64,000 bases of DNA from Eubacteriales bacterium. GTDB taxonomy: Bacteria > Bacillota > Clostridia > Oscillospirales > CAG-272. Location: the NCBI GenBank assembly GCA_045632345.1, contig JAZQWM010000052.1:5229-69228 (forward strand). Direction: 5' to 3'. A model generated the notes under the pieces. That model saw nothing but the letters and a program-made list of their open reading frames with translations. It made no database searches and had not been told where the DNA came from. Below, piece by piece: positions 1-64,000 of the stretch. The position numbers and the translations under genes are program-made. Each line of letters opens with the position of its first letter. Position 1 is the first letter of the stretch.

Positions 1-914
1 TTGCTGAAATCGCAATCGCTGAGGGTGCAGACGCAATCTGCCACGGCTGTACAGGTAAGGGTAATGACCAAGTTCGTTTTGAGCTTACAATTAAGGCATT
101 CGCACCTGATATGCCAATTATCGCTCCATGGCGTGAGTGGACAATTAAGTCCCGTGAAGAGGAAATCGAATACGCAGAGGCTCACAACGTACCTCTTAAG
201 ATAAACCGTGAAACAAACTACTCAAAGGATAAGAACCTTTGGCACTTAAGCCACGAGGGACTTGACCTTGAGGATGCAGGCAACGAGCCACTTTACGAAA
301 AGGAAGGCTTCCTTGAAATGGGCGTTTCCCCATTACAAGCACCAGATAAACCAACATATGTTGAGCTTGACTTCGTTCAAGGTATTCCTGTTGCAATCAA
401 CGGCGAAAAAATGAGCGCTAAGAACATTATTTTAAAGCTTAACGAGCTCGGCGGAGCAAACGGTATCGGACTTCTCGACATCGTTGAAAACCGTCTTGTT
501 GGTATGAAGTGCCGCGGCGTTTATGAAACTCCAGGCGGAGCAATCCTTTACTTCGCACACAACTACCTTGAAACAATCTGCCTTGACAAAATGACAATGC
601 ACGAAAAGCAAAAGCTCTCAATCACATTTGCTGAGCTTGTATATAACGGTCAATGGTTTACACCACTTCGTGAGGCTCTTTCAGCATTTGTTGACAAGAC
701 ACAAGAGAACGTTACAGGTAAGGTAAGAATTAAGCTTTACAAGGGTAACATGATTAAGGCTGGCGTATGGAGCGACTATTCACTCTACTCAGAAGAAATC
801 GCAACGTTTGGTGAGGATAACGTTTACAACCAAGCAGACTCAGCTGGATTTATCAACCTATTCGGCTTACCAATCAAGGTTCAAGCTCAAGTTAACGCAA
901 AGAACAAGAAATAA
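1..914 (+). CDS. argG: argininosuccinate synthase, C-terminal part (5' end outside window)
   Basis: Frame 3 is open from the window edge ([28 protein letters not shown]...) and runs into the listed 111..914 ORF. ArgG-like sequence; first gene of a contiguous arg cluster. Confidence 0.9.
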
Positions 915-925
915 TTAATACCAAT

Positions 926-952
926 TTGCGATGGGTATTTTGCCCATCGCAA
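926..952 (+). other. perfect 10-bp hairpin between argG and argH (weak terminator/attenuator or processing site)
   Basis: TTGCGATGGG-TATTTTG-CCCATCGCAA; no clean U-tract follows. Confidence 0.35.
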
Positions 953-1000
953 TACGGCTTTATAAAAAGGCTAATTTCCTAAGTACGAAAGGACAAATTT

Positions 1001-2374
1001 ATGGATAAAATGTGGGCAGGAAGATTTGAAAAGGCGCTTGATAAGCAGGCTGACGACTTTAATTCTTCCATTCATTTCGATAAAAAAATGTATAAGCAGG
1101 ATATTTTAGGCTCTCTTGAGCATGCTCTTATGCTCTCAAGCTGTGGCATTATATCTCATAGCGAATACGAGAAAATTGCAGAGGGATTAAATTCAATCCT
1201 TGATGATTTAAATAACGGCGCCCTTGCATTTGATGAGGATGCAGAGGATATCCATATGTTTGTTGAAGCCGAGCTTACTAAGCGTATCGGTGATGCAGGT
1301 AAAAGATTACATACTGCAAGAAGCCGTAACGACCAGGTAGCATTAGACCTTCGCCTCTATATGCGAGATGAAGCAACTACTATTATTGAAATGCTTAAGG
1401 AGCTTATCGGCGCATTACAGGAGCAGGCAGAGAAAAACCAAAAATCAATTATGCCGGGCTATACACATTTACAAAGAGCGCAGCCAATCACATTTGCACA
1501 TCATTTACTTGCATATTGCATGATGTTCATTCGTGACGTAACAAGATTACAGGACGCAATCAAGCGTATGAATTACTCCCCGCTTGGCTCCTGCGCACTT
1601 GCCGGCACAACTTATCCAACAGACAGAGATATGGTAGCAAAAGCCCTTAACTTTGACGGTATCTGCCTAAACTCCATTGACGGCGTTTCTGACAGAGACT
1701 ACTGTATAGAGCTTGAAAGTGCATTTTCACTTATTATGATGCACCTGTCCCGCCTTAGTGAGGAAATTATTCTTTGGTCAAGCTGGGAATTTAAGTTCGT
1801 TGAGCTTGACGATTCATATACAACAGGCTCATCAATTATGCCACAAAAGAAAAACCCTGATATGGCAGAGCTTGTAAGAGGAAAAACAGGCAGAGTATAT
1901 GGCGATTTAATGGCGACACTTACAATGCTTAAGGGAATTCCACTTGCATACAACAAGGATATGCAAGAGGATAAGGAAGCGATTTTTGATGCAACTGAAA
2001 CAGTTCAAAAATGTATCAGCGTTTTTGTTCCAATGATCAAAACAATGAAATCAATTCCTGAAAATATGTATAACGCCGCAAAGCGTGGCTTTATAAACGC
2101 AACAGACTTAGCTGACTACCTAACTAAAAAAGGACTTCCGTTCAGAAGCGCATATAAAATCGTAGGAACAATAGTTGGCGAGTGCATTAAGAAGAATATT
2201 ACACTTGATGAAATGTCCCTTGAAGAATACAAATCTCATTCTGACATTTTTGAAAGTGACCTATATAACGAAATTTCTCTTGAAAGCTGTGTAGCTAAGA
2301 GAATTTCAAGAGGATCAACAGGCTATGAATCCGTAAAAGAGCAACTAAATTACGTAGCGGAGTTTTTAAAATGA
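1001..2374 (+). CDS. argH: argininosuccinate lyase
   Basis: 457 aa with lyase-1 family pattern (GYTHLQRAQP, GSSIMPQKKNPD). Sits in the arg cluster. Confidence 0.95.
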   Translation: MDKMWAGRFEKALDKQADDFNSSIHFDKKMYKQDILGSLEHALMLSSCGIISHSEYEKIAEGLNSILDDLNNGALAFDEDAEDIHMFVEAELTKRIGDAGKRLHTARSRNDQVALDLRLYMRDEATTIIEMLKELIGALQEQAEKNQKSIMPGYTHLQRAQPITFAHHLLAYCMMFIRDVTRLQDAIKRMNYSPLGSCALAGTTYPTDRDMVAKALNFDGICLNSIDGVSDRDYCIELESAFSLIMMHLSRLSEEIILWSSWEFKFVELDDSYTTGSSIMPQKKNPDMAELVRGKTGRVYGDLMATLTMLKGIPLAYNKDMQEDKEAIFDATETVQKCISVFVPMIKTMKSIPENMYNAAKRGFINATDLADYLTKKGLPFRSAYKIVGTIVGECIKKNITLDEMSLEEYKSHSDIFESDLYNEISLESCVAKRISRGSTGYESVKEQLNYVAEFLK

Positions 2375-3306
2375 GCAAAAAGAAAATTTTTATAGATGGA
2401 AAAGCAGGCACAACAGGACTTCGCATTGAGGAAAGACTGTCAAGCCGTGATGATATTGAAATCGTTACGTTACCTGATGAATTAAGAAAAGACCCGGAAG
2501 CTAAGAAAAAGGTACTTAACCAAGTAGATGTAGCATTTCTTTGCTTACCTGACCAAGCCGCTAAGGACTCAGTTGCGCTTATTGACAATCCAAACGTAGT
2601 TGTAATCGACACTTCAACCGCCCACAGAACAAATCCTGATTGGGCATACGGCTTTGCAGAGCTTGATAAATCCTTTGAAAATAAAATTAAAAATAGCAAG
2701 CGTATCGCAGTTCCTGGCTGTCATGCCAGCGGCTTTATCGCGCTTGTTTACCCACTTATTAAAAACGGAATTATCTCCCCCGATACACTCTTAACCTGCC
2801 ATTCAATTACAGGCTTTAGCGGTGGCGGTAAGAAAATGATTGAGGAATATAATAACGATGATAGATGCATATGCCTTGACGCTCCAAGACAGTACGGACT
2901 TACTCAAGCACATAAACACTTACCTGAAATGAGCAAAATCACAGGACTTAACAACCTTCCAATCTTTTGCCCAATCGTTTCCGATTTCTATTCAGGTATG
3001 GAGGTAACAGTCCCACTCTTTAAAAGTCAGCTTTTAAAGGGCGATATTGAAGCTATCAAGGAAATTTACAGAAACGCATATAATACTGAAATCGTATATT
3101 ACAAGGATAATTCAAGCGAAGAGGGCTTTTTAACCGCCAACGCTTTAAGCGGAAAAGACTCAATGCAAATTGAAGTGTTCGGCAACGAGGACAGAATTTT
3201 ATTAACCGCAAGATACGATAACTTAGGCAAGGGCGCATCAGGTGCCGCTGTTGAATGCTTAAATATTGTTTTAAACCAAGAAAAAACCAAAACTTTAGAG
3301 GTATAA
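2371..3306 (+). CDS. argC: N-acetyl-gamma-glutamyl-phosphate reductase (short type)
   Basis: 311 aa with GKAGTTG NAD motif and PGCHASG catalytic Cys region. 4-nt overlap with the argH stop. Confidence 0.9.
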   Translation: MSKKKIFIDGKAGTTGLRIEERLSSRDDIEIVTLPDELRKDPEAKKKVLNQVDVAFLCLPDQAAKDSVALIDNPNVVVIDTSTAHRTNPDWAYGFAELDKSFENKIKNSKRIAVPGCHASGFIALVYPLIKNGIISPDTLLTCHSITGFSGGGKKMIEEYNNDDRCICLDAPRQYGLTQAHKHLPEMSKITGLNNLPIFCPIVSDFYSGMEVTVPLFKSQLLKGDIEAIKEIYRNAYNTEIVYYKDNSSEEGFLTANALSGKDSMQIEVFGNEDRILLTARYDNLGKGASGAAVECLNIVLNQEKTKTLEV

Positions 3307-3307
3307 C

Positions 3308-4522
3308 ATGAAAATTATTGAAGGTGGAGTTTGCGCAGCACAAGGCTTTTTAGCAAGCGGTGTTCACTGTGGAATTCGTAAGAATAAGGAAAAGAGAGAT
3401 ATTGCACTTATCTATTCCCAAAAGAAAGCAACAGCTGCAGCAGTATATACAACTAACAAGGTTAAGGGCGCGCCTTTAACAGTAACTAAAAACAATATAG
3501 CAGACGGCTATGCTCAAGCAGTAATCTGTAATAGCGGTAACGCTAATACCTGTAATGCAAACGGTATTGAAATTGCAGAGCAAATGTGCGACCTTGTTGC
3601 AAAGGAATTGAATATTAGCGCAAAGGACGTTGTTGTAGCATCAACAGGCGTTATCGGTCAGCCTTTAAATATTGAGCCTATTGCAAAGGGCATTCCAATG
3701 CTTAAGGAGCAATTATCCCAGGACGGAAGCAAAAACGCAGCCGAGGGTATTATGACAACCGATACAAGATTAAAGGAATTATCCGTAAGCTTTGAGGTTG
3801 ATGGTGTAGAATGTAAAATTGGCGGTATTGCCAAGGGCTCAGGTATGATTCACCCTAATATGGCTACAATGCTTGTGTTTATTACAACAGACTGTAATAT
3901 TTCAGCTAAGATGCTTCAAAAGGCTTTATCAACAGATATTCAAAATACCTTCAATATGGTAAGCGTTGACGGAGATACCTCAACAAACGATATGGTAACA
4001 ATCCTAGCTAATGGTATGGCAGGCAATAAGGAAATCACAGAAGAAAATGAAGCATACAAAACCTTTATGGAAGCGCTTAACACGTTAACCGTTTATCTTT
4101 GCCGTAAAATCGCAGGAGACGGAGAGGGAGCAACAAAGCTTCTTGAATGTGAGGTTGAGGGTGCTTACGATGAAGCGAACGCTAAAATTATTGCAAAGAG
4201 CGTTATTTGCTCATCACTTGTAAAGAGCGCAATGTTTGGCTCTGACGCTAACTGGGGAAGAGTTTTATGCGCTATCGGTTATAGCGGAGCAACAGTAGAT
4301 GTAAATAAGGTATTTGTTTCCTTTAAATCTGCAAAGGGCGAAATCTCAGTTTGTGAAAACGGTGCAGGCGTAGATTTCTCTGAGGAAATCGCAAAGGAAA
4401 TTCTTTTAGAAGAGGAAATCACAATCAAAATTAAATTAGGCGACGGAAACGGCAATGCAGTAGCATGGGGCTGTGACTTAACCTATGATTATGTAAGAAT
4501 TAACGGAGATTATAGAACGTAA
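3308..4522 (+). CDS. argJ: bifunctional ornithine acetyltransferase / glutamate N-acetyltransferase
   Basis: 404 aa, ArgJ-like, including the autoproteolysis region ATMLVFITTD. Confidence 0.9.
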   Translation: MKIIEGGVCAAQGFLASGVHCGIRKNKEKRDIALIYSQKKATAAAVYTTNKVKGAPLTVTKNNIADGYAQAVICNSGNANTCNANGIEIAEQMCDLVAKELNISAKDVVVASTGVIGQPLNIEPIAKGIPMLKEQLSQDGSKNAAEGIMTTDTRLKELSVSFEVDGVECKIGGIAKGSGMIHPNMATMLVFITTDCNISAKMLQKALSTDIQNTFNMVSVDGDTSTNDMVTILANGMAGNKEITEENEAYKTFMEALNTLTVYLCRKIAGDGEGATKLLECEVEGAYDEANAKIIAKSVICSSLVKSAMFGSDANWGRVLCAIGYSGATVDVNKVFVSFKSAKGEISVCENGAGVDFSEEIAKEILLEEEITIKIKLGDGNGNAVAWGCDLTYDYVRINGDYRT

Positions 4523-5424
4523 TGGAACTTAGCAATTTACCACTTGGAATGACAAATGCTCAAAGAGCCGTAGTTTTAACACAAGCGCTTCCATATATTC
4601 AAAAGTACTATGGCAAGGTTGTAGTTATCAAATACGGCGGAAATGCTATGATTAACGAGCAATTAAAGGAACAAGTAATGGAAGACATTGTTCTTTTACA
4701 CCTTATCGGCGTTAAGGTTGTTTTAGTTCACGGCGGTGGACCGGAAATCACCGATACATTAAAGCAAATCGGCAAGGAAACTGTATTCGTTGACGGACTT
4801 CGTGTAACCGACGAGGAAACTATCGGCGTTGTGCAAATGGTTCTTGCAGGTAAAATTAACAAGAGTCTTGTAAATAAGCTTCAAATCAAGGGCGGTAAGG
4901 CTATCGGTATTTCAGGTCTTGACGGTCATATGATTCAAGCAGAAATGAAGGATAAGCGCCTTGGCTATGTTGGTAAAATCACAAACGTTGACGTTAAGCC
5001 AATTTGCGACCTTTTAGAAAAGGACTATATTCCTGTTGTATCAACCATCGGTTGCGACAAGGAGGGCAATGTATATAATATCAATGCAGATACAGCTGCC
5101 GCATTTATCGCAGGCGGTATGAACGCATCAAGACTTATTACAATGACTGATATTGAAGGTATTTTAATGGATAAGGATGACCATTCATCAATCATTCCAT
5201 GTATTGACCTTAAAATGGCAGATAAGCTCTTTAAGCACGAAATCATCAGTGGCGGTATGATACCTAAGGTTGAATGCTGTATTGATGCAATCCATAAGGG
5301 CGTTAAAAAGGTTACAATCCTTGACGGCCGTGTGCCACACGCATTGCTTATTGAAATGCTTACCGATGAGGGTGCTGGTACAATGTTTGTAAGAGATATG
5401 GATGAGGACAAAGATGGGCTTTAA
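4522..5424 (+). CDS. argB: acetylglutamate kinase
   Basis: 300 aa amino-acid kinase fold (VIKYGGNAM, VLVHGGGP). Confidence 0.92.
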   Translation: MELSNLPLGMTNAQRAVVLTQALPYIQKYYGKVVVIKYGGNAMINEQLKEQVMEDIVLLHLIGVKVVLVHGGGPEITDTLKQIGKETVFVDGLRVTDEETIGVVQMVLAGKINKSLVNKLQIKGGKAIGISGLDGHMIQAEMKDKRLGYVGKITNVDVKPICDLLEKDYIPVVSTIGCDKEGNVYNINADTAAAFIAGGMNASRLITMTDIEGILMDKDDHSSIIPCIDLKMADKLFKHEIISGGMIPKVECCIDAIHKGVKKVTILDGRVPHALLIEMLTDEGAGTMFVRDMDEDKDGL

Positions 5425-6583
5425 AAATATAGACAAGGAATATGTAGCTAATACATATGGTAGATTTGATTTAGAGCTAACCCACGGTAGTGGCTCCTTA
5501 GTTTACGATATAAACGGCAAGGAATATATTGACCTATCAACAGGAATTGCAGTAAATACCTTCGGTATTTCCGATACTGAATGGATAGGAGCTATAACTG
5601 AGCAGCTAAACAAGGTTCAGCATACCTCTAACCTTTACTATTCCGAGCCATGCGCCGTTCTTGCAAAAATGCTTTGCGAGGGCACAGGTGCAAAAAAAGT
5701 ATTTTTCTCAAACTCAGGCGCAGAGTCTAACGAGTGCGCAATTAAAGCCGCAAGACTTTGGGCAAGCGAAAATAAGGGCGAGGAATACTTTAATATTATC
5801 ACACTTAAAAACAGCTTTCACGGAAGAACAATTACAACACTTTCTGCCACAGGACAGGATGTTTTCCATAAGTACTTTAACCCATTAACAGGCGGCTTCC
5901 TTTATGCTGAGGCAAACAATCTTGATAGCGTTTGCGACCTTATAAAGAACAATAAATGCGCCGCTATTATGATGGAGCTTGTCCAAGGCGAGGGCGGAGT
6001 TATGGCTCTTAACCGGGACTTCGTTGACGGCGTATGCGCTCTTGCCAAGGAAAATAACATTTTAGTTATTATTGATGAGGTGCAAACGGGCAACGGTAGA
6101 ACAGGAGAGCTTTACGCTTTCCAAAGCTACGGAATTATACCTGACATTGTGTCAACTGCAAAGGGTCTTGCAGGCGGACTTCCTCTCGGCGCAACTCTAT
6201 TTTTCGATAAAACAGAGTTCACACTTAAAGCAGGACTTCACGGCTCAACCTTCGGCGGTAATCCTATTGCCTGTGCAGGTGCTATCAATATCCTATCAAG
6301 ACTTGATAGAGAAATGCTCGATAGCGTAAAATCAAAATCAAAGTATATCTTTGATAGCCTACAAAATGCAGAGGGTATTAAGAGTGTAAGTGGCTTAGGT
6401 CTTATGATAGGCATTGAAACCGAGGGAGATGCATCTGTAATTTTAGCAAAATGTATGGAAAAGGGCATTTTACCAATCAAGGCTAAAAACAAAATCAGAT
6501 TACTTCCTGCACTCAATATTCCAATGGACTTACTTGAAAAATCCATTAACATTATTAAAGAAACTGCTAAGGAGAATAAATAA
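5414..6583 (+). CDS. argD: acetylornithine aminotransferase
   Basis: Class III aminotransferase pattern ([28 protein letters not shown]). The ATG at 5414 has a GAGGA 5 nt upstream; the listed 5402 start is the alternative. Confidence 0.88.
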
Positions 6584-7569
6584 TGAACTTCTTAAAGGAA
6601 AAAGACTTTTTAAAGCTTCTTGATTTCACACCATGTGAAATCGGTAAGCTTATAGATTTAGCTGCTGAATTAAAGGCTAAAAAGAAAAACGGCGAGGCTC
6701 ACGATTATTGCAAGGGCAAGAATATCGCTTTAATATTTGAAAAAACAAGCACAAGAACAAGATGTAGCTTTGAGGTTGCCGCTCACGATTTAGGTATGGG
6801 CGTAACGTATCTTGACCCAACAGGCTCACAAATTGGTAAAAAGGAAAGTATTGCCGATACCGCAAGAGTTCTTGCTTCAATCTATGACGGCATCGAATAC
6901 CGTGGCTACGGTCAAGAAATTGTTGAGGAGCTTGCAAAATACTCCAAGGTGCCTGTATGGAATGGCTTAACAAACGAATTCCACCCAACACAAATCCTTG
7001 CTGACTTCTTAACAATTAAGGAGCATTTCGGCAAATTAAAAGGCATAAAGCTCGTATACATGGGCGATGCAAGATACAATATGGGTAACTCCTTAATGGT
7101 AGGATGCGCTAAAATGGGTCTTGACTTTGTTGCTTGCGCACCAAAGAAATATTTCCCAGACCAAGCATTAATTGATGCTTGCCAAGAAATCGCAAAGGAA
7201 ACAGGCGCAACTCTCTCATTTGAGGAAAATCCTGAAATTGCAGTTAAAAACGCAAATGTAATCTATACTGATGTATGGGTGTCAATGGGCGAGCCTATCG
7301 AGGTATGGCAGGAAAGAATTACCGACCTTGCTCCATACCAAGTAAATAGCGACATTATGAAAAAAGCCGACAAAAACGCCGTATTTATGCACTGTCTCCC
7401 TGCTTACCACGACCTTAAAACAGGCGTAGGAAAGGAAATGGGCGAAAAATTCGGCAGAGACTCAATGGAAGTAACTGATGAAGTGTTTGAAAGCGAGCAA
7501 TCAATCGTATTCCAAGAGGCAGAAAATCGTATGCACACCATCAAAGCAGTTATGCTTTCGACTTTATAA
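6583..7569 (+). CDS. argF: ornithine carbamoyltransferase
   Basis: 328 aa with STRTR, HPTQ and HCLP motifs. Last gene of the arg cluster. Confidence 0.9.
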
Positions 7570-7594
7570 GCTTCATATTGCGTCGTTGCTCCTC

Positions 7595-7677
7595 GTTGAC
7601 AACCTCAATGTACGCCAAGTACATTATCGCCTGTCAACTTCGGTGCGCCTAGCACTATTTTGCTTCTAAAACCGAAG
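7595..7677 (+). other. two stable hairpins in the argF 3' untranslated region
   Basis: GTTGACA..AATGTAC-GCCAA-GTACATT..TGTCAAC (7595-7638) and CTTCGGT...ACCGAAG (7638-7677). Both lie between the argF stop and the terminator. Confidence 0.3.
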
Positions 7678-7702
7678 GTGCACGTAAAATTAAGTATGAA
7701 TT

Positions 7703-7727
7703 AGCCACGCTTAGCGTGGCTTTTTTA
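7703..7727 (+). terminator. rho-independent terminator of the arg operon
   Basis: AGCCACGC-TTA-GCGTGGCT followed by TTTTTT. Confidence 0.8.
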
Positions 7728-7779
7728 TATTTGCTAACCTATGGTTGACAGATTTTATATAAAAGCAACCGCAGGTTAG

Positions 7780-7808
7780 TTGACATAAGCTATAATAAAT
7801 GCTAAAAT
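7780..7808 (+). promoter_or_regulatory. sigma-A type promoter
   Basis: TTGACA, 17 nt, TAAAAT with TG extended -10. Lies 27 nt upstream of the 7835 ORF. Confidence 0.55.
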
Positions 7809-7834
7809 AAAGAAAAAGCAAAGGAGTGTAGCAA

Positions 7835-8782
7835 ATGGAAATAAAATTTCGCAATAAAAAAATAGTTTACATATTATTATCAGTACCATGCTTGGCATTT
7901 TGTATTTTTTTAAATATGTTTTTTGTTCCTGCATTAATTTTTAGTATTGAAAGCCATAATTTACAAGAAATATTGTTTTGCTCACTAATGATTTTTATTT
8001 TCTTAATTGCTGGAGCTTTTGGCGTTTTTATTGCCTTACAAGCTATAAATCATCTTGTTCTTAAGGATGATTATATTGAAGGTTATTACAACGGAAAAAT
8101 CAAAATCTATTACAAGGATATAGAATGTATATCTACACATTTTGAACCAACGTTACCAAACTCTAATGAAATTTGCATTTTTTTGCATAACGGAAAAAGC
8201 TATCACATAACGAATGTAAAAAATATTGACGAGGTTTATAAAAAAGTATTTATAAGCTCTCCTAATTTAGCTAAAGATTATAATGATATAAAGGTTAGAA
8301 AAGAAAAAACATCAAAAGCATCAAAATCATATTATATATTGATTGCATCTCTTATAGTAATTATGTTTGTTGCTATATTTATTTGTGTCGGTTTAACAGG
8401 GGCAAGAGATATTCCTGAATTTAACGAAACCGATAAAATCATATTTACGTACTTTATAATCTTTGAAATTGTAACCGTTATAACATTGTTTTTAGTGGCA
8501 ATTTTAGGCGCAAAATATGTAAGAAATAAATGGGTATTTGATAATATGCTGCGCTATTTGAAAGCAAAGCAAGACAAAGATAAAAATCTTGAACAATATA
8601 CAGATAAATTATTATCTGTAAAATACAAATTTGACTATTCATTAAGACTTATTTTATACAGACAGGATGAAAAAGAATTGTTTGCGGTAGAATGGTATGT
8701 TGGAAACTCATGGCGAGGTTGCGTTGATGAATTTACAAATGATGATGAAACCGCAAAGAAATATTTTGAAAGTACACTTTGA
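7835..8782 (+). CDS. hypothetical multi-pass membrane protein
   Basis: 315 aa with several hydrophobic helices, AGGAG RBS, and its own promoter and terminator. Confidence 0.6.
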   Translation: MEIKFRNKKIVYILLSVPCLAFCIFLNMFFVPALIFSIESHNLQEILFCSLMIFIFLIAGAFGVFIALQAINHLVLKDDYIEGYYNGKIKIYYKDIECISTHFEPTLPNSNEICIFLHNGKSYHITNVKNIDEVYKKVFISSPNLAKDYNDIKVRKEKTSKASKSYYILIASLIVIMFVAIFICVGLTGARDIPEFNETDKIIFTYFIIFEIVTVITLFLVAILGAKYVRNKWVFDNMLRYLKAKQDKDKNLEQYTDKLLSVKYKFDYSLRLILYRQDEKELFAVEWYVGNSWRGCVDEFTNDDETAKKYFESTL

Positions 8783-8786
8783 TATA

Positions 8787-8822
8787 AAACCGCCAAAGCA
8801 TCTTACTTTGGCGGTTTTATTT
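8787..8822 (+). terminator. rho-independent terminator
   Basis: ACCGCCAAAG-CATCTTA-CTTTGGCGGT followed by a T-run. Confidence 0.8.
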
Positions 8823-8831
8823 ACCTTTTTC

Positions 8832-8860
8832 TTGAAATAATCATAATAATATGCTACAAT
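8832..8860 (+). promoter_or_regulatory. sigma-A type promoter of the GRE cluster
   Basis: TTGAAA, 17 nt, TACAAT with TG extended -10. Confidence 0.6.
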
Positions 8861-8887
8861 ATTTTTATGAAATAAAGGAGGTGCAAT

Positions 8888-11005
8888 ATGACAGAACGAA
8901 TTAAAATCTTAACCGACCTTACCTTACAGGGTAAAATGTATGTTGATACAGTTGATACCGAATACGAATACGATAGCACCTTAACCGAAAGTCAAAATGA
9001 TGTAAAGCATCTATGCAAATATATTGTAAATCAAGAGCCTAAAATAACCGAGCATTCCGCATTTTGTGGCTACTTTAATTTTGACGGTAGCGTTATAGGC
9101 GATGCTTTCAGACGCGGCGGACACAAAAACACGGATATTGCACTTCAAAAATATTACCTAAAGCCCATAGATAACCTTTCAACAATGGAATGGCAGCACG
9201 CCACAGCCGACTATAAGAAGGTACTTGAAAAGGGCATAATGGGCATTATAAGAGATATTAACCACTCTATAGAGCAACATACAGAGCCTAACGAAATTGA
9301 GTTTTTACAGTCCTTAAAAAGGGTAGCAGTAGCTCTTATTAGATGGACAGAAAAATGCGTAAAAAGGGTTAAAGAATTCGCAAGAAAAACATCTGACATA
9401 GAAGCGCGCAAAAGACTGAAAAATCTTGCAAATGCCCTTGAATATGCACCCAAAAACCCGCCAAGAACGTTTTACGAAGCTGTATTATCAATCTACGTGT
9501 GCTTTAGCGCCGACCCAGATAGCGTAGGCACTCTTGATAGATACCTAACACCATTTTACGAAAATGATATTGCAAACGGCACACTAACTGAGGACGAGGC
9601 CAAGGAATACTTACAGGAGCTATTTTTAATGCTCCAAGCATCAACACACATTTCCTCCCCTCACTTTACCCGTGGCGGTCAATCCCATTTTTGTATCGGT
9701 GGCTATCTACCAAACGGAGAGGATGGCTTTAATAACCTGTCAAGGCTCATCGTTGAAGCGTTAACCGAGCTTCCAACCTACATTCCACAAATAACATTCC
9801 GTTGGACTAAAAAAACTCCTAAAAGCGCACTATACTATATGATGGATAAGGAAAGACAGGACCCGCACAAGCGTATAGCATTTACCAACGATGAAAAGCG
9901 TATAAAATGCTACACTGAAATATGCGGTATTCCATACGAAAGAGCCGTTTCCTACACAATGGTAGGATGTAACGAGCCTGCATTTTTAGGTGCAATCACA
10001 GGTAGCACCTCAAAGGGCAATATCCTAAAATGTATTGAAACACTATTCCACGAAAAAAGCGAAATAGTAAAAAGCATCGACACATTTGAGGACTTTTACG
10101 CATTATTCGAAACAGAGCTATATTTCGACCTTAATAAAATTTATGCATATGACGATATGTATAACCTTGAAAGAGCCAAGGATATAAATTATATATCCAG
10201 CCTATTCTTTAATGATTGCATAGAAAATGCAAAAAGCCTAACCCAAGGCGGTGGCAACTACGTTATCGCATCTCCTATGCTAATAGGCATAACCAACGTT
10301 ATTGACTCTCTTTGCGTTATCAAGCAACTTGTCTATGACACGAAAACAATCTCCTTAAACGAGCTTATTTCAGCCTTAAAATCGAATTGGCAAGGCTACG
10401 AGGATATGCACACGCTAATAAACAAAAAATGTTGCTTTTTCGGTAATGATGATACGTCATCAAATCAAATCGCCATATTGCTTTATAATAGCCTTTACAC
10501 CTACTTAAAAAACAAGAAAAACGTATTCGGCTATCAATTTTTAGCAGGCGACCTTTTAGGCTACAACGAGCATCACAAATGGTTTGGCGAAAAAACAAAA
10601 GCTACACCAGATGGCAGATTTAACGGAGAAATGCTTAAATTTGGCATAGGACAAAGCGAATGTAAGGACAAAAACGGTCTTACCGCACTTCTTAATTCAA
10701 TAGCCAAATGCGATGAAAATGCAATTTCCTGTGGCTCAACCGTAACTAATATTTCATTAGATAAATCACTAATTGAAAATGAGGATAGCTTTAGAAAATT
10801 AGTGTACGTGTTTGAGGAATATTTTAAACAGGGTGGCACACATTTTCAGCTTACCTATGTGTCAAGCGAGGATTTAATCAACGCCCAAAAATCCCCTAAG
10901 GATTACCAAAATCTAAGAGTAAGAGTTACAGGCTTTTCAGATTATTTTGTAAATCTTAAGGAAAGCATACAAAACGATATTATTAAAAGGACTGAGCAAA
11001 AATGA
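8888..11005 (+). CDS. glycyl radical enzyme, PFL2/dehydratase-lyase-like, unusually short
   Basis: 705 aa. C-terminal glycyl radical motif RVRVTGFSDYF and Cys loop MVGCNEPAF (Cys-x-Glu). Confidence 0.85.
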   Translation: MTERIKILTDLTLQGKMYVDTVDTEYEYDSTLTESQNDVKHLCKYIVNQEPKITEHSAFCGYFNFDGSVIGDAFRRGGHKNTDIALQKYYLKPIDNLSTMEWQHATADYKKVLEKGIMGIIRDINHSIEQHTEPNEIEFLQSLKRVAVALIRWTEKCVKRVKEFARKTSDIEARKRLKNLANALEYAPKNPPRTFYEAVLSIYVCFSADPDSVGTLDRYLTPFYENDIANGTLTEDEAKEYLQELFLMLQASTHISSPHFTRGGQSHFCIGGYLPNGEDGFNNLSRLIVEALTELPTYIPQITFRWTKKTPKSALYYMMDKERQDPHKRIAFTNDEKRIKCYTEICGIPYERAVSYTMVGCNEPAFLGAITGSTSKGNILKCIETLFHEKSEIVKSIDTFEDFYALFETELYFDLNKIYAYDDMYNLERAKDINYISSLFFNDCIENAKSLTQGGGNYVIASPMLIGITNVIDSLCVIKQLVYDTKTISLNELISALKSNWQGYEDMHTLINKKCCFFGNDDTSSNQIAILLYNSLYTYLKNKKNVFGYQFLAGDLLGYNEHHKWFGEKTKATPDGRFNGEMLKFGIGQSECKDKNGLTALLNSIAKCDENAISCGSTVTNISLDKSLIENEDSFRKLVYVFEEYFKQGGTHFQLTYVSSEDLINAQKSPKDYQNLRVRVTGFSDYFVNLKESIQNDIIKRTEQK

Positions 11006-12375
11006 TAAACTCAAAAATTCATAAATACATAGAGGAAAATAGAGAAGCGATTTTAAAGGACTATATTGACCTTCTTAAAATTCCATCAATTAGCGACACA
11101 GAGGAAGCAAAAAACGCCCTCAAATTCTTAAAGGGCAGATATGAAGAATACGGCTTTGAATGTGAGCTATATGATGACTACCTATTATCACACTTTAAAA
11201 ACGGCAAAAAAACAATAGGACTTTTCGCCCACGCCGATGTAGTGCCTGTTGATGACGGATGGACTATAACCAACCCATTTGAGCCTAAAATAGTAAACGG
11301 CGACCTTTTTGCAAGAGGTGCATCTGATGATAAAAGCGCGGTAATTATTTCCCTTTATGCTTTAAGAGCAATTAAGGAATTAAATATCCCATTTAATTCA
11401 TCCCTTGTTTGCTTTGCGGGAGCAAATGAGGAAACAACAATGCAGGATTTGAAAAGCTATATAAAAACACACACTCCCCCGGACTTTTCCTTGGTTTTAG
11501 ATGCGGGATTTCCTGTTTACTATGGAGATAAGGGAATGCTATGGCTAATGCTTACGTTTAATGATAGCAATTTTGAGGACCTTATTGACCTAAGCGGCGG
11601 TAATACCTATAACATCATTTTAGGCGAAGCAAACGGTAAGGTGAAATATTCCGAAGAGCTTTACAACGAGCTTTTAGCAAACGAAAGAATCACAGTATCT
11701 AAAAAAGATGACGTTATCGAAATACACGCCAAGGGAATTTCAAGCCATGGCGCTATGCCTTATAATAGCATAAATGCTGGTGGCGTAATCATAGAAGCGC
11801 TTTGTAACGCAAAATCATTTAGCCAAAAGGACAAGGAGCAGCTACTATTCCCACTTGCAATTTTAACCACCTATGACGGCGAAATCTTGAATATTAAATC
11901 CGAGGACGAAATATACAGAGACACAACCGCATCAACCGGTATCTTAAAAGTAGAAAACGGCAAGCTAAAATTGTCTCTTGACATCCGCTACGGCAAAACC
12001 TTTACACCTGAAACGTTAATTTCTCAGCTACAATCAACGTTTGAAAAGAAGAACGTTATCTTTGAGATTGCAAAAAGCAATGCTCCGCATCATACAAGTA
12101 TTGAAAACAAGCACATACACGCTTGCATGAAGGCGTATAGAGACCACACAGGCAGATTAGATGCTCAGCCTCGCATAAATGCAGGCGGAACGTATCTCCG
12201 TTTCTTACCAAACTGTATAGAGACAGGCACAACAACCAAGCATTGTGTAACACCACTACCAAGCGGACACGGCACCGCCCACCAAAGAGATGAGTGTATG
12301 AATTTAGAGGGCTTCTTTGAAGGACTAGAAATTATTATAAAAATGATTATTGAATGCGACAAAACAGATAATTAG
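11002..12375 (+). CDS. M20 family dipeptidase (PepV/Sapep-like)
   Basis: 457 aa with HADVVP and GASDDK motifs. ATGA start/stop overlap with the GRE gene. Confidence 0.8.
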   Translation: MINSKIHKYIEENREAILKDYIDLLKIPSISDTEEAKNALKFLKGRYEEYGFECELYDDYLLSHFKNGKKTIGLFAHADVVPVDDGWTITNPFEPKIVNGDLFARGASDDKSAVIISLYALRAIKELNIPFNSSLVCFAGANEETTMQDLKSYIKTHTPPDFSLVLDAGFPVYYGDKGMLWLMLTFNDSNFEDLIDLSGGNTYNIILGEANGKVKYSEELYNELLANERITVSKKDDVIEIHAKGISSHGAMPYNSINAGGVIIEALCNAKSFSQKDKEQLLFPLAILTTYDGEILNIKSEDEIYRDTTASTGILKVENGKLKLSLDIRYGKTFTPETLISQLQSTFEKKNVIFEIAKSNAPHHTSIENKHIHACMKAYRDHTGRLDAQPRINAGGTYLRFLPNCIETGTTTKHCVTPLPSGHGTAHQRDECMNLEGFFEGLEIIIKMIIECDKTDN

Positions 12376-12390
12376 AAAGGAAGTATCACC

Positions 12391-13227
12391 ATAAAAGCAA
12401 CAATATTTGATATTCAAAGATGCTCTCTTGTTGACGGCGAGGGAGTACGCACAACAGTATTTTTTAAAGGGTGTAACCTTAACTGTAAATGGTGTCATAA
12501 CCCCGAAGGAATTTCCAAAAGCATTCAAAAGCTATTTTATAAAAGCAAATGCACCGAGTGCGGCAAATGCAAAAGCGTATGCGAAAGCAATCAAAAATCC
12601 TGTACCCTGTGTGGCAAATGTCAGCTTTATTGTGTAAATAACGCCATAGAAATCTGTGGTAAGGAATACACAGTAAGCGAAATTTTTGATATTATATCAA
12701 CTGATAAGCATTACTACGTATCATCAAACGGCGGAGTAACATTTTCAGGCGGAGAATGTATGCTTCAAATTGATTTTCTTACCGAAATATTAAAGCTCTG
12801 TAAGGAAAATAATATAAGCACCGCAGTTGATACCGCAGGCAACGTACCTTACGAATATTTTGAAAAAATCATTCCGTATACCGATACGTTTTTGTACGAT
12901 GTTAAATGTATAACGGAAGAACTGCACAAGGAGTTTACAGGCGTTTCAAATACCCAAATCCTATCAAATCTACAAAAATTATCTGCTAACTTTAACGGTA
13001 AAATAACAGTTAGAGTCCCAATAATCGGCGGTTTTAACGACACAGATGGCGAGATTTTGAAAATAAAGAGCTTTTTGTCTGACTTAAACATCTCAAATAT
13101 TGAGCTTTCACCATATCACAAAATGGGGCTTCATAAATACGAAGCACTCAATTTAAAAATAGCAGAATTTTACGAAATTCCAAAGGATAAATTAAACCGC
13201 TTTAGCGTTTTAATGTCACCTAAATAA
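12391..13227 (+). CDS. glycyl-radical enzyme activating protein (radical SAM); no canonical start codon
   Basis: Reading frame is open from 12376. It encodes IFDIQRCSLVDGEGVRTTVFFKGCNLNCKWCHNPE (CX3CX2C) plus two ferredoxin-like Cys clusters. First ATG/GTG/TTG in frame is 12760, downstream of the cluster. The ATA at 12391 sits 7 nt after AGAAAGGAAG. Confidence 0.8.
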   Translation: MKATIFDIQRCSLVDGEGVRTTVFFKGCNLNCKWCHNPEGISKSIQKLFYKSKCTECGKCKSVCESNQKSCTLCGKCQLYCVNNAIEICGKEYTVSEIFDIISTDKHYYVSSNGGVTFSGGECMLQIDFLTEILKLCKENNISTAVDTAGNVPYEYFEKIIPYTDTFLYDVKCITEELHKEFTGVSNTQILSNLQKLSANFNGKITVRVPIIGGFNDTDGEILKIKSFLSDLNISNIELSPYHKMGLHKYEALNLKIAEFYEIPKDKLNRFSVLMSPK

Positions 13228-13233
13228 AAAACA

Positions 13234-13260
13234 AATCGCAGAGCAAAATGCTCTGCGATT
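13234..13260. terminator. bidirectional terminator between the activase and asd
   Basis: AATCGCAGAGC-AAAAT-GCTCTGCGATT flanked by an A-run and a T-run. Confidence 0.8.
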
Positions 13261-13269
13261 GTTTTTATA

Positions 13270-14271
13270 TTACTTAATAAGTTCCTCAGCAATTTGAATA
13301 GCGTTTGTAGCAGCGCCCTTTCTTACTTGGTCGCCACAGCACCAAAGCGTGATAGCGTTATCAAATACAAGGTCCTCTCTAATTCTACCAACGTAAACAA
13401 GGTCTTGATCAGACGTTACGATTGGCATTGGATATTCCTTAGCTTCGCCGTTGTCATAAAGCTTACAGCCCTTTGCGTTAGCAACTGCCTCTCTTACTTG
13501 GTCAACTGTTAATTTGTCCTCTGTGAGAACAGTTACAGAAATTGAGTGTGAACGAACAACAGGAACTCTGACACATGTGCAAGTAACCTTTAACTCAGGT
13601 AAGTGAAGGATCTTTCTACCTTCATTTTGCATCTTCATTTCCTCAGCAGTAAAGCCGTTTGCGCCGAATGAACCGATGTGTGGAATTACGTTTTCAGCAA
13701 TTTGGTGTACAAACACTTCATTCTTAATTTCGCCACCGTTAATAAGAGCGCTTTCTTGGTCGCGAAGCTCAACAGGACCGCCTGCTCCTGCACCACTTGT
13801 TGCTTGATATGTTGAAGCAATCATGCCCTTAATCTTTGAAAGCTGATTGATAGCGTTTACAGCTACTAAAGTAATAATAGTAGAGCAGTTAGGGTTAGAG
13901 ATAATACCCTTATTCTTCTTAACGTCCTCGCCGTTAATTTCTGGAACTACTAGTGGAACGTCATCGCACATTCTAAATGCGCTTGAGTTGTCAACGAAAA
14001 CTGCGCCAGCCTTTACAATGTCAGGAGCAAGCTCCTTTGCAACAGCATTTGAAGCTGCGCCAAGAACAATATCAAGTCCCTCAAATGCGCCAACCTCAGC
14101 AAGCTTAACCTCAATTTCCTCGCCCTTGAAAGCGATTTTCTTACCAACGCTTCTTGGACTTGCAAGTAATCTTAATTCATTAATAGGGAAGTTTCTTTCC
14201 TCTAAGATATTCATCATTTCACGGCCAACTGCACCGGTTGCACCTAAAATACCAACGTTATACTTTTTCAT
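13270..14271 (-). CDS. asd: aspartate-semialdehyde dehydrogenase
   Basis: 333 aa with GATGAVG and SNPNCST active-site Cys. Confidence 0.92.
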   Translation of the reverse strand: MKKYNVGILGATGAVGREMMNILEERNFPINELRLLASPRSVGKKIAFKGEEIEVKLAEVGAFEGLDIVLGAASNAVAKELAPDIVKAGAVFVDNSSAFRMCDDVPLVVPEINGEDVKKNKGIISNPNCSTIITLVAVNAINQLSKIKGMIASTYQATSGAGAGGPVELRDQESALINGGEIKNEVFVHQIAENVIPHIGSFGANGFTAEEMKMQNEGRKILHLPELKVTCTCVRVPVVRSHSISVTVLTEDKLTVDQVREAVANAKGCKLYDNGEAKEYPMPIVTSDQDLVYVGRIREDLVFDNAITLWCCGDQVRKGAATNAIQIAEELIK

Positions 14272-15599
14272 TATTCATTTACCTCGCTTAAGTTATAAAG
14301 AACTTTAATTGTTTTCTTAAAGTTAATATCGTCAACACCGATAATAATATTAATTTCATCTGCACCCTGCTCAATCATTCTAATATTGATATCATTTTCG
14401 CCAAGTGCTGTAAAGATTTTACCTGCAATACCAATATTGCAAGCGAGCTTTCTTCCAACGATAGCAATTAAGCTGATTTCATTTGCAATATTAATTGAAT
14501 CTGGCTTTAATCTGTCATTTAATGCAGAAATAAGCTCATGCATAATACCCTCAATATGATTTGAAGCAACTACAACAGAGAATGAGTCAATAGATGAAGG
14601 GATATGCTCGATTGGAATTTGGAAGTTCTCAAATACCTCAAGAGCCTTTCTTACGTAGCCGATTTCCTCATTCATTCTATTCTTTGCAATAGTAATGATA
14701 GAGTAATTCTTCTTACCTGAAATACCTGTGATAAAGTGCTTGTTCTTGTTTTCCTCATCCTCATCAAAGGATTCCATAATAAGAGTACCGCGAGCGTTCA
14801 TATCGTTAGTATTCTTAATAAATAAAGGAATATTCTTTTGTCTTACAGGGAATACAGTTTCCTCATGAAGAACCTCAGCGCCCATGTATGAAAGCTCACG
14901 AAGCTCAGCAAAGGTAACGTTTTCAATAGGTCTTGGATTTTCAACGATTCTTGGGTCAGCAGTCATAATACCGCTAACGTCAGTCCAGTTTTCGTACATG
15001 TCAACGTTCATAGCAGCCGCTGCAATAGCACCTGTAATATCAGAGCCACCTCTTGAGAATGTCTTGATGTTTCCGTCAGGAGTTGCGCCGTAGAAGCCTG
15101 GAAGAACTACCTTTGGATATGTTTCCATAATCTTTGAAAGATTATCGTAAGATTTATCAAAATCAACCTTGCCGTTATAGTTAAATACAAGCCATTCTGC
15201 GCTATCAACAAATGTGTAGCCAAGATATTCAGCCATAAGCTTTGCGTTTAAGTATTCGCCTCTTGAAACGATGTAATCAACGCTTGTTTTCTTTGAAAGC
15301 GTAGAGCGAATCTTTAAAAACTCAGTTTCAATATCCTGTGTAAGACCGCAGGAAGCATGAATTTCTCTGTATCTGTCCTCAATCTTTGAAATAACGTCAT
15401 CAAATGGAGCATTGTACTTAATATGCGCATGGCAAATATAAAGTAAGTCAGTTACCTTTGTGTCTCCGCTGAATCTCTTACCTGGAGCAGATACTACGAC
15501 AATTCTTCTTGAATTGTCAGCCTCAATAATTTTCTTTACCTTATTAAATGTTTCACCTGAGGCAAGAGATGAACCACCGAATTTTACTACCTTCAACAT
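14271..15599 (-). CDS. lysC: aspartate kinase
   Basis: 442 aa with VVKFGGSS N-terminus and a C-terminal ACT-like region. Confidence 0.9.
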   Translation of the reverse strand: MLKVVKFGGSSLASGETFNKVKKIIEADNSRRIVVVSAPGKRFSGDTKVTDLLYICHAHIKYNAPFDDVISKIEDRYREIHASCGLTQDIETEFLKIRSTLSKKTSVDYIVSRGEYLNAKLMAEYLGYTFVDSAEWLVFNYNGKVDFDKSYDNLSKIMETYPKVVLPGFYGATPDGNIKTFSRGGSDITGAIAAAAMNVDMYENWTDVSGIMTADPRIVENPRPIENVTFAELRELSYMGAEVLHEETVFPVRQKNIPLFIKNTNDMNARGTLIMESFDEDEENKNKHFITGISGKKNYSIITIAKNRMNEEIGYVRKALEVFENFQIPIEHIPSSIDSFSVVVASNHIEGIMHELISALNDRLKPDSINIANEISLIAIVGRKLACNIGIAGKIFTALGENDINIRMIEQGADEINIIIGVDDINFKKTIKVLYNLSEVNE

Positions 15600-15602
15600 A
15601 AA

Positions 15603-16748
15603 TTATTCCTCAATTCCCGCATAGAATGAAGCAGGATCCTTTTCTGTAATAGTTTTAGCAATTTCATGCATATAGGAAACAGAAATTTCATTTGTTAAAA
15701 TATATCTGCTACCGTTAATTGTTTCCTCACTCTCAAAGCAAGGATAAGATACGTCGCTGTTTGTTCTAATATAATATTTTCTCATAACTAACGAATTATC
15801 CACGTTTAACGCTTTGTCCTCAAATCTAACTGAACGAGCGCCGTTTACAATATCAATAATATCCTGAGCAAGAGCGTTACCTGTAGGATACTTACCTGCG
15901 CCCTGACCGTAGAATGAAAGACGTCCAACACTTTCGCCAAAGAGAGTAATCATGTTGAAATTCTTGTTAACGTTAGATTCTAACGCATCGCTTGATAAAA
16001 GCGTAGGCTCAACGAAAGTAGAAACACCGGTTTCACTCTTAACGCCAAAGCCGAGATATCTTACAGTCTTATTAAGCTTTCCAACTATATATTCTATGTC
16101 GCATTTTTTAATTGTGCGCATAGTAAATATGGAAACGTCGCTTTCCTTAACAACCGAGCCAAAGGCTATTGAAGAGGAAATAGCAGTTTTTCTGCCTGTA
16201 TCAAGACCGTCAACGTCAGCTGATGGATTAGCCTCAGCATAGCCAAGAGATTGCGCTTCCTTTAATACGTCATCAAAATCACGCTTGTCCGTAATCATAG
16301 CGTCAAGAATAAAGTTGGTAGTACCGTTCATTATTCCCATAATTTTGTTGATTTCGTCGCAACGAATACTTCTTTTAATATTGTATAACCAAGGAATACC
16401 GCCACCAACAGCAGAGGTGAAGCGAATAGTAACGCCGTTTTCCTTAGCAAGATTATGAAGCTCCTCAAAATATTCGCAAATTAAATGCTTGTTTGAGCTT
16501 ACTACGTGCTTGCCGGCTTTAAGAGCCTTAACCACAAACGTATGTGATGGTTCAAGACCGCCAATAGCTTCTGCAACAATCTCAATTTCCTTATCATTTA
16601 ATATATCGTCATAGTTTGAGGTAACCTTATCGCCGAGTTCCGGATGGGGACGAATATCAAGAATTCTTTTTACGTCGTAGCCGTACTTTGAAAGCACCTC
16701 AAAAGCGCCTGAACCAACCACTCCGTAGCCGAGAATTGCTATTTTCAT
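15603..16748 (-). CDS. hom: homoserine dehydrogenase
   Basis: MKIAILGYGVVGSG start at 16748. The listed ORF extends 23 codons further upstream without homology. Confidence 0.88.
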   Translation of the reverse strand: MKIAILGYGVVGSGAFEVLSKYGYDVKRILDIRPHPELGDKVTSNYDDILNDKEIEIVAEAIGGLEPSHTFVVKALKAGKHVVSSNKHLICEYFEELHNLAKENGVTIRFTSAVGGGIPWLYNIKRSIRCDEINKIMGIMNGTTNFILDAMITDKRDFDDVLKEAQSLGYAEANPSADVDGLDTGRKTAISSSIAFGSVVKESDVSIFTMRTIKKCDIEYIVGKLNKTVRYLGFGVKSETGVSTFVEPTLLSSDALESNVNKNFNMITLFGESVGRLSFYGQGAGKYPTGNALAQDIIDIVNGARSVRFEDKALNVDNSLVMRKYYIRTNSDVSYPCFESEETINGSRYILTNEISVSYMHEIAKTITEKDPASFYAGIEE

Positions 16749-16852
16749 AAAAAATTTTACCTTTCTTGTGTCTTTATTTGAAAAACACTTGTATTTTGTT
16801 GAGAAATAGTGTATCATATATAAAACAAAAAATCAAGAGGTATTTTTAAAAA

Positions 16853-18340
16853 ATGTGGTATTTAAGTACAAGAAATCAAAAAATTCAAAAAACACCGTCT
16901 CAAGCGGTGCTTCAAGGCATAGCTGATGACGGCGGATTATATATGCCAAAGAGCTTTGATAGCGCAAAATTTCCAATGGATAAGCTTATAAGCTTATCAA
17001 ATAAGGAAATCTCCGCAACAGTTCTTTCATTATTATTCAGCGATGACAAAATGTTCAACAATAATTTTGACGAGGCTTTAGCAGCAGTATCCCGTGCTTA
17101 TGACGGAAAATTTGATAATGAGGACTTCGCTCCACTCTCAAAGGTAGGCGACGCTTACGTTATGGAATTATATCACGGTCCAACGTGTGCATTTAAGGAT
17201 GTAGCTCTCCAGCTTCTTCCACAGCTTGTTGCTTGCGCAAAGAAAGCAACTGACATGAAGGATGAAATCGTAATTTTAACTGCAACAAGCGGCGATACAG
17301 GAAGCGCAGCGCTTTCAGGCTTTAGCGATGTTGACGGTGTTAAAATCATCGTATTCTATCCTAAGAAGGGCATCAGCGCAGTTCAAGAAAGACAAATGGT
17401 TTCAGTTGACGGCAAAAACACATGCGTAGTTTCCGTAAACGGCAACTTTGATGATGCTCAAAGCGGTGTTAAGAATATTTTCGCAACGTTAGAGCTTCCG
17501 GAGAGCGTTAAACTTTCAAGCGCTAACTCTATAAATATAGGAAGACTTGCTCCACAGGTAGCATACTACTTCAAAACATATCGCGACCTACTTTTAAACG
17601 ACGCTATCAAAATGGGCGATAAGGTTAACTTTATCGTTCCAACAGGTAACTTCGGCGATATTTTAGCAGGCTACTTCGCAAAGCAAATGGGCTTACCGGT
17701 TGGTCAGCTTGTTTGCGCATCTAACGAAAATAAGGTTCTTACCGATTTCTTTGAAAACGGTGTATATAATAAGAACAGAGAATTCCACGTTACAAAATCT
17801 CCATCAATGGATATTCTTATCTCCTCTAACCTTGAAAGACTTCTTTATTTAACCTGCGGAGCTGAAAAGTGCGCTCACTATATGGCAGAGTTAAAGGAAA
17901 AGGGCGAATATAAGCTTACAAAGGAAGAGCTTGACAAGATAAGAAGCGAATTTGATGCAGGCTTTACAAATGACGAGGAAACTCTTGAAACTATCAAAAA
18001 TGTTTACGAAAACCACGGATACTTAATGGATACCCATACAGCAGTAGCTTGGAGCGTTTATGAAAAATGGGTTAAGGAAACAGGAAATAAGGATGTTAGC
18101 GTTGTTCTTTCCACAGCATCTCCATATAAGTTCTCATCAAGCGTAATGAACGCGCTTGGCAAGGACTACGAGGACGAGTTTGATGCAGTAAATAAGCTTA
18201 ACGCATATACAGGCGCTAAAATCCCATCCTCACTTGTTGACATTGAAAATAAGCCAATCGTGCACAACGTAACAGTTGAAAAGGAAGATATGCTCTCCTT
18301 CGTTGGCTCAATGGTAGCAAAAAAGGTTTGGAGAGACTAA
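16853..18340 (+). CDS. thrC: threonine synthase
   Basis: 495 aa with PLP lysine context CAFKD. Divergent from hom. Confidence 0.92.
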   Translation: MWYLSTRNQKIQKTPSQAVLQGIADDGGLYMPKSFDSAKFPMDKLISLSNKEISATVLSLLFSDDKMFNNNFDEALAAVSRAYDGKFDNEDFAPLSKVGDAYVMELYHGPTCAFKDVALQLLPQLVACAKKATDMKDEIVILTATSGDTGSAALSGFSDVDGVKIIVFYPKKGISAVQERQMVSVDGKNTCVVSVNGNFDDAQSGVKNIFATLELPESVKLSSANSINIGRLAPQVAYYFKTYRDLLLNDAIKMGDKVNFIVPTGNFGDILAGYFAKQMGLPVGQLVCASNENKVLTDFFENGVYNKNREFHVTKSPSMDILISSNLERLLYLTCGAEKCAHYMAELKEKGEYKLTKEELDKIRSEFDAGFTNDEETLETIKNVYENHGYLMDTHTAVAWSVYEKWVKETGNKDVSVVLSTASPYKFSSSVMNALGKDYEDEFDAVNKLNAYTGAKIPSSLVDIENKPIVHNVTVEKEDMLSFVGSMVAKKVWRD

Positions 18341-18363
18341 TTTAGCATAAAACGAGAGAGAAA

Positions 18364-19284
18364 ATGAGAAAAATTAGAGTAAGAGTACCCGCCACATCAG
18401 CTAACGTTGGCTCTGGATTTGACTGTGCAGGCATAGCGTTTCAGCTCTATAACGAATTTGAATTTGAAAAGCTTGATAGTGGCTTTATAATTGAAGGATG
18501 CGAGGAAAAGTTTGCAAATGAGGACAATTTAGCTAACGTAGCATATAAGGCAATGTGCCAAAAATTAGGCGTTGACCCATCAGTAAGAATTAAAATAATT
18601 GAGGTAAATGTGCCTAACGCAAGAGGCTTAGGCTCGTCCTCTACGTTCATATGCGCAGGCGCATATTCTGCTATTCTTTTAAATTGCCCTAATTACATAA
18701 GAAGAAAGGACTTTTTAAAGGAAAAGTGGAACGAGCTTTGTCAGGTATGTACCGAAATTGAGGGACATCCGGACAATGTTATTCCCGCTTTATATGGCTC
18801 CCTTTGTATCACAACATGGGATGATGGCAAAATCATAAGCTACGTTTATAATATTTCCGATAAAATTCATTTTACTGTTTTAATCCCTGAATTTGAGGTT
18901 AAAACAAGTGAGGCAAGAAAGGTATTACCAAAGGAAATTACCCGTGATGATGCGGTTTATAACATGTCAAGACTTGCGCTTATGCCACACGCATTTATTA
19001 ACGGCAATTTCGAGCTTTTAAAGGTGGTAACCAAGGATAAAATCCACGAGCAATACAGAAAAAAGCTATTTAAAAACATAGACGAGGTTGAAAAAATTGC
19101 GTACGATTTAGGCGCAAGCTCCTTCGTTATAAGCGGAGCAGGCTCAACCTGTCTTTGCATGAGCGAGCATTCTATTGAAGTACAGCTTAACGAAAAGCTA
19201 AATGGACTTGAAAACAACTGGAAAGCGATTGAATTAAAGGTAGCCAAGGACGGCATCGAGGAGGTAATGTACTATGCAGAGTAA
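18364..19284 (+). CDS. thrB: homoserine kinase
   Basis: 306 aa with PATSANVGSGFD GHMP kinase motif. Confidence 0.92.
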   Translation: MRKIRVRVPATSANVGSGFDCAGIAFQLYNEFEFEKLDSGFIIEGCEEKFANEDNLANVAYKAMCQKLGVDPSVRIKIIEVNVPNARGLGSSSTFICAGAYSAILLNCPNYIRRKDFLKEKWNELCQVCTEIEGHPDNVIPALYGSLCITTWDDGKIISYVYNISDKIHFTVLIPEFEVKTSEARKVLPKEITRDDAVYNMSRLALMPHAFINGNFELLKVVTKDKIHEQYRKKLFKNIDEVEKIAYDLGASSFVISGAGSTCLCMSEHSIEVQLNEKLNGLENNWKAIELKVAKDGIEEVMYYAE

Positions 19285-19711
19285 ATATTTGTTAGTAGAT
19301 AAAAGCATACTCCCATCCTGCTTTGAAAAAGTAATTGAAGCAAGAACACTTGTTACAAGCGGCAAGGTAAAGGATGTAAGCGAGGCTGTAAAGCAGGTAG
19401 GCATTTCAAGAAGCACATACTATAAGTATAAAGACTACGTTTTCGCCACAAACACCGATACAGAATGTCGCAAGGCGGTAATTTCATTAACGTTATCCCA
19501 TAAAGCAGGACTTTTAGGCGAGGTTTTAGGCATTTTATCAACCCACGGTGCAAATATCCTAACAATTACCCAAAACCTTCCTGTAAACTCACGTGCCCAT
19601 GTAGTATTGTCAATAGATATCTCTCATATGACCTACGATATGGATACAACTTTAATCCGCCTAAACAAAACCGATGGCGTATCCAATACGAAGCTAATCG
19701 CTATTGAATAG
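19274..19711 (+). CDS. ACT domain protein (UPF0735/PheB-like)
   Basis: 145 aa. Overlaps the thrB stop; C-terminal ACT-like fold pattern. Confidence 0.7.
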   Translation: MQSKYLLVDKSILPSCFEKVIEARTLVTSGKVKDVSEAVKQVGISRSTYYKYKDYVFATNTDTECRKAVISLTLSHKAGLLGEVLGILSTHGANILTITQNLPVNSRAHVVLSIDISHMTYDMDTTLIRLNKTDGVSNTKLIAIE

Positions 19712-19764
19712 TGGTCAGCGGTCAGCGAATATCACATAAGCTATAAAATATTGAATACATAAAA

Positions 19765-19785
19765 ACTCCCAATCGGGAGTTTTTT
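19765..19785 (+). terminator. rho-independent terminator
   Basis: ACTCCC-AATC-GGGAGT followed by TTTTT. Confidence 0.75.
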
Positions 19786-19797
19786 GTTTTTTGAGTA

Positions 19798-19826
19798 TTG
19801 ACAAACATAATACTTCGTGATATGAT
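19798..19826 (+). promoter_or_regulatory. sigma-A type promoter of the PadR operon
   Basis: TTGACA, 17 nt, TATGAT with TG extended -10. AATAC...GTATT dyad overlaps it. Confidence 0.6.
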
Positions 19827-19850
19827 GTATTACGTAAGGAGGAGTATTGT

Positions 19851-20165
19851 ATGGACATTCAATTAAAACGAGGACTACTTGAAGTTTGCGTATTAACCGC
19901 AATAAAAAACAAGCCTTCCTACGGATACAAAATTATAAAGGACATAAAGCCATATATAGAAATGACCGAATCTACTCTATATACCATTCTAAAAAGATTA
20001 GAAAGCGCCAAGCTTCTTACCGTCACCACAACGGAGCACGACGGTAGATTAAGAAAATATTACCACATAACCGATGCAGGCATTAAGCGTATTAACGACT
20101 TTAAGGAAGAATGGCGAGAGGTAATGACAATTTATAAATTTGTAACGGAGGACGAAAATGAATAA
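19851..20165 (+). CDS. PadR family transcriptional regulator
   Basis: 104 aa winged-helix pattern (PSYGYKIIKDI...TLYTILKRLE). Confidence 0.85.
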   Translation: MDIQLKRGLLEVCVLTAIKNKPSYGYKIIKDIKPYIEMTESTLYTILKRLESAKLLTVTTTEHDGRLRKYYHITDAGIKRINDFKEEWREVMTIYKFVTEDENE

Positions 20166-20790
20166 GCAAGAATTTATAAAAAAGCTAAAGGAAATGCTTT
20201 CAGACTTGCCTGAAAAGGAAATCAATGACCGCATTGGCTTTTATTCAGAAATGATTGATGATAGAATAGAGGACGGCTTAACCGAGGAGCAAGCAATAAA
20301 GGACATCGGCACAGTAGAAGAGGTTGCTAAGCAAATTATAAACGAAATTCCCCTCTTTAAAATTATCAAGCATAAGCTAAAGAAATCAAAAAACAAAACT
20401 AAAAATCAAAAAACAACTAAAAAAAGAAACCGTTCATGGTGGGAAATAACCTTAATTGCCGTTGGCTCTCCAATATGGTTTTCCCTCTTAATTTCATTTT
20501 TTGCGGTAATATTTAGCCTTTATGTATCACTGTGGGCAGTAATCATATCACTTTTTGCAGTAGATTTATCGCTGCTTTTAAGCGGTCTTGCAATAATCCC
20601 CGGCGTTTTATTTATTTTTACTGAAAGCTTATCCGTAGGATTACTGATAATCGCAGGAGGCATAATGTGTATGGGCTTATCAATCCTATTTTTCTATGTA
20701 TGTAAATATACCGCAAAATTTGGTATATTCATCACTAAAAAAATCCCAAGACTAATAAAAGGCATATTTATTAGAAAGGAGCAAATATAA
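20158..20790 (+). CDS. DUF1700-like membrane protein
   Basis: 210 aa. N-terminal soluble helix region (FIKKLKEMLSDLPEKE), K-rich linker, C-terminal TM helices. 8-nt overlap with padR. Confidence 0.6.
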   Translation: MNKQEFIKKLKEMLSDLPEKEINDRIGFYSEMIDDRIEDGLTEEQAIKDIGTVEEVAKQIINEIPLFKIIKHKLKKSKNKTKNQKTTKKRNRSWWEITLIAVGSPIWFSLLISFFAVIFSLYVSLWAVIISLFAVDLSLLLSGLAIIPGVLFIFTESLSVGLLIIAGGIMCMGLSILFFYVCKYTAKFGIFITKKIPRLIKGIFIRKEQI

Positions 20791-21728
20791 TGAAAAAAAT
20801 TAAAGCAGCAATAATTCTTATACTTCTTGCTTTCGTAATATTTGCATTAGTAATGGCTTTTAATCAATGGAGCTTCAAATCTATGTTTGAAAAAGACTAT
20901 ATAACAAATACACACGAAATCACAGAAAACTTTTCTAATATTAAAATAATGGTAGAAACAACCGATGTAGAAATACTACCGTCACAGAACAATAAATGCA
21001 AAATTGATATTTATGAAAATGCTAAATATCCTCATAAAGCAGATGTAATAGGCGAAGGTCTTACTATAACTCAACCAAATAAAAAAATTACCAACTCATT
21101 TTTTAATTTTGGAAATCCAAAAATAACAATTTATCTACCAAATTCAGAATATCAAGCATTTCTCGCAGTAGTGTCAACAGGCGACATTACAATAGATAGC
21201 AGCTTTACATTTGATATAATTGATATTGATGTTACAACAGGTGATGTAAAAAACAATGCATCAGTCAATGAAAACCTTAAAATCGAATCAACCACAGGCG
21301 ATATCATTCTTGAGGATATTTCAGCAAAAAACATTAATCTTTCAGTATCAACAGGGGACATTACATTAAAGAATGTATCAGCCTTAGATAATGTTACTCT
21401 TGATGTAAGCACGGGAAAATCTTATTTAACAAATGTTAATTGTAAGCACCTATCATCAAAGGGTACAACAGGAGATATAGAATTAAATAATGTAATCGCT
21501 ACTGAATCCTTCAACATAAAAAGAACAACAGGCGATGTTATATTTGATAGTAGTGACGCAACCGAAATTGTCGTTGATGTAACAACGGGAGATGTGTTAG
21601 GCACATTACTTACAGGCAAAAGCTTCAATGTTGAAACCACCACAGGCAAAAAAGAAGTGCCGCAAACCACAGGCGGACTCTGTAAAATCCACACAACAAC
21701 AGGCGATATCATCATAACAATTAAATAA
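20790..21728 (+). CDS. DUF4097-like beta-strand repeat protein (LiaG-like)
   Basis: 312 aa with an N-terminal TM helix and about 10 repeats of (S/T)TGD(I/V). Confidence 0.65.
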   Translation: MKKIKAAIILILLAFVIFALVMAFNQWSFKSMFEKDYITNTHEITENFSNIKIMVETTDVEILPSQNNKCKIDIYENAKYPHKADVIGEGLTITQPNKKITNSFFNFGNPKITIYLPNSEYQAFLAVVSTGDITIDSSFTFDIIDIDVTTGDVKNNASVNENLKIESTTGDIILEDISAKNINLSVSTGDITLKNVSALDNVTLDVSTGKSYLTNVNCKHLSSKGTTGDIELNNVIATESFNIKRTTGDVIFDSSDATEIVVDVTTGDVLGTLLTGKSFNVETTTGKKEVPQTTGGLCKIHTTTGDIIITIK

Positions 21729-21767
21729 AACAAACATATATTCACTTGAACATCTGTTCATAAATAA

Positions 21768-21799
21768 AAATAACTATTGCGAAAATGCAATAGTTATTT
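21768..21799. terminator. bidirectional terminator
   Basis: AAATAACTATTGC-GAAAAT-GCAATAGTTATTT between convergent genes. Confidence 0.75.
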
Positions 21800-21804
21800 T
21801 TATT

Positions 21805-24800
21805 TTATATGTCCGTTTCCTCAACCTCAACACATTTTCCAAGCTTAACGGAGTAAATAAGAACTCTATTTACTAAATTATCAAAAATCTTATTGCAAGC
21901 CTTTCTGTAATAATTTAACTGAATTGAATGCTTTTCTCTTAAAACGTCCTCGTATTTATCTAACGGCACATCATCGGTTTTGTAGTCAACCAAGGTTAGC
22001 TTTCCATCCTCTGTTTCGAAAATACAGTCAGTAACACCTTGCAAGAGTACCTTTTCCTTCTTCAAATCATCGTAAGAGGTAAGATTATCAGCTTCAATCA
22101 AAACGTTAAATCTAAATTCTCTTATTACTCGCTTTGATTTAAGAATTTCCTTAAATAAGCTTGAATTTTTAAATAGCTCTAATTTATCCTCGCTTACAAG
22201 CATACCGTCATGCTCTGATATAAATGAGCTACTAATAAGTCTGTTAAGTTCATTCTTAACGCCATTTTCCTTTTTAAGCTCAGTAAAATTACAGAACTGC
22301 ATAAATGTATGTGTTGCAGTACCTATTTCAGCCGCCGTTGATTTTTCATCCTCAGTAAGCAAAAACCTAGGCTTATCCTTAAGAGGCTTAATTTCAATAT
22401 CGCTATTTTCATTGCCGTCAAGAATTTCAGGATAAAGCTTAGATATGCTCATTTTAGATGGCAAATTCTTTAAGTAATCATACTTATACTTAAAATTAAA
22501 TCTTTCCTTTAAAATCTCTTTATATCTGTCAACAGTTTCTCTTACGTAAACAGGATCCTTTGGATCTTTAGTGCCAGGCTGTAGATCCTTTGTGTCAATC
22601 TCATATGCAATAAAGGAAGCATCATTATCTCTTGCACCGCCAACAACAAAGCTGTATAAGCTCTTAGCGTTATAAAGCTCATAATGCTTAATATATTTTT
22701 TTCCAAGAGATAAAGTATTTCTATTTTTCAAAGGATTAGCAGTAGAAGTAGTTAAAATTAAACGATTCTTAGCTCTAGTCATAGCTACGTAAAGAACACG
22801 CATTTCCTCCTCGCGCATATCTCTTGCAAGCTGCAATCCAATACACTTTCTTGCAATAGTCTCATATTTATTAAGACCGTCATCGCGACTAACGTAGCCT
22901 GCAATACCCATGTTTCTTTGGAAGAGAATAGGGTCCTTTGTGTCGGCATGATTAAATGGGTCAGCAAGATTACAAATAAAGCAAACCTCAAACTCAAGTC
23001 CCTTTGAAGAGTGAATAGTCATTATCTTTACGTTTTCCTTTGCAGTATCTCCCGAAAAGCTCTTATCTCCCTTTGAATCGGAAATCTTTTCAACGTGCTT
23101 TAAGAAGCTATATAACCCCTTAAAGGTGTTCCCCTCATACTCTCTTGCAACGTTGTAAAGCTTAATAAGATCATCCTTTTCCGTAGATTTACACATGGAA
23201 AGAATACCGCAAATACCAAAAATATATGAAATAGCTTGATACGCACTCATTTTCTTAGTGGCTTTTTTAATATCGCTAATCTTTTCAAGGAACTTTTTAA
23301 GTCTTTCCTTTAAATCATCATCCTTGCCGCGTTTAATGTAAGAATTTACGCTTGAATAAAGAGTAGCGGACTTTTCCGCCTTATTCTTTATTTTAGCAAG
23401 GTCCGAAAGTGAAAACTTAAATACTTGGGATCTCATAGCGCCGGCTAAATAAATATCTCTTGACGGATTATCAATAGCATTTAAAATACAAAGCATCAAA
23501 AGAATATGCGGTTTTTCATAAAAATCCTCAGCCATTTCAAATCTTGCGCTAACGCCGTATTTTTCAAGAGCCTGTGTGTATAATTTATGATTTTTTGTGT
23601 AGTTGCGAAGCAAAATAGCAATATGAGAAGCGTTTATCTTATCTCCGTTTGGTAAGTATTCATAGTCAATCATATGCTTAATACGCTTAGCTACGTACTC
23701 AGCCTCATATTTAGGACCGTTACCCTTGCCAAGACCTTGTGAATTTATTAAACAAAGCTCCACATCCTCGTGCTTGTAATCTTCATTTACCTTCTTGGAA
23801 AATATAAGCTCATCCTCACTTTTATCGTAAGGAATACCGTGAGAATTTGAGAACGTATAGTCAGAAACTAAATTTGAAAAATCAATGATTTTCTTATCAC
23901 ATCTAAAATTATTAGACATAAAAATTGAAAATCCTATGCTTTTATCCTTGTCGTATGTGATTTCTTTTTCAAAATTAGTTCTATACCAAGAAAAAATCTC
24001 AGGCTCAGCTGAGCGGAATCTGTAAATGCTTTGCTTTATATCTCCAACCATAAATCGGTTATTGTTTGAAATTGCCTTAAATAGCTTGTCTTGTATTGAG
24101 TTAGTATCCTGATATTCGTCAATATAAATTTCAGTATACTTTTCCTTTAAATCGTTTGCAATATTATTTTCCTTATTATCAAGAAGAGTAAGTGCAAAAT
24201 TAGCAATATCGTTAAAGGAATAAACAGAGTATAGATGCTTTTTCTTAATTAAAGCTTTCTCAAATTCAATTAAAATATCGTAAATCGCTTTGCAAATCAC
24301 GTGATTTTGCTTTAATGAGCTTTTAATTCCAGCCTCACTAGACGTAAATAGCGTATCCTTTAATTTTGTTGCAAAATCCTTGAAATTTCCTCTTGCATCT
24401 TTATAAAAATCCATAGGAATATCGCTATTTGATAGCTTGGCTGTTGACATTCTTGTAAAGTCAATATTAGTAGCAATTTTAGCTATTTCGTCATAGCCTT
24501 TTCCGTGCTTAAATGCGCTGTCAAGGTCGCATAAATATTTATATTCAGTATCAAATAGCTCAATATATTTACCGCCATTACTGTCTCCACGTATATCCCT
24601 TAAGGCATCTGCATAAATAGGAATAAAGTATTCAAGTCCCTCGGTTACGTACTCCTTTAATGCGCTTCCGTAAACAGTATCGAAGAAATTATCAACACAG
24701 GAGTTGTCAATTAAAAGCGTTTCAAGACCGTCATTTGTGGTCAAAAGCTTTTTTCTTAAATCTAAAAGCGATTTGCCAAGCTCACTTTCAGACCAAATGC

Positions 24801-25287
24801 TTGAATAACAGTCAGCCACCAATAAAAAGCTCTTGTTAGTGCCGTTTTCATATAGCTCATCAATAATTTCGGAAATAGTTTCCTTTTCAAGCACGTCAAT
24901 TTCACTTGCTTGACCAATTCTAAAATTAGCATCAAGTCCTAAGCTTTTAAAATTAGGGCGCACAATTCTCATACAAAAGCTGTCAATAGTACAAATGTCA
25001 GCAGAGCCAACCTTAAGCATCTGGTCGCTGATATGAGTGCTTGTGGGATCTTCCTTTAATACCTCGCTAAGAGCTACGCTTATCTTGTTTTTTAATTCAG
25101 CCGTTGCCGCCTTTGTAAAGGTAACAATGAGCATTTTTGAAATATCCTTACCACTTTTAATTTTACGGATAATTCTTTCAGTCAAGGTAGCACTCTTACC
25201 ACTACCTGCCGCCGCAGATATAATTAAATCACTGCCATTATGCTTTATTGCCGACAGCTGAGAGTCGGTCCAATTAACCTCGCCCAT
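21805..25287 (-). CDS. addA: ATP-dependent helicase/nuclease subunit A
   Basis: UvrD-type helicase motifs (AAAGSGKS, DEYQDT) plus a C-terminal nuclease. The ATG at 25287 has an AAAGGAGAA RBS and overlaps the addB stop (TAATG). Confidence 0.9.
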   Translation of the reverse strand: MGEVNWTDSQLSAIKHNGSDLIISAAAGSGKSATLTERIIRKIKSGKDISKMLIVTFTKAATAELKNKISVALSEVLKEDPTSTHISDQMLKVGSADICTIDSFCMRIVRPNFKSLGLDANFRIGQASEIDVLEKETISEIIDELYENGTNKSFLLVADCYSSIWSESELGKSLLDLRKKLLTTNDGLETLLIDNSCVDNFFDTVYGSALKEYVTEGLEYFIPIYADALRDIRGDSNGGKYIELFDTEYKYLCDLDSAFKHGKGYDEIAKIATNIDFTRMSTAKLSNSDIPMDFYKDARGNFKDFATKLKDTLFTSSEAGIKSSLKQNHVICKAIYDILIEFEKALIKKKHLYSVYSFNDIANFALTLLDNKENNIANDLKEKYTEIYIDEYQDTNSIQDKLFKAISNNNRFMVGDIKQSIYRFRSAEPEIFSWYRTNFEKEITYDKDKSIGFSIFMSNNFRCDKKIIDFSNLVSDYTFSNSHGIPYDKSEDELIFSKKVNEDYKHEDVELCLINSQGLGKGNGPKYEAEYVAKRIKHMIDYEYLPNGDKINASHIAILLRNYTKNHKLYTQALEKYGVSARFEMAEDFYEKPHILLMLCILNAIDNPSRDIYLAGAMRSQVFKFSLSDLAKIKNKAEKSATLYSSVNSYIKRGKDDDLKERLKKFLEKISDIKKATKKMSAYQAISYIFGICGILSMCKSTEKDDLIKLYNVAREYEGNTFKGLYSFLKHVEKISDSKGDKSFSGDTAKENVKIMTIHSSKGLEFEVCFICNLADPFNHADTKDPILFQRNMGIAGYVSRDDGLNKYETIARKCIGLQLARDMREEEMRVLYVAMTRAKNRLILTTSTANPLKNRNTLSLGKKYIKHYELYNAKSLYSFVVGGARDNDASFIAYEIDTKDLQPGTKDPKDPVYVRETVDRYKEILKERFNFKYKYDYLKNLPSKMSISKLYPEILDGNENSDIEIKPLKDKPRFLLTEDEKSTAAEIGTATHTFMQFCNFTELKKENGVKNELNRLISSSFISEHDGMLVSEDKLELFKNSSLFKEILKSKRVIREFRFNVLIEADNLTSYDDLKKEKVLLQGVTDCIFETEDGKLTLVDYKTDDVPLDKYEDVLREKHSIQLNYYRKACNKIFDNLVNRVLIYSVKLGKCVEVEETDI

Positions 25288-28200
25288 TATTTCTCCTTTC
25301 TGCATACCGAATAATGCTCACAGTATTCGCAAGGGTCATTCTTTGAGTCATCTGGTATAGCGCTTGCGTCTCCGCTTATAATTTCGTTGCCGATTTTCTT
25401 AATCGCATTTTCAAGCCTTGCGTAAATATCATTGAAATCTTGAAGCTTTAAATACCAATCACTATGCTCAGCTTTGCTTGGTATAAATTTACCGCCACCG
25501 CTTGAATCTTGAGCATTAATAACGTTAGTATCATCAAGAAAACAGCCTGAACGCTCAATTCTGTCAATAGTAACGCTGGACTCAAAGTCATCAAGAGAGG
25601 ATGACTCCAAATCAACGTCATATTTTACTGAGTTCTTTGAAATGTTCATAGGGAAGTACATAATTCCCGCAGGCTTAACTTCCTTTGTGTCCCCCATAAA
25701 GCTCTTTTTAAAGTCGCAATCCTTCATGTTGCAAAGGGTAAACAAATAAATAAATAGCTGCGCACCGTATCCCTTATCAATTAAGTCAAGGTCAATTTTT
25801 TCAACACCCGACTTATAGTCAATAATCTTAACGTAAGCAGTATCACCGTCTCTGAAAACGTCAACTCTGTCCGCCGTACCCTTTAAGGAAACAACAGAAC
25901 CGTTATTTATGTCATAGGTTAACGGAATAGGTGCGTCTGTACCGTCGCCGGAAAGAGAAAGCTCCATATAATGCTCATCAAACTTGCTTTGCTTAAGCTC
26001 TGAGACAAGCTCCATTAAATACAAAACTAAATTTCTTTTTAGCTTATTAAATAAATATCGTAGCTTTTTAGAGTTGTTAACTGATTTACATATAAGCATT
26101 GAGTAGCTATTTATTATATCATCAACAATTTTTTCAACGTCCTTCTTTGTAACGCTATTAATGTCAATCTTTCCATCACGTTTTAAATTGAAAAACTTTT
26201 CAATAATTAAATGGTTAAGAGTTCCAATATTGTTTGAAGCAAAGGTTATTCTACTGCTTGATTTCAATTTTAAGACGTTTTCGCAATAGTACTTTAATTT
26301 ACATGAAGCAAAGGTCTCCATGCTTGATTTAGATAGTGAAATATGCTTTTCAAAAATCTCCCCTGCAGTATCGTTATCAATGGAAAGATTTTTGTTAGAA
26401 AAGCCACTCTGTGATGGCTTTTGATCATTAAAGTATTCCTTAATAGCCGTAGTAACGTCAAAATCATAAGAGCCAAGCTGCTCATCAGCATTAGATTCAG
26501 TATAAATTCTGTCAATAGGCGCAAGAGTAGAGGTGTCAACGCTTTTGTCCTTCTTTGTGTCCTTGCCGTCCTTGTCCTTAATCATACCAAGCATAGTGGA
26601 AACTCTTGAAAACGCCATTGAAGGAAGCATTGCCGTACCTTTAATGTTAGTTTTTAAGCAAGAAACAGTAACACTATCCGAAGCTAATGATAAAGCATGT
26701 CTGAATGCTAAAAGCTCATCATCGCTTCTCATTTTAGTTTTAGAGGAAAGCTCAAAATTCACGTTAGCATTTGAGGTTAAGGTAATGCCAAGAGTTTCAA
26801 GTGTAACCTTATCTGTATCTGTAAAAAAGCCATCGTCGCTAATTTCCATAGGGAATACACCCTCATTTACACCTAAAATAAATACGTGCTTAATGTTATT
26901 AGCTCTTACAGTTGGCGCGTCCCCAATTAAAACGTTATCCTCTCCCGATGGAATGGTTGTGATTTTATTTTCACTTAAGGCGTATCTTAAAAGAGAAGCA
27001 AAATCATCAACACCAACGTAGTTATCGCCACAAATCGTTACCATTTCATCAAGTGCAGAAATAAATATATTCCAAATTTGCGAAAGCTCGTATCCGTCCT
27101 GTCTTGAAACAGAATAAATCTCCTTTTGAAGCTTTTTCTTTACGTCGTGTGCTTCTAAAAATTTAAAAACAGCCTTTGCAGCATCACAAACAGTACACTT
27201 TTTAGAAAAGCAATTTTCAAGTATAGAGAGCTTGCTTTCAACTGCGTCTCTTACAGCGTTTACGCGTCTAAGTGTCTCTAATTGGAACATTGTAGGCTCA
27301 CTTACGTATCCGTCAGGATTGGATGCCCAGTAGTCCACGTCCTTGAACTTCTTGCCGTAAATGTTCCATCTGAACATATAGCTTTCAAAATCATTCAAAT
27401 CATTATCATGTATATCCGTGTATCCGCACTTGATATATGAAATAACGTCCTCATATCTGTAATTGGATATGGAAGCAAGAGCAGAAAACACCATTTTAAT
27501 AACAGACGTTGATGTAATGTCCGTAGGAACAGAATAAAAGTATGGAATATCAAATTTATCAAATGAAAAATCAATTATACCCTTATATGTGTCTGAATTT
27601 CGCATTATAACCGCAATATTAGAGTATCTTAAATCCTCATTTTTGAAAATAAGCTCTCTGATTTTTGAGGCAACGTATTCGCATTCCTCAAATTCATCAT
27701 TGGCTTTAACAAGATTTATACCGCTAAGGCCGGGAATTTCATTTGTGCAGAAATTCCACACGTTTTCACATACGGCCTGTATGCTTTTGTTTGCGTGCTT
27801 TTTATCCTCGGTAAAGGCTTTTTCACTAGGCTTGATTTTTAAATCATTTGCGCAAATAGCATATAGCTTGTCTCTTGCGTCTGTAATTTTTGCATATTGC
27901 ATAGCGCCTGTCTTTGTGCCTAAAGGACAGTCAAATGCAACAGTAACGTTTTCACAGCTTATAAAAAGCTCCTTAATAACGTCAAGCTGATTTTTAGTAA
28001 AGCTGTAAAAGGAATCAATGTAAACGTTTACACCTTTTAAATATTCCTTACATTCTTTAGTTTTTAGTATGTCAGCAAGGCTTGAAAGATCATTCAAATT
28101 ATCGCTGAATTTACCGTCAAGCACCTTTTCATAGGCAGACCAAACTACCAAAATATCTTTTAGCTTATTTTTAAAGCGGGCATTGGTTTCATCTCCACTT

Positions 28201-28646
28201 TGAATTTCCCCGTCAATATAATCAATCGCTGATTGAATTTTTTCATTTGTAACGCTATAAGCTTTTAGCTCGCCAATGGCGCTCAAAAATAGCTTTACAC
28301 AGCTTTTTTCACGACCCTCTTCAATCTTGTACTCAGTAAGAATAGAGCCACATTCACAAAGAGCGCGATACATGGCGAGGTTTTTTCCGCTTTGGCTTAT
28401 GTAATTGTATTTAAGTCCACCGAATTCTCTGAATATCTTATTTGCAAATCGCGTAAAGTTGGTAGCCTCGCAGTAATACTGACTTGAAGCAGGAAGAAGT
28501 GTAGCAATCTCTCTTTCGCTGATTACAGTTTGCTGTTCAGGAACAAGCAAAACTACCTGCTTTTTATTTTCAGTATCATTCTTTATTCTTTCAAGAATTT
28601 CGGTGCTTTTTCCGCAGCCCTCATTACCGAAAAGAAAATTAATCAT
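25287..28646 (-). CDS. addB: ATP-dependent helicase/nuclease subunit B
   Basis: GNEGCGKST P-loop and C-terminal Fe-S Cys cluster (CEYCEHYSVC). MINFLFG start at 28646. Confidence 0.9.
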   Translation of the reverse strand: MINFLFGNEGCGKSTEILERIKNDTENKKQVVLLVPEQQTVISEREIATLLPASSQYYCEATNFTRFANKIFREFGGLKYNYISQSGKNLAMYRALCECGSILTEYKIEEGREKSCVKLFLSAIGELKAYSVTNEKIQSAIDYIDGEIQSGDETNARFKNKLKDILVVWSAYEKVLDGKFSDNLNDLSSLADILKTKECKEYLKGVNVYIDSFYSFTKNQLDVIKELFISCENVTVAFDCPLGTKTGAMQYAKITDARDKLYAICANDLKIKPSEKAFTEDKKHANKSIQAVCENVWNFCTNEIPGLSGINLVKANDEFEECEYVASKIRELIFKNEDLRYSNIAVIMRNSDTYKGIIDFSFDKFDIPYFYSVPTDITSTSVIKMVFSALASISNYRYEDVISYIKCGYTDIHDNDLNDFESYMFRWNIYGKKFKDVDYWASNPDGYVSEPTMFQLETLRRVNAVRDAVESKLSILENCFSKKCTVCDAAKAVFKFLEAHDVKKKLQKEIYSVSRQDGYELSQIWNIFISALDEMVTICGDNYVGVDDFASLLRYALSENKITTIPSGEDNVLIGDAPTVRANNIKHVFILGVNEGVFPMEISDDGFFTDTDKVTLETLGITLTSNANVNFELSSKTKMRSDDELLAFRHALSLASDSVTVSCLKTNIKGTAMLPSMAFSRVSTMLGMIKDKDGKDTKKDKSVDTSTLAPIDRIYTESNADEQLGSYDFDVTTAIKEYFNDQKPSQSGFSNKNLSIDNDTAGEIFEKHISLSKSSMETFASCKLKYYCENVLKLKSSSRITFASNNIGTLNHLIIEKFFNLKRDGKIDINSVTKKDVEKIVDDIINSYSMLICKSVNNSKKLRYLFNKLKRNLVLYLMELVSELKQSKFDEHYMELSLSGDGTDAPIPLTYDINNGSVVSLKGTADRVDVFRDGDTAYVKIIDYKSGVEKIDLDLIDKGYGAQLFIYLFTLCNMKDCDFKKSFMGDTKEVKPAGIMYFPMNISKNSVKYDVDLESSSLDDFESSVTIDRIERSGCFLDDTNVINAQDSSGGGKFIPSKAEHSDWYLKLQDFNDIYARLENAIKKIGNEIISGDASAIPDDSKNDPCEYCEHYSVCRKEK

Positions 28647-29499
28647 CTGAATTTCCCCCGTCATTTATCTCTGAATATTTCTCTCTGTTTTCATATATGT
28701 CAACGTTTCTTGCTATAACTCCGCGGCCACGCCAAGCAAAAGGACGAGCAGAGAATTCCTCATCGCTAAGACTCTCAAGCGTTTTTTTGTCAAGAAGCGT
28801 AATCACGTCGTTTCTAAAAAAGTCAATAGGCGTTAAAGTGGCATTTTTTGTATAAGGGCAAACGTTTTGACATACGTCGCAGCCCCAAATGCTTCCGTTT
28901 TGAAGCATGAGCTTAATTTCATCATGGGTTAAATCGTTTTTCTTCTGAGTAATAGCGGAAAGACATTCGGTTTTAGGCTTTCCGTTTTCTCCAATACAGC
29001 CACAGGGGCAAGCATTTTGACATTTTTTACAATGTAAGCACTCCGTAACCCCTTTGTTGGGCGCATATTCAAGACCAAGCTCACTATCTGTCAAATCAGT
29101 AACACATTCCGCTAAAAAAACAAATGAAGAATATTTTTCGTTTATAAGAAGTCCGTTATCTCCAATAAAACCAAGTCCGCTTATACATGAAGCGTGCACC
29201 TCATCAATAGGGGAGTGGTCGGCAAAAAGACAGAATTTTCCCTGTGGATATTTTTCCTTAACGTAATCGTTAAGCTCTTTTTTTAGTATTTCAACGTATC
29301 TGTGATAGTCAGGAGTAGAAGCGTAAACCGTTAAATTCACAGGCGTATGCTCGCTTCTGTACGGAATTAAGAAAACAATAGCGTTGTCATCTATGCTAAA
29401 ACCGTTCTTTTCCAAAAGATATCCCTTTAAAATTTTGCAGCTCTTTAACGGAATAAGAGAATAAAATTCAATTCCGTGTTTTATGAAAAATTCCTTCAT
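28639..29499 (-). CDS. queG: epoxyqueuosine reductase-like 4Fe-4S protein
   Basis: YASTPDYH, GLGFIGDNGLLI and two CxxCxxCxxxCP-like clusters. Start taken at MKEFF. Confidence 0.6.
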   Translation of the reverse strand: MKEFFIKHGIEFYSLIPLKSCKILKGYLLEKNGFSIDDNAIVFLIPYRSEHTPVNLTVYASTPDYHRYVEILKKELNDYVKEKYPQGKFCLFADHSPIDEVHASCISGLGFIGDNGLLINEKYSSFVFLAECVTDLTDSELGLEYAPNKGVTECLHCKKCQNACPCGCIGENGKPKTECLSAITQKKNDLTHDEIKLMLQNGSIWGCDVCQNVCPYTKNATLTPIDFFRNDVITLLDKKTLESLSDEEFSARPFAWRGRGVIARNVDIYENREKYSEINDGGNSDD

Positions 29500-29621
29500 T
29501 TTGCACCATCCTAAACAGTTATAATTCAATTATAATATCTTTTCAGATTAAAGTCAACAACTTAATGTCTTAACGTTAGTACATTAGAAAAATTTCAATT
29601 ATAAAAAAATGGAAATTACAC

Positions 29622-29650
29622 TTGCAATAAATATTTTTATATGCTAAAAT
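29622..29650 (+). promoter_or_regulatory. sigma-A type promoter
   Basis: TTGCAA, 17 nt, TAAAAT with TG extended -10. Confidence 0.55.
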
Positions 29651-29689
29651 TATTATGTATAATTATCTTTTATTTTTTTAGGGGGAAAT

Positions 29690-31672
29690 ATGGCTAAGGA
29701 ATACAATGAGCAAAGTATATACGCATTAACAGGCGCAGACCGTGTAAGAAAAAGACCTGCGGTAATTTTCGGCTCAGATGGACTTGAAGGCTGCGAGCAT
29801 TCATTTTTTGAAATTTTATCTAACTCCATAGACGAAGCAAGAGAAGGCTACGGTAAGGAAATTACAGTAACCGTATATCAAGACAGAACAATCGAGGTTG
29901 ACGACCGCGGACGTGGCGTTCCACTTGATTTTAACAAAAAGGAAAACCGCTATAACTGGGAGCTTGTATATTGCGAGCTTTACGCAGGCGGCAAGTACGA
30001 AAACAACGATGGCGGCGCATACAAATATTCTCTTGGCTTAAACGGTCTTGGTGCATGCGCAACACAGTATTCATCTGAATTTATGGACGTTTATTCCTAC
30101 AAAAAGGACACCCTCTACGAAATTCACTTTGAAAAAGGAGCTCCTACAACCGATCTCAAGGTGCGTCCTTTAGAGGGCAAGGAAAGACGTACAGGCACGT
30201 TAACACGTTGGCGTCCTGACCTTGAGGTGTTTACCGACATCGCAATTACAAGAGAGCATTTTTTAGACGTTTTACATAGACAAGCAGTAGTTAATAAGGG
30301 ACTTAAATTAGTTCTTAATTATCAAATGCCAAACGGCAAGTTTGAGAAAACCGAATTCTTTTACGAAAACGGTATTACCGACTATCTAAATGAAATTGTA
30401 GGTGCAAACGCTAAAACTGCCCCTGTTTACTGGGAAATGGAGGATAAGGGTAGAGACAGAGAGGACAAAGAGGATTACGAGTTTAAGGCGCAAATCTGCT
30501 TCTGTGTTTCCAACACTGTGAATATGACCGAATATTTCCACAACTCCAGCTTCTTGGAGCATGGAGGCTCTCCGGATAAAGCAGTAAGAAAAGCATTTGT
30601 TAACGAGCTTGATAAGTATATCAAGGACAACAAAAAGTATCAAAAGGGCGAAAGCAAAATCAGCTTTACCGATATTCAGGAATGCTTAGTTGTTGTAATC
30701 AATAGCTTCTCAACCCAAACCTCATACGAAAACCAAACAAAGAAATCAATTACCAATAAGTTCATTGAGGACTCACTTTGCGAGTTTATTAGATCCAAGC
30801 TTGAAATCTACTTTACAGAGCATAGCACCGAGGCTGAAATTTTCGCAAACCAAGCTCTTATCAACAAAAGAGCAAGAGAAAAAGCAGAAACAACCAAGCT
30901 TGATATTAAGAAAAAGCTTGCTACCTCAAGCGATTTTACAGCAAGAGTAGAGAAGTTCGTTTCATGCCGTTCCAAGGATGAAAACAAAAGAGAGCTTTAC
31001 ATAGTTGAGGGAGATTCTGCTCTTACGTCCTGTAAATTAGGCAGAGATGCTGAATTCCAAGCAATCATCCCTGTAAGAGGTAAAACTCTTAACTGTCTAA
31101 AAAGCTCCTATGAAAAGATTTTCAAGAGCGATATCATTATTGACCTACTTAAGGTTATCGGTTGTGGCGTTGAGGTTAAAACCAAGTCGAAGGACGATAT
31201 GATGCCATTTAAGCTTGAAAACCTAAAATGGCGTAGAATTATTATCTGTACCGATGCCGATGAGGATGGATTCCAAATCAGAACACTTATTTTAACAATG
31301 TTCTACCGCCTCTTACCAACTCTTATTCAAGAGGGAAAAATCTTTATTGCCGAATCTCCACTTTATGAAATTACAAGCGGCAAGGATGAAATTCAGTTCG
31401 CATATAACGAAACTGAAAAAGCAGAAATTCTTGAAAAGCTTCAAGGCAAAAAGTACACAATTCAGCGTTCAAAGGGTCTTGGCGAAAACGAGCCTGACAT
31501 GATGTGGCAAACCACAATGAACCCTGAAACCAGAAGACTTATCCAGGTTAGCCCTGCTGATGAATACGAAACACAAAAAATGTTTGAAACCTTGCTTGGC
31601 GATGATATTATAGCAAGAAAAGCATTTATCGCAGAAAACGGTTCAAGATACATGGATCTTGCAGATATTTAA
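29690..31672 (+). CDS. type IIA DNA topoisomerase subunit B (GyrB/ParE family, divergent paralogue)
   Basis: 660 aa with GHKL ATPase N-terminus, TOPRIM (LYIVEGDSA, CTDADEDG) and QRSKGLGE tail. Confidence 0.85.
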   Translation: MAKEYNEQSIYALTGADRVRKRPAVIFGSDGLEGCEHSFFEILSNSIDEAREGYGKEITVTVYQDRTIEVDDRGRGVPLDFNKKENRYNWELVYCELYAGGKYENNDGGAYKYSLGLNGLGACATQYSSEFMDVYSYKKDTLYEIHFEKGAPTTDLKVRPLEGKERRTGTLTRWRPDLEVFTDIAITREHFLDVLHRQAVVNKGLKLVLNYQMPNGKFEKTEFFYENGITDYLNEIVGANAKTAPVYWEMEDKGRDREDKEDYEFKAQICFCVSNTVNMTEYFHNSSFLEHGGSPDKAVRKAFVNELDKYIKDNKKYQKGESKISFTDIQECLVVVINSFSTQTSYENQTKKSITNKFIEDSLCEFIRSKLEIYFTEHSTEAEIFANQALINKRAREKAETTKLDIKKKLATSSDFTARVEKFVSCRSKDENKRELYIVEGDSALTSCKLGRDAEFQAIIPVRGKTLNCLKSSYEKIFKSDIIIDLLKVIGCGVEVKTKSKDDMMPFKLENLKWRRIIICTDADEDGFQIRTLILTMFYRLLPTLIQEGKIFIAESPLYEITSGKDEIQFAYNETEKAEILEKLQGKKYTIQRSKGLGENEPDMMWQTTMNPETRRLIQVSPADEYETQKMFETLLGDDIIARKAFIAENGSRYMDLADI

Positions 31673-31675
31673 GAC

Positions 31676-32122
31676 ATGGAAAATCAAGACAAGATATTTA
31701 TGCTTGAAGCATTAAAGGAAGCTAATATTGCCTCCGCCGAGGATGAAGTCCCTGTAGGTGCGGTAATCGTGCGTAATGGCGAAATATTAGTAAAAGCCCA
31801 TAACACACGAGAAAAGGACAAAAACGCTCTCTATCACGCTGAAATAAAGGCGATAAACGAAGCCTGTAAAATTCTTGGCGGTTGGCGTCTTGTTGGTTGT
31901 ACTCTCTACGTTACCTTAGAGCCATGCCCAATGTGCGCAGGAGCAATTATCAACTCCCGCATAGAAAGAGTAGTCTACGGCGCTCCCGACCATAAGGCAG
32001 GAGCCTTCGGCACAATGATAAACCTAACCGACTACCCCCTTTTCAAGCCACAAATCACATCAGGCATCCTCTCCGATGAATGCTCAGGGATCCTTTCAAG
32101 CTTTTTTAAAAACAAACGATAA
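31676..32122 (+). CDS. tadA: tRNA adenosine(34) deaminase
   Basis: 148 aa with HAE and PCPMCAGA zinc motifs. Confidence 0.9.
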   Translation: MENQDKIFMLEALKEANIASAEDEVPVGAVIVRNGEILVKAHNTREKDKNALYHAEIKAINEACKILGGWRLVGCTLYVTLEPCPMCAGAIINSRIERVVYGAPDHKAGAFGTMINLTDYPLFKPQITSGILSDECSGILSSFFKNKR

Positions 32123-32126
32123 ACAA

Positions 32127-32155
32127 AAAGCGAATGTCAAACGACATTCGCTTTT
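32127..32155. terminator. bidirectional terminator
   Basis: AAAGCGAATGTC-AAAC-GACATTCGCTTT. Confidence 0.8.
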
Positions 32156-32160
32156 AAAAT

Positions 32161-33333
32161 TTATTTTTTCAAGCTCTTAACAAACGCCTCAATTTTTTCA
32201 AGCGCCAAAGTTAAATGTTTCATAGAATAAGCATAGGAAATTCTTGCATATCCTTCGCCACACTCACCAAATGCAGTACCTGGCACAATAGCGCAGTTAT
32301 GCTCATGTAAAAGCCTTTGCGCAAACTCCTCACTGCTTAGACCAAACTGACCAATATTAGGATATAGATAGAACGCGCCCTCTGCCTCAAAGCATTCAAT
32401 ACCGATTCTCTTAAAGCCCTCAAGTAAGAATACGCGTCTGCGATTATATTCCGCACGCATAATCTCCACATCCTCATCACCATTGCGTAAAGCCTCAACT
32501 GCCGCAAACTGTGATACGGTAGGAGCGCACATAATTGCAAATTGATGTATCTTTAGCATTTGCTCTGCAAGCGTTTGTGGAGCACAGATGTATCCCATTC
32601 TCCAGCCTGTCATAGCGTAAGCCTTAGAAAATCCGCTTGCAATAATAGTTCTTTCCTTCATTCCATCTATCTGAGCAATGGAAACGTGCTTTCTTCCGTA
32701 GGTAAGCTCCGCATAAATTTCATCAGATAAAATAGCAATATTAGTCCCTCTTAAAACCTCAGCAATTTCCTCTAATTCCTCGCGTGTCAAAATTGCACCC
32801 GTAGGATTATTAGGGAAGGGAAGAACTAAAAGCTTTGTTTTTGGTGAAATAGCATTTTTTACTTCTTGCGCGGTTAACTTAAATTTGTTTTCCGCCTTAG
32901 TATTAATTTTAATAACCTTAGCCCCAAGCATAGTAGCTATAGGCTCATAGCATACAAATGATGGACAAGGCAAAATAACCTCATCTCCAGGCTCAAGTAA
33001 AGCTCTCATAGCAATGTCAATAGCCTCACTACCGCCAACGGTAATAATAACCTCATTCTTAGGATTGTAGTCAAGCTCAAAGCGACGCTTCATATATCTT
33101 GAAACCTCACTTCTTAGGTCCACTGTACCTGCATTAGATGTGTAATATGTCTTTCCCTTCTCAAGACTTTCAATAGCAGCCTCTCTTATATGCCAAGGTG
33201 TAATAAAGTCAGGCTCTCCAATAGTAAGTGAAATAACATCCTTCATATCAGCAAGCATATCGAAAAATCTTCGTATGCCTGATGGCTTTAAATCACAAAC
33301 AGTTTTCGAGAGCATTTTCTCGTAATTAATCAT
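32161..33333 (-). CDS. class I/II PLP-dependent aminotransferase (aspartate aminotransferase-like)
   Basis: 390 aa with SFSKAYAMTGWRMGY PLP-lysine motif. Confidence 0.85.
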   Translation of the reverse strand: MINYEKMLSKTVCDLKPSGIRRFFDMLADMKDVISLTIGEPDFITPWHIREAAIESLEKGKTYYTSNAGTVDLRSEVSRYMKRRFELDYNPKNEVIITVGGSEAIDIAMRALLEPGDEVILPCPSFVCYEPIATMLGAKVIKINTKAENKFKLTAQEVKNAISPKTKLLVLPFPNNPTGAILTREELEEIAEVLRGTNIAILSDEIYAELTYGRKHVSIAQIDGMKERTIIASGFSKAYAMTGWRMGYICAPQTLAEQMLKIHQFAIMCAPTVSQFAAVEALRNGDEDVEIMRAEYNRRRVFLLEGFKRIGIECFEAEGAFYLYPNIGQFGLSSEEFAQRLLHEHNCAIVPGTAFGECGEGYARISYAYSMKHLTLALEKIEAFVKSLKK

Positions 33334-33803
33334 ATGTTGCCTCTTTCGTCAATGTGCGCAGGACCATAAATAACGCCCTTGTCCTTGTATTTTCTTAAAA
33401 CAAAGTGAGTAGCAGTAGCTGTAACATACTCAATAGTAGCAAGCTTCTGCGCCACGAAATAGGCGACCTCCTTCATAGTTTTACCCTCAATAATAAGCGC
33501 GAGGTCAAATCCACCTGACATTAAGTAAAGAGATTGCACCTCAGGATAGTTGTAAATCTTTTCTGCAATTTTGTCAAAGCCACGGTCTCTTTGTGGCATA
33601 ACCTTAACCTCAATTAAAGCGCTAACGTACTCTCTGTCAGTCTTGTCCCAGTCAACAATAGTCTTATATCCAAGGATAACTCCATCCTTTTCGTACTTTT
33701 CAATTATATTCTTAATTTCGCCAACCTCTTTATCAAGCATAACAGCAAGCTGCTCAGCAGTTAAGGTTGCATCATCTTCAATTAACTTTAAAATCTTATC
33801 CAT
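33330..33803 (-). CDS. Lrp/AsnC family transcriptional regulator
   Basis: 157 aa with N-terminal HTH and C-terminal RAM-like domain. 4-nt overlap with the aminotransferase. Confidence 0.85.
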   Translation of the reverse strand: MDKILKLIEDDATLTAEQLAVMLDKEVGEIKNIIEKYEKDGVILGYKTIVDWDKTDREYVSALIEVKVMPQRDRGFDKIAEKIYNYPEVQSLYLMSGGFDLALIIEGKTMKEVAYFVAQKLATIEYVTATATHFVLRKYKDKGVIYGPAHIDERGNI

Positions 33804-33890
33804 AATAAGCTCCTTAAAATAAAAGTTATTTTTAATATATCATAAAAAAATATGTATGTCAATTATTTTACCTAACTAAATTATATAATC

Positions 33891-33919
33891 TTGCAAAATC
33901 TACTAATATTTGCTATAAT
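33891..33919 (+). promoter_or_regulatory. sigma-A type promoter
   Basis: TTGCAA, 17 nt, TATAAT with TG extended -10. Confidence 0.6.
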
Positions 33920-33952
33920 AGAAGCAGAAAACAACCGAAAAGGAGAATATAT

Positions 33953-35533
33953 ATGCTAACACAAAAAAATCCTGTATTAACAGGCTTCCATCCCGACCCT
34001 TGTATTTTAAGAGTAAATGATGACTATTTCTTGGCTACGTCCACGTTCCAATGGTTTCCAGGCGTTCAGCTTTATCATTCAAAGGATTTAGTAAACTGGC
34101 AGGAAATCAAATCCCCATTAAACCGCCTATCTCAGCTTGATATGCACGGCAATCCAAACTCAGGCGGAATTTGGGCGCCTTGCCTTTCATACGATAAAGG
34201 CACCTATTACCTTATCTATACCAACGTTAAAAACTTCCACGGTATTTTCAAGGATACGCACAACTACTTAGTAACCACAACCGATATTTTCTCAGGAAAT
34301 TGGAGCGAGCCAATTTACCTAAATTCAAGCGGATTTGACCCATCACTTTTCCATGATGACGACGGAAAAAAATACCTTGTAAATATGCGTTGGGATCACC
34401 GTATGGAATTCCACGATTTTGAAGGCATCTTAATTCAAGAATACTCCGAAAAGGAACAAAAATTAGTAGGCGAGGTAAAAAACATATTTAAGGGCACGTC
34501 AGTAGGCGCAACCGAAGCACCTCACTTATATAAGCTAAACGGCTATTACTACCTAATGGTAGCCGAGGGTGGCACAATGTACAACCACGGAATTAGAATG
34601 GCGCGCTCAAAGAACGTTATGGGACCTTATGAATACGACCCTAAGCCACTTTTAACTACACGTAATAATCCCGAACAGCCTATGCAAAGAACAGGCCACG
34701 GCTCCTTAGTTATTACACAAAACGGTCAAATGTTCGTAGCATACCTCTGCGGCAGACCAATTACCGAAAAATCAAGATGCACCTTAGGCAGAGAAACCTG
34801 TATATGTGAGGTAGTATGGGATGAGAACGGATGGCTTCGCTTAAAGGACGGCGGAGAAGTGCCACCAAAGGAATACTCAGTTGATCTACCGGAGTACAAA
34901 TTTGATACGCTCCCCGCAAAGGATACCTTTAATATTAAAGAGCTTCCACCACATCTTAATACGTTAAGAATTCCATTAGACGAAATCGGCTCACTAACCG
35001 CAAGAGAGGGCTTCCTTCGCCTTTACGGTAATGAATCAATTACGTCATGGAATAGACAGTCAATGGTAGCAAGACGCTTACAGCACCACAACGCCGAAGC
35101 AACCGTAAAAATGGAATTCCACCCACAAACGTTCCAACAAATGGCAGGACTTGCAGTCTTTTACGATACGTACAATTTCTATTATCTCTATATGTCAACT
35201 AACGAAATGGGACATAACGTTTTAAGAATGTGCGTACGCGACGGACTTAAATTTTCAAATCCAATAAACGGAGCAATCAATATAGGCGACCATAGTGAAA
35301 TTTATCTAAGAGCAAGCATTAAAAACTTAAAGTTAAATTTCTACTATTCATTTGATAACGTAAGCTACCACTCCGCAGGCGGCGACCTTAATATCGCCAG
35401 CCTTTCCGATGAAGCATATGGCGAAATCGGACACGAGGGACATACTGGCACGTTCATCGCTATGGCTTGCCAAGACCTAACAGGCAACCATAATTACGCC
35501 GACTTTGAATATATTGAATACAAAGCAAAATAA
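33953..35533 (+). CDS. glycoside hydrolase family 43 (beta-xylosidase/arabinofuranosidase-like)
   Basis: 526 aa with N-terminal NPVLTGFHPDPCILRV and a five-bladed propeller pattern plus a C-terminal beta-sandwich. Confidence 0.85.
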   Translation: MLTQKNPVLTGFHPDPCILRVNDDYFLATSTFQWFPGVQLYHSKDLVNWQEIKSPLNRLSQLDMHGNPNSGGIWAPCLSYDKGTYYLIYTNVKNFHGIFKDTHNYLVTTTDIFSGNWSEPIYLNSSGFDPSLFHDDDGKKYLVNMRWDHRMEFHDFEGILIQEYSEKEQKLVGEVKNIFKGTSVGATEAPHLYKLNGYYYLMVAEGGTMYNHGIRMARSKNVMGPYEYDPKPLLTTRNNPEQPMQRTGHGSLVITQNGQMFVAYLCGRPITEKSRCTLGRETCICEVVWDENGWLRLKDGGEVPPKEYSVDLPEYKFDTLPAKDTFNIKELPPHLNTLRIPLDEIGSLTAREGFLRLYGNESITSWNRQSMVARRLQHHNAEATVKMEFHPQTFQQMAGLAVFYDTYNFYYLYMSTNEMGHNVLRMCVRDGLKFSNPINGAINIGDHSEIYLRASIKNLKLNFYYSFDNVSYHSAGGDLNIASLSDEAYGEIGHEGHTGTFIAMACQDLTGNHNYADFEYIEYKAK

Positions 35534-35534
35534 A

Positions 35535-35567
35535 AAATGCTACTGCGAAAATCGCAGTAGCATTTTT
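35535..35567. terminator. bidirectional terminator
   Basis: TGCTACTGCGA-AAA-TCGCAGTAGCA followed by TTTTT. Confidence 0.8.
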
Positions 35568-35574
35568 ATGTTAA

Positions 35575-35982
35575 TTACTCAATACCCTTGATATTTTTAA
35601 TTATCGCAAATGGATATACAAAAATTGATACCACAAGACCTAATGCAATTGCTAAAATTCCGCAAATAGCAGCGAGAATAAAGCCTAAAATCCAGAATAA
35701 AAGCTTAACAGTTAAGAACCAAATAATACCGTCAAGGTCAAGCTCAAAAATCAAGCCCGGCATTTTAACGAATCCCCAGCTAAATATCTCAAGAACCATA
35801 TCGCCAATAAAGTTGTTGTCTAAAATTAAGCATGAAATGAGAGTATATGCTAAAACACCAAATACAATCCATGCAAGCAAGTTAGTGGAGTTGTTTGATT
35901 TAGTAAAGTTTACAATTCCAATAACAATCGCGATAACAGCAGCTAAGCCGCCCCAAACAAAAGAATGAATTCTTCTTACCAT
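35575..35982 (-). CDS. hypothetical membrane protein
   Basis: 135 aa with four hydrophobic helices. Lies 12 nt downstream of the lipoprotein gene. Confidence 0.55.
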   Translation of the reverse strand: MVRRIHSFVWGGLAAVIAIVIGIVNFTKSNNSTNLLAWIVFGVLAYTLISCLILDNNFIGDMVLEIFSWGFVKMPGLIFELDLDGIIWFLTVKLLFWILGFILAAICGILAIALGLVVSIFVYPFAIIKNIKGIE

Positions 35983-35994
35983 TGTTGTTTCTCC

Positions 35995-37872
35995 TTAAAA
36001 TGTAATTTTGTCGCCTATATAAGCTATAATTGTTTCCTCAGTAACCTTGTCCTTATTTTCAATGAAAACAGGAATTAGCTTATCGTAATCATCAAGAATT
36101 TGCTCAATGTCATTTTCATCAACTTTAACACTGATTGTTATCTTGTTAGCTGATTTTACGTCGCTTTCAAAGTCATCATATACTTCCTCTTGAACAAAAA
36201 TCATAGGAACACTAATCTTATGCTCAATGTATTTTTCTTCTGTGGCATCATATGAGTAAACGTACTGTGTTCTAAACTCAATATCAAAGCGTCTTGAAGC
36301 AGCTTTTGTTAAAAAAGATACACCCATGTTCTTTGTTTCCCAAGCAGATGAAGAACCGTTTATATAAACCTCAGCAGCGTTTTTACCCTCAGCCTCTTTG
36401 TATTTAATAGAGTTGATTCCACTAATATCATTTAAATTGAACCATAATGTGTTGAATGTAATAGCAGAAAGTGTTTCTTGAACCTCATAGCCTAAAAGCT
36501 TACCTGTATTTACGTCGTAAAGCTCATTGATATATCCTGTAAAGCCAATCATACCGCTTGCTTTATTACCTACAACAGACATGTAATCCTCTGTAATGTA
36601 AAATTCAGCACAGCTTGATAATCCAACACCCTCATATGTTAAAAATTCATAAATAGAGCCGCTTACACTTCCGTCGTTATCTCTTTCAATAGAGAACATT
36701 GCGCGTCTTATACCTAAATACTTAATAGCAAACTCATAAGAATTTTCAGTAATCTTGTAGCTAAGAGCATTAGCGTCGCCTAACTGAATTCTTACGTTTC
36801 TTTCGCTTGTTTCAATATCCATAGCTAAAGCAATTTGAACTGTTTGCTCTCCTAAAACAGGAAGAGTAGTAGTATAGTCAACAATATAAGAAATAATTTC
36901 GCCGTCAAAGTCGATTGTAATATTGTAAATTCCACTTTCAAATGTATGATGCGCAGTATCTGCTGGATTACTGTCAAAGTAATTGTTAAATGCAGAAATT
37001 GAAGCTGCGGAAACACCCTCAATAACAGTTAAAACGTTAAAGAATATCTTTGATTGCTCAAGATTATCAAGCACCATGTGATATTGCTCTCCGTAGCCGT
37101 ACGTAACGTCGGAAACATTTATAAACCCGTTTGTATAGTCGCTTACGATGTCATCGCTATCTACTAAATTTGCGCTGTAATCAACAAGCATAGTTTCTGG
37201 GAAAAAGCTATATGGATTTAAGTTATATCCGTTAAGTAGTGCAGCAAGAAACGCTTTTGCATCAACAATAGTATTCCAAATAGCAAAATATTCTGTATTT
37301 TTTGTAATAGCTTTGTTAAAATCCACGCTATTGTTGCCGTTAACGTCTGTGCACCAACCCATAAACTTGTGCCCCTCATATGTAGGCTCCTCTGGTAATA
37401 CTGCCAAAGCTCCGTATTCCACAACCTGTGATTCAACTGCGCTACCGCCGTTTGAGTTAAACGTAACGGTATATTTTTGCTTTACCTTAGTAACAACAGC
37501 ATAATAAGTTGTGTCATCAGAAAATGCAGGAATAGAGCTTAATACCTCACCATTGTTAGATGCGCTCCAACCCTCAACTGTGTAATCCCATTCAGCAGTA
37601 TCAGCCTTTGTGTATGTGTATGATGGATATTCTCCCTCAAGCACAGTATCAACCTTTAACTGATTTCCGTTTCCATCAACCCAAGTAACTGTGTACGTAA
37701 CAGGTTTAGGAACAGTATCTGTATCTGTATCACTGCTCACACTTGTGTCAGTGTCGCTGCTTGTATCTGTGTTTACGTTTGAGTTAGTGTCTGTGTCAGT
37801 AGAACTACCGCCACAAGCTACACAAAATGCAAGTACAGCAAGCATAAAAACTAATAAAAGTAATTTTTTCAT
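35995..37872 (-). CDS. lipoprotein with Listeria-Bacteroides (InlB B-repeat-like) repeats
   Basis: Lipobox LAFCVACGG and a D/T/S-rich linker. Repeats such as YTVTFNSNGGSAV...GHKFMGW. Confidence 0.7.
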   Translation of the reverse strand: MKKLLLLVFMLAVLAFCVACGGSSTDTDTNSNVNTDTSSDTDTSVSSDTDTDTVPKPVTYTVTWVDGNGNQLKVDTVLEGEYPSYTYTKADTAEWDYTVEGWSASNNGEVLSSIPAFSDDTTYYAVVTKVKQKYTVTFNSNGGSAVESQVVEYGALAVLPEEPTYEGHKFMGWCTDVNGNNSVDFNKAITKNTEYFAIWNTIVDAKAFLAALLNGYNLNPYSFFPETMLVDYSANLVDSDDIVSDYTNGFINVSDVTYGYGEQYHMVLDNLEQSKIFFNVLTVIEGVSAASISAFNNYFDSNPADTAHHTFESGIYNITIDFDGEIISYIVDYTTTLPVLGEQTVQIALAMDIETSERNVRIQLGDANALSYKITENSYEFAIKYLGIRRAMFSIERDNDGSVSGSIYEFLTYEGVGLSSCAEFYITEDYMSVVGNKASGMIGFTGYINELYDVNTGKLLGYEVQETLSAITFNTLWFNLNDISGINSIKYKEAEGKNAAEVYINGSSSAWETKNMGVSFLTKAASRRFDIEFRTQYVYSYDATEEKYIEHKISVPMIFVQEEVYDDFESDVKSANKITISVKVDENDIEQILDDYDKLIPVFIENKDKVTEETIIAYIGDKITF

Positions 37873-38013
37873 ATCATTCTCCTTAAAATTGATATTTTTA
37901 TTTTAGTACAAATATTTACTAAAGTCAATATATATAGTAAAAATATTTACTAAAAAATAATAGTAAACTTATTTACTTGATATAATGTCAAAAAACATGG
38001 TCGAGGTTTAAAT

Positions 38014-38217
38014 ATGAAATATATTAGACGTATTCGTGACCTTCGTGAGGATAATGACAAAACACAAAAAGAAATAGCCGAGCTTTTGGGTACATCACAA
38101 ACAATGTATGCAAGATACGAAAGAGGAGCAAATGATCTTCCTATACGACATTTAATTAAGCTTTGTGAGATTTATAATGTTTCTGCAGATTACATATTAG
38201 GATTAGCTGATAAATAA
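38014..38217 (+). CDS. XRE family HTH regulator
   Basis: 67 aa with HTH_3 pattern (KTQKEIAELLGTSQTMYARYERG). Confidence 0.8.
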   Translation: MKYIRRIRDLREDNDKTQKEIAELLGTSQTMYARYERGANDLPIRHLIKLCEIYNVSADYILGLADK

Positions 38218-38285
38218 ACAAATTTTCCTTTAAAGCATATTATGTATTAGAGGCTTGCCTCTAATCTAAGTATAAAGGAAATATT

Positions 38286-38498
38286 ATGTGTAACAATACA
38301 AACGAAAATAGAAACGTAATCTTTGACTGTCAATGCCCATACAGAGATACCTGTCAACGTTACGGTTATAGAGAAAACTATAACCAAACTCAAAGACAAA
38401 CACAAAGAAGCTGCGAAAACAGAGAAAGCAGAGAATACAGAGGAAGATCATGCACTTCATGTAGCCTTTGTAACATCTTTCGACGTAACTGCAACTAA
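38286..38498 (+). CDS. small Cys/Arg/Gln-rich hypothetical protein
   Basis: 70 aa with 9 Cys. AAGGAA RBS 5 nt upstream and a terminator directly downstream. The overlapping alternative-frame ORF 38323..38508 lacks an RBS. Confidence 0.4.
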   Translation: MCNNTNENRNVIFDCQCPYRDTCQRYGYRENYNQTQRQTQRSCENRESREYRGRSCTSCSLCNIFRRNCN

Positions 38499-38512
38499 AA
38501 TAATCTAAAATG

Positions 38513-38543
38513 TACTGACAAGCACACGCTTGTCAGTATTTTT
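38513..38543 (+). terminator. rho-independent terminator
   Basis: ACTGACAAGC-ACAC-GCTTGTCAGT followed by a T-run. Confidence 0.75.
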
Positions 38544-38547
38544 TATA

Positions 38548-38576
38548 TTGCTATTTCAATCTTAATGTGCTAAAAT
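38548..38576 (+). promoter_or_regulatory. sigma-A type promoter
   Basis: TTGCTA, 17 nt, TAAAAT with TG extended -10. Confidence 0.55.
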
Positions 38577-38603
38577 ACACGTATCAACCTTAAAGGAGAA
38601 ACT

Positions 38604-39623
38604 ATGAGCAAATTTTCGCCGTTAGAATTAAGAAAAAGATTGTATGAGAATATAACACCGCAGCTTCGTTGGAATGGCGTAGATAACCTAATAAGTCATA
38701 AAGAAAAATGCAGAGAAAAGCTTAAAGAGCTTTTAGGATGGGACACTTTCAAGGAGTGCGACCATGATTTGCAAATCTTAAAAGAGGACACGGTAAACGG
38801 ATATAAGCATATCCATTTTATAGTCCAAACTGAAGAAGGCTACTATGCAAATTGCCACCTTCTTTTACCAAATAATATAGAAGGTAAAAAGCCTCTTTGT
38901 GTAGGTCTTCAAGGACACGTAAGCGGAGCGCACCTAAGCTTAGGACAGTATAAGTATAGCTATGATGAGGTGTATTTAGCTGAACAGCATTCCGATTTTT
39001 GTATCCAAGCCGTTAATAACGGATATATAGGTCTTGCTATCGAGCAAAGAGCCTTTGGTGATAACACGGGCGAAGAAGAACCGGGCGGATGCCATTGCCA
39101 CTATAACGCCGCCCAAGCACTGCTTTTAGGCAGAACACTTATCGGCGAGCGTGTATGGGATATTATGCAAGTAACAAAAGCCGTAAAAGAAAAATTTAGC
39201 CACATAATCACAATGAAAAACTCTGTTATAATAGGCGAGTCCGGCGGTGGCACAGCTACATATTATTCCGCATGCCTTATTGACGATTTTGATATCTATG
39301 TACCGGGAGTTGCAATATGCTCATTTAAGGACTCAATAATTGACATTGAGCATTGTCCTTGCAACTATATTCCAAATATAGCAAAATACTTTGATATGGG
39401 CGATATGGCATCAATGATAGCGCCTAAAAAACTAATAGTTGAAAGCGCAATAAATGATAGATGGTTCCCGATAGATGGCGCTAAAAAGGCATACCGTGAA
39501 ATAGAAAGAATTTATAAAGCCCAAAATGCAGAAAACAACTGCACAATGGTAATAGGTGAGGGAGAGCACCGCACCTATCCCGAATTAGTATGGGAACAAA
39601 TCCACAAAATGAAAAATAATTAA
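38604..39623 (+). CDS. alpha/beta hydrolase (acetyl esterase / dienelactone hydrolase-like)
   Basis: 339 aa with GESGGG nucleophile elbow. Confidence 0.65.
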   Translation: MSKFSPLELRKRLYENITPQLRWNGVDNLISHKEKCREKLKELLGWDTFKECDHDLQILKEDTVNGYKHIHFIVQTEEGYYANCHLLLPNNIEGKKPLCVGLQGHVSGAHLSLGQYKYSYDEVYLAEQHSDFCIQAVNNGYIGLAIEQRAFGDNTGEEEPGGCHCHYNAAQALLLGRTLIGERVWDIMQVTKAVKEKFSHIITMKNSVIIGESGGGTATYYSACLIDDFDIYVPGVAICSFKDSIIDIEHCPCNYIPNIAKYFDMGDMASMIAPKKLIVESAINDRWFPIDGAKKAYREIERIYKAQNAENNCTMVIGEGEHRTYPELVWEQIHKMKNN

Positions 39624-39634
39624 AGAGGTATATT

Positions 39635-40549
39635 ATGAAGGATGAGTTAAAGGAATTAAGAATAGTAGATAACTTCTACCAAACGTCAGCGTTTTACCCA
39701 ATGCCAACAATTTTAGTAGGTACAGTAAGTGAAAACGGACAAACTAACTTAGGCGCATATTCACTCTGCTTCCCATACTATGTAGCAGGCAAGGACTATT
39801 ACGCTATGATTTTAGAATGTAGAAATAGCTCCAACACCGCCCAAAATATACTCCGCACAAAGAAATGCACACTTAACTTTATTACAGACGATAAAAAATA
39901 CTTTAAGGAAGCAGTAAGACTTGGCTTCCCAGGTGAAACCACCGAGGAAAAAATGAAAAATTGCATTTTCACCTTAAAGGATAGCACCTTAGGTAGCGAC
40001 AGACCTCAAATCGTAGAGGAAAGCTATCAAGTATTTGAATGTACATGGGATGATAGCCTTGAAAACGCCTTTGAGGACAAAGCGGGCGAGCTTGAAGGCT
40101 ATGAGCCACCATATAGAAGCTTCAACGGAATTACAAGTAAATTCGGCGCTCACTTCATTTTAAAGATTGACAAAATCTTAATGAAGGAAAAGTATCATAA
40201 CGCAATAGTAAATGGTGTCAAGAATAATAACTTCCCAAGCGTGCCTGTTGACTACGGCTACCGCGATAGCACAAATTTCTGGTATACAAAATTCAAAAAG
40301 CCAATTAGTGAAAAAATCCCTGAGAAGAATAACGGCGACGTAAAGTCCGTAATCTATGCCGCCGAAAGAATAGACCCCGATGTGAAATTCACAAATGAAG
40401 CATGCGCTAAGCTAACAAAAATCCCAAGAGTATTCCTAAAAGCGGCACTTACCCAAATGGTAAATATCGCAAAGGAAGAGGGAATCTCTCTAATTGATGA
40501 AAAAGCATTAGAAATCATTAACGATAAGCGCAGAAAAGAGAAGAAATAA
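39635..40549 (+). CDS. flavin reductase-like split-barrel protein with PCP_red-like C-terminal domain
   Basis: N-terminus FYPMPTILVGTVSENGQTNLGAYS. C-terminus KLTKIPRVFLKAALTQMVNIAKEEG. Family assignment is from memory. Confidence 0.5.
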   Translation: MKDELKELRIVDNFYQTSAFYPMPTILVGTVSENGQTNLGAYSLCFPYYVAGKDYYAMILECRNSSNTAQNILRTKKCTLNFITDDKKYFKEAVRLGFPGETTEEKMKNCIFTLKDSTLGSDRPQIVEESYQVFECTWDDSLENAFEDKAGELEGYEPPYRSFNGITSKFGAHFILKIDKILMKEKYHNAIVNGVKNNNFPSVPVDYGYRDSTNFWYTKFKKPISEKIPEKNNGDVKSVIYAAERIDPDVKFTNEACAKLTKIPRVFLKAALTQMVNIAKEEGISLIDEKALEIINDKRRKEKK

Positions 40550-40577
40550 TCTCTCTCAAAAAAACAAAGCAAAAAGC

Positions 40578-40598
40578 CTTCCCCTTCGTGGGGAAGGT
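40578..40598 (-). terminator. orphan terminator-like hairpin whose U-tract lies on the minus strand
   Basis: CCTTCCCC-TTCGT-GGGGAAGG. The T-rich tract exists only on the minus strand (reverse complement of 40559-40577). Confidence 0.4.
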
Positions 40599-40712
40599 GT
40601 CAGCTATGCTGACGGATGAGGTGGAAAGAGAGCAAAAACGCTAAATAACCTTAACATATTCTGCTTTTTAAAAATACTGCATAAAAATAATTTAAAAATC
40701 TCAAAATAATAC

Positions 40713-40741
40713 TTGACAAACAGTATAAAGTGTGCTAAAAT
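40713..40741 (+). promoter_or_regulatory. sigma-A type promoter of tRNA-Gln
   Basis: TTGACA, 17 nt, TAAAAT with TG extended -10. Ends 28 nt before the tRNA. Confidence 0.6.
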
Positions 40742-40769
40742 ACATAGGCAAAAAACAAAACCGACATAT

Positions 40770-40845
40770 TGGGATGTAGCCAAGCGGTAAGGCACCAGAC
40801 TTTGACTCTGGCATTTCGATGGTTCGAACCCATCCATCCCAGCCA
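40770..40845 (+). tRNA. tRNA-Gln (anticodon UUG), CCA encoded
   Basis: Cloverleaf read by eye. Acceptor TGGGATG/CATCCCA; anticodon arm CCAGA-CTTTGAC-TCTGG; T arm GATGG-TTCGAAC-CCATC; discriminator G + CCA. Confidence 0.9.
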
Positions 40846-40930
40846 AGTTGAACCTAATTTGAACCACTCGGTTTAAGTTAGGTTTTTCTCTTTATATTGG
40901 CTAAATGCTTTTGTTATATAACGGATTTTA

Positions 40931-40957
40931 GACAGGGTTTTTGCCCTGTTTTTTTCT
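40931..40957 (+). terminator. rho-independent terminator downstream of tRNA-Gln
   Basis: ACAGGG-TTTTTG-CCCTGT followed by TTTTTTT. Confidence 0.75.
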
Positions 40958-41024
40958 TTGCTTAAGTCTTTGCTTTAATGTGATAAAAGTCCTTTGAAAG
41001 TTGCTTTTATGCCGTGAAAGACGA

Positions 41025-41142
41025 TTGACAAGAGTAGGGAGTGTGGTAGGCTATTTCAGCCGAAAGGCAAACGAAACCCCTCGGGGTTGATGTCTTGGCT
41101 CTTTTACGCCTTACATCCACACTCCCGAGAGGCTCTTGTCAA
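41025..41142. other. 118-nt rod-like hairpin immediately 3' of the recombinase gene
   Basis: Two perfect 10-bp helices: TTGACAAGAG/CTCTTGTCAA (41025-34 / 41133-42) and GGGAGTGTGG/CCACACTCCC (41037-46 / 41117-26). They enclose GCC-GAAA-GGC and ACCC-CTCG-GGGT hairpins. Confidence 0.6.
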
Positions 41143-41176
41143 TTGTACCATGGAATAAATGCAACTTTTATTCCTT

Positions 41177-42666
41177 TCAAATATACATTTCTATTTTGTA
41201 TCCGAAATCATTTGTTTTAGAAAAGCAAAAGCCCTGACTTTTGTCAGGACTTATACTACTATTTGGGGTGTTAAAATAAATCTTTAATGTATCATCAAAC
41301 ATTTCAATTTCTTTTATGAGTATTGATACAAATGCTTTAGCTTCTAATTTAAGAGTTTCTTTAAAGTATTCTCTTATATCGCTTTCTGTAAGTGCTATTT
41401 CTACCTTTGCATTTTCAATCAGAAGCTCTTTTTCTATATCTTCTAATTTGTTTTCAAGCTCGTGTAATCTTTTGTTAGTGGTATTTGAAATTATACCGTT
41501 TTCAATTGCTTTCATAATATTGTCAAGTGATTTTTCAATTTGCTTCTTTTCATTTAAAAGCATTGATAATACAGCATTTTCTCTTGAATTGCTTTCTTGT
41601 GCTTTCAATATGCTATCAACAATTAAATTCATAATTTCAGGCTTGTTTAATTCTGTTTCCAAGATTGTAAGAATAAGCGTTTCAAAATCATTTTTCTTAA
41701 CTATTGACTTTGTGCAGCCATTTGCTCTTTTTCTGCCAAAGCATTTATAGTAATGACAGGTTTTGCCAGACCTTGCTGTGCCTGTTTCAGCTGTAACTGT
41801 ACTACCACAGTAGCCACATTTTAATTTATGACGGAGTAAATAGTCAATCTTTTCACTTTTTGTTCCGTATTTATTTGCTACGATTTTCTTATGTACTCTA
41901 TCAAATATATTTTGAGGTACAATTCTTGGGTACATATCGGTAAATACTTCGTTTTTGAATCTGTATATACCTGCGTATTTTTCATTTTTAAGCATATTAT
42001 AAACGGTGTTTCTTAGAAATTCCTTGCCTTTGTAATATACACCTCTTTCTGTTAAGACTTTGATTATATCTTTTACAGCTACGTCGTATGAATATTGCTC
42101 ATAAATGTATCGTACAATTTCGGCTTCTTCTTCATTTATGACAACTTTTTTATTTACAATTTTGTAGCCATAAAGCAGATTTCCACCTGTAAAATTGCCC
42201 TTTAATCTTGTTTCATTCATACCACGCTTCACTTTTTGTGAAAGTTCAGCAGAGTAATACTCAGCATATCCTTCAAACATTGATTCCATAATGATAGCTT
42301 CAGGTGTATCAGGTAAATATTCTGTTGCTGATTTCAATCTTACACCATTATCTTTTAATGTTTTCTTATGAATTGCTGTTTCGTATTTGTTTCTTGAAAA
42401 TCGGTCAAATTTGTAAACTAATACATAGTCCCAATTTCCGTTTGCACTGTCTTTTAACATTTGCTGAAATGCAGGGCGATTGTCATTTGTCCTGTCATAG
42501 CTCTGTCAATGTATGTATTAACTATTACTATGTTATTGTTTTTAGCATAGTCAGTACATACTCTTAACTGTCCGTCAATTGACTGCTCAGTTTGATTTTC
42601 ACTTGAATAACGAGCATAAATTACAGCTGTTTTCAACTGATTTGATTGTGATTTTTTCTTTTCCAT
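41177..42666 (-). pseudogene. large serine recombinase disrupted by a 1-nt frameshift
   Basis: N-terminal fragment (AVIYARYSSENQ...YIDRAMTG) and C-terminal ORF (NDNRPAFQQMLKD..., zinc ribbon CGYCG...CHYYKC, coiled coil) are in different frames. They meet near 42486-42492. Confidence 0.85.
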
Positions 42667-42889
42667 TTTTGATTTCTCCTTTTTAATTTTCTTTAATTTG
42701 TCTTTCGACAGGAAAAACCAAAAACGGAATTGGCAGAGATGTCAAGGAAACAGAAAATAAATTGTATAACTGTTATTCTTCTTGCATTTATGCACAATAT
42801 ATTTTCCCTTGACAGAAATGACAATTTCGTTTACACCCACCGGGCGAAAGACAAATTAAAATGTGATGTGTTAAGCATAGGCTTTAACC

Positions 42890-43018
42890 TCATTTCTTTG
42901 AATTTTTAACTAACTCCGTTATTCTCTCTAACAGAGTAAAATATAGCTGACTTTCGTTTTTCAAAAGCTCGGCTATGTTTTCTTTTCCAATAGCATCAAT
43001 TTTGATTTCATTGCTCAA
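42890..43018 (-). CDS. possible 42-aa helical protein upstream of the recombinase
   Basis: TTG start 8 nt after AAGGAG: MSNEIKIDAIGKENIAELLKNESQLYFTLLERITELVKNSKK. Below the ORF-track size cutoff. Confidence 0.3.
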   Translation of the reverse strand: MSNEIKIDAIGKENIAELLKNESQLYFTLLERITELVKNSKK

Positions 43019-43143
43019 TGTAACGCTCCTTTCGATTTTTTGTTATCTCTATTTTACGATAGGTAAGCACTTCGATTCAATATTTCTTGTTCACATAAAA
43101 ACCTCTATTTTCCCAACTGTCGCAATATACGGACACCCTAAGA

Positions 43144-43172
43144 TTGACAAGTATATTAAAATGCGTTAAATT
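43144..43172 (+). promoter_or_regulatory. candidate promoter
   Basis: TTGACA, 17 nt, TAAATT. Lies 20 nt upstream of the 43192 start. Confidence 0.45.
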
Positions 43173-43191
43173 ATATACAGGTGGTGAGGAA

Positions 43192-43488
43192 ATGAAAAGT
43201 ATTGAAGAAATACGAAAGGAATTGCGTGGAATTCAGCATTATTACAGGAATAAAGACACGTTTGATAGCTCTATTGCACTTTTAGGAAAACCGTCATTTT
43301 ATGACACTACGGAAATGTACGAAAGGTATATTGTAAATGCTCCTAAACGGTTGCAAGATGTTTACGAGGACTTATACAGACAAGGCAAAGCACAAAAGAT
43401 AGTAGCTATTGAATGGCACGTAACCGAGAAATATATACAGATACTAAACAAAAGGCTTATACTGTATTTTCAAAACGTTTTAGAGTGA
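43192..43488 (+). CDS. small sigma-70 region-4-like / DUF1492-like element regulator
   Basis: 98 aa from MKSIEE with GGTGAGGA RBS. C-terminal HTH-like KIVAIEWHVTEKYIQILNKRL. Assignment is from memory. Confidence 0.45.
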   Translation: MKSIEEIRKELRGIQHYYRNKDTFDSSIALLGKPSFYDTTEMYERYIVNAPKRLQDVYEDLYRQGKAQKIVAIEWHVTEKYIQILNKRLILYFQNVLE

Positions 43489-43496
43489 TATTTATA

Positions 43497-43828
43497 TCAA
43501 GACAAGCACACGTCTAAAAACGCAACACCTCGTTTTATTACTGATTACCCCAACTAAAAATGGGTTCGCCTGAGCAAAAAAGAAAACTCTCCTTTCGGAG
43601 AGCTTAAAAATATACAAACTATACGAATAAGGCGTTAGCGAGAAAGTGGGTGTTTTCGCAAGCGGCTTAGCGCGAAACCCCACTTCGCTCGCCTTCGTAT
43701 TTGTTTTTTAACTCGTGGGAGCGTTTTTGACGTGAGCTTTTAGTTTGTCAGTTTGCTTTGTTTTTTGTAGGGCGTGTGCTTGTCTGCCGAGCGAAGCGAG
43801 GCACTTGTTCAAGACAAGCACACGCCCT
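43497..43828. repeat. 16-nt perfect direct repeat plus inverted copy forming a 16-bp stem
   Basis: TCAAGACAAGCACACG at 43497-43512 and 43809-43824. AGGGCGTGTGCTTGTC (43769-84) pairs with GACAAGCACACGCCCT (43813-28). Confidence 0.7.
43570..43602 (-). terminator. minus-strand rho-independent terminator about 265 nt downstream of the XRE-TPR gene
   Basis: Minus strand reads CTCTCC-GAAA-GGAGAG followed by TTTTCTTTTTTG. Confidence 0.6.
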
Positions 43829-43865
43829 GTTTACACGTTTCACACAAACATTGACTTAATGTTTT

Positions 43866-44999
43866 CTAATCATTACTCTTATATTTAGCATATTTTTCAA
43901 GTTTTTGCAAAATTTCTTGAAATTCAGGTGTGTTATTTACAAAAGTAAAGCACTTATCACTCATTCCATCTATTGATGTAAGACAGGTGTTTCTTGGATT
44001 GCTTGTAGTTACATATTCTCGTTTAAAATCAAGTTTATCTACAAAAAGAGAGGTATGCGGTGAATCTTGCAATGTATTAAACATAATTGAATAATCTGCC
44101 ATTTTATTAAGATTTTCTAAGGTCTTTTCTTCGTTTTCAAGTTTCGCATATTCTCTTGCTATCCAAGAATGCAGCACGGACATTTTTACACAAAAGAAAC
44201 CATAGTCCTCCTTGTAGAAAACTATTTTTATAATATTAGTACAATCTTCAAGAATTTTAATTTTTTCTTCTATTGATGTATTTGCCTGTCTTGTAGCTCT
44301 ATTCATCAAGCTTTCGATAAAAAGGTCAAGATATGCAAAGGTATTTTGTTGGCGTTGCTTTTCACCTTCGTCACCCTTCAAAATTATGCCTAAAAGTTGC
44401 TCTCTGCTTGTAACCATAGTTCCTGACATATTAGCATATTCTTTTGCTTTTTCTATATCTTTCTTGCGAAAATAAGTAAAACAAAGGGTTTGTATTGCAC
44501 TTGTTCTTGAATTTATATCTGTGCTTGACAACAAGGATTCTGCTATATTTATCAGCAAAGGAAATTTTTCCTGTTTTTGCTTTTCATCAAATCCTTGTGT
44601 GCAACGTTCATCAAGCATATACATATAATAAACCTTGACTGTTTCATTGTTTGGAAACTCTGAATATGCCTTTTCCCAAAGCTCATATGCTTCCTGACAT
44701 TTTCCAACCATTAGAAATTCGTGGCTTTCTTTTTTGTATTTTTCGATTTTTTCTTGTATTCGTTCTTCTTGCAGTCCCAATAAATTATCAACTGTTGTGT
44801 CAAAAAACAATGCTATTTTAGGCAACAAGGTTATATCGGGATATCCTTCGCCTCTTTCCCATTTTCCTATCGATTGAGCAGAAATATATAAATGCTTTGC
44901 AAGAGCCTCTTGTGTTATTCCTTTTTCTATGCGTAATTTTTTAAGCATATCCTTTAATGTGATTTCCATTTTGTTCTCCTTTGAGATATTATTTGACAA
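43866..44999 (-). CDS. XRE-HTH + TPR-like regulator (RRNPP-like architecture)
   Basis: 377 aa. N-terminal HTH (ITQEALAKHLYISAQSIGKWERGEGYPDITLLPKIA) and a C-terminal helical-repeat region. Confidence 0.75.
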   Translation of the reverse strand: MSNNISKENKMEITLKDMLKKLRIEKGITQEALAKHLYISAQSIGKWERGEGYPDITLLPKIALFFDTTVDNLLGLQEERIQEKIEKYKKESHEFLMVGKCQEAYELWEKAYSEFPNNETVKVYYMYMLDERCTQGFDEKQKQEKFPLLINIAESLLSSTDINSRTSAIQTLCFTYFRKKDIEKAKEYANMSGTMVTSREQLLGIILKGDEGEKQRQQNTFAYLDLFIESLMNRATRQANTSIEEKIKILEDCTNIIKIVFYKEDYGFFCVKMSVLHSWIAREYAKLENEEKTLENLNKMADYSIMFNTLQDSPHTSLFVDKLDFKREYVTTSNPRNTCLTSIDGMSDKCFTFVNNTPEFQEILQKLEKYAKYKSND

Positions 45000-45054
45000 G
45001 CGCTTATCTACTTTTATTATAATTCACATTTTACACATTTTCAAGAACTGTTAG

Positions 45055-45082
45055 GTTGTATTTTAGTTGTATTTTACAACCG
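45055..45082. promoter_or_regulatory. candidate operator in the divergent intergenic region
   Basis: Perfect tandem 11-mer GTTGTATTTTA x2 (45056-66, 45067-77) bracketed by GGTTG...CAACC. Confidence 0.4.
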
Positions 45083-45194
45083 AATATATATGATGATAGT
45101 AATTAAACATACTAAAAGAAGTAATTAAATTCTAAAATTATGGCTATAATTAAAGTAATGATAGCCTTCTCCGTAATTTTTTTACGGAAAAGTG

Positions 45195-45223
45195 TTGAAT
45201 TTGCTTTACAATCGTGTTATAAT
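45195..45223 (+). promoter_or_regulatory. strong sigma-A type promoter of the ATPase/RloB-like operon
   Basis: TTGAAT, 17 nt, TATAAT with TG extended -10. Confidence 0.65.
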
Positions 45224-45260
45224 GTCAATGAAAATCTATAAAAATCGTGGAGGAACTGTA

Positions 45261-46397
45261 ATGATTAGAAAATTTGAAGTCAAGAATTATAAGAATTTTA
45301 AAGATACTTTAAGTATTGATTTTACAAATGTTCACGATTATCAATATAACGAATATTGTGTAAAAAATGGTCTCATTAACAAAATGATAATTTACGGCAA
45401 AAATGCTGTAGGAAAGAGTAATTTAGGTATCGCCCTATATGATATCGCTATGGATGTTCACCTCTCGAGAAATCCATACAACTATAAAAACGATAGAATG
45501 CTTTTTAAAAATGCAGATGCAGAAGATGAAGAATTAGTAGAGTTTTATTATTCTTTTCAATTTGATGATGATATTGTTGATTATAGTTATAAGAAAAAGG
45601 ACGTTACAGATATTGTAAGCGAATCATTGCACATAAATGATGAATTGATTTTCTCTTATAATACAATAACTGGCGAACAGGATTTTTCAAACACTATAAA
45701 AATCAATGCAAGTGATTTGAATTGGAACGATTTTATTGAAATTTCTGATGCTTCAGGGCCAGATTTTATAGAGTCGACCAAGCCCTCTGCATTGAGATAT
45801 ATTATCTACAATACTATTCAAAAAGAATCCTCTCTTATCACAAAATTATCTCAGTTCATAAAAGGAATGCGTTTCACTCCTTCACTTAATTCAATTTCGC
45901 CAAGACTTTTATTAAATGAATATTTCACGGATGAAGAAAGCTTGTTAAAATTTGAAAAATACCTCAACAATTATGGAGTAATGTGTAAACTCAAAATGAT
46001 AGAGGGATTGGATGGAAAAAAAGACCTTTATTTTGATTATAAAAAGCCTTTATTGTTTAGTAGTAATCTATCAAGTGGAACTATTGCATTGACAAGATTT
46101 TACATTCAATACTTAAGCAGAGTAAAACCAACATTTGTTTTTATGGACGAGTTTGATGCTTTTTATCATTTTGAATTATCCGAAAAAATTATTTCATTGC
46201 TGGAAAATGAATTTGATTGTCAAGTAATATTAACCTCTCATAATACGAATTTATTAAGCAATTCAATTATGCGACCAGACTGTTTTATGATTTTGAGCAA
46301 TGGAAAACTCACACCGATATGCGAAGCCACCAACAGAGAATTGCGTCAAGGACACAATCTTGAAAAATTGTACAAAAACGGTGAATTCGATGAGTAA
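45261..46397 (+). CDS. ABC/SMC-type (AAA_15/21-like) ATPase, AbiLi/OLD-ATPase-like
   Basis: Start MIRKFEVKNYKNF with GGAGG RBS. Walker A GKNAVGKSN, signature-like LSSGT, Walker B FVFMDEFD, TSHN. Confidence 0.8.
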   Translation: MIRKFEVKNYKNFKDTLSIDFTNVHDYQYNEYCVKNGLINKMIIYGKNAVGKSNLGIALYDIAMDVHLSRNPYNYKNDRMLFKNADAEDEELVEFYYSFQFDDDIVDYSYKKKDVTDIVSESLHINDELIFSYNTITGEQDFSNTIKINASDLNWNDFIEISDASGPDFIESTKPSALRYIIYNTIQKESSLITKLSQFIKGMRFTPSLNSISPRLLLNEYFTDEESLLKFEKYLNNYGVMCKLKMIEGLDGKKDLYFDYKKPLLFSSNLSSGTIALTRFYIQYLSRVKPTFVFMDEFDAFYHFELSEKIISLLENEFDCQVILTSHNTNLLSNSIMRPDCFMILSNGKLTPICEATNRELRQGHNLEKLYKNGEFDE

Positions 46398-47148
46398 TGA
46401 TGGACGTAACATTCTTTTAATTGTTGAAGGTGAAAAAGCTGAGGTGAGATTGTTCGAAAAAATCTTATCTCTTTTCCCTGAAATAAAGTTAAATCCCAAC
46501 AACATACTCGTTTATAACACTAATATTTGGGTTTTGAACAAGAGTTTGGAATATGCTTTTGGCACAGATTGGTATAATTCCAAAGATATTGAATTTCTTG
46601 AATTTATAGAATCTAGATTTCCAGAGATTAAAGGAAAGAAAATAACTGACACATTTTTAGTGTTTGATTATGAAAGGCAGGATTTTAGATTCTGTGGTGA
46701 CAAATTGGAAAAGATGTGTCAATTTTTCAACGACTCGGTGGAAAATGGGAAGTTGTACATCAATTATCCAATGATTGAGTCATACAAACATTTCAAATGC
46801 TCCGAGTTTCCTGATAACGATTATAGAGACAGAATTTGCAAAGTAGAAGACATAGCTGTATATAAAAATACAGTTGGTCAAGAAACTAAACATCAAGATA
46901 TAAGAAAATTTTCACGAGCTATGTTTCAACAAATTACAATTCATAATATCAAAAAATCATCGTTCATTGTGTCAAACAAATATGATTTGAATGATTCCGA
47001 AATATTGGATTATTGCGAATACATAGATTTACAAGAAATTGCTAAAATGCAAAACGTACACTCCTCGGGAGCAGAACAGTTCATATATGTGTTGTGTACG
47101 TGTCTATTTTTTATTAGTGACTATAATAGGAATCTACTATATGATTAA
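46390..47148 (+). CDS. RloB-like / TOPRIM-like partner protein (AbiLii-like)
   Basis: ATGAGTAA start/stop overlap with the ATPase. N-terminus NILLIVEGEKAE, later LVFDYERQD and YINYPMIESY. Assignment is from memory of the RloB signature. Confidence 0.55.
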   Translation: MSNDGRNILLIVEGEKAEVRLFEKILSLFPEIKLNPNNILVYNTNIWVLNKSLEYAFGTDWYNSKDIEFLEFIESRFPEIKGKKITDTFLVFDYERQDFRFCGDKLEKMCQFFNDSVENGKLYINYPMIESYKHFKCSEFPDNDYRDRICKVEDIAVYKNTVGQETKHQDIRKFSRAMFQQITIHNIKKSSFIVSNKYDLNDSEILDYCEYIDLQEIAKMQNVHSSGAEQFIYVLCTCLFFISDYNRNLLYD

Positions 47149-47154
47149 TGTTGT

Positions 47155-47216
47155 GGTTCAAATTACAAACAAAATGCTCAGCCAAAACAAGAGGACACCA
47201 AATCGGTGTCCTTTTT
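47155..47216 (+). repeat. cassette-junction element, copy 1
   Basis: GGTTCAA (47155-61), N14, GCTCAGCCA (47176-84), hairpin GGACACC-AAATC-GGTGTCC (47193-47211), then TTTTT. Confidence 0.7.
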
Positions 47217-47227
47217 GTTTTGTTTTG

Positions 47228-47400
47228 GCTGGGATGGCGCTGGCTCGACCACTTTATGTTTGCTTTGCAAACATAAATATGGTTCGTTCTTTTGCCCTAA
47301 GGCGTTGTCTGCTTGCAAGGATAAGCCGTGGGCAAAAGCCTCGCCCATGGCGAGAACCCATCCGCATAGTTACTTTTTAAAAAGACTCCATCCATTCCAG
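47228..47400 (+). other. GC-rich structured patch containing tRNA-Gln-like fragments
   Basis: 10-bp hairpin 47254-47276; CTTTTGCCC...GGGCAAAAG; CTCGCC-CATG-GCGAG. GAACCCATCC (47354-63) is identical to tRNA 40826-35. CCATCCATTCCAG (47388-400) matches tRNA 40830-42 at 12/13. Confidence 0.5.
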
Positions 47401-47482
47401 ATGATGTTAGCACTATACTGTATTGAGAGCATTCGCGTAAAAAACAGTCAACCAATGGTTAACAAAATATATCAACTATCTC

Positions 47483-47511
47483 TTTACATACCACTGAGCT
47501 CGTGCTATAAT
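47483..47511 (+). promoter_or_regulatory. sigma-A type promoter
   Basis: TTTACA, 17 nt, TATAAT with TG extended -10. The palindrome AACCAATGGTT (47450-60) lies upstream. Confidence 0.6.
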
Positions 47512-47552
47512 ATGATTAGTTCCGGAGCAATAATTTCTTGGAGGTGTTTTGA

Positions 47553-48143
47553 ATGTCAAATTTAAAAATAGGCGATAAAATCAGAACAAAAAGAAGAGAG
47601 CGCAATATGACTCAAGAAGAGCTTGCCAACAAGCTTTTTGTAAGCAAGGCAGCAGTAAGCAAGTGGGAGAATGAGGAAAGCTATCCTGATATAACTATGC
47701 TTCCTCAAATAGCACAGATATTTCATGTAACAATGGATGAGCTTTTCGATTACACTCTTGAAGAGAAGCCGTTAAGTATCGTTAACGAATATCATTTCGG
47801 GTTCTCACTTGATGTAGTAGATAGACAAATTTTAAATTATGGTATCGCTGAAGAATGCAAAGCTTACAAAGTCGGTGACACTTGGGAGATATGCGTTGAT
47901 TTTGTATCTAATGAGGAAAATATCCCGTATATATTGCAAAAATACATTAAGCCGGGTGTACTTATTGACGGTTACAGTGTTAGACGAGCAGACGGAAAAG
48001 TTATAGATGATGATAAGCCGAATAAACATTATATATGCAGTGAAAAGGTTTGGGAATACAATCTTTCCAATAAAAAATATATGTGGTCTATGTTAAGAGA
48101 ACAAATAGCTATGGGATTGATTGAAGGAGAGGAAGGCTTCTAA
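47553..48143 (+). CDS. XRE-HTH regulator with unknown C-terminal domain
   Basis: 196 aa. HTH (MTQEELANKLFVSKAAVSKWENEESYPDITMLPQIA) followed by about 130 aa I do not recognise. Confidence 0.75.
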   Translation: MSNLKIGDKIRTKRRERNMTQEELANKLFVSKAAVSKWENEESYPDITMLPQIAQIFHVTMDELFDYTLEEKPLSIVNEYHFGFSLDVVDRQILNYGIAEECKAYKVGDTWEICVDFVSNEENIPYILQKYIKPGVLIDGYSVRRADGKVIDDDKPNKHYICSEKVWEYNLSNKKYMWSMLREQIAMGLIEGEEGF

Positions 48144-48154
48144 CAATAAAGCAG

Positions 48155-48178
48155 AAAGACAGGGCTTCCCCTGTCTTT
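48155..48178. terminator. bidirectional terminator between convergent regulator genes
   Basis: AAAGACAGGG-CTTC-CCCTGTCTTT. Confidence 0.7.
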
Positions 48179-48180
48179 TC

Positions 48181-49341
48181 TTATTTCTCTGCAAGCTTTA
48201 ATGCTTTTTCATAAAGAACTACAAATCTTTCGTCTGTGCGAACATCGTCAAACCAATGCCAATGTGTCATAGCCCTTCTTATGTCGCTTTTTATTCCAAA
48301 AAAAAGCCATAAATATGGATTCCAAGCCTTTGTTCCGTCCTGTAAATGAATGTACACAACATTTGAGCTATCGTTTTTATTTATCTTTGCATTTTCAAAC
48401 AGCTCAGGTTTTCCTACATCCATAAGCTTTCCATCGGGGATTTCAATCCATTTTTCATATAATTCAAATGATTTTTCAAGATATTCAAAGCCTTCGTTGA
48501 GTTCGTTTGCTCCAATCAATGCACCACCTGTTTTTAAACAGAGTTCTGCATAAGCACCGAGCCAAGCTTCAGGTATCGTTCCGTCAAGTGAAATAGTTTC
48601 AAGCACTCGCATTTTGAATTTTGAAAGCTCGGCAGTTCTCATAGGACTTTCAAAAACAATTCCAAATCTGTCTTTTTCTCTTACATCATGATAACGCATA
48701 CAATCTCTGCCCAAAAAATGCATTAAGCTAAGCAAATTATTTGCATTTGATTGATTTTGAAATTTTTCGTTTTCGCACCTTTGATAGTAACGTTCCTCTA
48801 ATTTTTCGTTTTCGCAATCAGCAAATATTCGTGGGCTTCTGTATTTCCAATTCTCAAATTCTTCATCTGGGCATACTATATTCATGTAATGAATCGCACT
48901 TTGCCTTATCCATTCGTTTGTACATTCTTCCATTATTTTTTCGCAAATATGCTTCAAAAGTGGATATTCCTTTTCCCAATAGTCCTTAATTTCTACTATT
49001 GAGCCACCTAAAATTTCCATAATCACAAAATTTTGTGGATATTTTTTGTGATACGCCTTAGCCAATGATAAGCGTTCTTTATAATTTACTTTTCCGTATT
49101 TTTCTAAAAAGCTTTCTATATCGTTTTTAACACTAACCTCGTCATTTCCGATAAGCTCATCAACAGTAATTCCCAAAAAGTTAGCAATAGACGGAAGCAA
49201 AGTTATATCGGGATAGCCACCTCTTTCCCAATTTGATACAGCTTGTGGTGAAACATATAAAGCCTTTGCTTATTCCTCTTGTGTTAAATCAAGACGCTTT
49301 CTTTCTCTTGAAATAACTTCTGAAATTTTCAATTCTACCAT
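48181..49341 (-). pseudogene. XRE-HTH + TPR-like regulator with an in-frame TAA in the HTH
   Basis: ATG at 49341 with GGAGG RBS gives MVELKISEVISRERKRLDLTQEE-TAA-AKALYVSPQAVSNWERGGYPDITLLPSIANFLG, in frame with the listed 48181..49200 ORF. The stop is at 49270-49272, where paralogues have Leu. Confidence 0.75.
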
Positions 49342-49478
49342 AATAAAATCCTCCTGTATGATTAGAGGGAGTGCACACCTTCTGTCATTATGATAACATT
49401 GTTTTGTGTGATAGTCAATAACTTTGCACTTGAGTTTCGCTCAAACAATGTTTGAATTTTACAAACAACAATTAAACA

Positions 49479-49504
49479 GCGAGTGCCGAAAAATCAGCAC
49501 TCGC
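49479..49504 (-). terminator. minus-strand terminator
   Basis: GCGAGTGC...GCACTCGC hairpin. A T-rich tract follows on the minus strand. Confidence 0.6.
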
Positions 49505-49512
49505 CATTTGTT

Positions 49513-50625
49513 TTATTCAAAATTAAAACATTGCTTGACTTTTGAAACCAAAGCCTTAAATCTTTCTGTTCCCCTTATAGGATTTAGCCATTCCCAACCC
49601 TCAGATTCAGTTAAAATCTCATATAATTGTTCAAATCGCCACGGGTCAGTATGATTAGGCGATAAAAAAATCAAATCAAGAGTTGGACAATTGAACTTCA
49701 ATTCCGTACCTGTAGGAATATTCCAATATTTAATGTATAAATCAATTGATTTTTCAAGAGCTTTAAAGCCTTCTTCTATTTCGCCTGACCCAACGAGTCC
49801 TCCTGCTAATCGCAAATATGCCCAAGCCCTTTCAGCAATCCAAGCATCTATTTCCTCGGACGGGTCTCTCAAAGCATCAATTATTTTTAAAATAATCTTC
49901 TGTCCTTCTGCACGAGATTTTGCATTTTTGTATGTTTTTGCATCTCTTTTACAAAAATCTCTACTAAAAATATCTATCAACCCATCTACTATATTCCATT
50001 GAATTTGCTCGTTATATTTTTCAATCTCATTACGATATTCATATCGTGAGGTAATAATGCTGGGTAAAGAAGTATAAAATCTATCACTTACATATTGTGT
50101 CCAATTTTCAAGTTTATCCTCATCCTCTACTCTAATCATTATTCTTATACAGCCTAAGCGATATTCTTTATCTTTAGAGTTATCGTTTTCAATAACAAAT
50201 AAAGAATATTTTCTTAACGCTTCAATATTTTTCTTGGCACAATCAAAGCCCCTCCTATGATATAGACTACATAATTTCCATTGAAAGTACACATCCTTTG
50301 GAAAGCTTTTAATTGCTTCCGTAAGAGTTTTTTCAAACTTTTTGAAATCTTCGTCACTATATATATTTTCCTGTTCTTTGATTGTTTTCAAATATTCCTG
50401 TCGCTTATATTCTATTGTTGTTTCGTCTGTGCCAAAAAGCACATCAGTAGTTACACCAAAATAATTACCAATCAACGGAATAAGCTCCACATCAGGATAT
50501 GCAAGGTCATTTTCCCATCTGCTAACCGATTGATAGGTTACATTCAAAACCTTTGCTAATTCCTCTTGCGTGATATTCTTTTCCTTTCGTAATCTCTTTA
50601 TTACTTGTGAAATAGGCAATCTCAT
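49513..50625 (-). CDS. XRE-HTH + TPR-like regulator (paralogue)
   Basis: 370 aa. HTH (ITQEELAKVLNVTYQSVSRWENDLAYPDVELIPLIG) and a helical-repeat C-terminus similar to the 48181 and 43866 proteins. Confidence 0.75.
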   Translation of the reverse strand: MRLPISQVIKRLRKEKNITQEELAKVLNVTYQSVSRWENDLAYPDVELIPLIGNYFGVTTDVLFGTDETTIEYKRQEYLKTIKEQENIYSDEDFKKFEKTLTEAIKSFPKDVYFQWKLCSLYHRRGFDCAKKNIEALRKYSLFVIENDNSKDKEYRLGCIRIMIRVEDEDKLENWTQYVSDRFYTSLPSIITSRYEYRNEIEKYNEQIQWNIVDGLIDIFSRDFCKRDAKTYKNAKSRAEGQKIILKIIDALRDPSEEIDAWIAERAWAYLRLAGGLVGSGEIEEGFKALEKSIDLYIKYWNIPTGTELKFNCPTLDLIFLSPNHTDPWRFEQLYEILTESEGWEWLNPIRGTERFKALVSKVKQCFNFE

Positions 50626-50766
50626 ATTCTCACCTCAATATTAAATTCAAAGTGCACCTTGTACCTTTATTGTAATGCAAAACTACTGATATTTCAATAA
50701 CTTATCACGCATAATCAACTAAATTGTTAAGTGAGTTTTTCGCAAATTGATAATACTGTGGTATTC

Positions 50767-50834
50767 GGTTCAATTTTCGCACATCCCGTTCAGCCAGAAA
50801 AAAGACCAACTCACTTGTGGGTTGGTCTTTTTTT
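50767..50834 (+). repeat. cassette-junction element, copy 2
   Basis: GGTTCAA (50767-73), N14, GTTCAGCCA (50788-96), hairpin AGACCAAC...GTTGGTCT (50803-28), then a T-run. No same-strand gene lies upstream. Confidence 0.7.
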
Positions 50835-50872
50835 GTTATATTCGCCTGCGGCGAGTTCTATGCACGACCTGC

Positions 50873-51008
50873 GTGATATTGCCTTCGGCAGTGATATGCG
50901 CTTCGCGCGTTGGAAGTTACAAGGGCGAATATAATATCACTGTGAGCAAATCGAACAATATCACTTTTTCGCAGAAAAAATATCACTCTGCTTTAGCAGA
51001 ATATCACT
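50873..51008. repeat. iteron-like heptamer cluster (6 copies of ATATCAC/GTGATAT)
   Basis: GTGATAT at 50873 and 50891. AATATCACT at 50933, 50957, 50979 and 51000 (core starts spaced 24, 22 and 21 nt). The last copy abuts the -35 box. Confidence 0.75.
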
Positions 51009-51014
51009 TATTTC

Positions 51015-51043
51015 TTTACAAGCGATTTAATTTATGATATACT
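51015..51043 (+). promoter_or_regulatory. sigma-A type promoter
   Basis: TTTACA, 17 nt, TATACT with TG extended -10. Confidence 0.55.
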
Positions 51044-51061
51044 TTTTACGAGGTGATAACA

Positions 51062-51424
51062 ATGTCAAACAGCATTTTAAGAGATAAATCCAAAGATTTT
51101 GCAAAGCAAATTGTTATTCTTTGCAGAAATATTAAAGCTAATCACAAAGAATCGGTTTTGACCAATCAACTCTTGCGTTCGGGAACATCCATCGGTGCAA
51201 ACATACACGAGGCACAATACGCACAAGGTAAAAAGGATTTTATATCTAAATTGGAAATCGCACAAAAGGAATGCAACGAAACGGAATATTGGCTTGAATT
51301 ACTGTTTGAAACAGGCTATATGACAGAGGCAGAATACAAGCCAATTCAAAGCGAGTGCGGTGCTATTCGCAGAATGTTAATTTCCTCTATAAATACCACT
51401 AAAGCAAATTTACAACAGGAGTGA
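51062..51424 (+). CDS. four-helix-bundle protein (23S rRNA intervening-sequence protein family)
   Basis: 120 aa from MSNSIL with GAGGTG RBS. Pattern LLRSGTSIGANIHEAQ...FISKLEIAQKECNETEYWLELL. Confidence 0.7.
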   Translation: MSNSILRDKSKDFAKQIVILCRNIKANHKESVLTNQLLRSGTSIGANIHEAQYAQGKKDFISKLEIAQKECNETEYWLELLFETGYMTEAEYKPIQSECGAIRRMLISSINTTKANLQQE

Positions 51425-51430
51425 AATGGT

Positions 51431-51928
51431 ATGGCTATTTGGTACAAAGTTGAACATTCAAAATTGGGAATAAAAAACTTTATGGAATGCAATTGGCATT
51501 TCCACGATTTTAGTATTGAACGAGTTAGCCTTTTATCTAATGAAAATACAGTGGAAATTTTTTTAAGGTATGATGAATTGGAAGGCAGTGTTATTATTCG
51601 TTTTGTTAATGTTCATTCTATGAATGTAAATTTTAAGGTGGAGTTCGGTTCTTCTGAGGGCATTATGGGTAGTGTTTTACTTTTGACCGACAACAGTCGC
51701 TTATTATGGATTGCCGACGACTCTTGGGGCAATCAAAGTGCCCAACATATTGACGAGCTTAAAAATGAATTTTCATGGGTAGAAGCAGAAAATATCATAT
51801 GGGCAGTAACGGACGAAACTGGCAAACCAGCTGAAATGCCAGCTTCTAAAATCGACCAAGTTTGGAACATCTATGGCAAAACAGAATATCACCATTTCGA
51901 TCTTATGCCATATAATGAAGTAGAATAA
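51431..51928 (+). CDS. hypothetical protein
   Basis: 165 aa, coupled 6 nt after the four-helix-bundle gene. No family recognised. Confidence 0.55.
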   Translation: MAIWYKVEHSKLGIKNFMECNWHFHDFSIERVSLLSNENTVEIFLRYDELEGSVIIRFVNVHSMNVNFKVEFGSSEGIMGSVLLLTDNSRLLWIADDSWGNQSAQHIDELKNEFSWVEAENIIWAVTDETGKPAEMPASKIDQVWNIYGKTEYHHFDLMPYNEVE

Positions 51929-52043
51929 TATTTTAAATATTGCGATAAGTAAGGTTAAAATCTCACAAAAATTCTGACTTAAAATCAAATCTTAACTGTT
52001 ATAAATTCTTATGCCGCAAGGCTTTAAGTCAATTTCACCTTGC

Positions 52044-52118
52044 GGTTCAACTGAGGCCTTAAATGTTCAGCCAAGAAAGACATAATCCGAACCGTCGGGT
52101 TAGGTCTTTCTCTTTTTT
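52044..52118 (+). repeat. cassette-junction element, copy 3
   Basis: GGTTCAA (52044-50), N14, GTTCAGCCA (52065-73), hairpin AGAAAGAC...GTCTTTCT (52074-52111), then a T-run. Confidence 0.7.
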
Positions 52119-52276
52119 GCTTGGATGTATGTTCTCACGACCCTTCCTCTTACTTCGAAAGAACATGGTTCGTAATCAAGCCCAAGTCATCTGGGAGGAC
52201 GCTCACAAGGTACTGAGTGCAGATCATTTTCCAACGGAAAATGTATCCGTTCTCTTTTTATAAAAACCAAATCTAC

Positions 52277-52305
52277 TTGAACTTTTATTAAAATTATGAT
52301 ACAAT
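52277..52305 (+). promoter_or_regulatory. sigma-A type promoter
   Basis: TTGAAC, 17 nt, TACAAT with TG extended -10. Confidence 0.6.
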
Positions 52306-52329
52306 CATATCAAGAAAGGTGGTGCACTT

Positions 52330-53169
52330 ATGGGATGTTGGGGAATGGGACTTACCCAAAGCGATGAATACTGCGAAATATACGAGCGATTTATGGAAGA
52401 ATACGATGAGGGTAAACCTCTTGGTGATATTAAAAACGATATTATAGAAGAATACTTAGAAGAATTTGATGAACACGACGGAATCTTTCACGATGTATAT
52501 TTTGCTATCGGTAAAGCGGAATGGATGTGCGGCGGAATATCCGACGAAATTTTGGAAAAAATAAAGCATATCATCTTGAATGGTGATAATATTGCTTTTT
52601 ACCGTGAACTTGAAGCCACAGAAAGCGATTTAAAATTGCGGCAAAAGAATCTTGAAAAATTTTTAAACTCACTTTCTATACCAAGAGGAAAGACAAAAAA
52701 ACGCAAAATACCAACTGAAAAATACATGCCTGTAATAAAACCTAAACTTCCGCCCTTCAAATGTGGCGACATATTTTCGTATGAAGTAAACGGAAAACAT
52801 CGTCTGTTATGCTTTGTATATAGAGGTAAATATTATTCCACATATGCCGCCTATTGCTATGCGTGGCAAAAACTATACGATACTATTCCGCCATTAGAGG
52901 ATTTAGCTAAAGAGTTAGTTATGCCTCTTGGATATTTTACCGTAGATACCTTCCCAAATTTTAATAAACTCACCTACCACGGAAATAATCTGAATTTAAA
53001 AAAACTATACGTTTTCTTTCCAAAAGTTTTTTGTGAGCATTGGAAACCTGCAAGATATGCTATGGCGTTGGAGAAACATTTATCTGAGCATTATCCAACA
53101 GAACATTGCATAAAACTTAGCGAGTGCTTTGAAAAAATAGAAGAAATTAAAAAAAGAATAATAGGCTGA
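52330..53169 (+). CDS. DUF4259-like N-terminal domain protein (polymorphic-toxin immunity-like)
   Basis: 279 aa with MGCWGMGLTQSDEY N-terminus. C-terminal GDIFSYEVNGKHRLLCFVY resembles Imm26-type cores. Assignment is from memory. Confidence 0.45.
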   Translation: MGCWGMGLTQSDEYCEIYERFMEEYDEGKPLGDIKNDIIEEYLEEFDEHDGIFHDVYFAIGKAEWMCGGISDEILEKIKHIILNGDNIAFYRELEATESDLKLRQKNLEKFLNSLSIPRGKTKKRKIPTEKYMPVIKPKLPPFKCGDIFSYEVNGKHRLLCFVYRGKYYSTYAAYCYAWQKLYDTIPPLEDLAKELVMPLGYFTVDTFPNFNKLTYHGNNLNLKKLYVFFPKVFCEHWKPARYAMALEKHLSEHYPTEHCIKLSECFEKIEEIKKRIIG

Positions 53170-53257
53170 CTTACGTAAGGACTCACTAAACGGGTACAAA
53201 TGTCATAAAAAAAGAATGCATTGACATAAAACTATAATCAATAGAAAGAAAAAAACA

Positions 53258-54031
53258 ATGAACAAAACCTACAACCGATATAAAAAAGAACTTTTAGCAA
53301 ATGGTTTTACAGAAGCCAAGAAAAAGGACGGACATTTTTACCGTCAAGCAGCAAGTCAAACCGCATTTGTAATAAATTTAGAAAATAATGAATTTTGTGT
53401 TGACATCTTATATGGCTTTGCTTCTACCGCCTGTATGTTGGGTGATGAAGATTATTTTTCAAATTATGGCTCTAATAAAGATGACTGCCACATAAGAAAA
53501 ATAATATCCGTGTCTAAAGAAAACGAAGAAGCAGCGAAACAAATAATCAAAGACCTTTATAACAAATATAAATCATTCACAAAGGACGAAATTCTTTCTC
53601 TAAAAAAGGAGTGCCAAAAGGAATTTTTAAATAATTTTGCTAAAGTCTTAAAGCCCCTTGGCTTTAAAAAGAAAGGGACTAAATGGTCAAGGGAATTGGA
53701 AAACGGATATTTTCTGTTTTTGGATGCTCAAAAATCAGCATTTTCTGATGAATACTACTTTAATGTAATAATAAAATTACTCAACGAAAGTAGCGTAGGA
53801 TGTTTTTATACAAGAGTAGTAATGGGTGAGCAAAATATCTATAATTGGCAGTTAATGTCCGATAAGCAAATTGAAACTCTCGTTAATTACACCTTGGATA
53901 ATTACATAACACCAATTTTAAATACACCCCTGCAAGACTTAGGAAAGAATAAATCCATTTGTAATAGTTGCTATTGCGAAAGAAACAAATGTGCAAATTG
54001 TTGGCTTGAACACAACCATTGGCAAAATTAA
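53258..54031 (+). CDS. DUF4304-like protein (immunity-like)
   Basis: 257 aa. LKPLGFKKKGTKWSRELENGYFLFLDAQKS...YYFNV matches the DUF4304 pattern as I remember it. Confidence 0.45.
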   Translation: MNKTYNRYKKELLANGFTEAKKKDGHFYRQAASQTAFVINLENNEFCVDILYGFASTACMLGDEDYFSNYGSNKDDCHIRKIISVSKENEEAAKQIIKDLYNKYKSFTKDEILSLKKECQKEFLNNFAKVLKPLGFKKKGTKWSRELENGYFLFLDAQKSAFSDEYYFNVIIKLLNESSVGCFYTRVVMGEQNIYNWQLMSDKQIETLVNYTLDNYITPILNTPLQDLGKNKSICNSCYCERNKCANCWLEHNHWQN

Positions 54032-54073
54032 AAAGCAAAATAATATTAAGCGCATTTATAAAGGAGAGCCGAT

Positions 54074-55165
54074 ATGTTTGAATTAACCAACGAACAAAGA
54101 AAGTGCTTCGCTTTACCGCCTGTGCTTGAGGCTTGGAAAAGAATAGAGGTGAAAAAGGGACCGTACGATACTTGTAATACCTATGCGTATATTGACGGAC
54201 AACAAATTATGAAGGTTATTCAAGTGTGTGATACGAAAGGTCAAGAGTTTTACCGTGAATATTCAGTCAATCAATTAATCTCAAATGACGGAACGAAGCT
54301 TCTTCCTAAAACTTCAAAAGGGAAACCGCAAAATTTTATTGCATCATATCTTGAAAAGAAAAAACCGATTGGAATGTCAATTGATTTTAAATCCAATTAT
54401 ATCGCCATAGTTAATAATGATAGTGAACAATGCTATTATCGTTCTGTATATTGCGGTGAAAGAATAGAAACACTTAGCGATTTTAAATTGTGGATAGCAA
54501 ATTGGTGTAAAACCACAGGAGAAAAGGAATTAAAAGAAATAATTGAATTTTCCAAGCGTACAAAAAGTCATCAAAAATTTAATGAAGGTGATTTTTTTAG
54601 ATACAGAATAGACCGTTCTCTTTATGGCTATGGCAGAATTCTTTTGGATTTTGAAAAAATGCGCAAGGAAGGCGTAAAGTTTTGGGATATATTTATGGGC
54701 AAGCCACTATGTGTTGCAGTATATCATATTGCTACCACAGATTCAAATTTAAAGCCCGAACAGCTTTTGGGAAAAAAGATGCTTCCATCACAAATGATAA
54801 TGGATAATATATTCTATTACGGTGAATGTGAAATTGTTGGAAATATTCCCATTGAAGAGAACGAAAAGGATTATCCGATACACTACGGAAGAAGTATATC
54901 ATTAATAGACCCAAATAGTATTAAATACCAATGCGGAAAAACCTATGCTTCAAAATTATTAAAAAAAGAATTAGGCGATTTTAAAAATAATGGCATAGGT
55001 TGGGACTTAAATGTGAAGTTACCTATTTTGTTAGAATGTATCAAGCAAAATTCTAACGATCCATATTGGCAAATGATTCATCCTTATTATTCAAATAAGG
55101 ATTTGCGAAATCCAAAATTCAAGAAAGAGCTCGAACAAATTAAAAAGCAAATGGGAGTAAAATAG
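54074..55165 (+). CDS. Imm26-like immunity-family protein
   Basis: 363 aa with GDFFRYRIDRSLYGYGRILLDF core. Assignment is from memory. Confidence 0.4.
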   Translation: MFELTNEQRKCFALPPVLEAWKRIEVKKGPYDTCNTYAYIDGQQIMKVIQVCDTKGQEFYREYSVNQLISNDGTKLLPKTSKGKPQNFIASYLEKKKPIGMSIDFKSNYIAIVNNDSEQCYYRSVYCGERIETLSDFKLWIANWCKTTGEKELKEIIEFSKRTKSHQKFNEGDFFRYRIDRSLYGYGRILLDFEKMRKEGVKFWDIFMGKPLCVAVYHIATTDSNLKPEQLLGKKMLPSQMIMDNIFYYGECEIVGNIPIEENEKDYPIHYGRSISLIDPNSIKYQCGKTYASKLLKKELGDFKNNGIGWDLNVKLPILLECIKQNSNDPYWQMIHPYYSNKDLRNPKFKKELEQIKKQMGVK

Positions 55166-55179
55166 AAAGGAAAACAATT

Positions 55180-55497
55180 ATGGAAAAATACGCATGGAAA
55201 GCAAAAATAGTTGACGGAGCATTAGAGGAATACATAAAACGCCACGATGCAATATGGGAAGAAATGAAGGAAGTCTTATCAAATGCAGGTATAGTAAACT
55301 ACACAATTTGGAATGTAGGCAACGAACTTTTTGGCTATTACGAATGTGAAAAGGGCATTGAATACGCCACCAAGGTACAAAGAGAAAGCCCCGTAGTTGA
55401 TAAATGGAACGAATATATGAAGGACATTCTTATAATGGAATTAGACCCTGAAACAGGCGCACAACCTCAACTCAAAAAGGTATTTTCATTCAAATAA
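55180..55497 (+). CDS. rhaM: L-rhamnose mutarotase family (DUF718) protein
   Basis: 105 aa with the YIKRHDAIWEEM...NYTIW...LFGYYE pattern. Confidence 0.7.
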   Translation: MEKYAWKAKIVDGALEEYIKRHDAIWEEMKEVLSNAGIVNYTIWNVGNELFGYYECEKGIEYATKVQRESPVVDKWNEYMKDILIMELDPETGAQPQLKKVFSFK

Positions 55498-55501
55498 AAA
55501 C

Positions 55502-55529
55502 AAAGACCTGACAAAGATGTCAGGTCTTT
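55502..55529 (+). terminator. terminator hairpin ending the same-strand gene array
   Basis: AAAGACCTGACA-AAGA-TGTCAGGTCTTT. Confidence 0.6.
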
Positions 55530-55607
55530 AAAATATTTATTTTTATGATTGATTTTAAATACAATTTATGTTAAAATTACAATATATATGCAAAAGGAAT
55601 GTGAAAA

Positions 55608-56252
55608 ATGAAAATAATAGATTTAACACACGATATTACAGAAAATATGCCTGTATATCCCAATAGTGATAAACCAAAGTTTAAAACCATCTTCACCTAC
55701 GAAAAAGATGGCTTTAGAGAAACCTTGCTTACCTTAGGCAGCCATACAGGCACACACATTGATGCCCCTGCCCATATAATAAACGGAAAGCTAACCCTTG
55801 ATGAATTTGACGTTTCTCAATTTATTGGCAAAGCACTAGTCATTGATTGCCGTAGCTTAAAGGACGGCGAGCTAATCACAGCTGATTATATTTTGAAGTA
55901 TGGCGAAAAATTAAATCAAGCAGAATTTCTGCTCTTTAATTTAGGCTGGGACAAAAGATGGGGAACTAACGAATATTTTGGCGATTTCCCTTGCCTAAAT
56001 AGTGAAGCCATTGACGTAATAGCAAACGGTAACTATAAGGGCGTTGGCTTTGACGTTATCAGCATTGACGGAGTAGGCAAGCCACTCAAGGTCCACACAG
56101 AGCTGTTTTCTAAAAAATCACTAATCAACGTAGAAAATCTCAAAAATCTTGAACTTTGCGGTAGCGAAATTTTCACGTTCGTTTGCTTACCGTTAAAATT
56201 AACAAACGCAGACGGCTCTCCAACAAGAGCCATAGCAATAATAGAAGAGTAA
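55608..56252 (+). CDS. cyclase family protein (kynurenine formamidase-like)
   Basis: 214 aa with HTGTHIDAPAH metal motif. Confidence 0.8.
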   Translation: MKIIDLTHDITENMPVYPNSDKPKFKTIFTYEKDGFRETLLTLGSHTGTHIDAPAHIINGKLTLDEFDVSQFIGKALVIDCRSLKDGELITADYILKYGEKLNQAEFLLFNLGWDKRWGTNEYFGDFPCLNSEAIDVIANGNYKGVGFDVISIDGVGKPLKVHTELFSKKSLINVENLKNLELCGSEIFTFVCLPLKLTNADGSPTRAIAIIEE

Positions 56253-56272
56253 CCGTTTTAGAAGGAGTTAAA

Positions 56273-57706
56273 ATGTACGATATAGTAGTAATAGGTGCAG
56301 GCGTTGTAGGTGGAATGATAGCAAGAGAGCTTTCCTTCTACAATCTTAAAACCTGTCTTGTTGAAAAGGAAAATGATGTTGCCACAGGCGCAACAAAGGC
56401 GAATTCAGCCATAGTCCATGCAGGCTTTGATGCTAAAGAGGGAACACTCAAAGCCAAATTAAATGTAAAAGGCTCAAAAATGATGCAAAAGGTAGCTAAA
56501 GACCTTGGCGTAAAATACTTTAATAACGGCTCACTTGTTGTTGGCTTTAATAAAGAGGACGAAGAAACGCTTCAAGGACTTCTTGTAAGAGGTAATGCAA
56601 ACGGTGTTGAAGGACTTAAAATTTTAAATAGAGAAGAAATTCTTGAAATTGAACCAAATATCGGTAAAGAGGTTACTTGCGCATTATACGCTCCAACAGG
56701 CGCAATTATCTGCCCATACGATCTTGCAGTATCAGCTATCGGCAACGCTATGGATAATGGCGTTACTCTAAAATGTAATTTTGAAATCACAAGCATCAAA
56801 AAAGAAACCGACCATTACGTTTTAAAATCCAATAACGAAGAAATTTCAGCACGCTATATCGTAAACTGCGCAGGCGTTTATTCCGATAAAATTGCAAAAA
56901 TGGTAGGCGACACCACATTTGACGTTCATCCAAGAAGAGGCGAATACGTGCTTCTTGATAAGGAATCCGGCGGACATATCAAGCATACGATTTTCGTAAC
57001 CCCAAGCAAAATGGGTAAGGGCATTTTAGTGTCTCCAACGGTTGACGGCAACCTTATTTTAGGTCCAACAGCAGTTGACGGCGACGATAAAACCGATAAA
57101 TCCACAACAACCGACTTCTTTGCATCAATTTTCGATATTGCCGAAAGAAGCGTTTCCAATATTCCAAGAAACAAAACAATCACATCCTTCTGCGGACTTC
57201 GCTCCGTAGGTAGCACAGGCGACTTCGTTATAAACAACCCAAAGGAAAACTATATAAACGTTGCCGCAATCGAGTCCCCGGGACTTTCCTCAGCCCCTGC
57301 AATAGCAGAATACGTGTGCGAGCTTTTAAAGGAAGCAGGACTTACACTTGAAGAAAACAAAAACGCGTCAAGAACAAGAAAATCAATGCACGCATTCAGA
57401 GAAGCATCCATTGAAGAGAAGAACAAAATGATTAAGGAAAACCCATCATACGGTAAAATCGTTTGCCGCTGCGAGGGAGTAACCGAGGGCGAAATTCTTG
57501 ATGCAATCCGTAATAATCCAAAAGCAACCGACCTTGACGGCGTAAAAAGACGTACACGCGCCCAAATGGGAAGATGCCAAGGCGGATTTTGTAGCCCATA
57601 TATAATCGAGCTTTTATCAAAGGAGCTTAATTTACCTTACGAAAAAATCACCAAATCAGGTGGAAATTCCTATGTTGCAGTTGGCAAAACAAAGGAGATA
57701 AAGTAA
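56273..57706 (+). CDS. FAD-dependent oxidoreductase with BFD-like [2Fe-2S] domain (glycerol-3-phosphate dehydrogenase-like)
   Basis: MYDIVVIGAGVVGG start with GGAG RBS. C-terminal CRCEGVTEGEILDAI. Confidence 0.8.
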   Translation: MYDIVVIGAGVVGGMIARELSFYNLKTCLVEKENDVATGATKANSAIVHAGFDAKEGTLKAKLNVKGSKMMQKVAKDLGVKYFNNGSLVVGFNKEDEETLQGLLVRGNANGVEGLKILNREEILEIEPNIGKEVTCALYAPTGAIICPYDLAVSAIGNAMDNGVTLKCNFEITSIKKETDHYVLKSNNEEISARYIVNCAGVYSDKIAKMVGDTTFDVHPRRGEYVLLDKESGGHIKHTIFVTPSKMGKGILVSPTVDGNLILGPTAVDGDDKTDKSTTTDFFASIFDIAERSVSNIPRNKTITSFCGLRSVGSTGDFVINNPKENYINVAAIESPGLSSAPAIAEYVCELLKEAGLTLEENKNASRTRKSMHAFREASIEEKNKMIKENPSYGKIVCRCEGVTEGEILDAIRNNPKATDLDGVKRRTRAQMGRCQGGFCSPYIIELLSKELNLPYEKITKSGGNSYVAVGKTKEIK

Positions 57707-58944
57707 TGACAGACTTAGTAATTATAGGCGGCGGCCCTGCCGGAATGAGTGCCGCAATCTCCGCATATGAAAACGGAATTAAGGATATTTTAATTCTTGA
57801 AAGAGATGACGATTTAGGCGGTATTTTACGCCAATGCATCCATAACGGCTTCGGCTTACACAAGTTCAAGGAAGAGCTTACAGGCCCCGAATATGCACAC
57901 AGGTATGCCCAAAAGGTAAAAGAATTAGGTATTCCCTATAAGCTAAATACCATGGTTCTTGACATAACCAAGGATAAAAAAATAATAGCCACAAATAGCG
58001 AGGACGGTATTTTTGAAATCCAAGCCAAAGCAATAATTCTTGCTATGGGATGCAGAGAAAGAGCCAAGGGTGCATTAAATATCGCAGGCGACCGCCCGTC
58101 AGGTGTTTATAGCGCAGGCACAGCCCAAAAATTAGTAAACATCAAGGGCTATATGCCAGGCAAGGAAATCGTAATTTTAGGCTCAGGAGACATAGGTCTT
58201 ATTATGGCTCGTAGAATGACACTTGAGGGAGCTAAGGTAAAAGCTGTATGCGAGCTTATGCCATATTCCTCAGGACTTGCAAGAAATATTGAGCAATGCT
58301 TAAACGATTTTAATATCCCACTTCGCTTATCTCACACAGTAGTTGAATTACACGGTAAGGAAAGACTTACAGGCGTTACAATCGCTAAGGTTGATGAAAA
58401 CCGCAAGCCAATTAAGGAAACCTATGAGCTTATCCCTTGCGACACACTTCTTCTTTCCTGTGGCTTAATTCCTGAAAACGAGCTTACAAAAGGAGCAGGC
58501 GCATCACTTTCAGGCGTTACAAACGGTGGTATCGTTGACCAAAACAGAGAAACCGATATAGAGGGCATTTTCTCTTGCGGTAATGTGCTCCACGTGCACG
58601 ATTTAGTGGACTATGTGTCCGACGAAGCCGAAATCGCAGGCAAGGGAGCCGCAAATTATATTAAAGGCATAAGCGAAAAAACAGTTAATATTCCTATCTC
58701 AACCGACGGCAAAATTCGTTACACAGTCCCACAATTAGTCACCGAGAAAAAGGATGTAACAGTATATTTCAGAGTATCAAACGTATTCAAAAACGTAAAG
58801 GTCAACGTTTATGCAGACGGCAACCTTGTTTTATCAAGAAAAAAGCAAAAGGTAGCACCTGCCGAAATGGAAACAATCAAGATAAATAAGGACGTTTTTG
58901 AAAACGCTAAAGCATTATCCTTTAAGCTGGAGGAAATACAATGA
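57706..58944 (+). CDS. FAD/NAD(P)-binding pyridine nucleotide-disulfide oxidoreductase
   Basis: DLVIIGGGPAGMSAA and ILGSGDIGL dinucleotide motifs. 1-nt overlap with the preceding gene. Confidence 0.75.
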   Translation: MTDLVIIGGGPAGMSAAISAYENGIKDILILERDDDLGGILRQCIHNGFGLHKFKEELTGPEYAHRYAQKVKELGIPYKLNTMVLDITKDKKIIATNSEDGIFEIQAKAIILAMGCRERAKGALNIAGDRPSGVYSAGTAQKLVNIKGYMPGKEIVILGSGDIGLIMARRMTLEGAKVKAVCELMPYSSGLARNIEQCLNDFNIPLRLSHTVVELHGKERLTGVTIAKVDENRKPIKETYELIPCDTLLLSCGLIPENELTKGAGASLSGVTNGGIVDQNRETDIEGIFSCGNVLHVHDLVDYVSDEAEIAGKGAANYIKGISEKTVNIPISTDGKIRYTVPQLVTEKKDVTVYFRVSNVFKNVKVNVYADGNLVLSRKKQKVAPAEMETIKINKDVFENAKALSFKLEEIQ

Positions 58945-59285
58945 AAAGAGAATTAACGTGTATTGCTTGCCCATTAGGCTGCACTCTTACAGTAACCATC
59001 GAGGATAAAAAGGTTATCAGCGTAGATGGAAACACCTGCCCAAGAGGAAAGGATTATGCTATAAACGAATGCACCGCCCCTGTCCGCACAGTAACATCCA
59101 CTGTAATGTGCGAAAATGGCGACCTAGTGTCTGTAAAAACAAAAAATCCTATCCAAAAGGATAAGATTTTTGATGCTATGAGCATCATAAATAAAACAGT
59201 AGCAAAGCTTCCTGTCAGCGTAGGCGACGTAATCATTGAAGACCTATTCGGAAGCCCGCTTGTAGCAACACAAGACAAAAAATAA
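58941..59285 (+). CDS. DUF1667-like Cys-rich protein
   Basis: 114 aa with CIACPLGC...CPRG. Third gene of the oxidoreductase trio. Confidence 0.6.
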   Translation: MKRELTCIACPLGCTLTVTIEDKKVISVDGNTCPRGKDYAINECTAPVRTVTSTVMCENGDLVSVKTKNPIQKDKIFDAMSIINKTVAKLPVSVGDVIIEDLFGSPLVATQDKK

Positions 59286-59294
59286 GAGGACAAA

Positions 59295-60014
59295 ATGAAT
59301 ACAATTAAATTTGACAAAAAATCAACTCTTGTAATAGCCCACAGAGGACTTTCAGGACTTGAAAAGGAAAACACCAACGCAGCATTTGTTGCCGCGGGCA
59401 ACCGTTCATATTACGGCATTGAAACAGATATCCACAAAACAAAGGACGGACACTTTGTAATCAACCACGATGGCGACTTTAAACGCGTAGCCAACGATGA
59501 AACCGTAATTGAAAACTCAACACTTGAGGAAATTCAAAAAATTATTCTTTTAGACGAAAGCAAGGGCAAGCATAGACAGGACTTGCGCCCAACGTTGCTT
59601 GAAAATTACCTTGATATCTGCAAAAAGTACGAAAAACACTCCATTATAGAGCTAAAATCCGACTTTACCGATGAGGATATTGCAAAAATCATTGATATTA
59701 TCAAGTCATATGACTATCTTGAAAACGTAACATTTATCGCATTTAATTATGAAAATCTTTTAAAGGTGCGTAAAATACTACCAAACCAATCCTGCCAATA
59801 CCTATTTTGGAAGCTTACCGATGAGGAAATTGAACGCCTTGTAAAGGACAGAATTGATGCAGACGTGTGGTGCATTGAATTAACCGAGGAGCAAATCGCC
59901 AAAGCCCACAAAGCAGGCTTAAAGGTCAACTGCTGGACAGTAAACGAAAAGGAAAACGGCGAAAAGTTTGCATCATGGGGTATTGATTTTATCACTTCTA
60001 ACATACTTGAATAA
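59295..60014 (+). CDS. glycerophosphodiester phosphodiesterase
   Basis: 239 aa with AHRG...ENT...ETD GDPD motifs. Confidence 0.85.
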   Translation: MNTIKFDKKSTLVIAHRGLSGLEKENTNAAFVAAGNRSYYGIETDIHKTKDGHFVINHDGDFKRVANDETVIENSTLEEIQKIILLDESKGKHRQDLRPTLLENYLDICKKYEKHSIIELKSDFTDEDIAKIIDIIKSYDYLENVTFIAFNYENLLKVRKILPNQSCQYLFWKLTDEEIERLVKDRIDADVWCIELTEEQIAKAHKAGLKVNCWTVNEKENGEKFASWGIDFITSNILE

Positions 60015-60017
60015 AAG

Positions 60018-60050
60018 AACACTCACGCTAACTATGCGTGAGTGTTTTTT
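60018..60050. terminator. terminator
   Basis: AACACTCACGC-TAACTAT-GCGTGAGTGTT followed by TTTTT. Confidence 0.75.
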
Positions 60051-60051
60051 A

Positions 60052-60689
60052 TTAACTTAATGCGTCCCTTACAGTATAAACACCTGCATCCTTATTTCTT
60101 GCAAGCTCTATTTGGAAATTAACCACCGCTTGAATTGTTTTATCACTAAACTTCTTGTCAGAAAATTCCGTAATTACTCTTTCAAAATCCTCACTTCTGC
60201 GTAGAATGTCTACGTATTGAGCGATAATATTTTCGTTTTTCTTTTTAATTGCTGGAAGCTTTTCAAACATATTAACCGCCATTTTTCTAACGTGCTTGGC
60301 ATTATTCTATCTCTGTTGTCATCGCAGCTCCATGCACATCTCAAAAGCGCAGAATATGCATCCATATACTTTCTGTCATGCATCATAATCTTATGGTGTT
60401 TATAAAATCTGTCTGCTAATTCGCTCTTGAATTCCAATCCGTCATTGCTTGAATATTCATAAGATTTTAAAAATTACTCTTTGACAGATGATATGCTCTC
60501 AACGTCATAATTTACGTAGTTGCAGCATGGACATCTTTGAATCCAAAGCCACATGGTGCTTCGCCTCATTTCCGGTGGTCTTAAATCTAAATCAGGACTA
60601 CCAAAGCTATTGGTACTTGTAATTATGTTGAATTTTGATTCAGTACCGCAAATAGTGCATTTTTTCTTGAATTCTCTAAAAGTTGACAT
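60052..60689 (-). pseudogene. zinc-ribbon + helical (DUF2225-like) gene, apparently disrupted twice
   Basis: MSTFREFKKKCTICG...CPCCNYV (AAGGAAG RBS) ends at TAA 60474-76, yet the same frame continues open (FLKSYEYSSNDGLEFKSELADRF...). A further frame change near the T5 run 60282-86 joins the 60052..60282 ORF. Confidence 0.4.
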
Positions 60690-60739
60690 TGTATCACTTC
60701 CTTTATTTTTTAATGAATTATAATAACAAATTGCCATAT

Positions 60740-61867
60740 TTATTTTGCATAGCTCAATTCCATGAGCTTTCGCAAACATGATCTGATAGAACAAATAAAT
60801 TCCTCAAACCATTTTGGCAGCTTCAGTTGACTATACACCTCATCAACGTCAGGCGAAACCGTATTAAGAGCAAATCTACCCATGCGGATCTGCTTCGTAA
60901 TTTTCTCCGCATATTTTAAATCCACCCCAACTCTTTCAACCTCAGGCTTTATAATCTCAAAGATATCATCTCTGAAAGCAGGAATTTCAAAGAGCGAAAT
61001 ATCTCCCCTTTGAATTAGCTTTTCTCCGTTATCATTCCATACGTTTGTGCCGTGAAGTAAACCGCAAATTTTAAGCAGCTCAAGCTTGCTTTGAGGCTTA
61101 ATGTTGGTAATTTCAGTTTCCTCTAATAGTCCAAAATCAAGCTTAACCTCATCTGGATTGATTTTACTAAAATCAATATCCTCATATTTAATTTCGCTTT
61201 TACTCTCAAGCATTCTAAGCTCATCTAAAATCGCTTTTGCAGTAACTCTTATGTGCGGATATCTTCTGTAAAAAGGCTCATTATCCTTTGGTTTGGTAAA
61301 GACCTTTGGCAAAATGGTAAATATCTTATCCTCGGTATGACAGTCCACTTCCTCTACAAAATTGTAAACCTTTAATATTTCTCTAATTACGTTATAAGCT
61401 GCTTCAAGTGCTTCAAATCCTACAAAAAGAGTACACCCAGGCGCATCAATCATTATAGAATGCATTTCATACGGAACGTTAAACCCCTTAGGCTTCATTC
61501 TTGCTCCGCAAGTGCATTCCTTTTGACCAACGTCCCAAGGAGTTAGGTTACTGTCAATCATTTCAACTCTTTTGCAAGCGGGACAATAGTAGTGATGCGG
61601 CAAAGGATTGTTATCAGTAACCCCAAGCAAATATGAAATTAAAGTTGAGCCATACGTAATACTGTAATGGGAATGGTATCGCATATTTCTAAGAGAGGAC
61701 TTTATTTTTCCAAGTATTTCATCAAATAGCAACGCCCCATACCCAAGCAAATATTTCGCCTTTTCCATCTCAAGCCTTTCCTTAAAAGCCTTTGGTGCAT
61801 TATCTCCGTAAATATCTTCAAATCGCTCCTTAACAATATCTAATATTCTGAAATTTTGTTCGTTCAT
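60740..61867 (-). CDS. PolC-fragment-like protein (PHP C-terminal half, zinc-finger region and start of the polymerase core); exapted or decaying
   Basis: Collinear with the PolC pattern: FKERLEMEKA..., NPLPHHYYCPACK...CTCGARMKPKGFNVPYE, LLHGTNVW, FRDDIF, LPKWFEEF. The next PolC motif (YQIMFAKAHG) is in the -1 frame (ORF 60474..60794). Confidence 0.5.
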   Translation of the reverse strand: MNEQNFRILDIVKERFEDIYGDNAPKAFKERLEMEKAKYLLGYGALLFDEILGKIKSSLRNMRYHSHYSITYGSTLISYLLGVTDNNPLPHHYYCPACKRVEMIDSNLTPWDVGQKECTCGARMKPKGFNVPYEMHSIMIDAPGCTLFVGFEALEAAYNVIREILKVYNFVEEVDCHTEDKIFTILPKVFTKPKDNEPFYRRYPHIRVTAKAILDELRMLESKSEIKYEDIDFSKINPDEVKLDFGLLEETEITNIKPQSKLELLKICGLLHGTNVWNDNGEKLIQRGDISLFEIPAFRDDIFEIIKPEVERVGVDLKYAEKITKQIRMGRFALNTVSPDVDEVYSQLKLPKWFEEFICSIRSCLRKLMELSYAK

Positions 61868-61954
61868 ATTTTATCCCCCTTGTAAATTATCAATAATACC
61901 GTTATTTATAGCTATTTTAACATAGCAATAAAAACTAAGCGTTTTTAATTTTCC

Positions 61955-61987
61955 AAAGCAAAAAAACGGATACTGTTTTCAGTACCC
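61955..61987 (-). terminator. minus-strand terminator of the membrane protein gene
   Basis: Minus strand reads GGGTACTG-AAAA-CAGTATCC followed by GTTTTTTTGC. Confidence 0.6.
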
Positions 61988-62009
61988 ATTTCGGTAATTT
62001 ATAAAGATT

Positions 62010-62768
62010 TTAAGATCTTGATTTTTTTAATCTTGGAATAAAATAGTATGCGTTTATATAAATAAAAACAAACAGCAAATAGAGAGGTAAATATAATCCG
62101 TAACACATACCAACTATTTCCTGCACCTCATTATCGCGCATAAAATAGAATGGGTCGGGATCAATCTTAAATAAGTAAATTTCCAAAAAAGTATATAAGA
62201 GCATTACACCAAAGCAAATTCCTTCCTTCCAAATATTACAGTATTTGAAATCAGTGAATTTATAGATTATAAAGCAAACGGCAATAATCAAGAAAAATGA
62301 ATGTGTAAGAATAGAATAAAGATTTTCAAACAAAATCAATTCATTAGTAAAGCCTGCGCTTGGATAAGCAAAAAATATTGTTGCGCAAAGTATTCCTACT
62401 ATTGAAGCGAAATTATAAAAGAATTTTTTTCTTACAATCAAAGCGATAATTACAAGCCAACAAGAAATTGCGCATCCTGGTCTAGGTAATAAAATCTTTA
62501 AAATCTTATTAACCGTAAGCTCGTCCGCAAGAATAAAACCGTTAATTCTTCTTACAACGCCTAAAACAGCAATCGCTATTGCCAAAGATAATAGAATAGA
62601 AAATTTAAGCTTTTCACTTTTGTTTTTTAATAGAATTGATGAAACAACAATAAATCCAATACATAAAATCAATGTGATAATATGTAAAGCACCCCATGCC
62701 CCATCAAGCTTAGGATTCGGATAAGTGCTAAAAAGCCAGTCTGTAAAGCTCATGTTAACGTACCTCAT
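62010..62768 (-). CDS. integral membrane protein (about 7 TM)
   Basis: 252 aa, hydrophobic throughout. Confidence 0.6.
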   Translation of the reverse strand: MRYVNMSFTDWLFSTYPNPKLDGAWGALHIITLILCIGFIVVSSILLKNKSEKLKFSILLSLAIAIAVLGVVRRINGFILADELTVNKILKILLPRPGCAISCWLVIIALIVRKKFFYNFASIVGILCATIFFAYPSAGFTNELILFENLYSILTHSFFLIIAVCFIIYKFTDFKYCNIWKEGICFGVMLLYTFLEIYLFKIDPDPFYFMRDNEVQEIVGMCYGLYLPLYLLFVFIYINAYYFIPRLKKSRS

Positions 62769-62890
62769 ATAAAATTAAAACGTATATATTATACCATACG
62801 CAAAGCGAAAGTGTCATTTTTATGAACAAGTTTTCAAAAAGTTCACAAACTGTTTTATGGCAAAGCACGAGCAGAGCCGAATTTACCGAT

Positions 62891-62927
62891 TCAAACTAAA
62901 CAAAAAGGACACCATGAAGGTGTCCTT
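62891..62927 (-). terminator. minus-strand terminator with no intact gene upstream
   Basis: AAGGACACC-ATGAA-GGTGTCCTT. On the minus strand it is followed by TTTTTGTTTAGTTTG. Confidence 0.6.
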
Positions 62928-62933
62928 ATTTAT

Positions 62934-62962
62934 TGGCGGAGTATGCGGGATGAAAATCGAAC
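62934..62962 (-). other. orphan tRNA 3'-end fragment (att-site-like remnant)
   Basis: Minus strand reads GTTCGAT[TTTTC]ATCCCGC-ATACTCC-G-CCA: T-loop/T-stem, 7-nt acceptor strand, discriminator and CCA. No 5' half is present, and it is immediately followed by the terminator above. Confidence 0.45.
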
Positions 62963-62969
62963 TGCTGTA

Positions 62970-62998
62970 TTTACAGAAAATTAAATATATGGTATAAT
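62970..62998 (+). promoter_or_regulatory. sigma-A type promoter
   Basis: TTTACA, 17 nt, TATAAT with TG extended -10. Confidence 0.6.
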
Positions 62999-63028
62999 TA
63001 TATTAAAAAGTTGTTACAGGAGATAATA

Positions 63029-63550
63029 ATGATATATTTGAGTAAAAAAACTAAAATAGTTTTGGGCATAATTTTATTAATATTAAGTGTTGCTTTGGCT
63101 GTTAGCGCAATATTTTGGAGTAATAATTTAGACCATAGTACTTATGATTATAACGAACTTACATATCGGGAATTCAGTGTACAAAGCATAAAAAAAGCAA
63201 CTGGAAGAAATGCTCGTTATGAAATATACACAAACGAGGAAGAACTTCCGCTTGTAATTAGCGAAATCAATTTTGGTGTTGTTAATCATGAAAACATGGA
63301 TTCATTACAACAGGGGGATAAAATTTTTTGTTATATAGATACTGCTCCCACAAAAGCTTTTTCTTACGGAATCGCAGAATTGCAAACTGAAAGCCAAGTT
63401 ATTTTGTCATTAAAAGATTACAACATTAGCGAAATTAAGAATCAAAAAGTCGGCTGTAATTTAATAGGTGCAACTTCAATTTTGTTTTTTTGCTTATCAA
63501 TAAGTGATTTTATTACAGTTATAATAGATAAACGCAAAAACAGATATTGA
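63029..63550 (+). CDS. hypothetical membrane-anchored protein
   Basis: 173 aa from MIYLSKK with GGAG RBS. N- and C-terminal TM helices. Confidence 0.55.
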   Translation: MIYLSKKTKIVLGIILLILSVALAVSAIFWSNNLDHSTYDYNELTYREFSVQSIKKATGRNARYEIYTNEEELPLVISEINFGVVNHENMDSLQQGDKIFCYIDTAPTKAFSYGIAELQTESQVILSLKDYNISEIKNQKVGCNLIGATSILFFCLSISDFITVIIDKRKNRY

Positions 63551-63584
63551 AATTTTGAAACGAAATAAAGAAATGGGGTGTTTT

Positions 63585-64000
63585 TTTGAAAATAATCAAT
63601 AATACGGGCAGTGTAGTTATTGCTTATACTAATAACTATAGCGTTGAGATTGCTATAAATGGAACCGAAATTGTACCTAATGAACTTTTAATAGATTGTG
63701 GAGAAATGTTCTTTAAATATTTTTCTCTAAAAAATGCTGAAATTACAAGTGGATGGGAAAAGGGAATAAGCCGTTATTACTATTTATACAATAAACAGAT
63801 AAACATCCCTACGATTACAAGGATAAACATAACTGACATAGATGAAATCATTCTTGAAAAAAACGAAACCAAAATAAATGTTGTAATAATCAAAACAATG
63901 TGTGTAAAGAATGTTTTGTGTAAAACTAATGACAAAAAAATTGAGAATCAAAGAGTGAGTTTTTTTGATTCGCATATTCGAAAGAAACTTTTAATGATTA
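63585..64000 (+). CDS. hypothetical protein, 3' end outside window
   Basis: Not in the ORF track. A TTG start after GGGGTG opens a stop-free frame to the window edge (MKIINNTGSVVIAYTNNYSVEIAINGTEIV...). The listed antisense ORF 63784..63975 is probably its shadow. Confidence 0.45.

Follow-up and report, generated by a model that had tools for sequence, protein, structure and literature searches.

Within the window, the whole 64-kb stretch of DNA analysed here, an uncultured gut Clostridia (Eubacteriales) bacterium carries 14.3 kb of accessory DNA between a tRNA-Gln (UUG) gene (40770..40845, + strand; ARAGORN; Rfam, 63.2 bits) and rhaM. The tRNA gene anchors this variable region, is kept in the relatives L006, L007, L008, and L003, and ends in the 3′ tail CAGCCAAG, which starts at 40840. 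The accessory DNA falls into four modules, each opening with a copy of the tail (CAGCCAR) and a terminator: module 1 (40847..47178; 6.3 kb, GC 0.32), an integrative element that has decayed; module 2 (47179..50790; 3.6 kb), with HTH/TPR regulators, one of them broken; module 3 (50791..52067, + strand; 1.3 kb), with genes g1 and g2; and module 4 (52068..55179, + strand; 3.1 kb, GC 0.33), with g3, g4, and g5. CAGCCAR occurs five times on the + strand, and four of these occurrences are the tRNA end and three module starts, with a terminator after each. Such tail-plus-terminator starts are the footprint expected for one-by-one addition, and the reconstruction from them suggests that the modules were added serially at the tRNA 3′ end. 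The six consecutive + strand genes (g1 to g6, 51062-55497) that the first-pass annotation had read as one array were all borne out as open reading frames (ORFs). They occupy the distal portion of a hypervariable hotspot that runs from tRNA-Gln to the core rhaM-cyclase-DAO operon and do not form a single array: g1 and g2 make up one module, g3-g4-g5 another, and g6 is a core gene.

The serine recombinase pseudogene annotated at the tRNA-proximal end of the region is real, frameshifted, and next to tRNA-Gln. It lies in module 1 (41177..42666, - strand), retains Resolvase, Recombinase, and Zn_ribbon_recom domains (Pfam), and is split by a 1-nt deletion near 42494-42497 into ORFs of 70 aa (42454-42666) and 427 aa (41177-42460). 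With 34 to 40% identity to integrases of 406 phage records, it is a serine integrase of phage type, and the module that holds it is separate and younger. Also in module 1 are a 114-aa ORF without a family match (43144-43488), an HTH-XRE/TPR-like regulator (Pfam; 43866-44999, - strand), and an AbiL-like pair (45258-46397 and 46300-47148, + strand) that PADLOC identified as PDC-M12A (6.7e-96) and PDC-M12B (1e-41). The whole module is absent from L006, L007, L001, and L105. Module 2 opens with a CAGCCAA tail and terminator and contains the tRNA-mimicking junction element A (47226-47372), an HTH gene (47553-48143, + strand), an HTH-TPR pseudogene interrupted by an in-frame stop codon (48181-49341, - strand), and an HTH-TPR gene (49513-50625, - strand).

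Module 3 opens with a CAGCCAG tail and a terminator with a 17-bp stem (50797-50834), after which a word-repeat region carries four copies of AATATCACT (50933-51008). Sub-threshold Gut-1-like matches were found at 50833-50902 (+) and 50953-51033 (-), and a promoter-like site (51015-51043) precedes g1 (51062..51424, + strand). Matches of g1 to PF05635 (1.3e-29) and TIGR02436 (6e-34) agree with its annotation as a four-helix-bundle protein (23S rRNA IVS protein family); this is no immunity family, and g1 does not qualify as an immunity gene. In relatives (contexts in L003 and L091), g1 recurs at the head of gene pairs whose second member varies, and the homology of L091 to module 3 stops at 52056. 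The second gene, g2 (51431..51928, + strand), encodes an acidic cytoplasmic protein of 165 aa for which profile searches found no curated family; its 73 relatives in Clostridia metagenomes occur in scattered contexts.

Module 4 opens with the CAGCCAAG tail and a terminator, followed by a degenerate junction element B (52112-52256), a promoter-like site (52277-52305), and the genes g3-g4-g5. Promoter-like sites do lie at 51015 and 52277, where consensus promoters had been proposed, but the region holds no excess of them (26 found versus 23.1 ± 5.2 in shuffled sequence). The product of g3 (52330..53169, + strand; 279 aa) has two domains, an N-terminal six-helix domain (approximately residues 1 to 115) with an MGCWGMG motif and, after a basic linker, a beta-rich C-terminal domain (approximately 145 to 230). 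The latter may be remotely Imm26-like, given a profile-profile alignment with Imm26 that keeps the register yet has little statistical weight (probability, 1.3%). An earlier assignment of g3 to DUF4259 was not sustained, as no match was obtained for g3 and 26 relatives at an E value of ≤10 or for 45 more distant relatives at ≤0.01; the sole resemblance is presumably the N-terminal MGxWGxG motif. In contrast, the DUF4304 and Imm26 assignments of the next two genes were upheld by Pfam. The g4 protein (53258..54031, + strand; 257 aa) carries DUF4304 from residue 127 (PF14137; 1.3e-11, 44.9 bits; gathering threshold, 23.2), and its homologues in L001, L105, and L106 are likewise annotated as DUF4304. 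The g5 protein (54074..55165, + strand; 363 aa) has a central Imm26 domain at residues 171 to 275 (PF15428; 2.1e-18, 67 bits; gathering threshold, 23.3), which is present in all 120 listed g5 homologues. A Foldseek search of g3 and g5 against the PDB returned no significant match.

All three of these families had been taken for immunity families. [quoted passage not shown] Neither DUF4304 nor DUF4259 is described as an immunity family in the literature searched, which also documented no link of DUF4304 or the g3 family to immunity. The candidate immunity module is confined to g3-g5, three of the six genes, with g5 alone in a family assigned to immunity, and we regard module 4 as a candidate orphan polyimmunity unit.

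When the sizeable ORFs of the 64-kb window were scanned with Pfam, no toxin or secretion-system domain was detected, in agreement with the first-pass annotation, although a cognate toxin may lie elsewhere in the genome. An ordinary toxin-immunity locus, with its toxin deleted or among the unrecognised ORFs of the window, could draw on three ORFs without a family match (7835-8782, 43144-43488, and 60740-61867). However, none of them adjoins g3-g5, the module is flanked by a junction element and core rhaM, and no recognisable toxin is adjacent to g3, g4, or g5 in related loci, where examination of the large neighbours in L091 and L107 showed them to be a surface protein with DUF4886 and a lipoprotein. 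We consider such a locus quite improbable.

The last of the six genes, g6 (55180..55497, + strand), is a member of the rhaM/DUF718 superfamily (PF05336; 1e-22, 80.8 bits; cut-off, 23.4) and of that superfamily only, since its score against the L-rhamnose mutarotase equivalog TIGR02625 (53 bits) is below the cut-off of 99.6. Its DUF718 assignment thus stands, but g6 is a core gene without relation to immunity. It lies beside a cyclase gene in L006, L007, and L011, near one in L008, and beside DAO in L106, and relatives without any cassette keep it beside the cyclase gene. In the present genome g6 is predicted to be cotranscribed with g3-g5, from which it is separated by a 14-nt spacer with no promoter of its own, and a bidirectional terminator follows it (55501-55530). 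Module 4 sits between the promoter and the rhaM start, an arrangement in which this promoter would drive g3-g4-g5-rhaM as one operon.

Comparison between relatives revealed the cassette gain and loss that the first-pass annotation had proposed to look for; the content is neither invariant nor syntenic. L006 has an empty site, with tRNA-Gln at 125-199, rhaM at 624, and approximately 425 bp between them. L007 retains only a g4 fragment and g5, while in L106 the order is reversed, with g5 before g4, and a g2 remnant is present. The left flank of g3-g5 is spo0A in L001 and an LRR gene in L105, where 97.7% identity begins exactly at 52061. Homologues of g3 occur alone in other contexts in L003 and L005. 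Other cargo of the hotspot in relatives includes an acyltransferase, an oxidoreductase, and a DUF4886 surface protein.

The same comparison bears on whether the adjacent, now-dead serine recombinase captured orphan immunity cassettes at intergenic repeats, in the manner of rAID-1 or an integron. The pseudogene does lie within the same tRNA-linked region, tail-plus-terminator motifs recur at the module boundaries together with structured junction elements, and the genes are co-directional and of low GC. Against this, the phage-type large serine integrase occupies a separate module on the opposite strand, approximately 9.4 kb from g3, and is missing from relatives that carry g3-g5 (L001 and L105) or g5 (L007 and L106). 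Junction elements had been thought to separate all units; junction repeats were found ahead of g1 and in the g2/g3 interval, but the spacers g3/g4, g4/g5, and g5/g6 (88, 42, and 14 nt) share no common repeat. The junction repeats are also present at the cassette-free L006 site and beside tRNA-Ser in L011, and they are therefore tRNA-linked rather than cassette-linked. The proposed tie between the recombinase and the immunity-like genes is not borne out, and capture by this enzyme is largely refuted by the present data, which leave it a very low probability.

A recently exchanged tract (53680..55250, + strand) extends from mid-g4, including the 3′ half of that gene, across all of g5 and ends ~70 nt into rhaM. 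By sliding identity, it is 97 to 99% identical to L001 and, from ~53909, to L007, and both of its breakpoints are sharp. The dS inside the tract is 0.07 to 0.10 (g5, 0.07 to 0.08), compared with core-gene values of 0.18 to 0.89 against L007 (seven of eight at 0.51 to 0.89) and 0.75 to 1.36 against L001, and g5 is nearly identical in three diverged lineages. The high identity of the tract and the low dS of g5 relative to core values of 0.5 to 1.4 therefore indicate recent horizontal exchange. A 9- to 10-nt microhomology marks the point at which the rhaM and g4 fragments of L007 meet, and the promoter of g3 in L001 and L003 shares homology with that of rhaM in the cassette-less L006 and L011. 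We infer that the cassettes have been reshuffled among relatives and that their spread depends on recombination, homologous or microhomology-mediated, for which the conserved flanks, rhaM on the right and the junction/promoter region on the left, would serve as anchors. A set that lacks a toxin, varies in content, and has in part been recently transferred has the ecological hallmarks of acquired orphan immunity.

Whether these genes confer immunity can be weighed against a broader reading, in which g2-g5 are miscellaneous accessory genes of the hotspot (for example, anti-phage or stress-related) and the Imm26 match reflects a shared fold or domain. The hotspot also holds the phage-defence candidate PDC-M12 and, in relatives, cargo of unrelated kinds. 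The g5 family is large (2,494 matches) and uniformly ~363 aa long, its Imm26 domain spans just 105 of the 363 g5 residues, and the NCBI name of g5 relatives, "immunity 26/phosphotriesterase HocA family," includes a phosphotriesterase. Distant g5 homologues are usually alone amid housekeeping genes with no toxin near, which is compatible with an orphan immunity gene and with another conserved cytoplasmic function. On the other side, the g5 score for Imm26 is far above the curated cut-off, and an Imm26-domain protein has been reported as an immunity protein. PADLOC gave no match for g1-g5, and profile searches matched g2-g5 to no enzyme family. The proteins appear cytoplasmic, with no transmembrane segment in g1-g6 (maximum Kyte-Doolittle 19-residue score, ≤1.07) and no signal peptide apparent from the N termini. 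Rapid cross-lineage spread of g5 alone is as reported for orphan immunity genes, and in L088 the g5 homologue belongs to a long series of small uncharacterized genes, all in one direction, with DMP19 and DUF1963 among them. The accessory-gene reading is possible, although we judge it rather unlikely. On balance, we lean slightly towards an orphan, heterogeneous polyimmunity-like cassette set in a tRNA-linked hotspot, spread by recombination in which the neighbouring recombinase took no part.

The closest known system is the polyimmunity locus. Heterogeneous loci of this kind have been described in Firmicutes, too (Zhang, de Souza, Anantharaman, Iyer, and Aravind 2012, PMC3482391), which weakens the earlier suggestion of novelty for this phylum, and g3-g5 is probably a small example of the type, not rAID-like in mechanism. 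Shared features are tandem co-directional genes for unrelated cytoplasmic, non-enzymatic proteins including Imm26, no toxin gene interrupting or near the array, variable content between close relatives, and presence in Firmicutes. Where such loci combine at least two unrelated immunity families, the module offers Imm26 in g5, a weakly Imm26-like C-terminal domain in g3, and DUF4304 in g4. It differs in comprising three genes, one of the three in a recognised Imm family, and in being set between a promoter and core rhaM inside a tRNA-linked accretion hotspot.

The AID and rAID-1 systems of gut Bacteroidales, previously named as the closest analogue, likewise comprise co-directional, low-GC orphan immunity genes in gut bacteria, with near-identical copies common to diverged lineages, but they differ in defining features. 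An rAID-1 locus has a co-directional XerD-like tyrosine recombinase at its 5′ end (at least 44% identity to BF9343_RS08045), repetitive intergenic sequences between cassette ORFs, and at least two co-directional downstream genes with a GC content of ≤41% (Ross et al. 2019, preprint 10.1101/471110). Here, the only recombinase is the dead serine integrase on the - strand of another module, approximately 9.4 kb from g3, and repeats lie at module boundaries only, cassette-free sites included. The genes are co-directional with a GC of 0.33, but the genome core is itself only 0.38 to 0.40, so that this criterion does not discriminate. Moreover, no ICE context is visible, there is no T6SS because the organism is Gram positive, and protection is putative. 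An integron, as judged by an IntI tyrosine integrase, attI, and attC sites flanking cassettes, was rejected; the window contains no tyrosine recombinase, and no repeat flanks individual cassettes. Tandem island accretion at tRNA genes resembles the region in its tRNA 3′ tail copies at module boundaries, tRNA-proximal integrase, and decay in two modules (a frameshift in the module 1 integrase, a nonsense codon in module 2), but here the repeats are short tail-plus-terminator units with ~145-nt tRNA-mimicking structured elements, the integrase is of the serine rather than tyrosine type, and three of the four modules are without a recombinase.

At the level of single proteins, g5 shares the Imm26 Pfam domain, with a strong score, with TipC, which counters the T6SS DNase effector TepC of Yersinia pseudotuberculosis (PMC10833071), but it is extended by beta-rich N-terminal and helical C-terminal domains, occurs in Clostridia, and has no adjacent effector. 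Most likely, g5 would confer immunity from within the cytoplasm, by binding an incoming nuclease toxin (Tox-URI1/HNH type) and blocking it; by association, g3 and g4 may play the same role. A more speculative generalization, to which we assign a low probability, is that gut Clostridia keep, between tRNA-Gln and a core operon, a recombinase-independent hotspot in which orphan immunity-like genes sit behind a resident promoter, are shuffled, and sweep across species by homologous or microhomology-mediated recombination anchored in the flanks. Structured repeats mimicking the acceptor stem of the adjacent tRNA would then bound the modules and could be landing pads or RNA-processing signals. If true, this hotspot would be a Gram-positive functional counterpart of the AID systems with another assembly mechanism.

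The ORF listing confirmed six consecutive genes on the plus strand (g1 to g6, 51062-55497), but the view of the first-pass annotation that all six form one array of orphan immunity genes was not upheld. Profile searches of the six proteins supported the proposed four-helix-bundle, DUF4304, Imm26, and DUF718 families and gave nothing for DUF4259. The g1 gene (51062-51424) encodes a four-helix-bundle/23S rRNA IVS protein (PF05635, 1.3e-29; TIGR02436, 6e-34), g4 (53258-54031) a DUF4304 protein (1.3e-11; 44.9 bits versus a cut-off of 23.2), g5 (54074-55165) an Imm26 protein (2.1e-18; 67 bits versus a cut-off of 23.3; residues 171 to 275), and g6 (55180-55497) a rhaM/DUF718 protein (PF05336, 1e-22) that falls under the L-rhamnose mutarotase equivalog cut-off. 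No family matched g2 (51431-51928) or g3 (52330-53169), the latter even with the threshold relaxed to E ≤ 1. The DUF4259 identity suggested for g3 was dropped after three profile scans, which returned no match in g3 and 26 relatives (E ≤ 10) or in 45 more distant relatives (E ≤ 0.01). None of the six proteins contains a hydrophobic segment, and no signal peptide is apparent from their N termini.

The g5 family is large in Clostridia (2,494 hits), uniform in length (∼363 amino acids), and named "immunity 26/phosphotriesterase HocA family" by NCBI. The g3 family comprises 927 representative clusters with a conserved N-terminal helical domain and a variable C-terminal region. Aligning the two families with hhalign matched the beta-rich C-terminal domain of g3, in register, to the Imm26 part of g5, but at a probability of 1.3%, which has no statistical support and is no more than a hint. 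Weak Imm26 matches were found in three g3-family members. Members of 407 to 428 amino acids (alignment A1; P0105, P0109, P0116, and P0120) carry the beta-rich domain in two copies, and many distant members keep the N-terminal helical domain (residues 1 to 130) alone, fused to unrelated C-terminal regions. The g3 family thus has a modular architecture that no curated family covers. AlphaFold models of both proteins are confident (pLDDT 85 for g5 and 89 for g3). A Foldseek search of the PDB with the whole multidomain models returned no match at E ≤ 0.001, a sequence-profile search of the PDB with the g3 family found nothing, and an exact-sequence look-up of g5 matched no contig. No function of DUF4304 is documented in the literature searched.

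A genome scan anchored on the cyclase gene, combined with contig look-ups for g2, g3, and g5 homologues, recovered relatives among uncultured gut Eubacteriales/Clostridia that share the frame tRNA-Gln ... rhaM-cyclase-DAO. Each lineage carries a different set of sequences between tRNA-Gln and rhaM. An empty site is found in L006, where ∼425 bp consisting entirely of repeat elements separate the two genes. In the closest relative, L007 (98% amino acid identity in the upstream gene), an acyltransferase gene and two small genes come first; they are followed by a rhaM fragment of 42 codons that runs into the final 40 codons of g4, and then by g5 and an intact rhaM. L008 holds an oxidoreductase gene and an SGNH-like gene. 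In L106, a remnant of g2 and two further ORFs precede g5, g4 (order reversed), and rhaM. The g3-g4-g5-rhaM order is found in L001 and L002 next to spo0A on the left. L105 has g3-g4-g5, 97.7% identical to the copy in the window, with an LRR-type gene on the left. Only a g3 homologue is present in L003, after tRNA-Gln and a four-helix-bundle gene, and a lone g3 homologue lies between a deaminase gene and mutL in L005. Scanning metagenome contigs with g5 yielded only 9 loci (52 to 64% identity) and no further strain-level contexts. Since rhaM adjoins the operon with or without cassettes, g6 is a core gene, and window positions 40847-55179 are accessory throughout.

Five copies of the motif CAGCCAR occur on the plus strand of the window, one of which looks random. 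The other four, at the tRNA-Gln 3′ end (40840), 47179, 50791, and 52068, are each directly followed by a terminator hairpin. Homology breaks off at the 52068 boundary: identity with L105 begins at 52061, and identity with L091 (g2 plus 128 nt) ends at 52056. These sites and breakpoints divide the accessory DNA into four modules, namely module 1 (40847-47178; integrase pseudogene, HTH/TPR regulator, and AbiL-related PDC-M12A/B pair), module 2 (47179-50790; three genes of the HTH or HTH/TPR type, one of them interrupted by an in-frame stop), module 3 (50791-52067; g1 and g2), and module 4 (52068-55179; g3, g4, and g5). The GC content is 0.32 to 0.35 in the modules versus 0.38 to 0.40 in the core. 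A search for an att site in the form of a longer copy of the tRNA 3′ end (22-mer, ≤3 mismatches) found none; the short CAGCCAR tail alone recurs.

The serine recombinase pseudogene reported near the tRNA is real. It lies next to tRNA-Gln (40770-40845) on the minus strand (42454-42666 and 41177-42460), encodes the Resolvase, Recombinase, and Zn_ribbon_recom domains of a large serine recombinase, and is split by the loss of one base near 42494-42497. It shares 34 to 40% identity with integrases in 406 phage records, and a plasmid search gave one weak match. Its proposed link to the array fails, as the recombinase is missing from every relative with g3-g5 or g5. Visual inspection showed a long imperfect inverted repeat (41027-41143; TTGACAAGAG...GGGAGTGTGG / CCACACTCCC...CTCTTGTCAA) just past the 3′ end of the pseudogene, which may represent an att-related site or a small RNA. 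The AAA_21 ATPase and its overlapping partner at 45258-47148 match PDC-M12 (A, 6.7e-96; B, 1e-41), a candidate phage-defence system related to AbiLi/AbiLii, and share the module with the dead integrase. Three XRE-HTH paralogues of ∼370 amino acids on the minus strand (43866-44999, 48181-49341, and 49513-50625) have long helical TPR-like C-terminal regions in an RNPP/AimR-like architecture; in the middle one an in-frame stop follows codon 23, and a shorter HTH protein is encoded at 47553-48143 on the plus strand.

A family of ∼145-nt structured repeats occurs directly downstream of tRNA genes, frequently in tandem: at 47226-47372 and, in degenerate form, 52112-52256 in the window, at 200-560 in L006, 5117-5440 and 6640-6890 in L007, 5577-5775 in L008, and 5600-5990 (minus strand) in L011. 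The closing stem mimics the acceptor stem of the adjacent tRNA, the 3′ end copying CCATCCATCCCAG (tRNA-Gln) or CTCTGATTCTCCGCC (tRNA-Ser), and three internal hairpins vary in sequence with pairing kept. The folding z-scores go down to -4.5 to -5.0, and compensatory changes are seen in 9 of the 20 consensus pairs. The repeats have no Rfam match, tRNA alone being found at gathering thresholds; they could be integration landing pads or RNase P/Z processing signals. Each four-helix-bundle gene examined is preceded by 4 to 6 copies of a locus-specific 9- to 11-mer in both orientations among small GC hairpins (window 50833-51033, AATATCACT; L003 9280-9400, AATGAATAATG; L091 10330-10560, minus strand, AGCTAAATT). 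The window region gave two sub-threshold matches to Gut-1 RNA (33 to 35 bits versus 50). A tRNA and terminator also precede the gene in L003 and L091, and in each of the three loci the gene is followed by a variable partner: g2, a g3 homologue, or a 222-amino-acid HEAT-like protein. To the right of GDPD, 60015-64000 has low GC (0.32), three minus-strand ORFs without a family (60052-61867), a copy of the junction-element terminator hairpin (∼62893-62962, minus strand), and a gene for a TMEM164-like membrane protein, and may be another variable region.

The promoter-like sites reported at 51015 and 52277 are present and correctly placed upstream of g1 and g3. Such sites are no commoner here than in shuffled sequence. 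L105 keeps the 52277 promoter region. The promoter 5′ of g3 in L001 and L003 is homologous to the one from which rhaM is driven directly where cassettes are absent (L006 and L011); the shared promoter and ribosome-binding-site sequence lies at 300-368 in L001, 9940-10000 in L003, 570-623 in L006, 430-488 in L011, and 8110-8171 in L007, with ∼36 nearly identical nucleotides between L003 g3 and L011 rhaM and ∼20 of 21 (spacer) between L001 g3 and L006 rhaM. In the window, rhaM begins 14 nt 3′ of g5 and lacks its own promoter. This arrangement and the promoter homology suggest that cassettes were placed between a resident promoter and rhaM, which would yield one operon.

Synonymous divergence (dS, NG86) points to recent exchange of part of this region. 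Between the window and L007, dS is 0.51 to 0.89 in seven core genes, 0.18 in one core gene, and 0.083 in g5; between the window and L001, it is 0.75 to 1.36 in the core, 0.71 in g3, 0.75 in the 5′ half of g4, 0.10 in the 3′ half of g4, and 0.07 in g5. Sliding identity delimits a 97 to 99% tract from ∼53680 (∼53909 for L007) to ∼55250, ending ∼70 nt inside rhaM. The abrupt edges of the tract, and the intergenic spacer that it includes, mark it as a product of recombination and not of codon usage. Transfer of the whole g3-rhaM block as the recent unit was rejected, as dS in rhaM and g3 is core-like; the recent part runs from mid-g4 to early rhaM. The g5 of L106 lies outside the exchange (dS, 1.09). 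In L007 (8085-8412), a duplicated 5′ rhaM fragment (42 codons plus promoter) is joined to the last 40 g4 codons 5′ of g5, and the 9- to 10-nt microhomology ACAC(C)AATTT at the junction points to illegitimate or homologous, not site-specific, recombination. Microhomology-mediated deletion and Campbell-type insertion of a circularised g4′-g5-rhaM′ fragment would both leave this footprint. The core gene with a dS of 0.18 is the one directly 5′ of tRNA-Gln (window 39635-40549; L007 3908-4822), so recombination may reach the left flank of the hotspot too.

As the first-pass annotation had noted, no toxin gene is visible in the window: a Pfam scan of sizeable ORFs across the 64 kb found no polymorphic-toxin, LXG/WXG, RHS, or secretion-system domain. 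The left side encodes housekeeping functions (arginine and threonine biosynthesis, AddAB, a GyrB/ParE-type subunit, and a 148-amino-acid TadA-type deaminase), and the right side a cyclase-family gene, DAO/Pyr_redox/DUF1667 genes, and GDPD. Two neighbours in other loci were rejected as toxins, a 993-amino-acid protein in L091 that is a DUF4886 surface protein and a 918-amino-acid protein in L107, a lipoprotein with no toxin-like domain judged from its translation and no Pfam match recorded. Distant g5-family members are mostly orphan; the one in L088 belongs to a long series of small unknown genes, all in the same direction, among them DMP19 and DUF1963. TipC, the immunity protein for the Yersinia T6SS DNase effector TepC, has an Imm26 domain (PMC10833071). 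An immunity role is reasonably grounded for g5, is suggested only by association for g3 and g4, and has no basis for g1, g2, and g6.

The window locus shares neither the recombinase nor the intergenic-repeat features of Bacteroidales rAID-1, to which it had been likened. It resembles a heterogeneous polyimmunity locus in the absence of a toxin, in its cytoplasmic non-enzymatic proteins, and in its strain variability; such loci hold several immunity families, and here Imm26 (g5) is the one family assigned to immunity, beside DUF4304 (g4) and the family-less g3, which are candidates by association. The locus is best described as a small orphan polyimmunity-like module within a tRNA-linked accretion hotspot, which retains the orphan, variable, and exchanged character first proposed, without the recombinase link, the six-gene extent, or DUF4259. 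Polyimmunity loci and orphan immunity genes are already known. Given this, the small size of the locus, and a function that is inferred, the finding refines the annotation and leaves the concept unchanged. The sharply bounded g4′-g5 tract (97 to 99% identity versus a background dS of 0.5 to 1.4) suggests that one specific gene has recently been under selection. Should g3-g5 prove to neutralise toxins that arrive from outside, orphan immunity genes would be acquired and exchanged across species in uncultured gut Clostridia much as in Bacteroidales, and acquired interbacterial defence would then include Gram-positive anaerobes, whose delivery systems differ.
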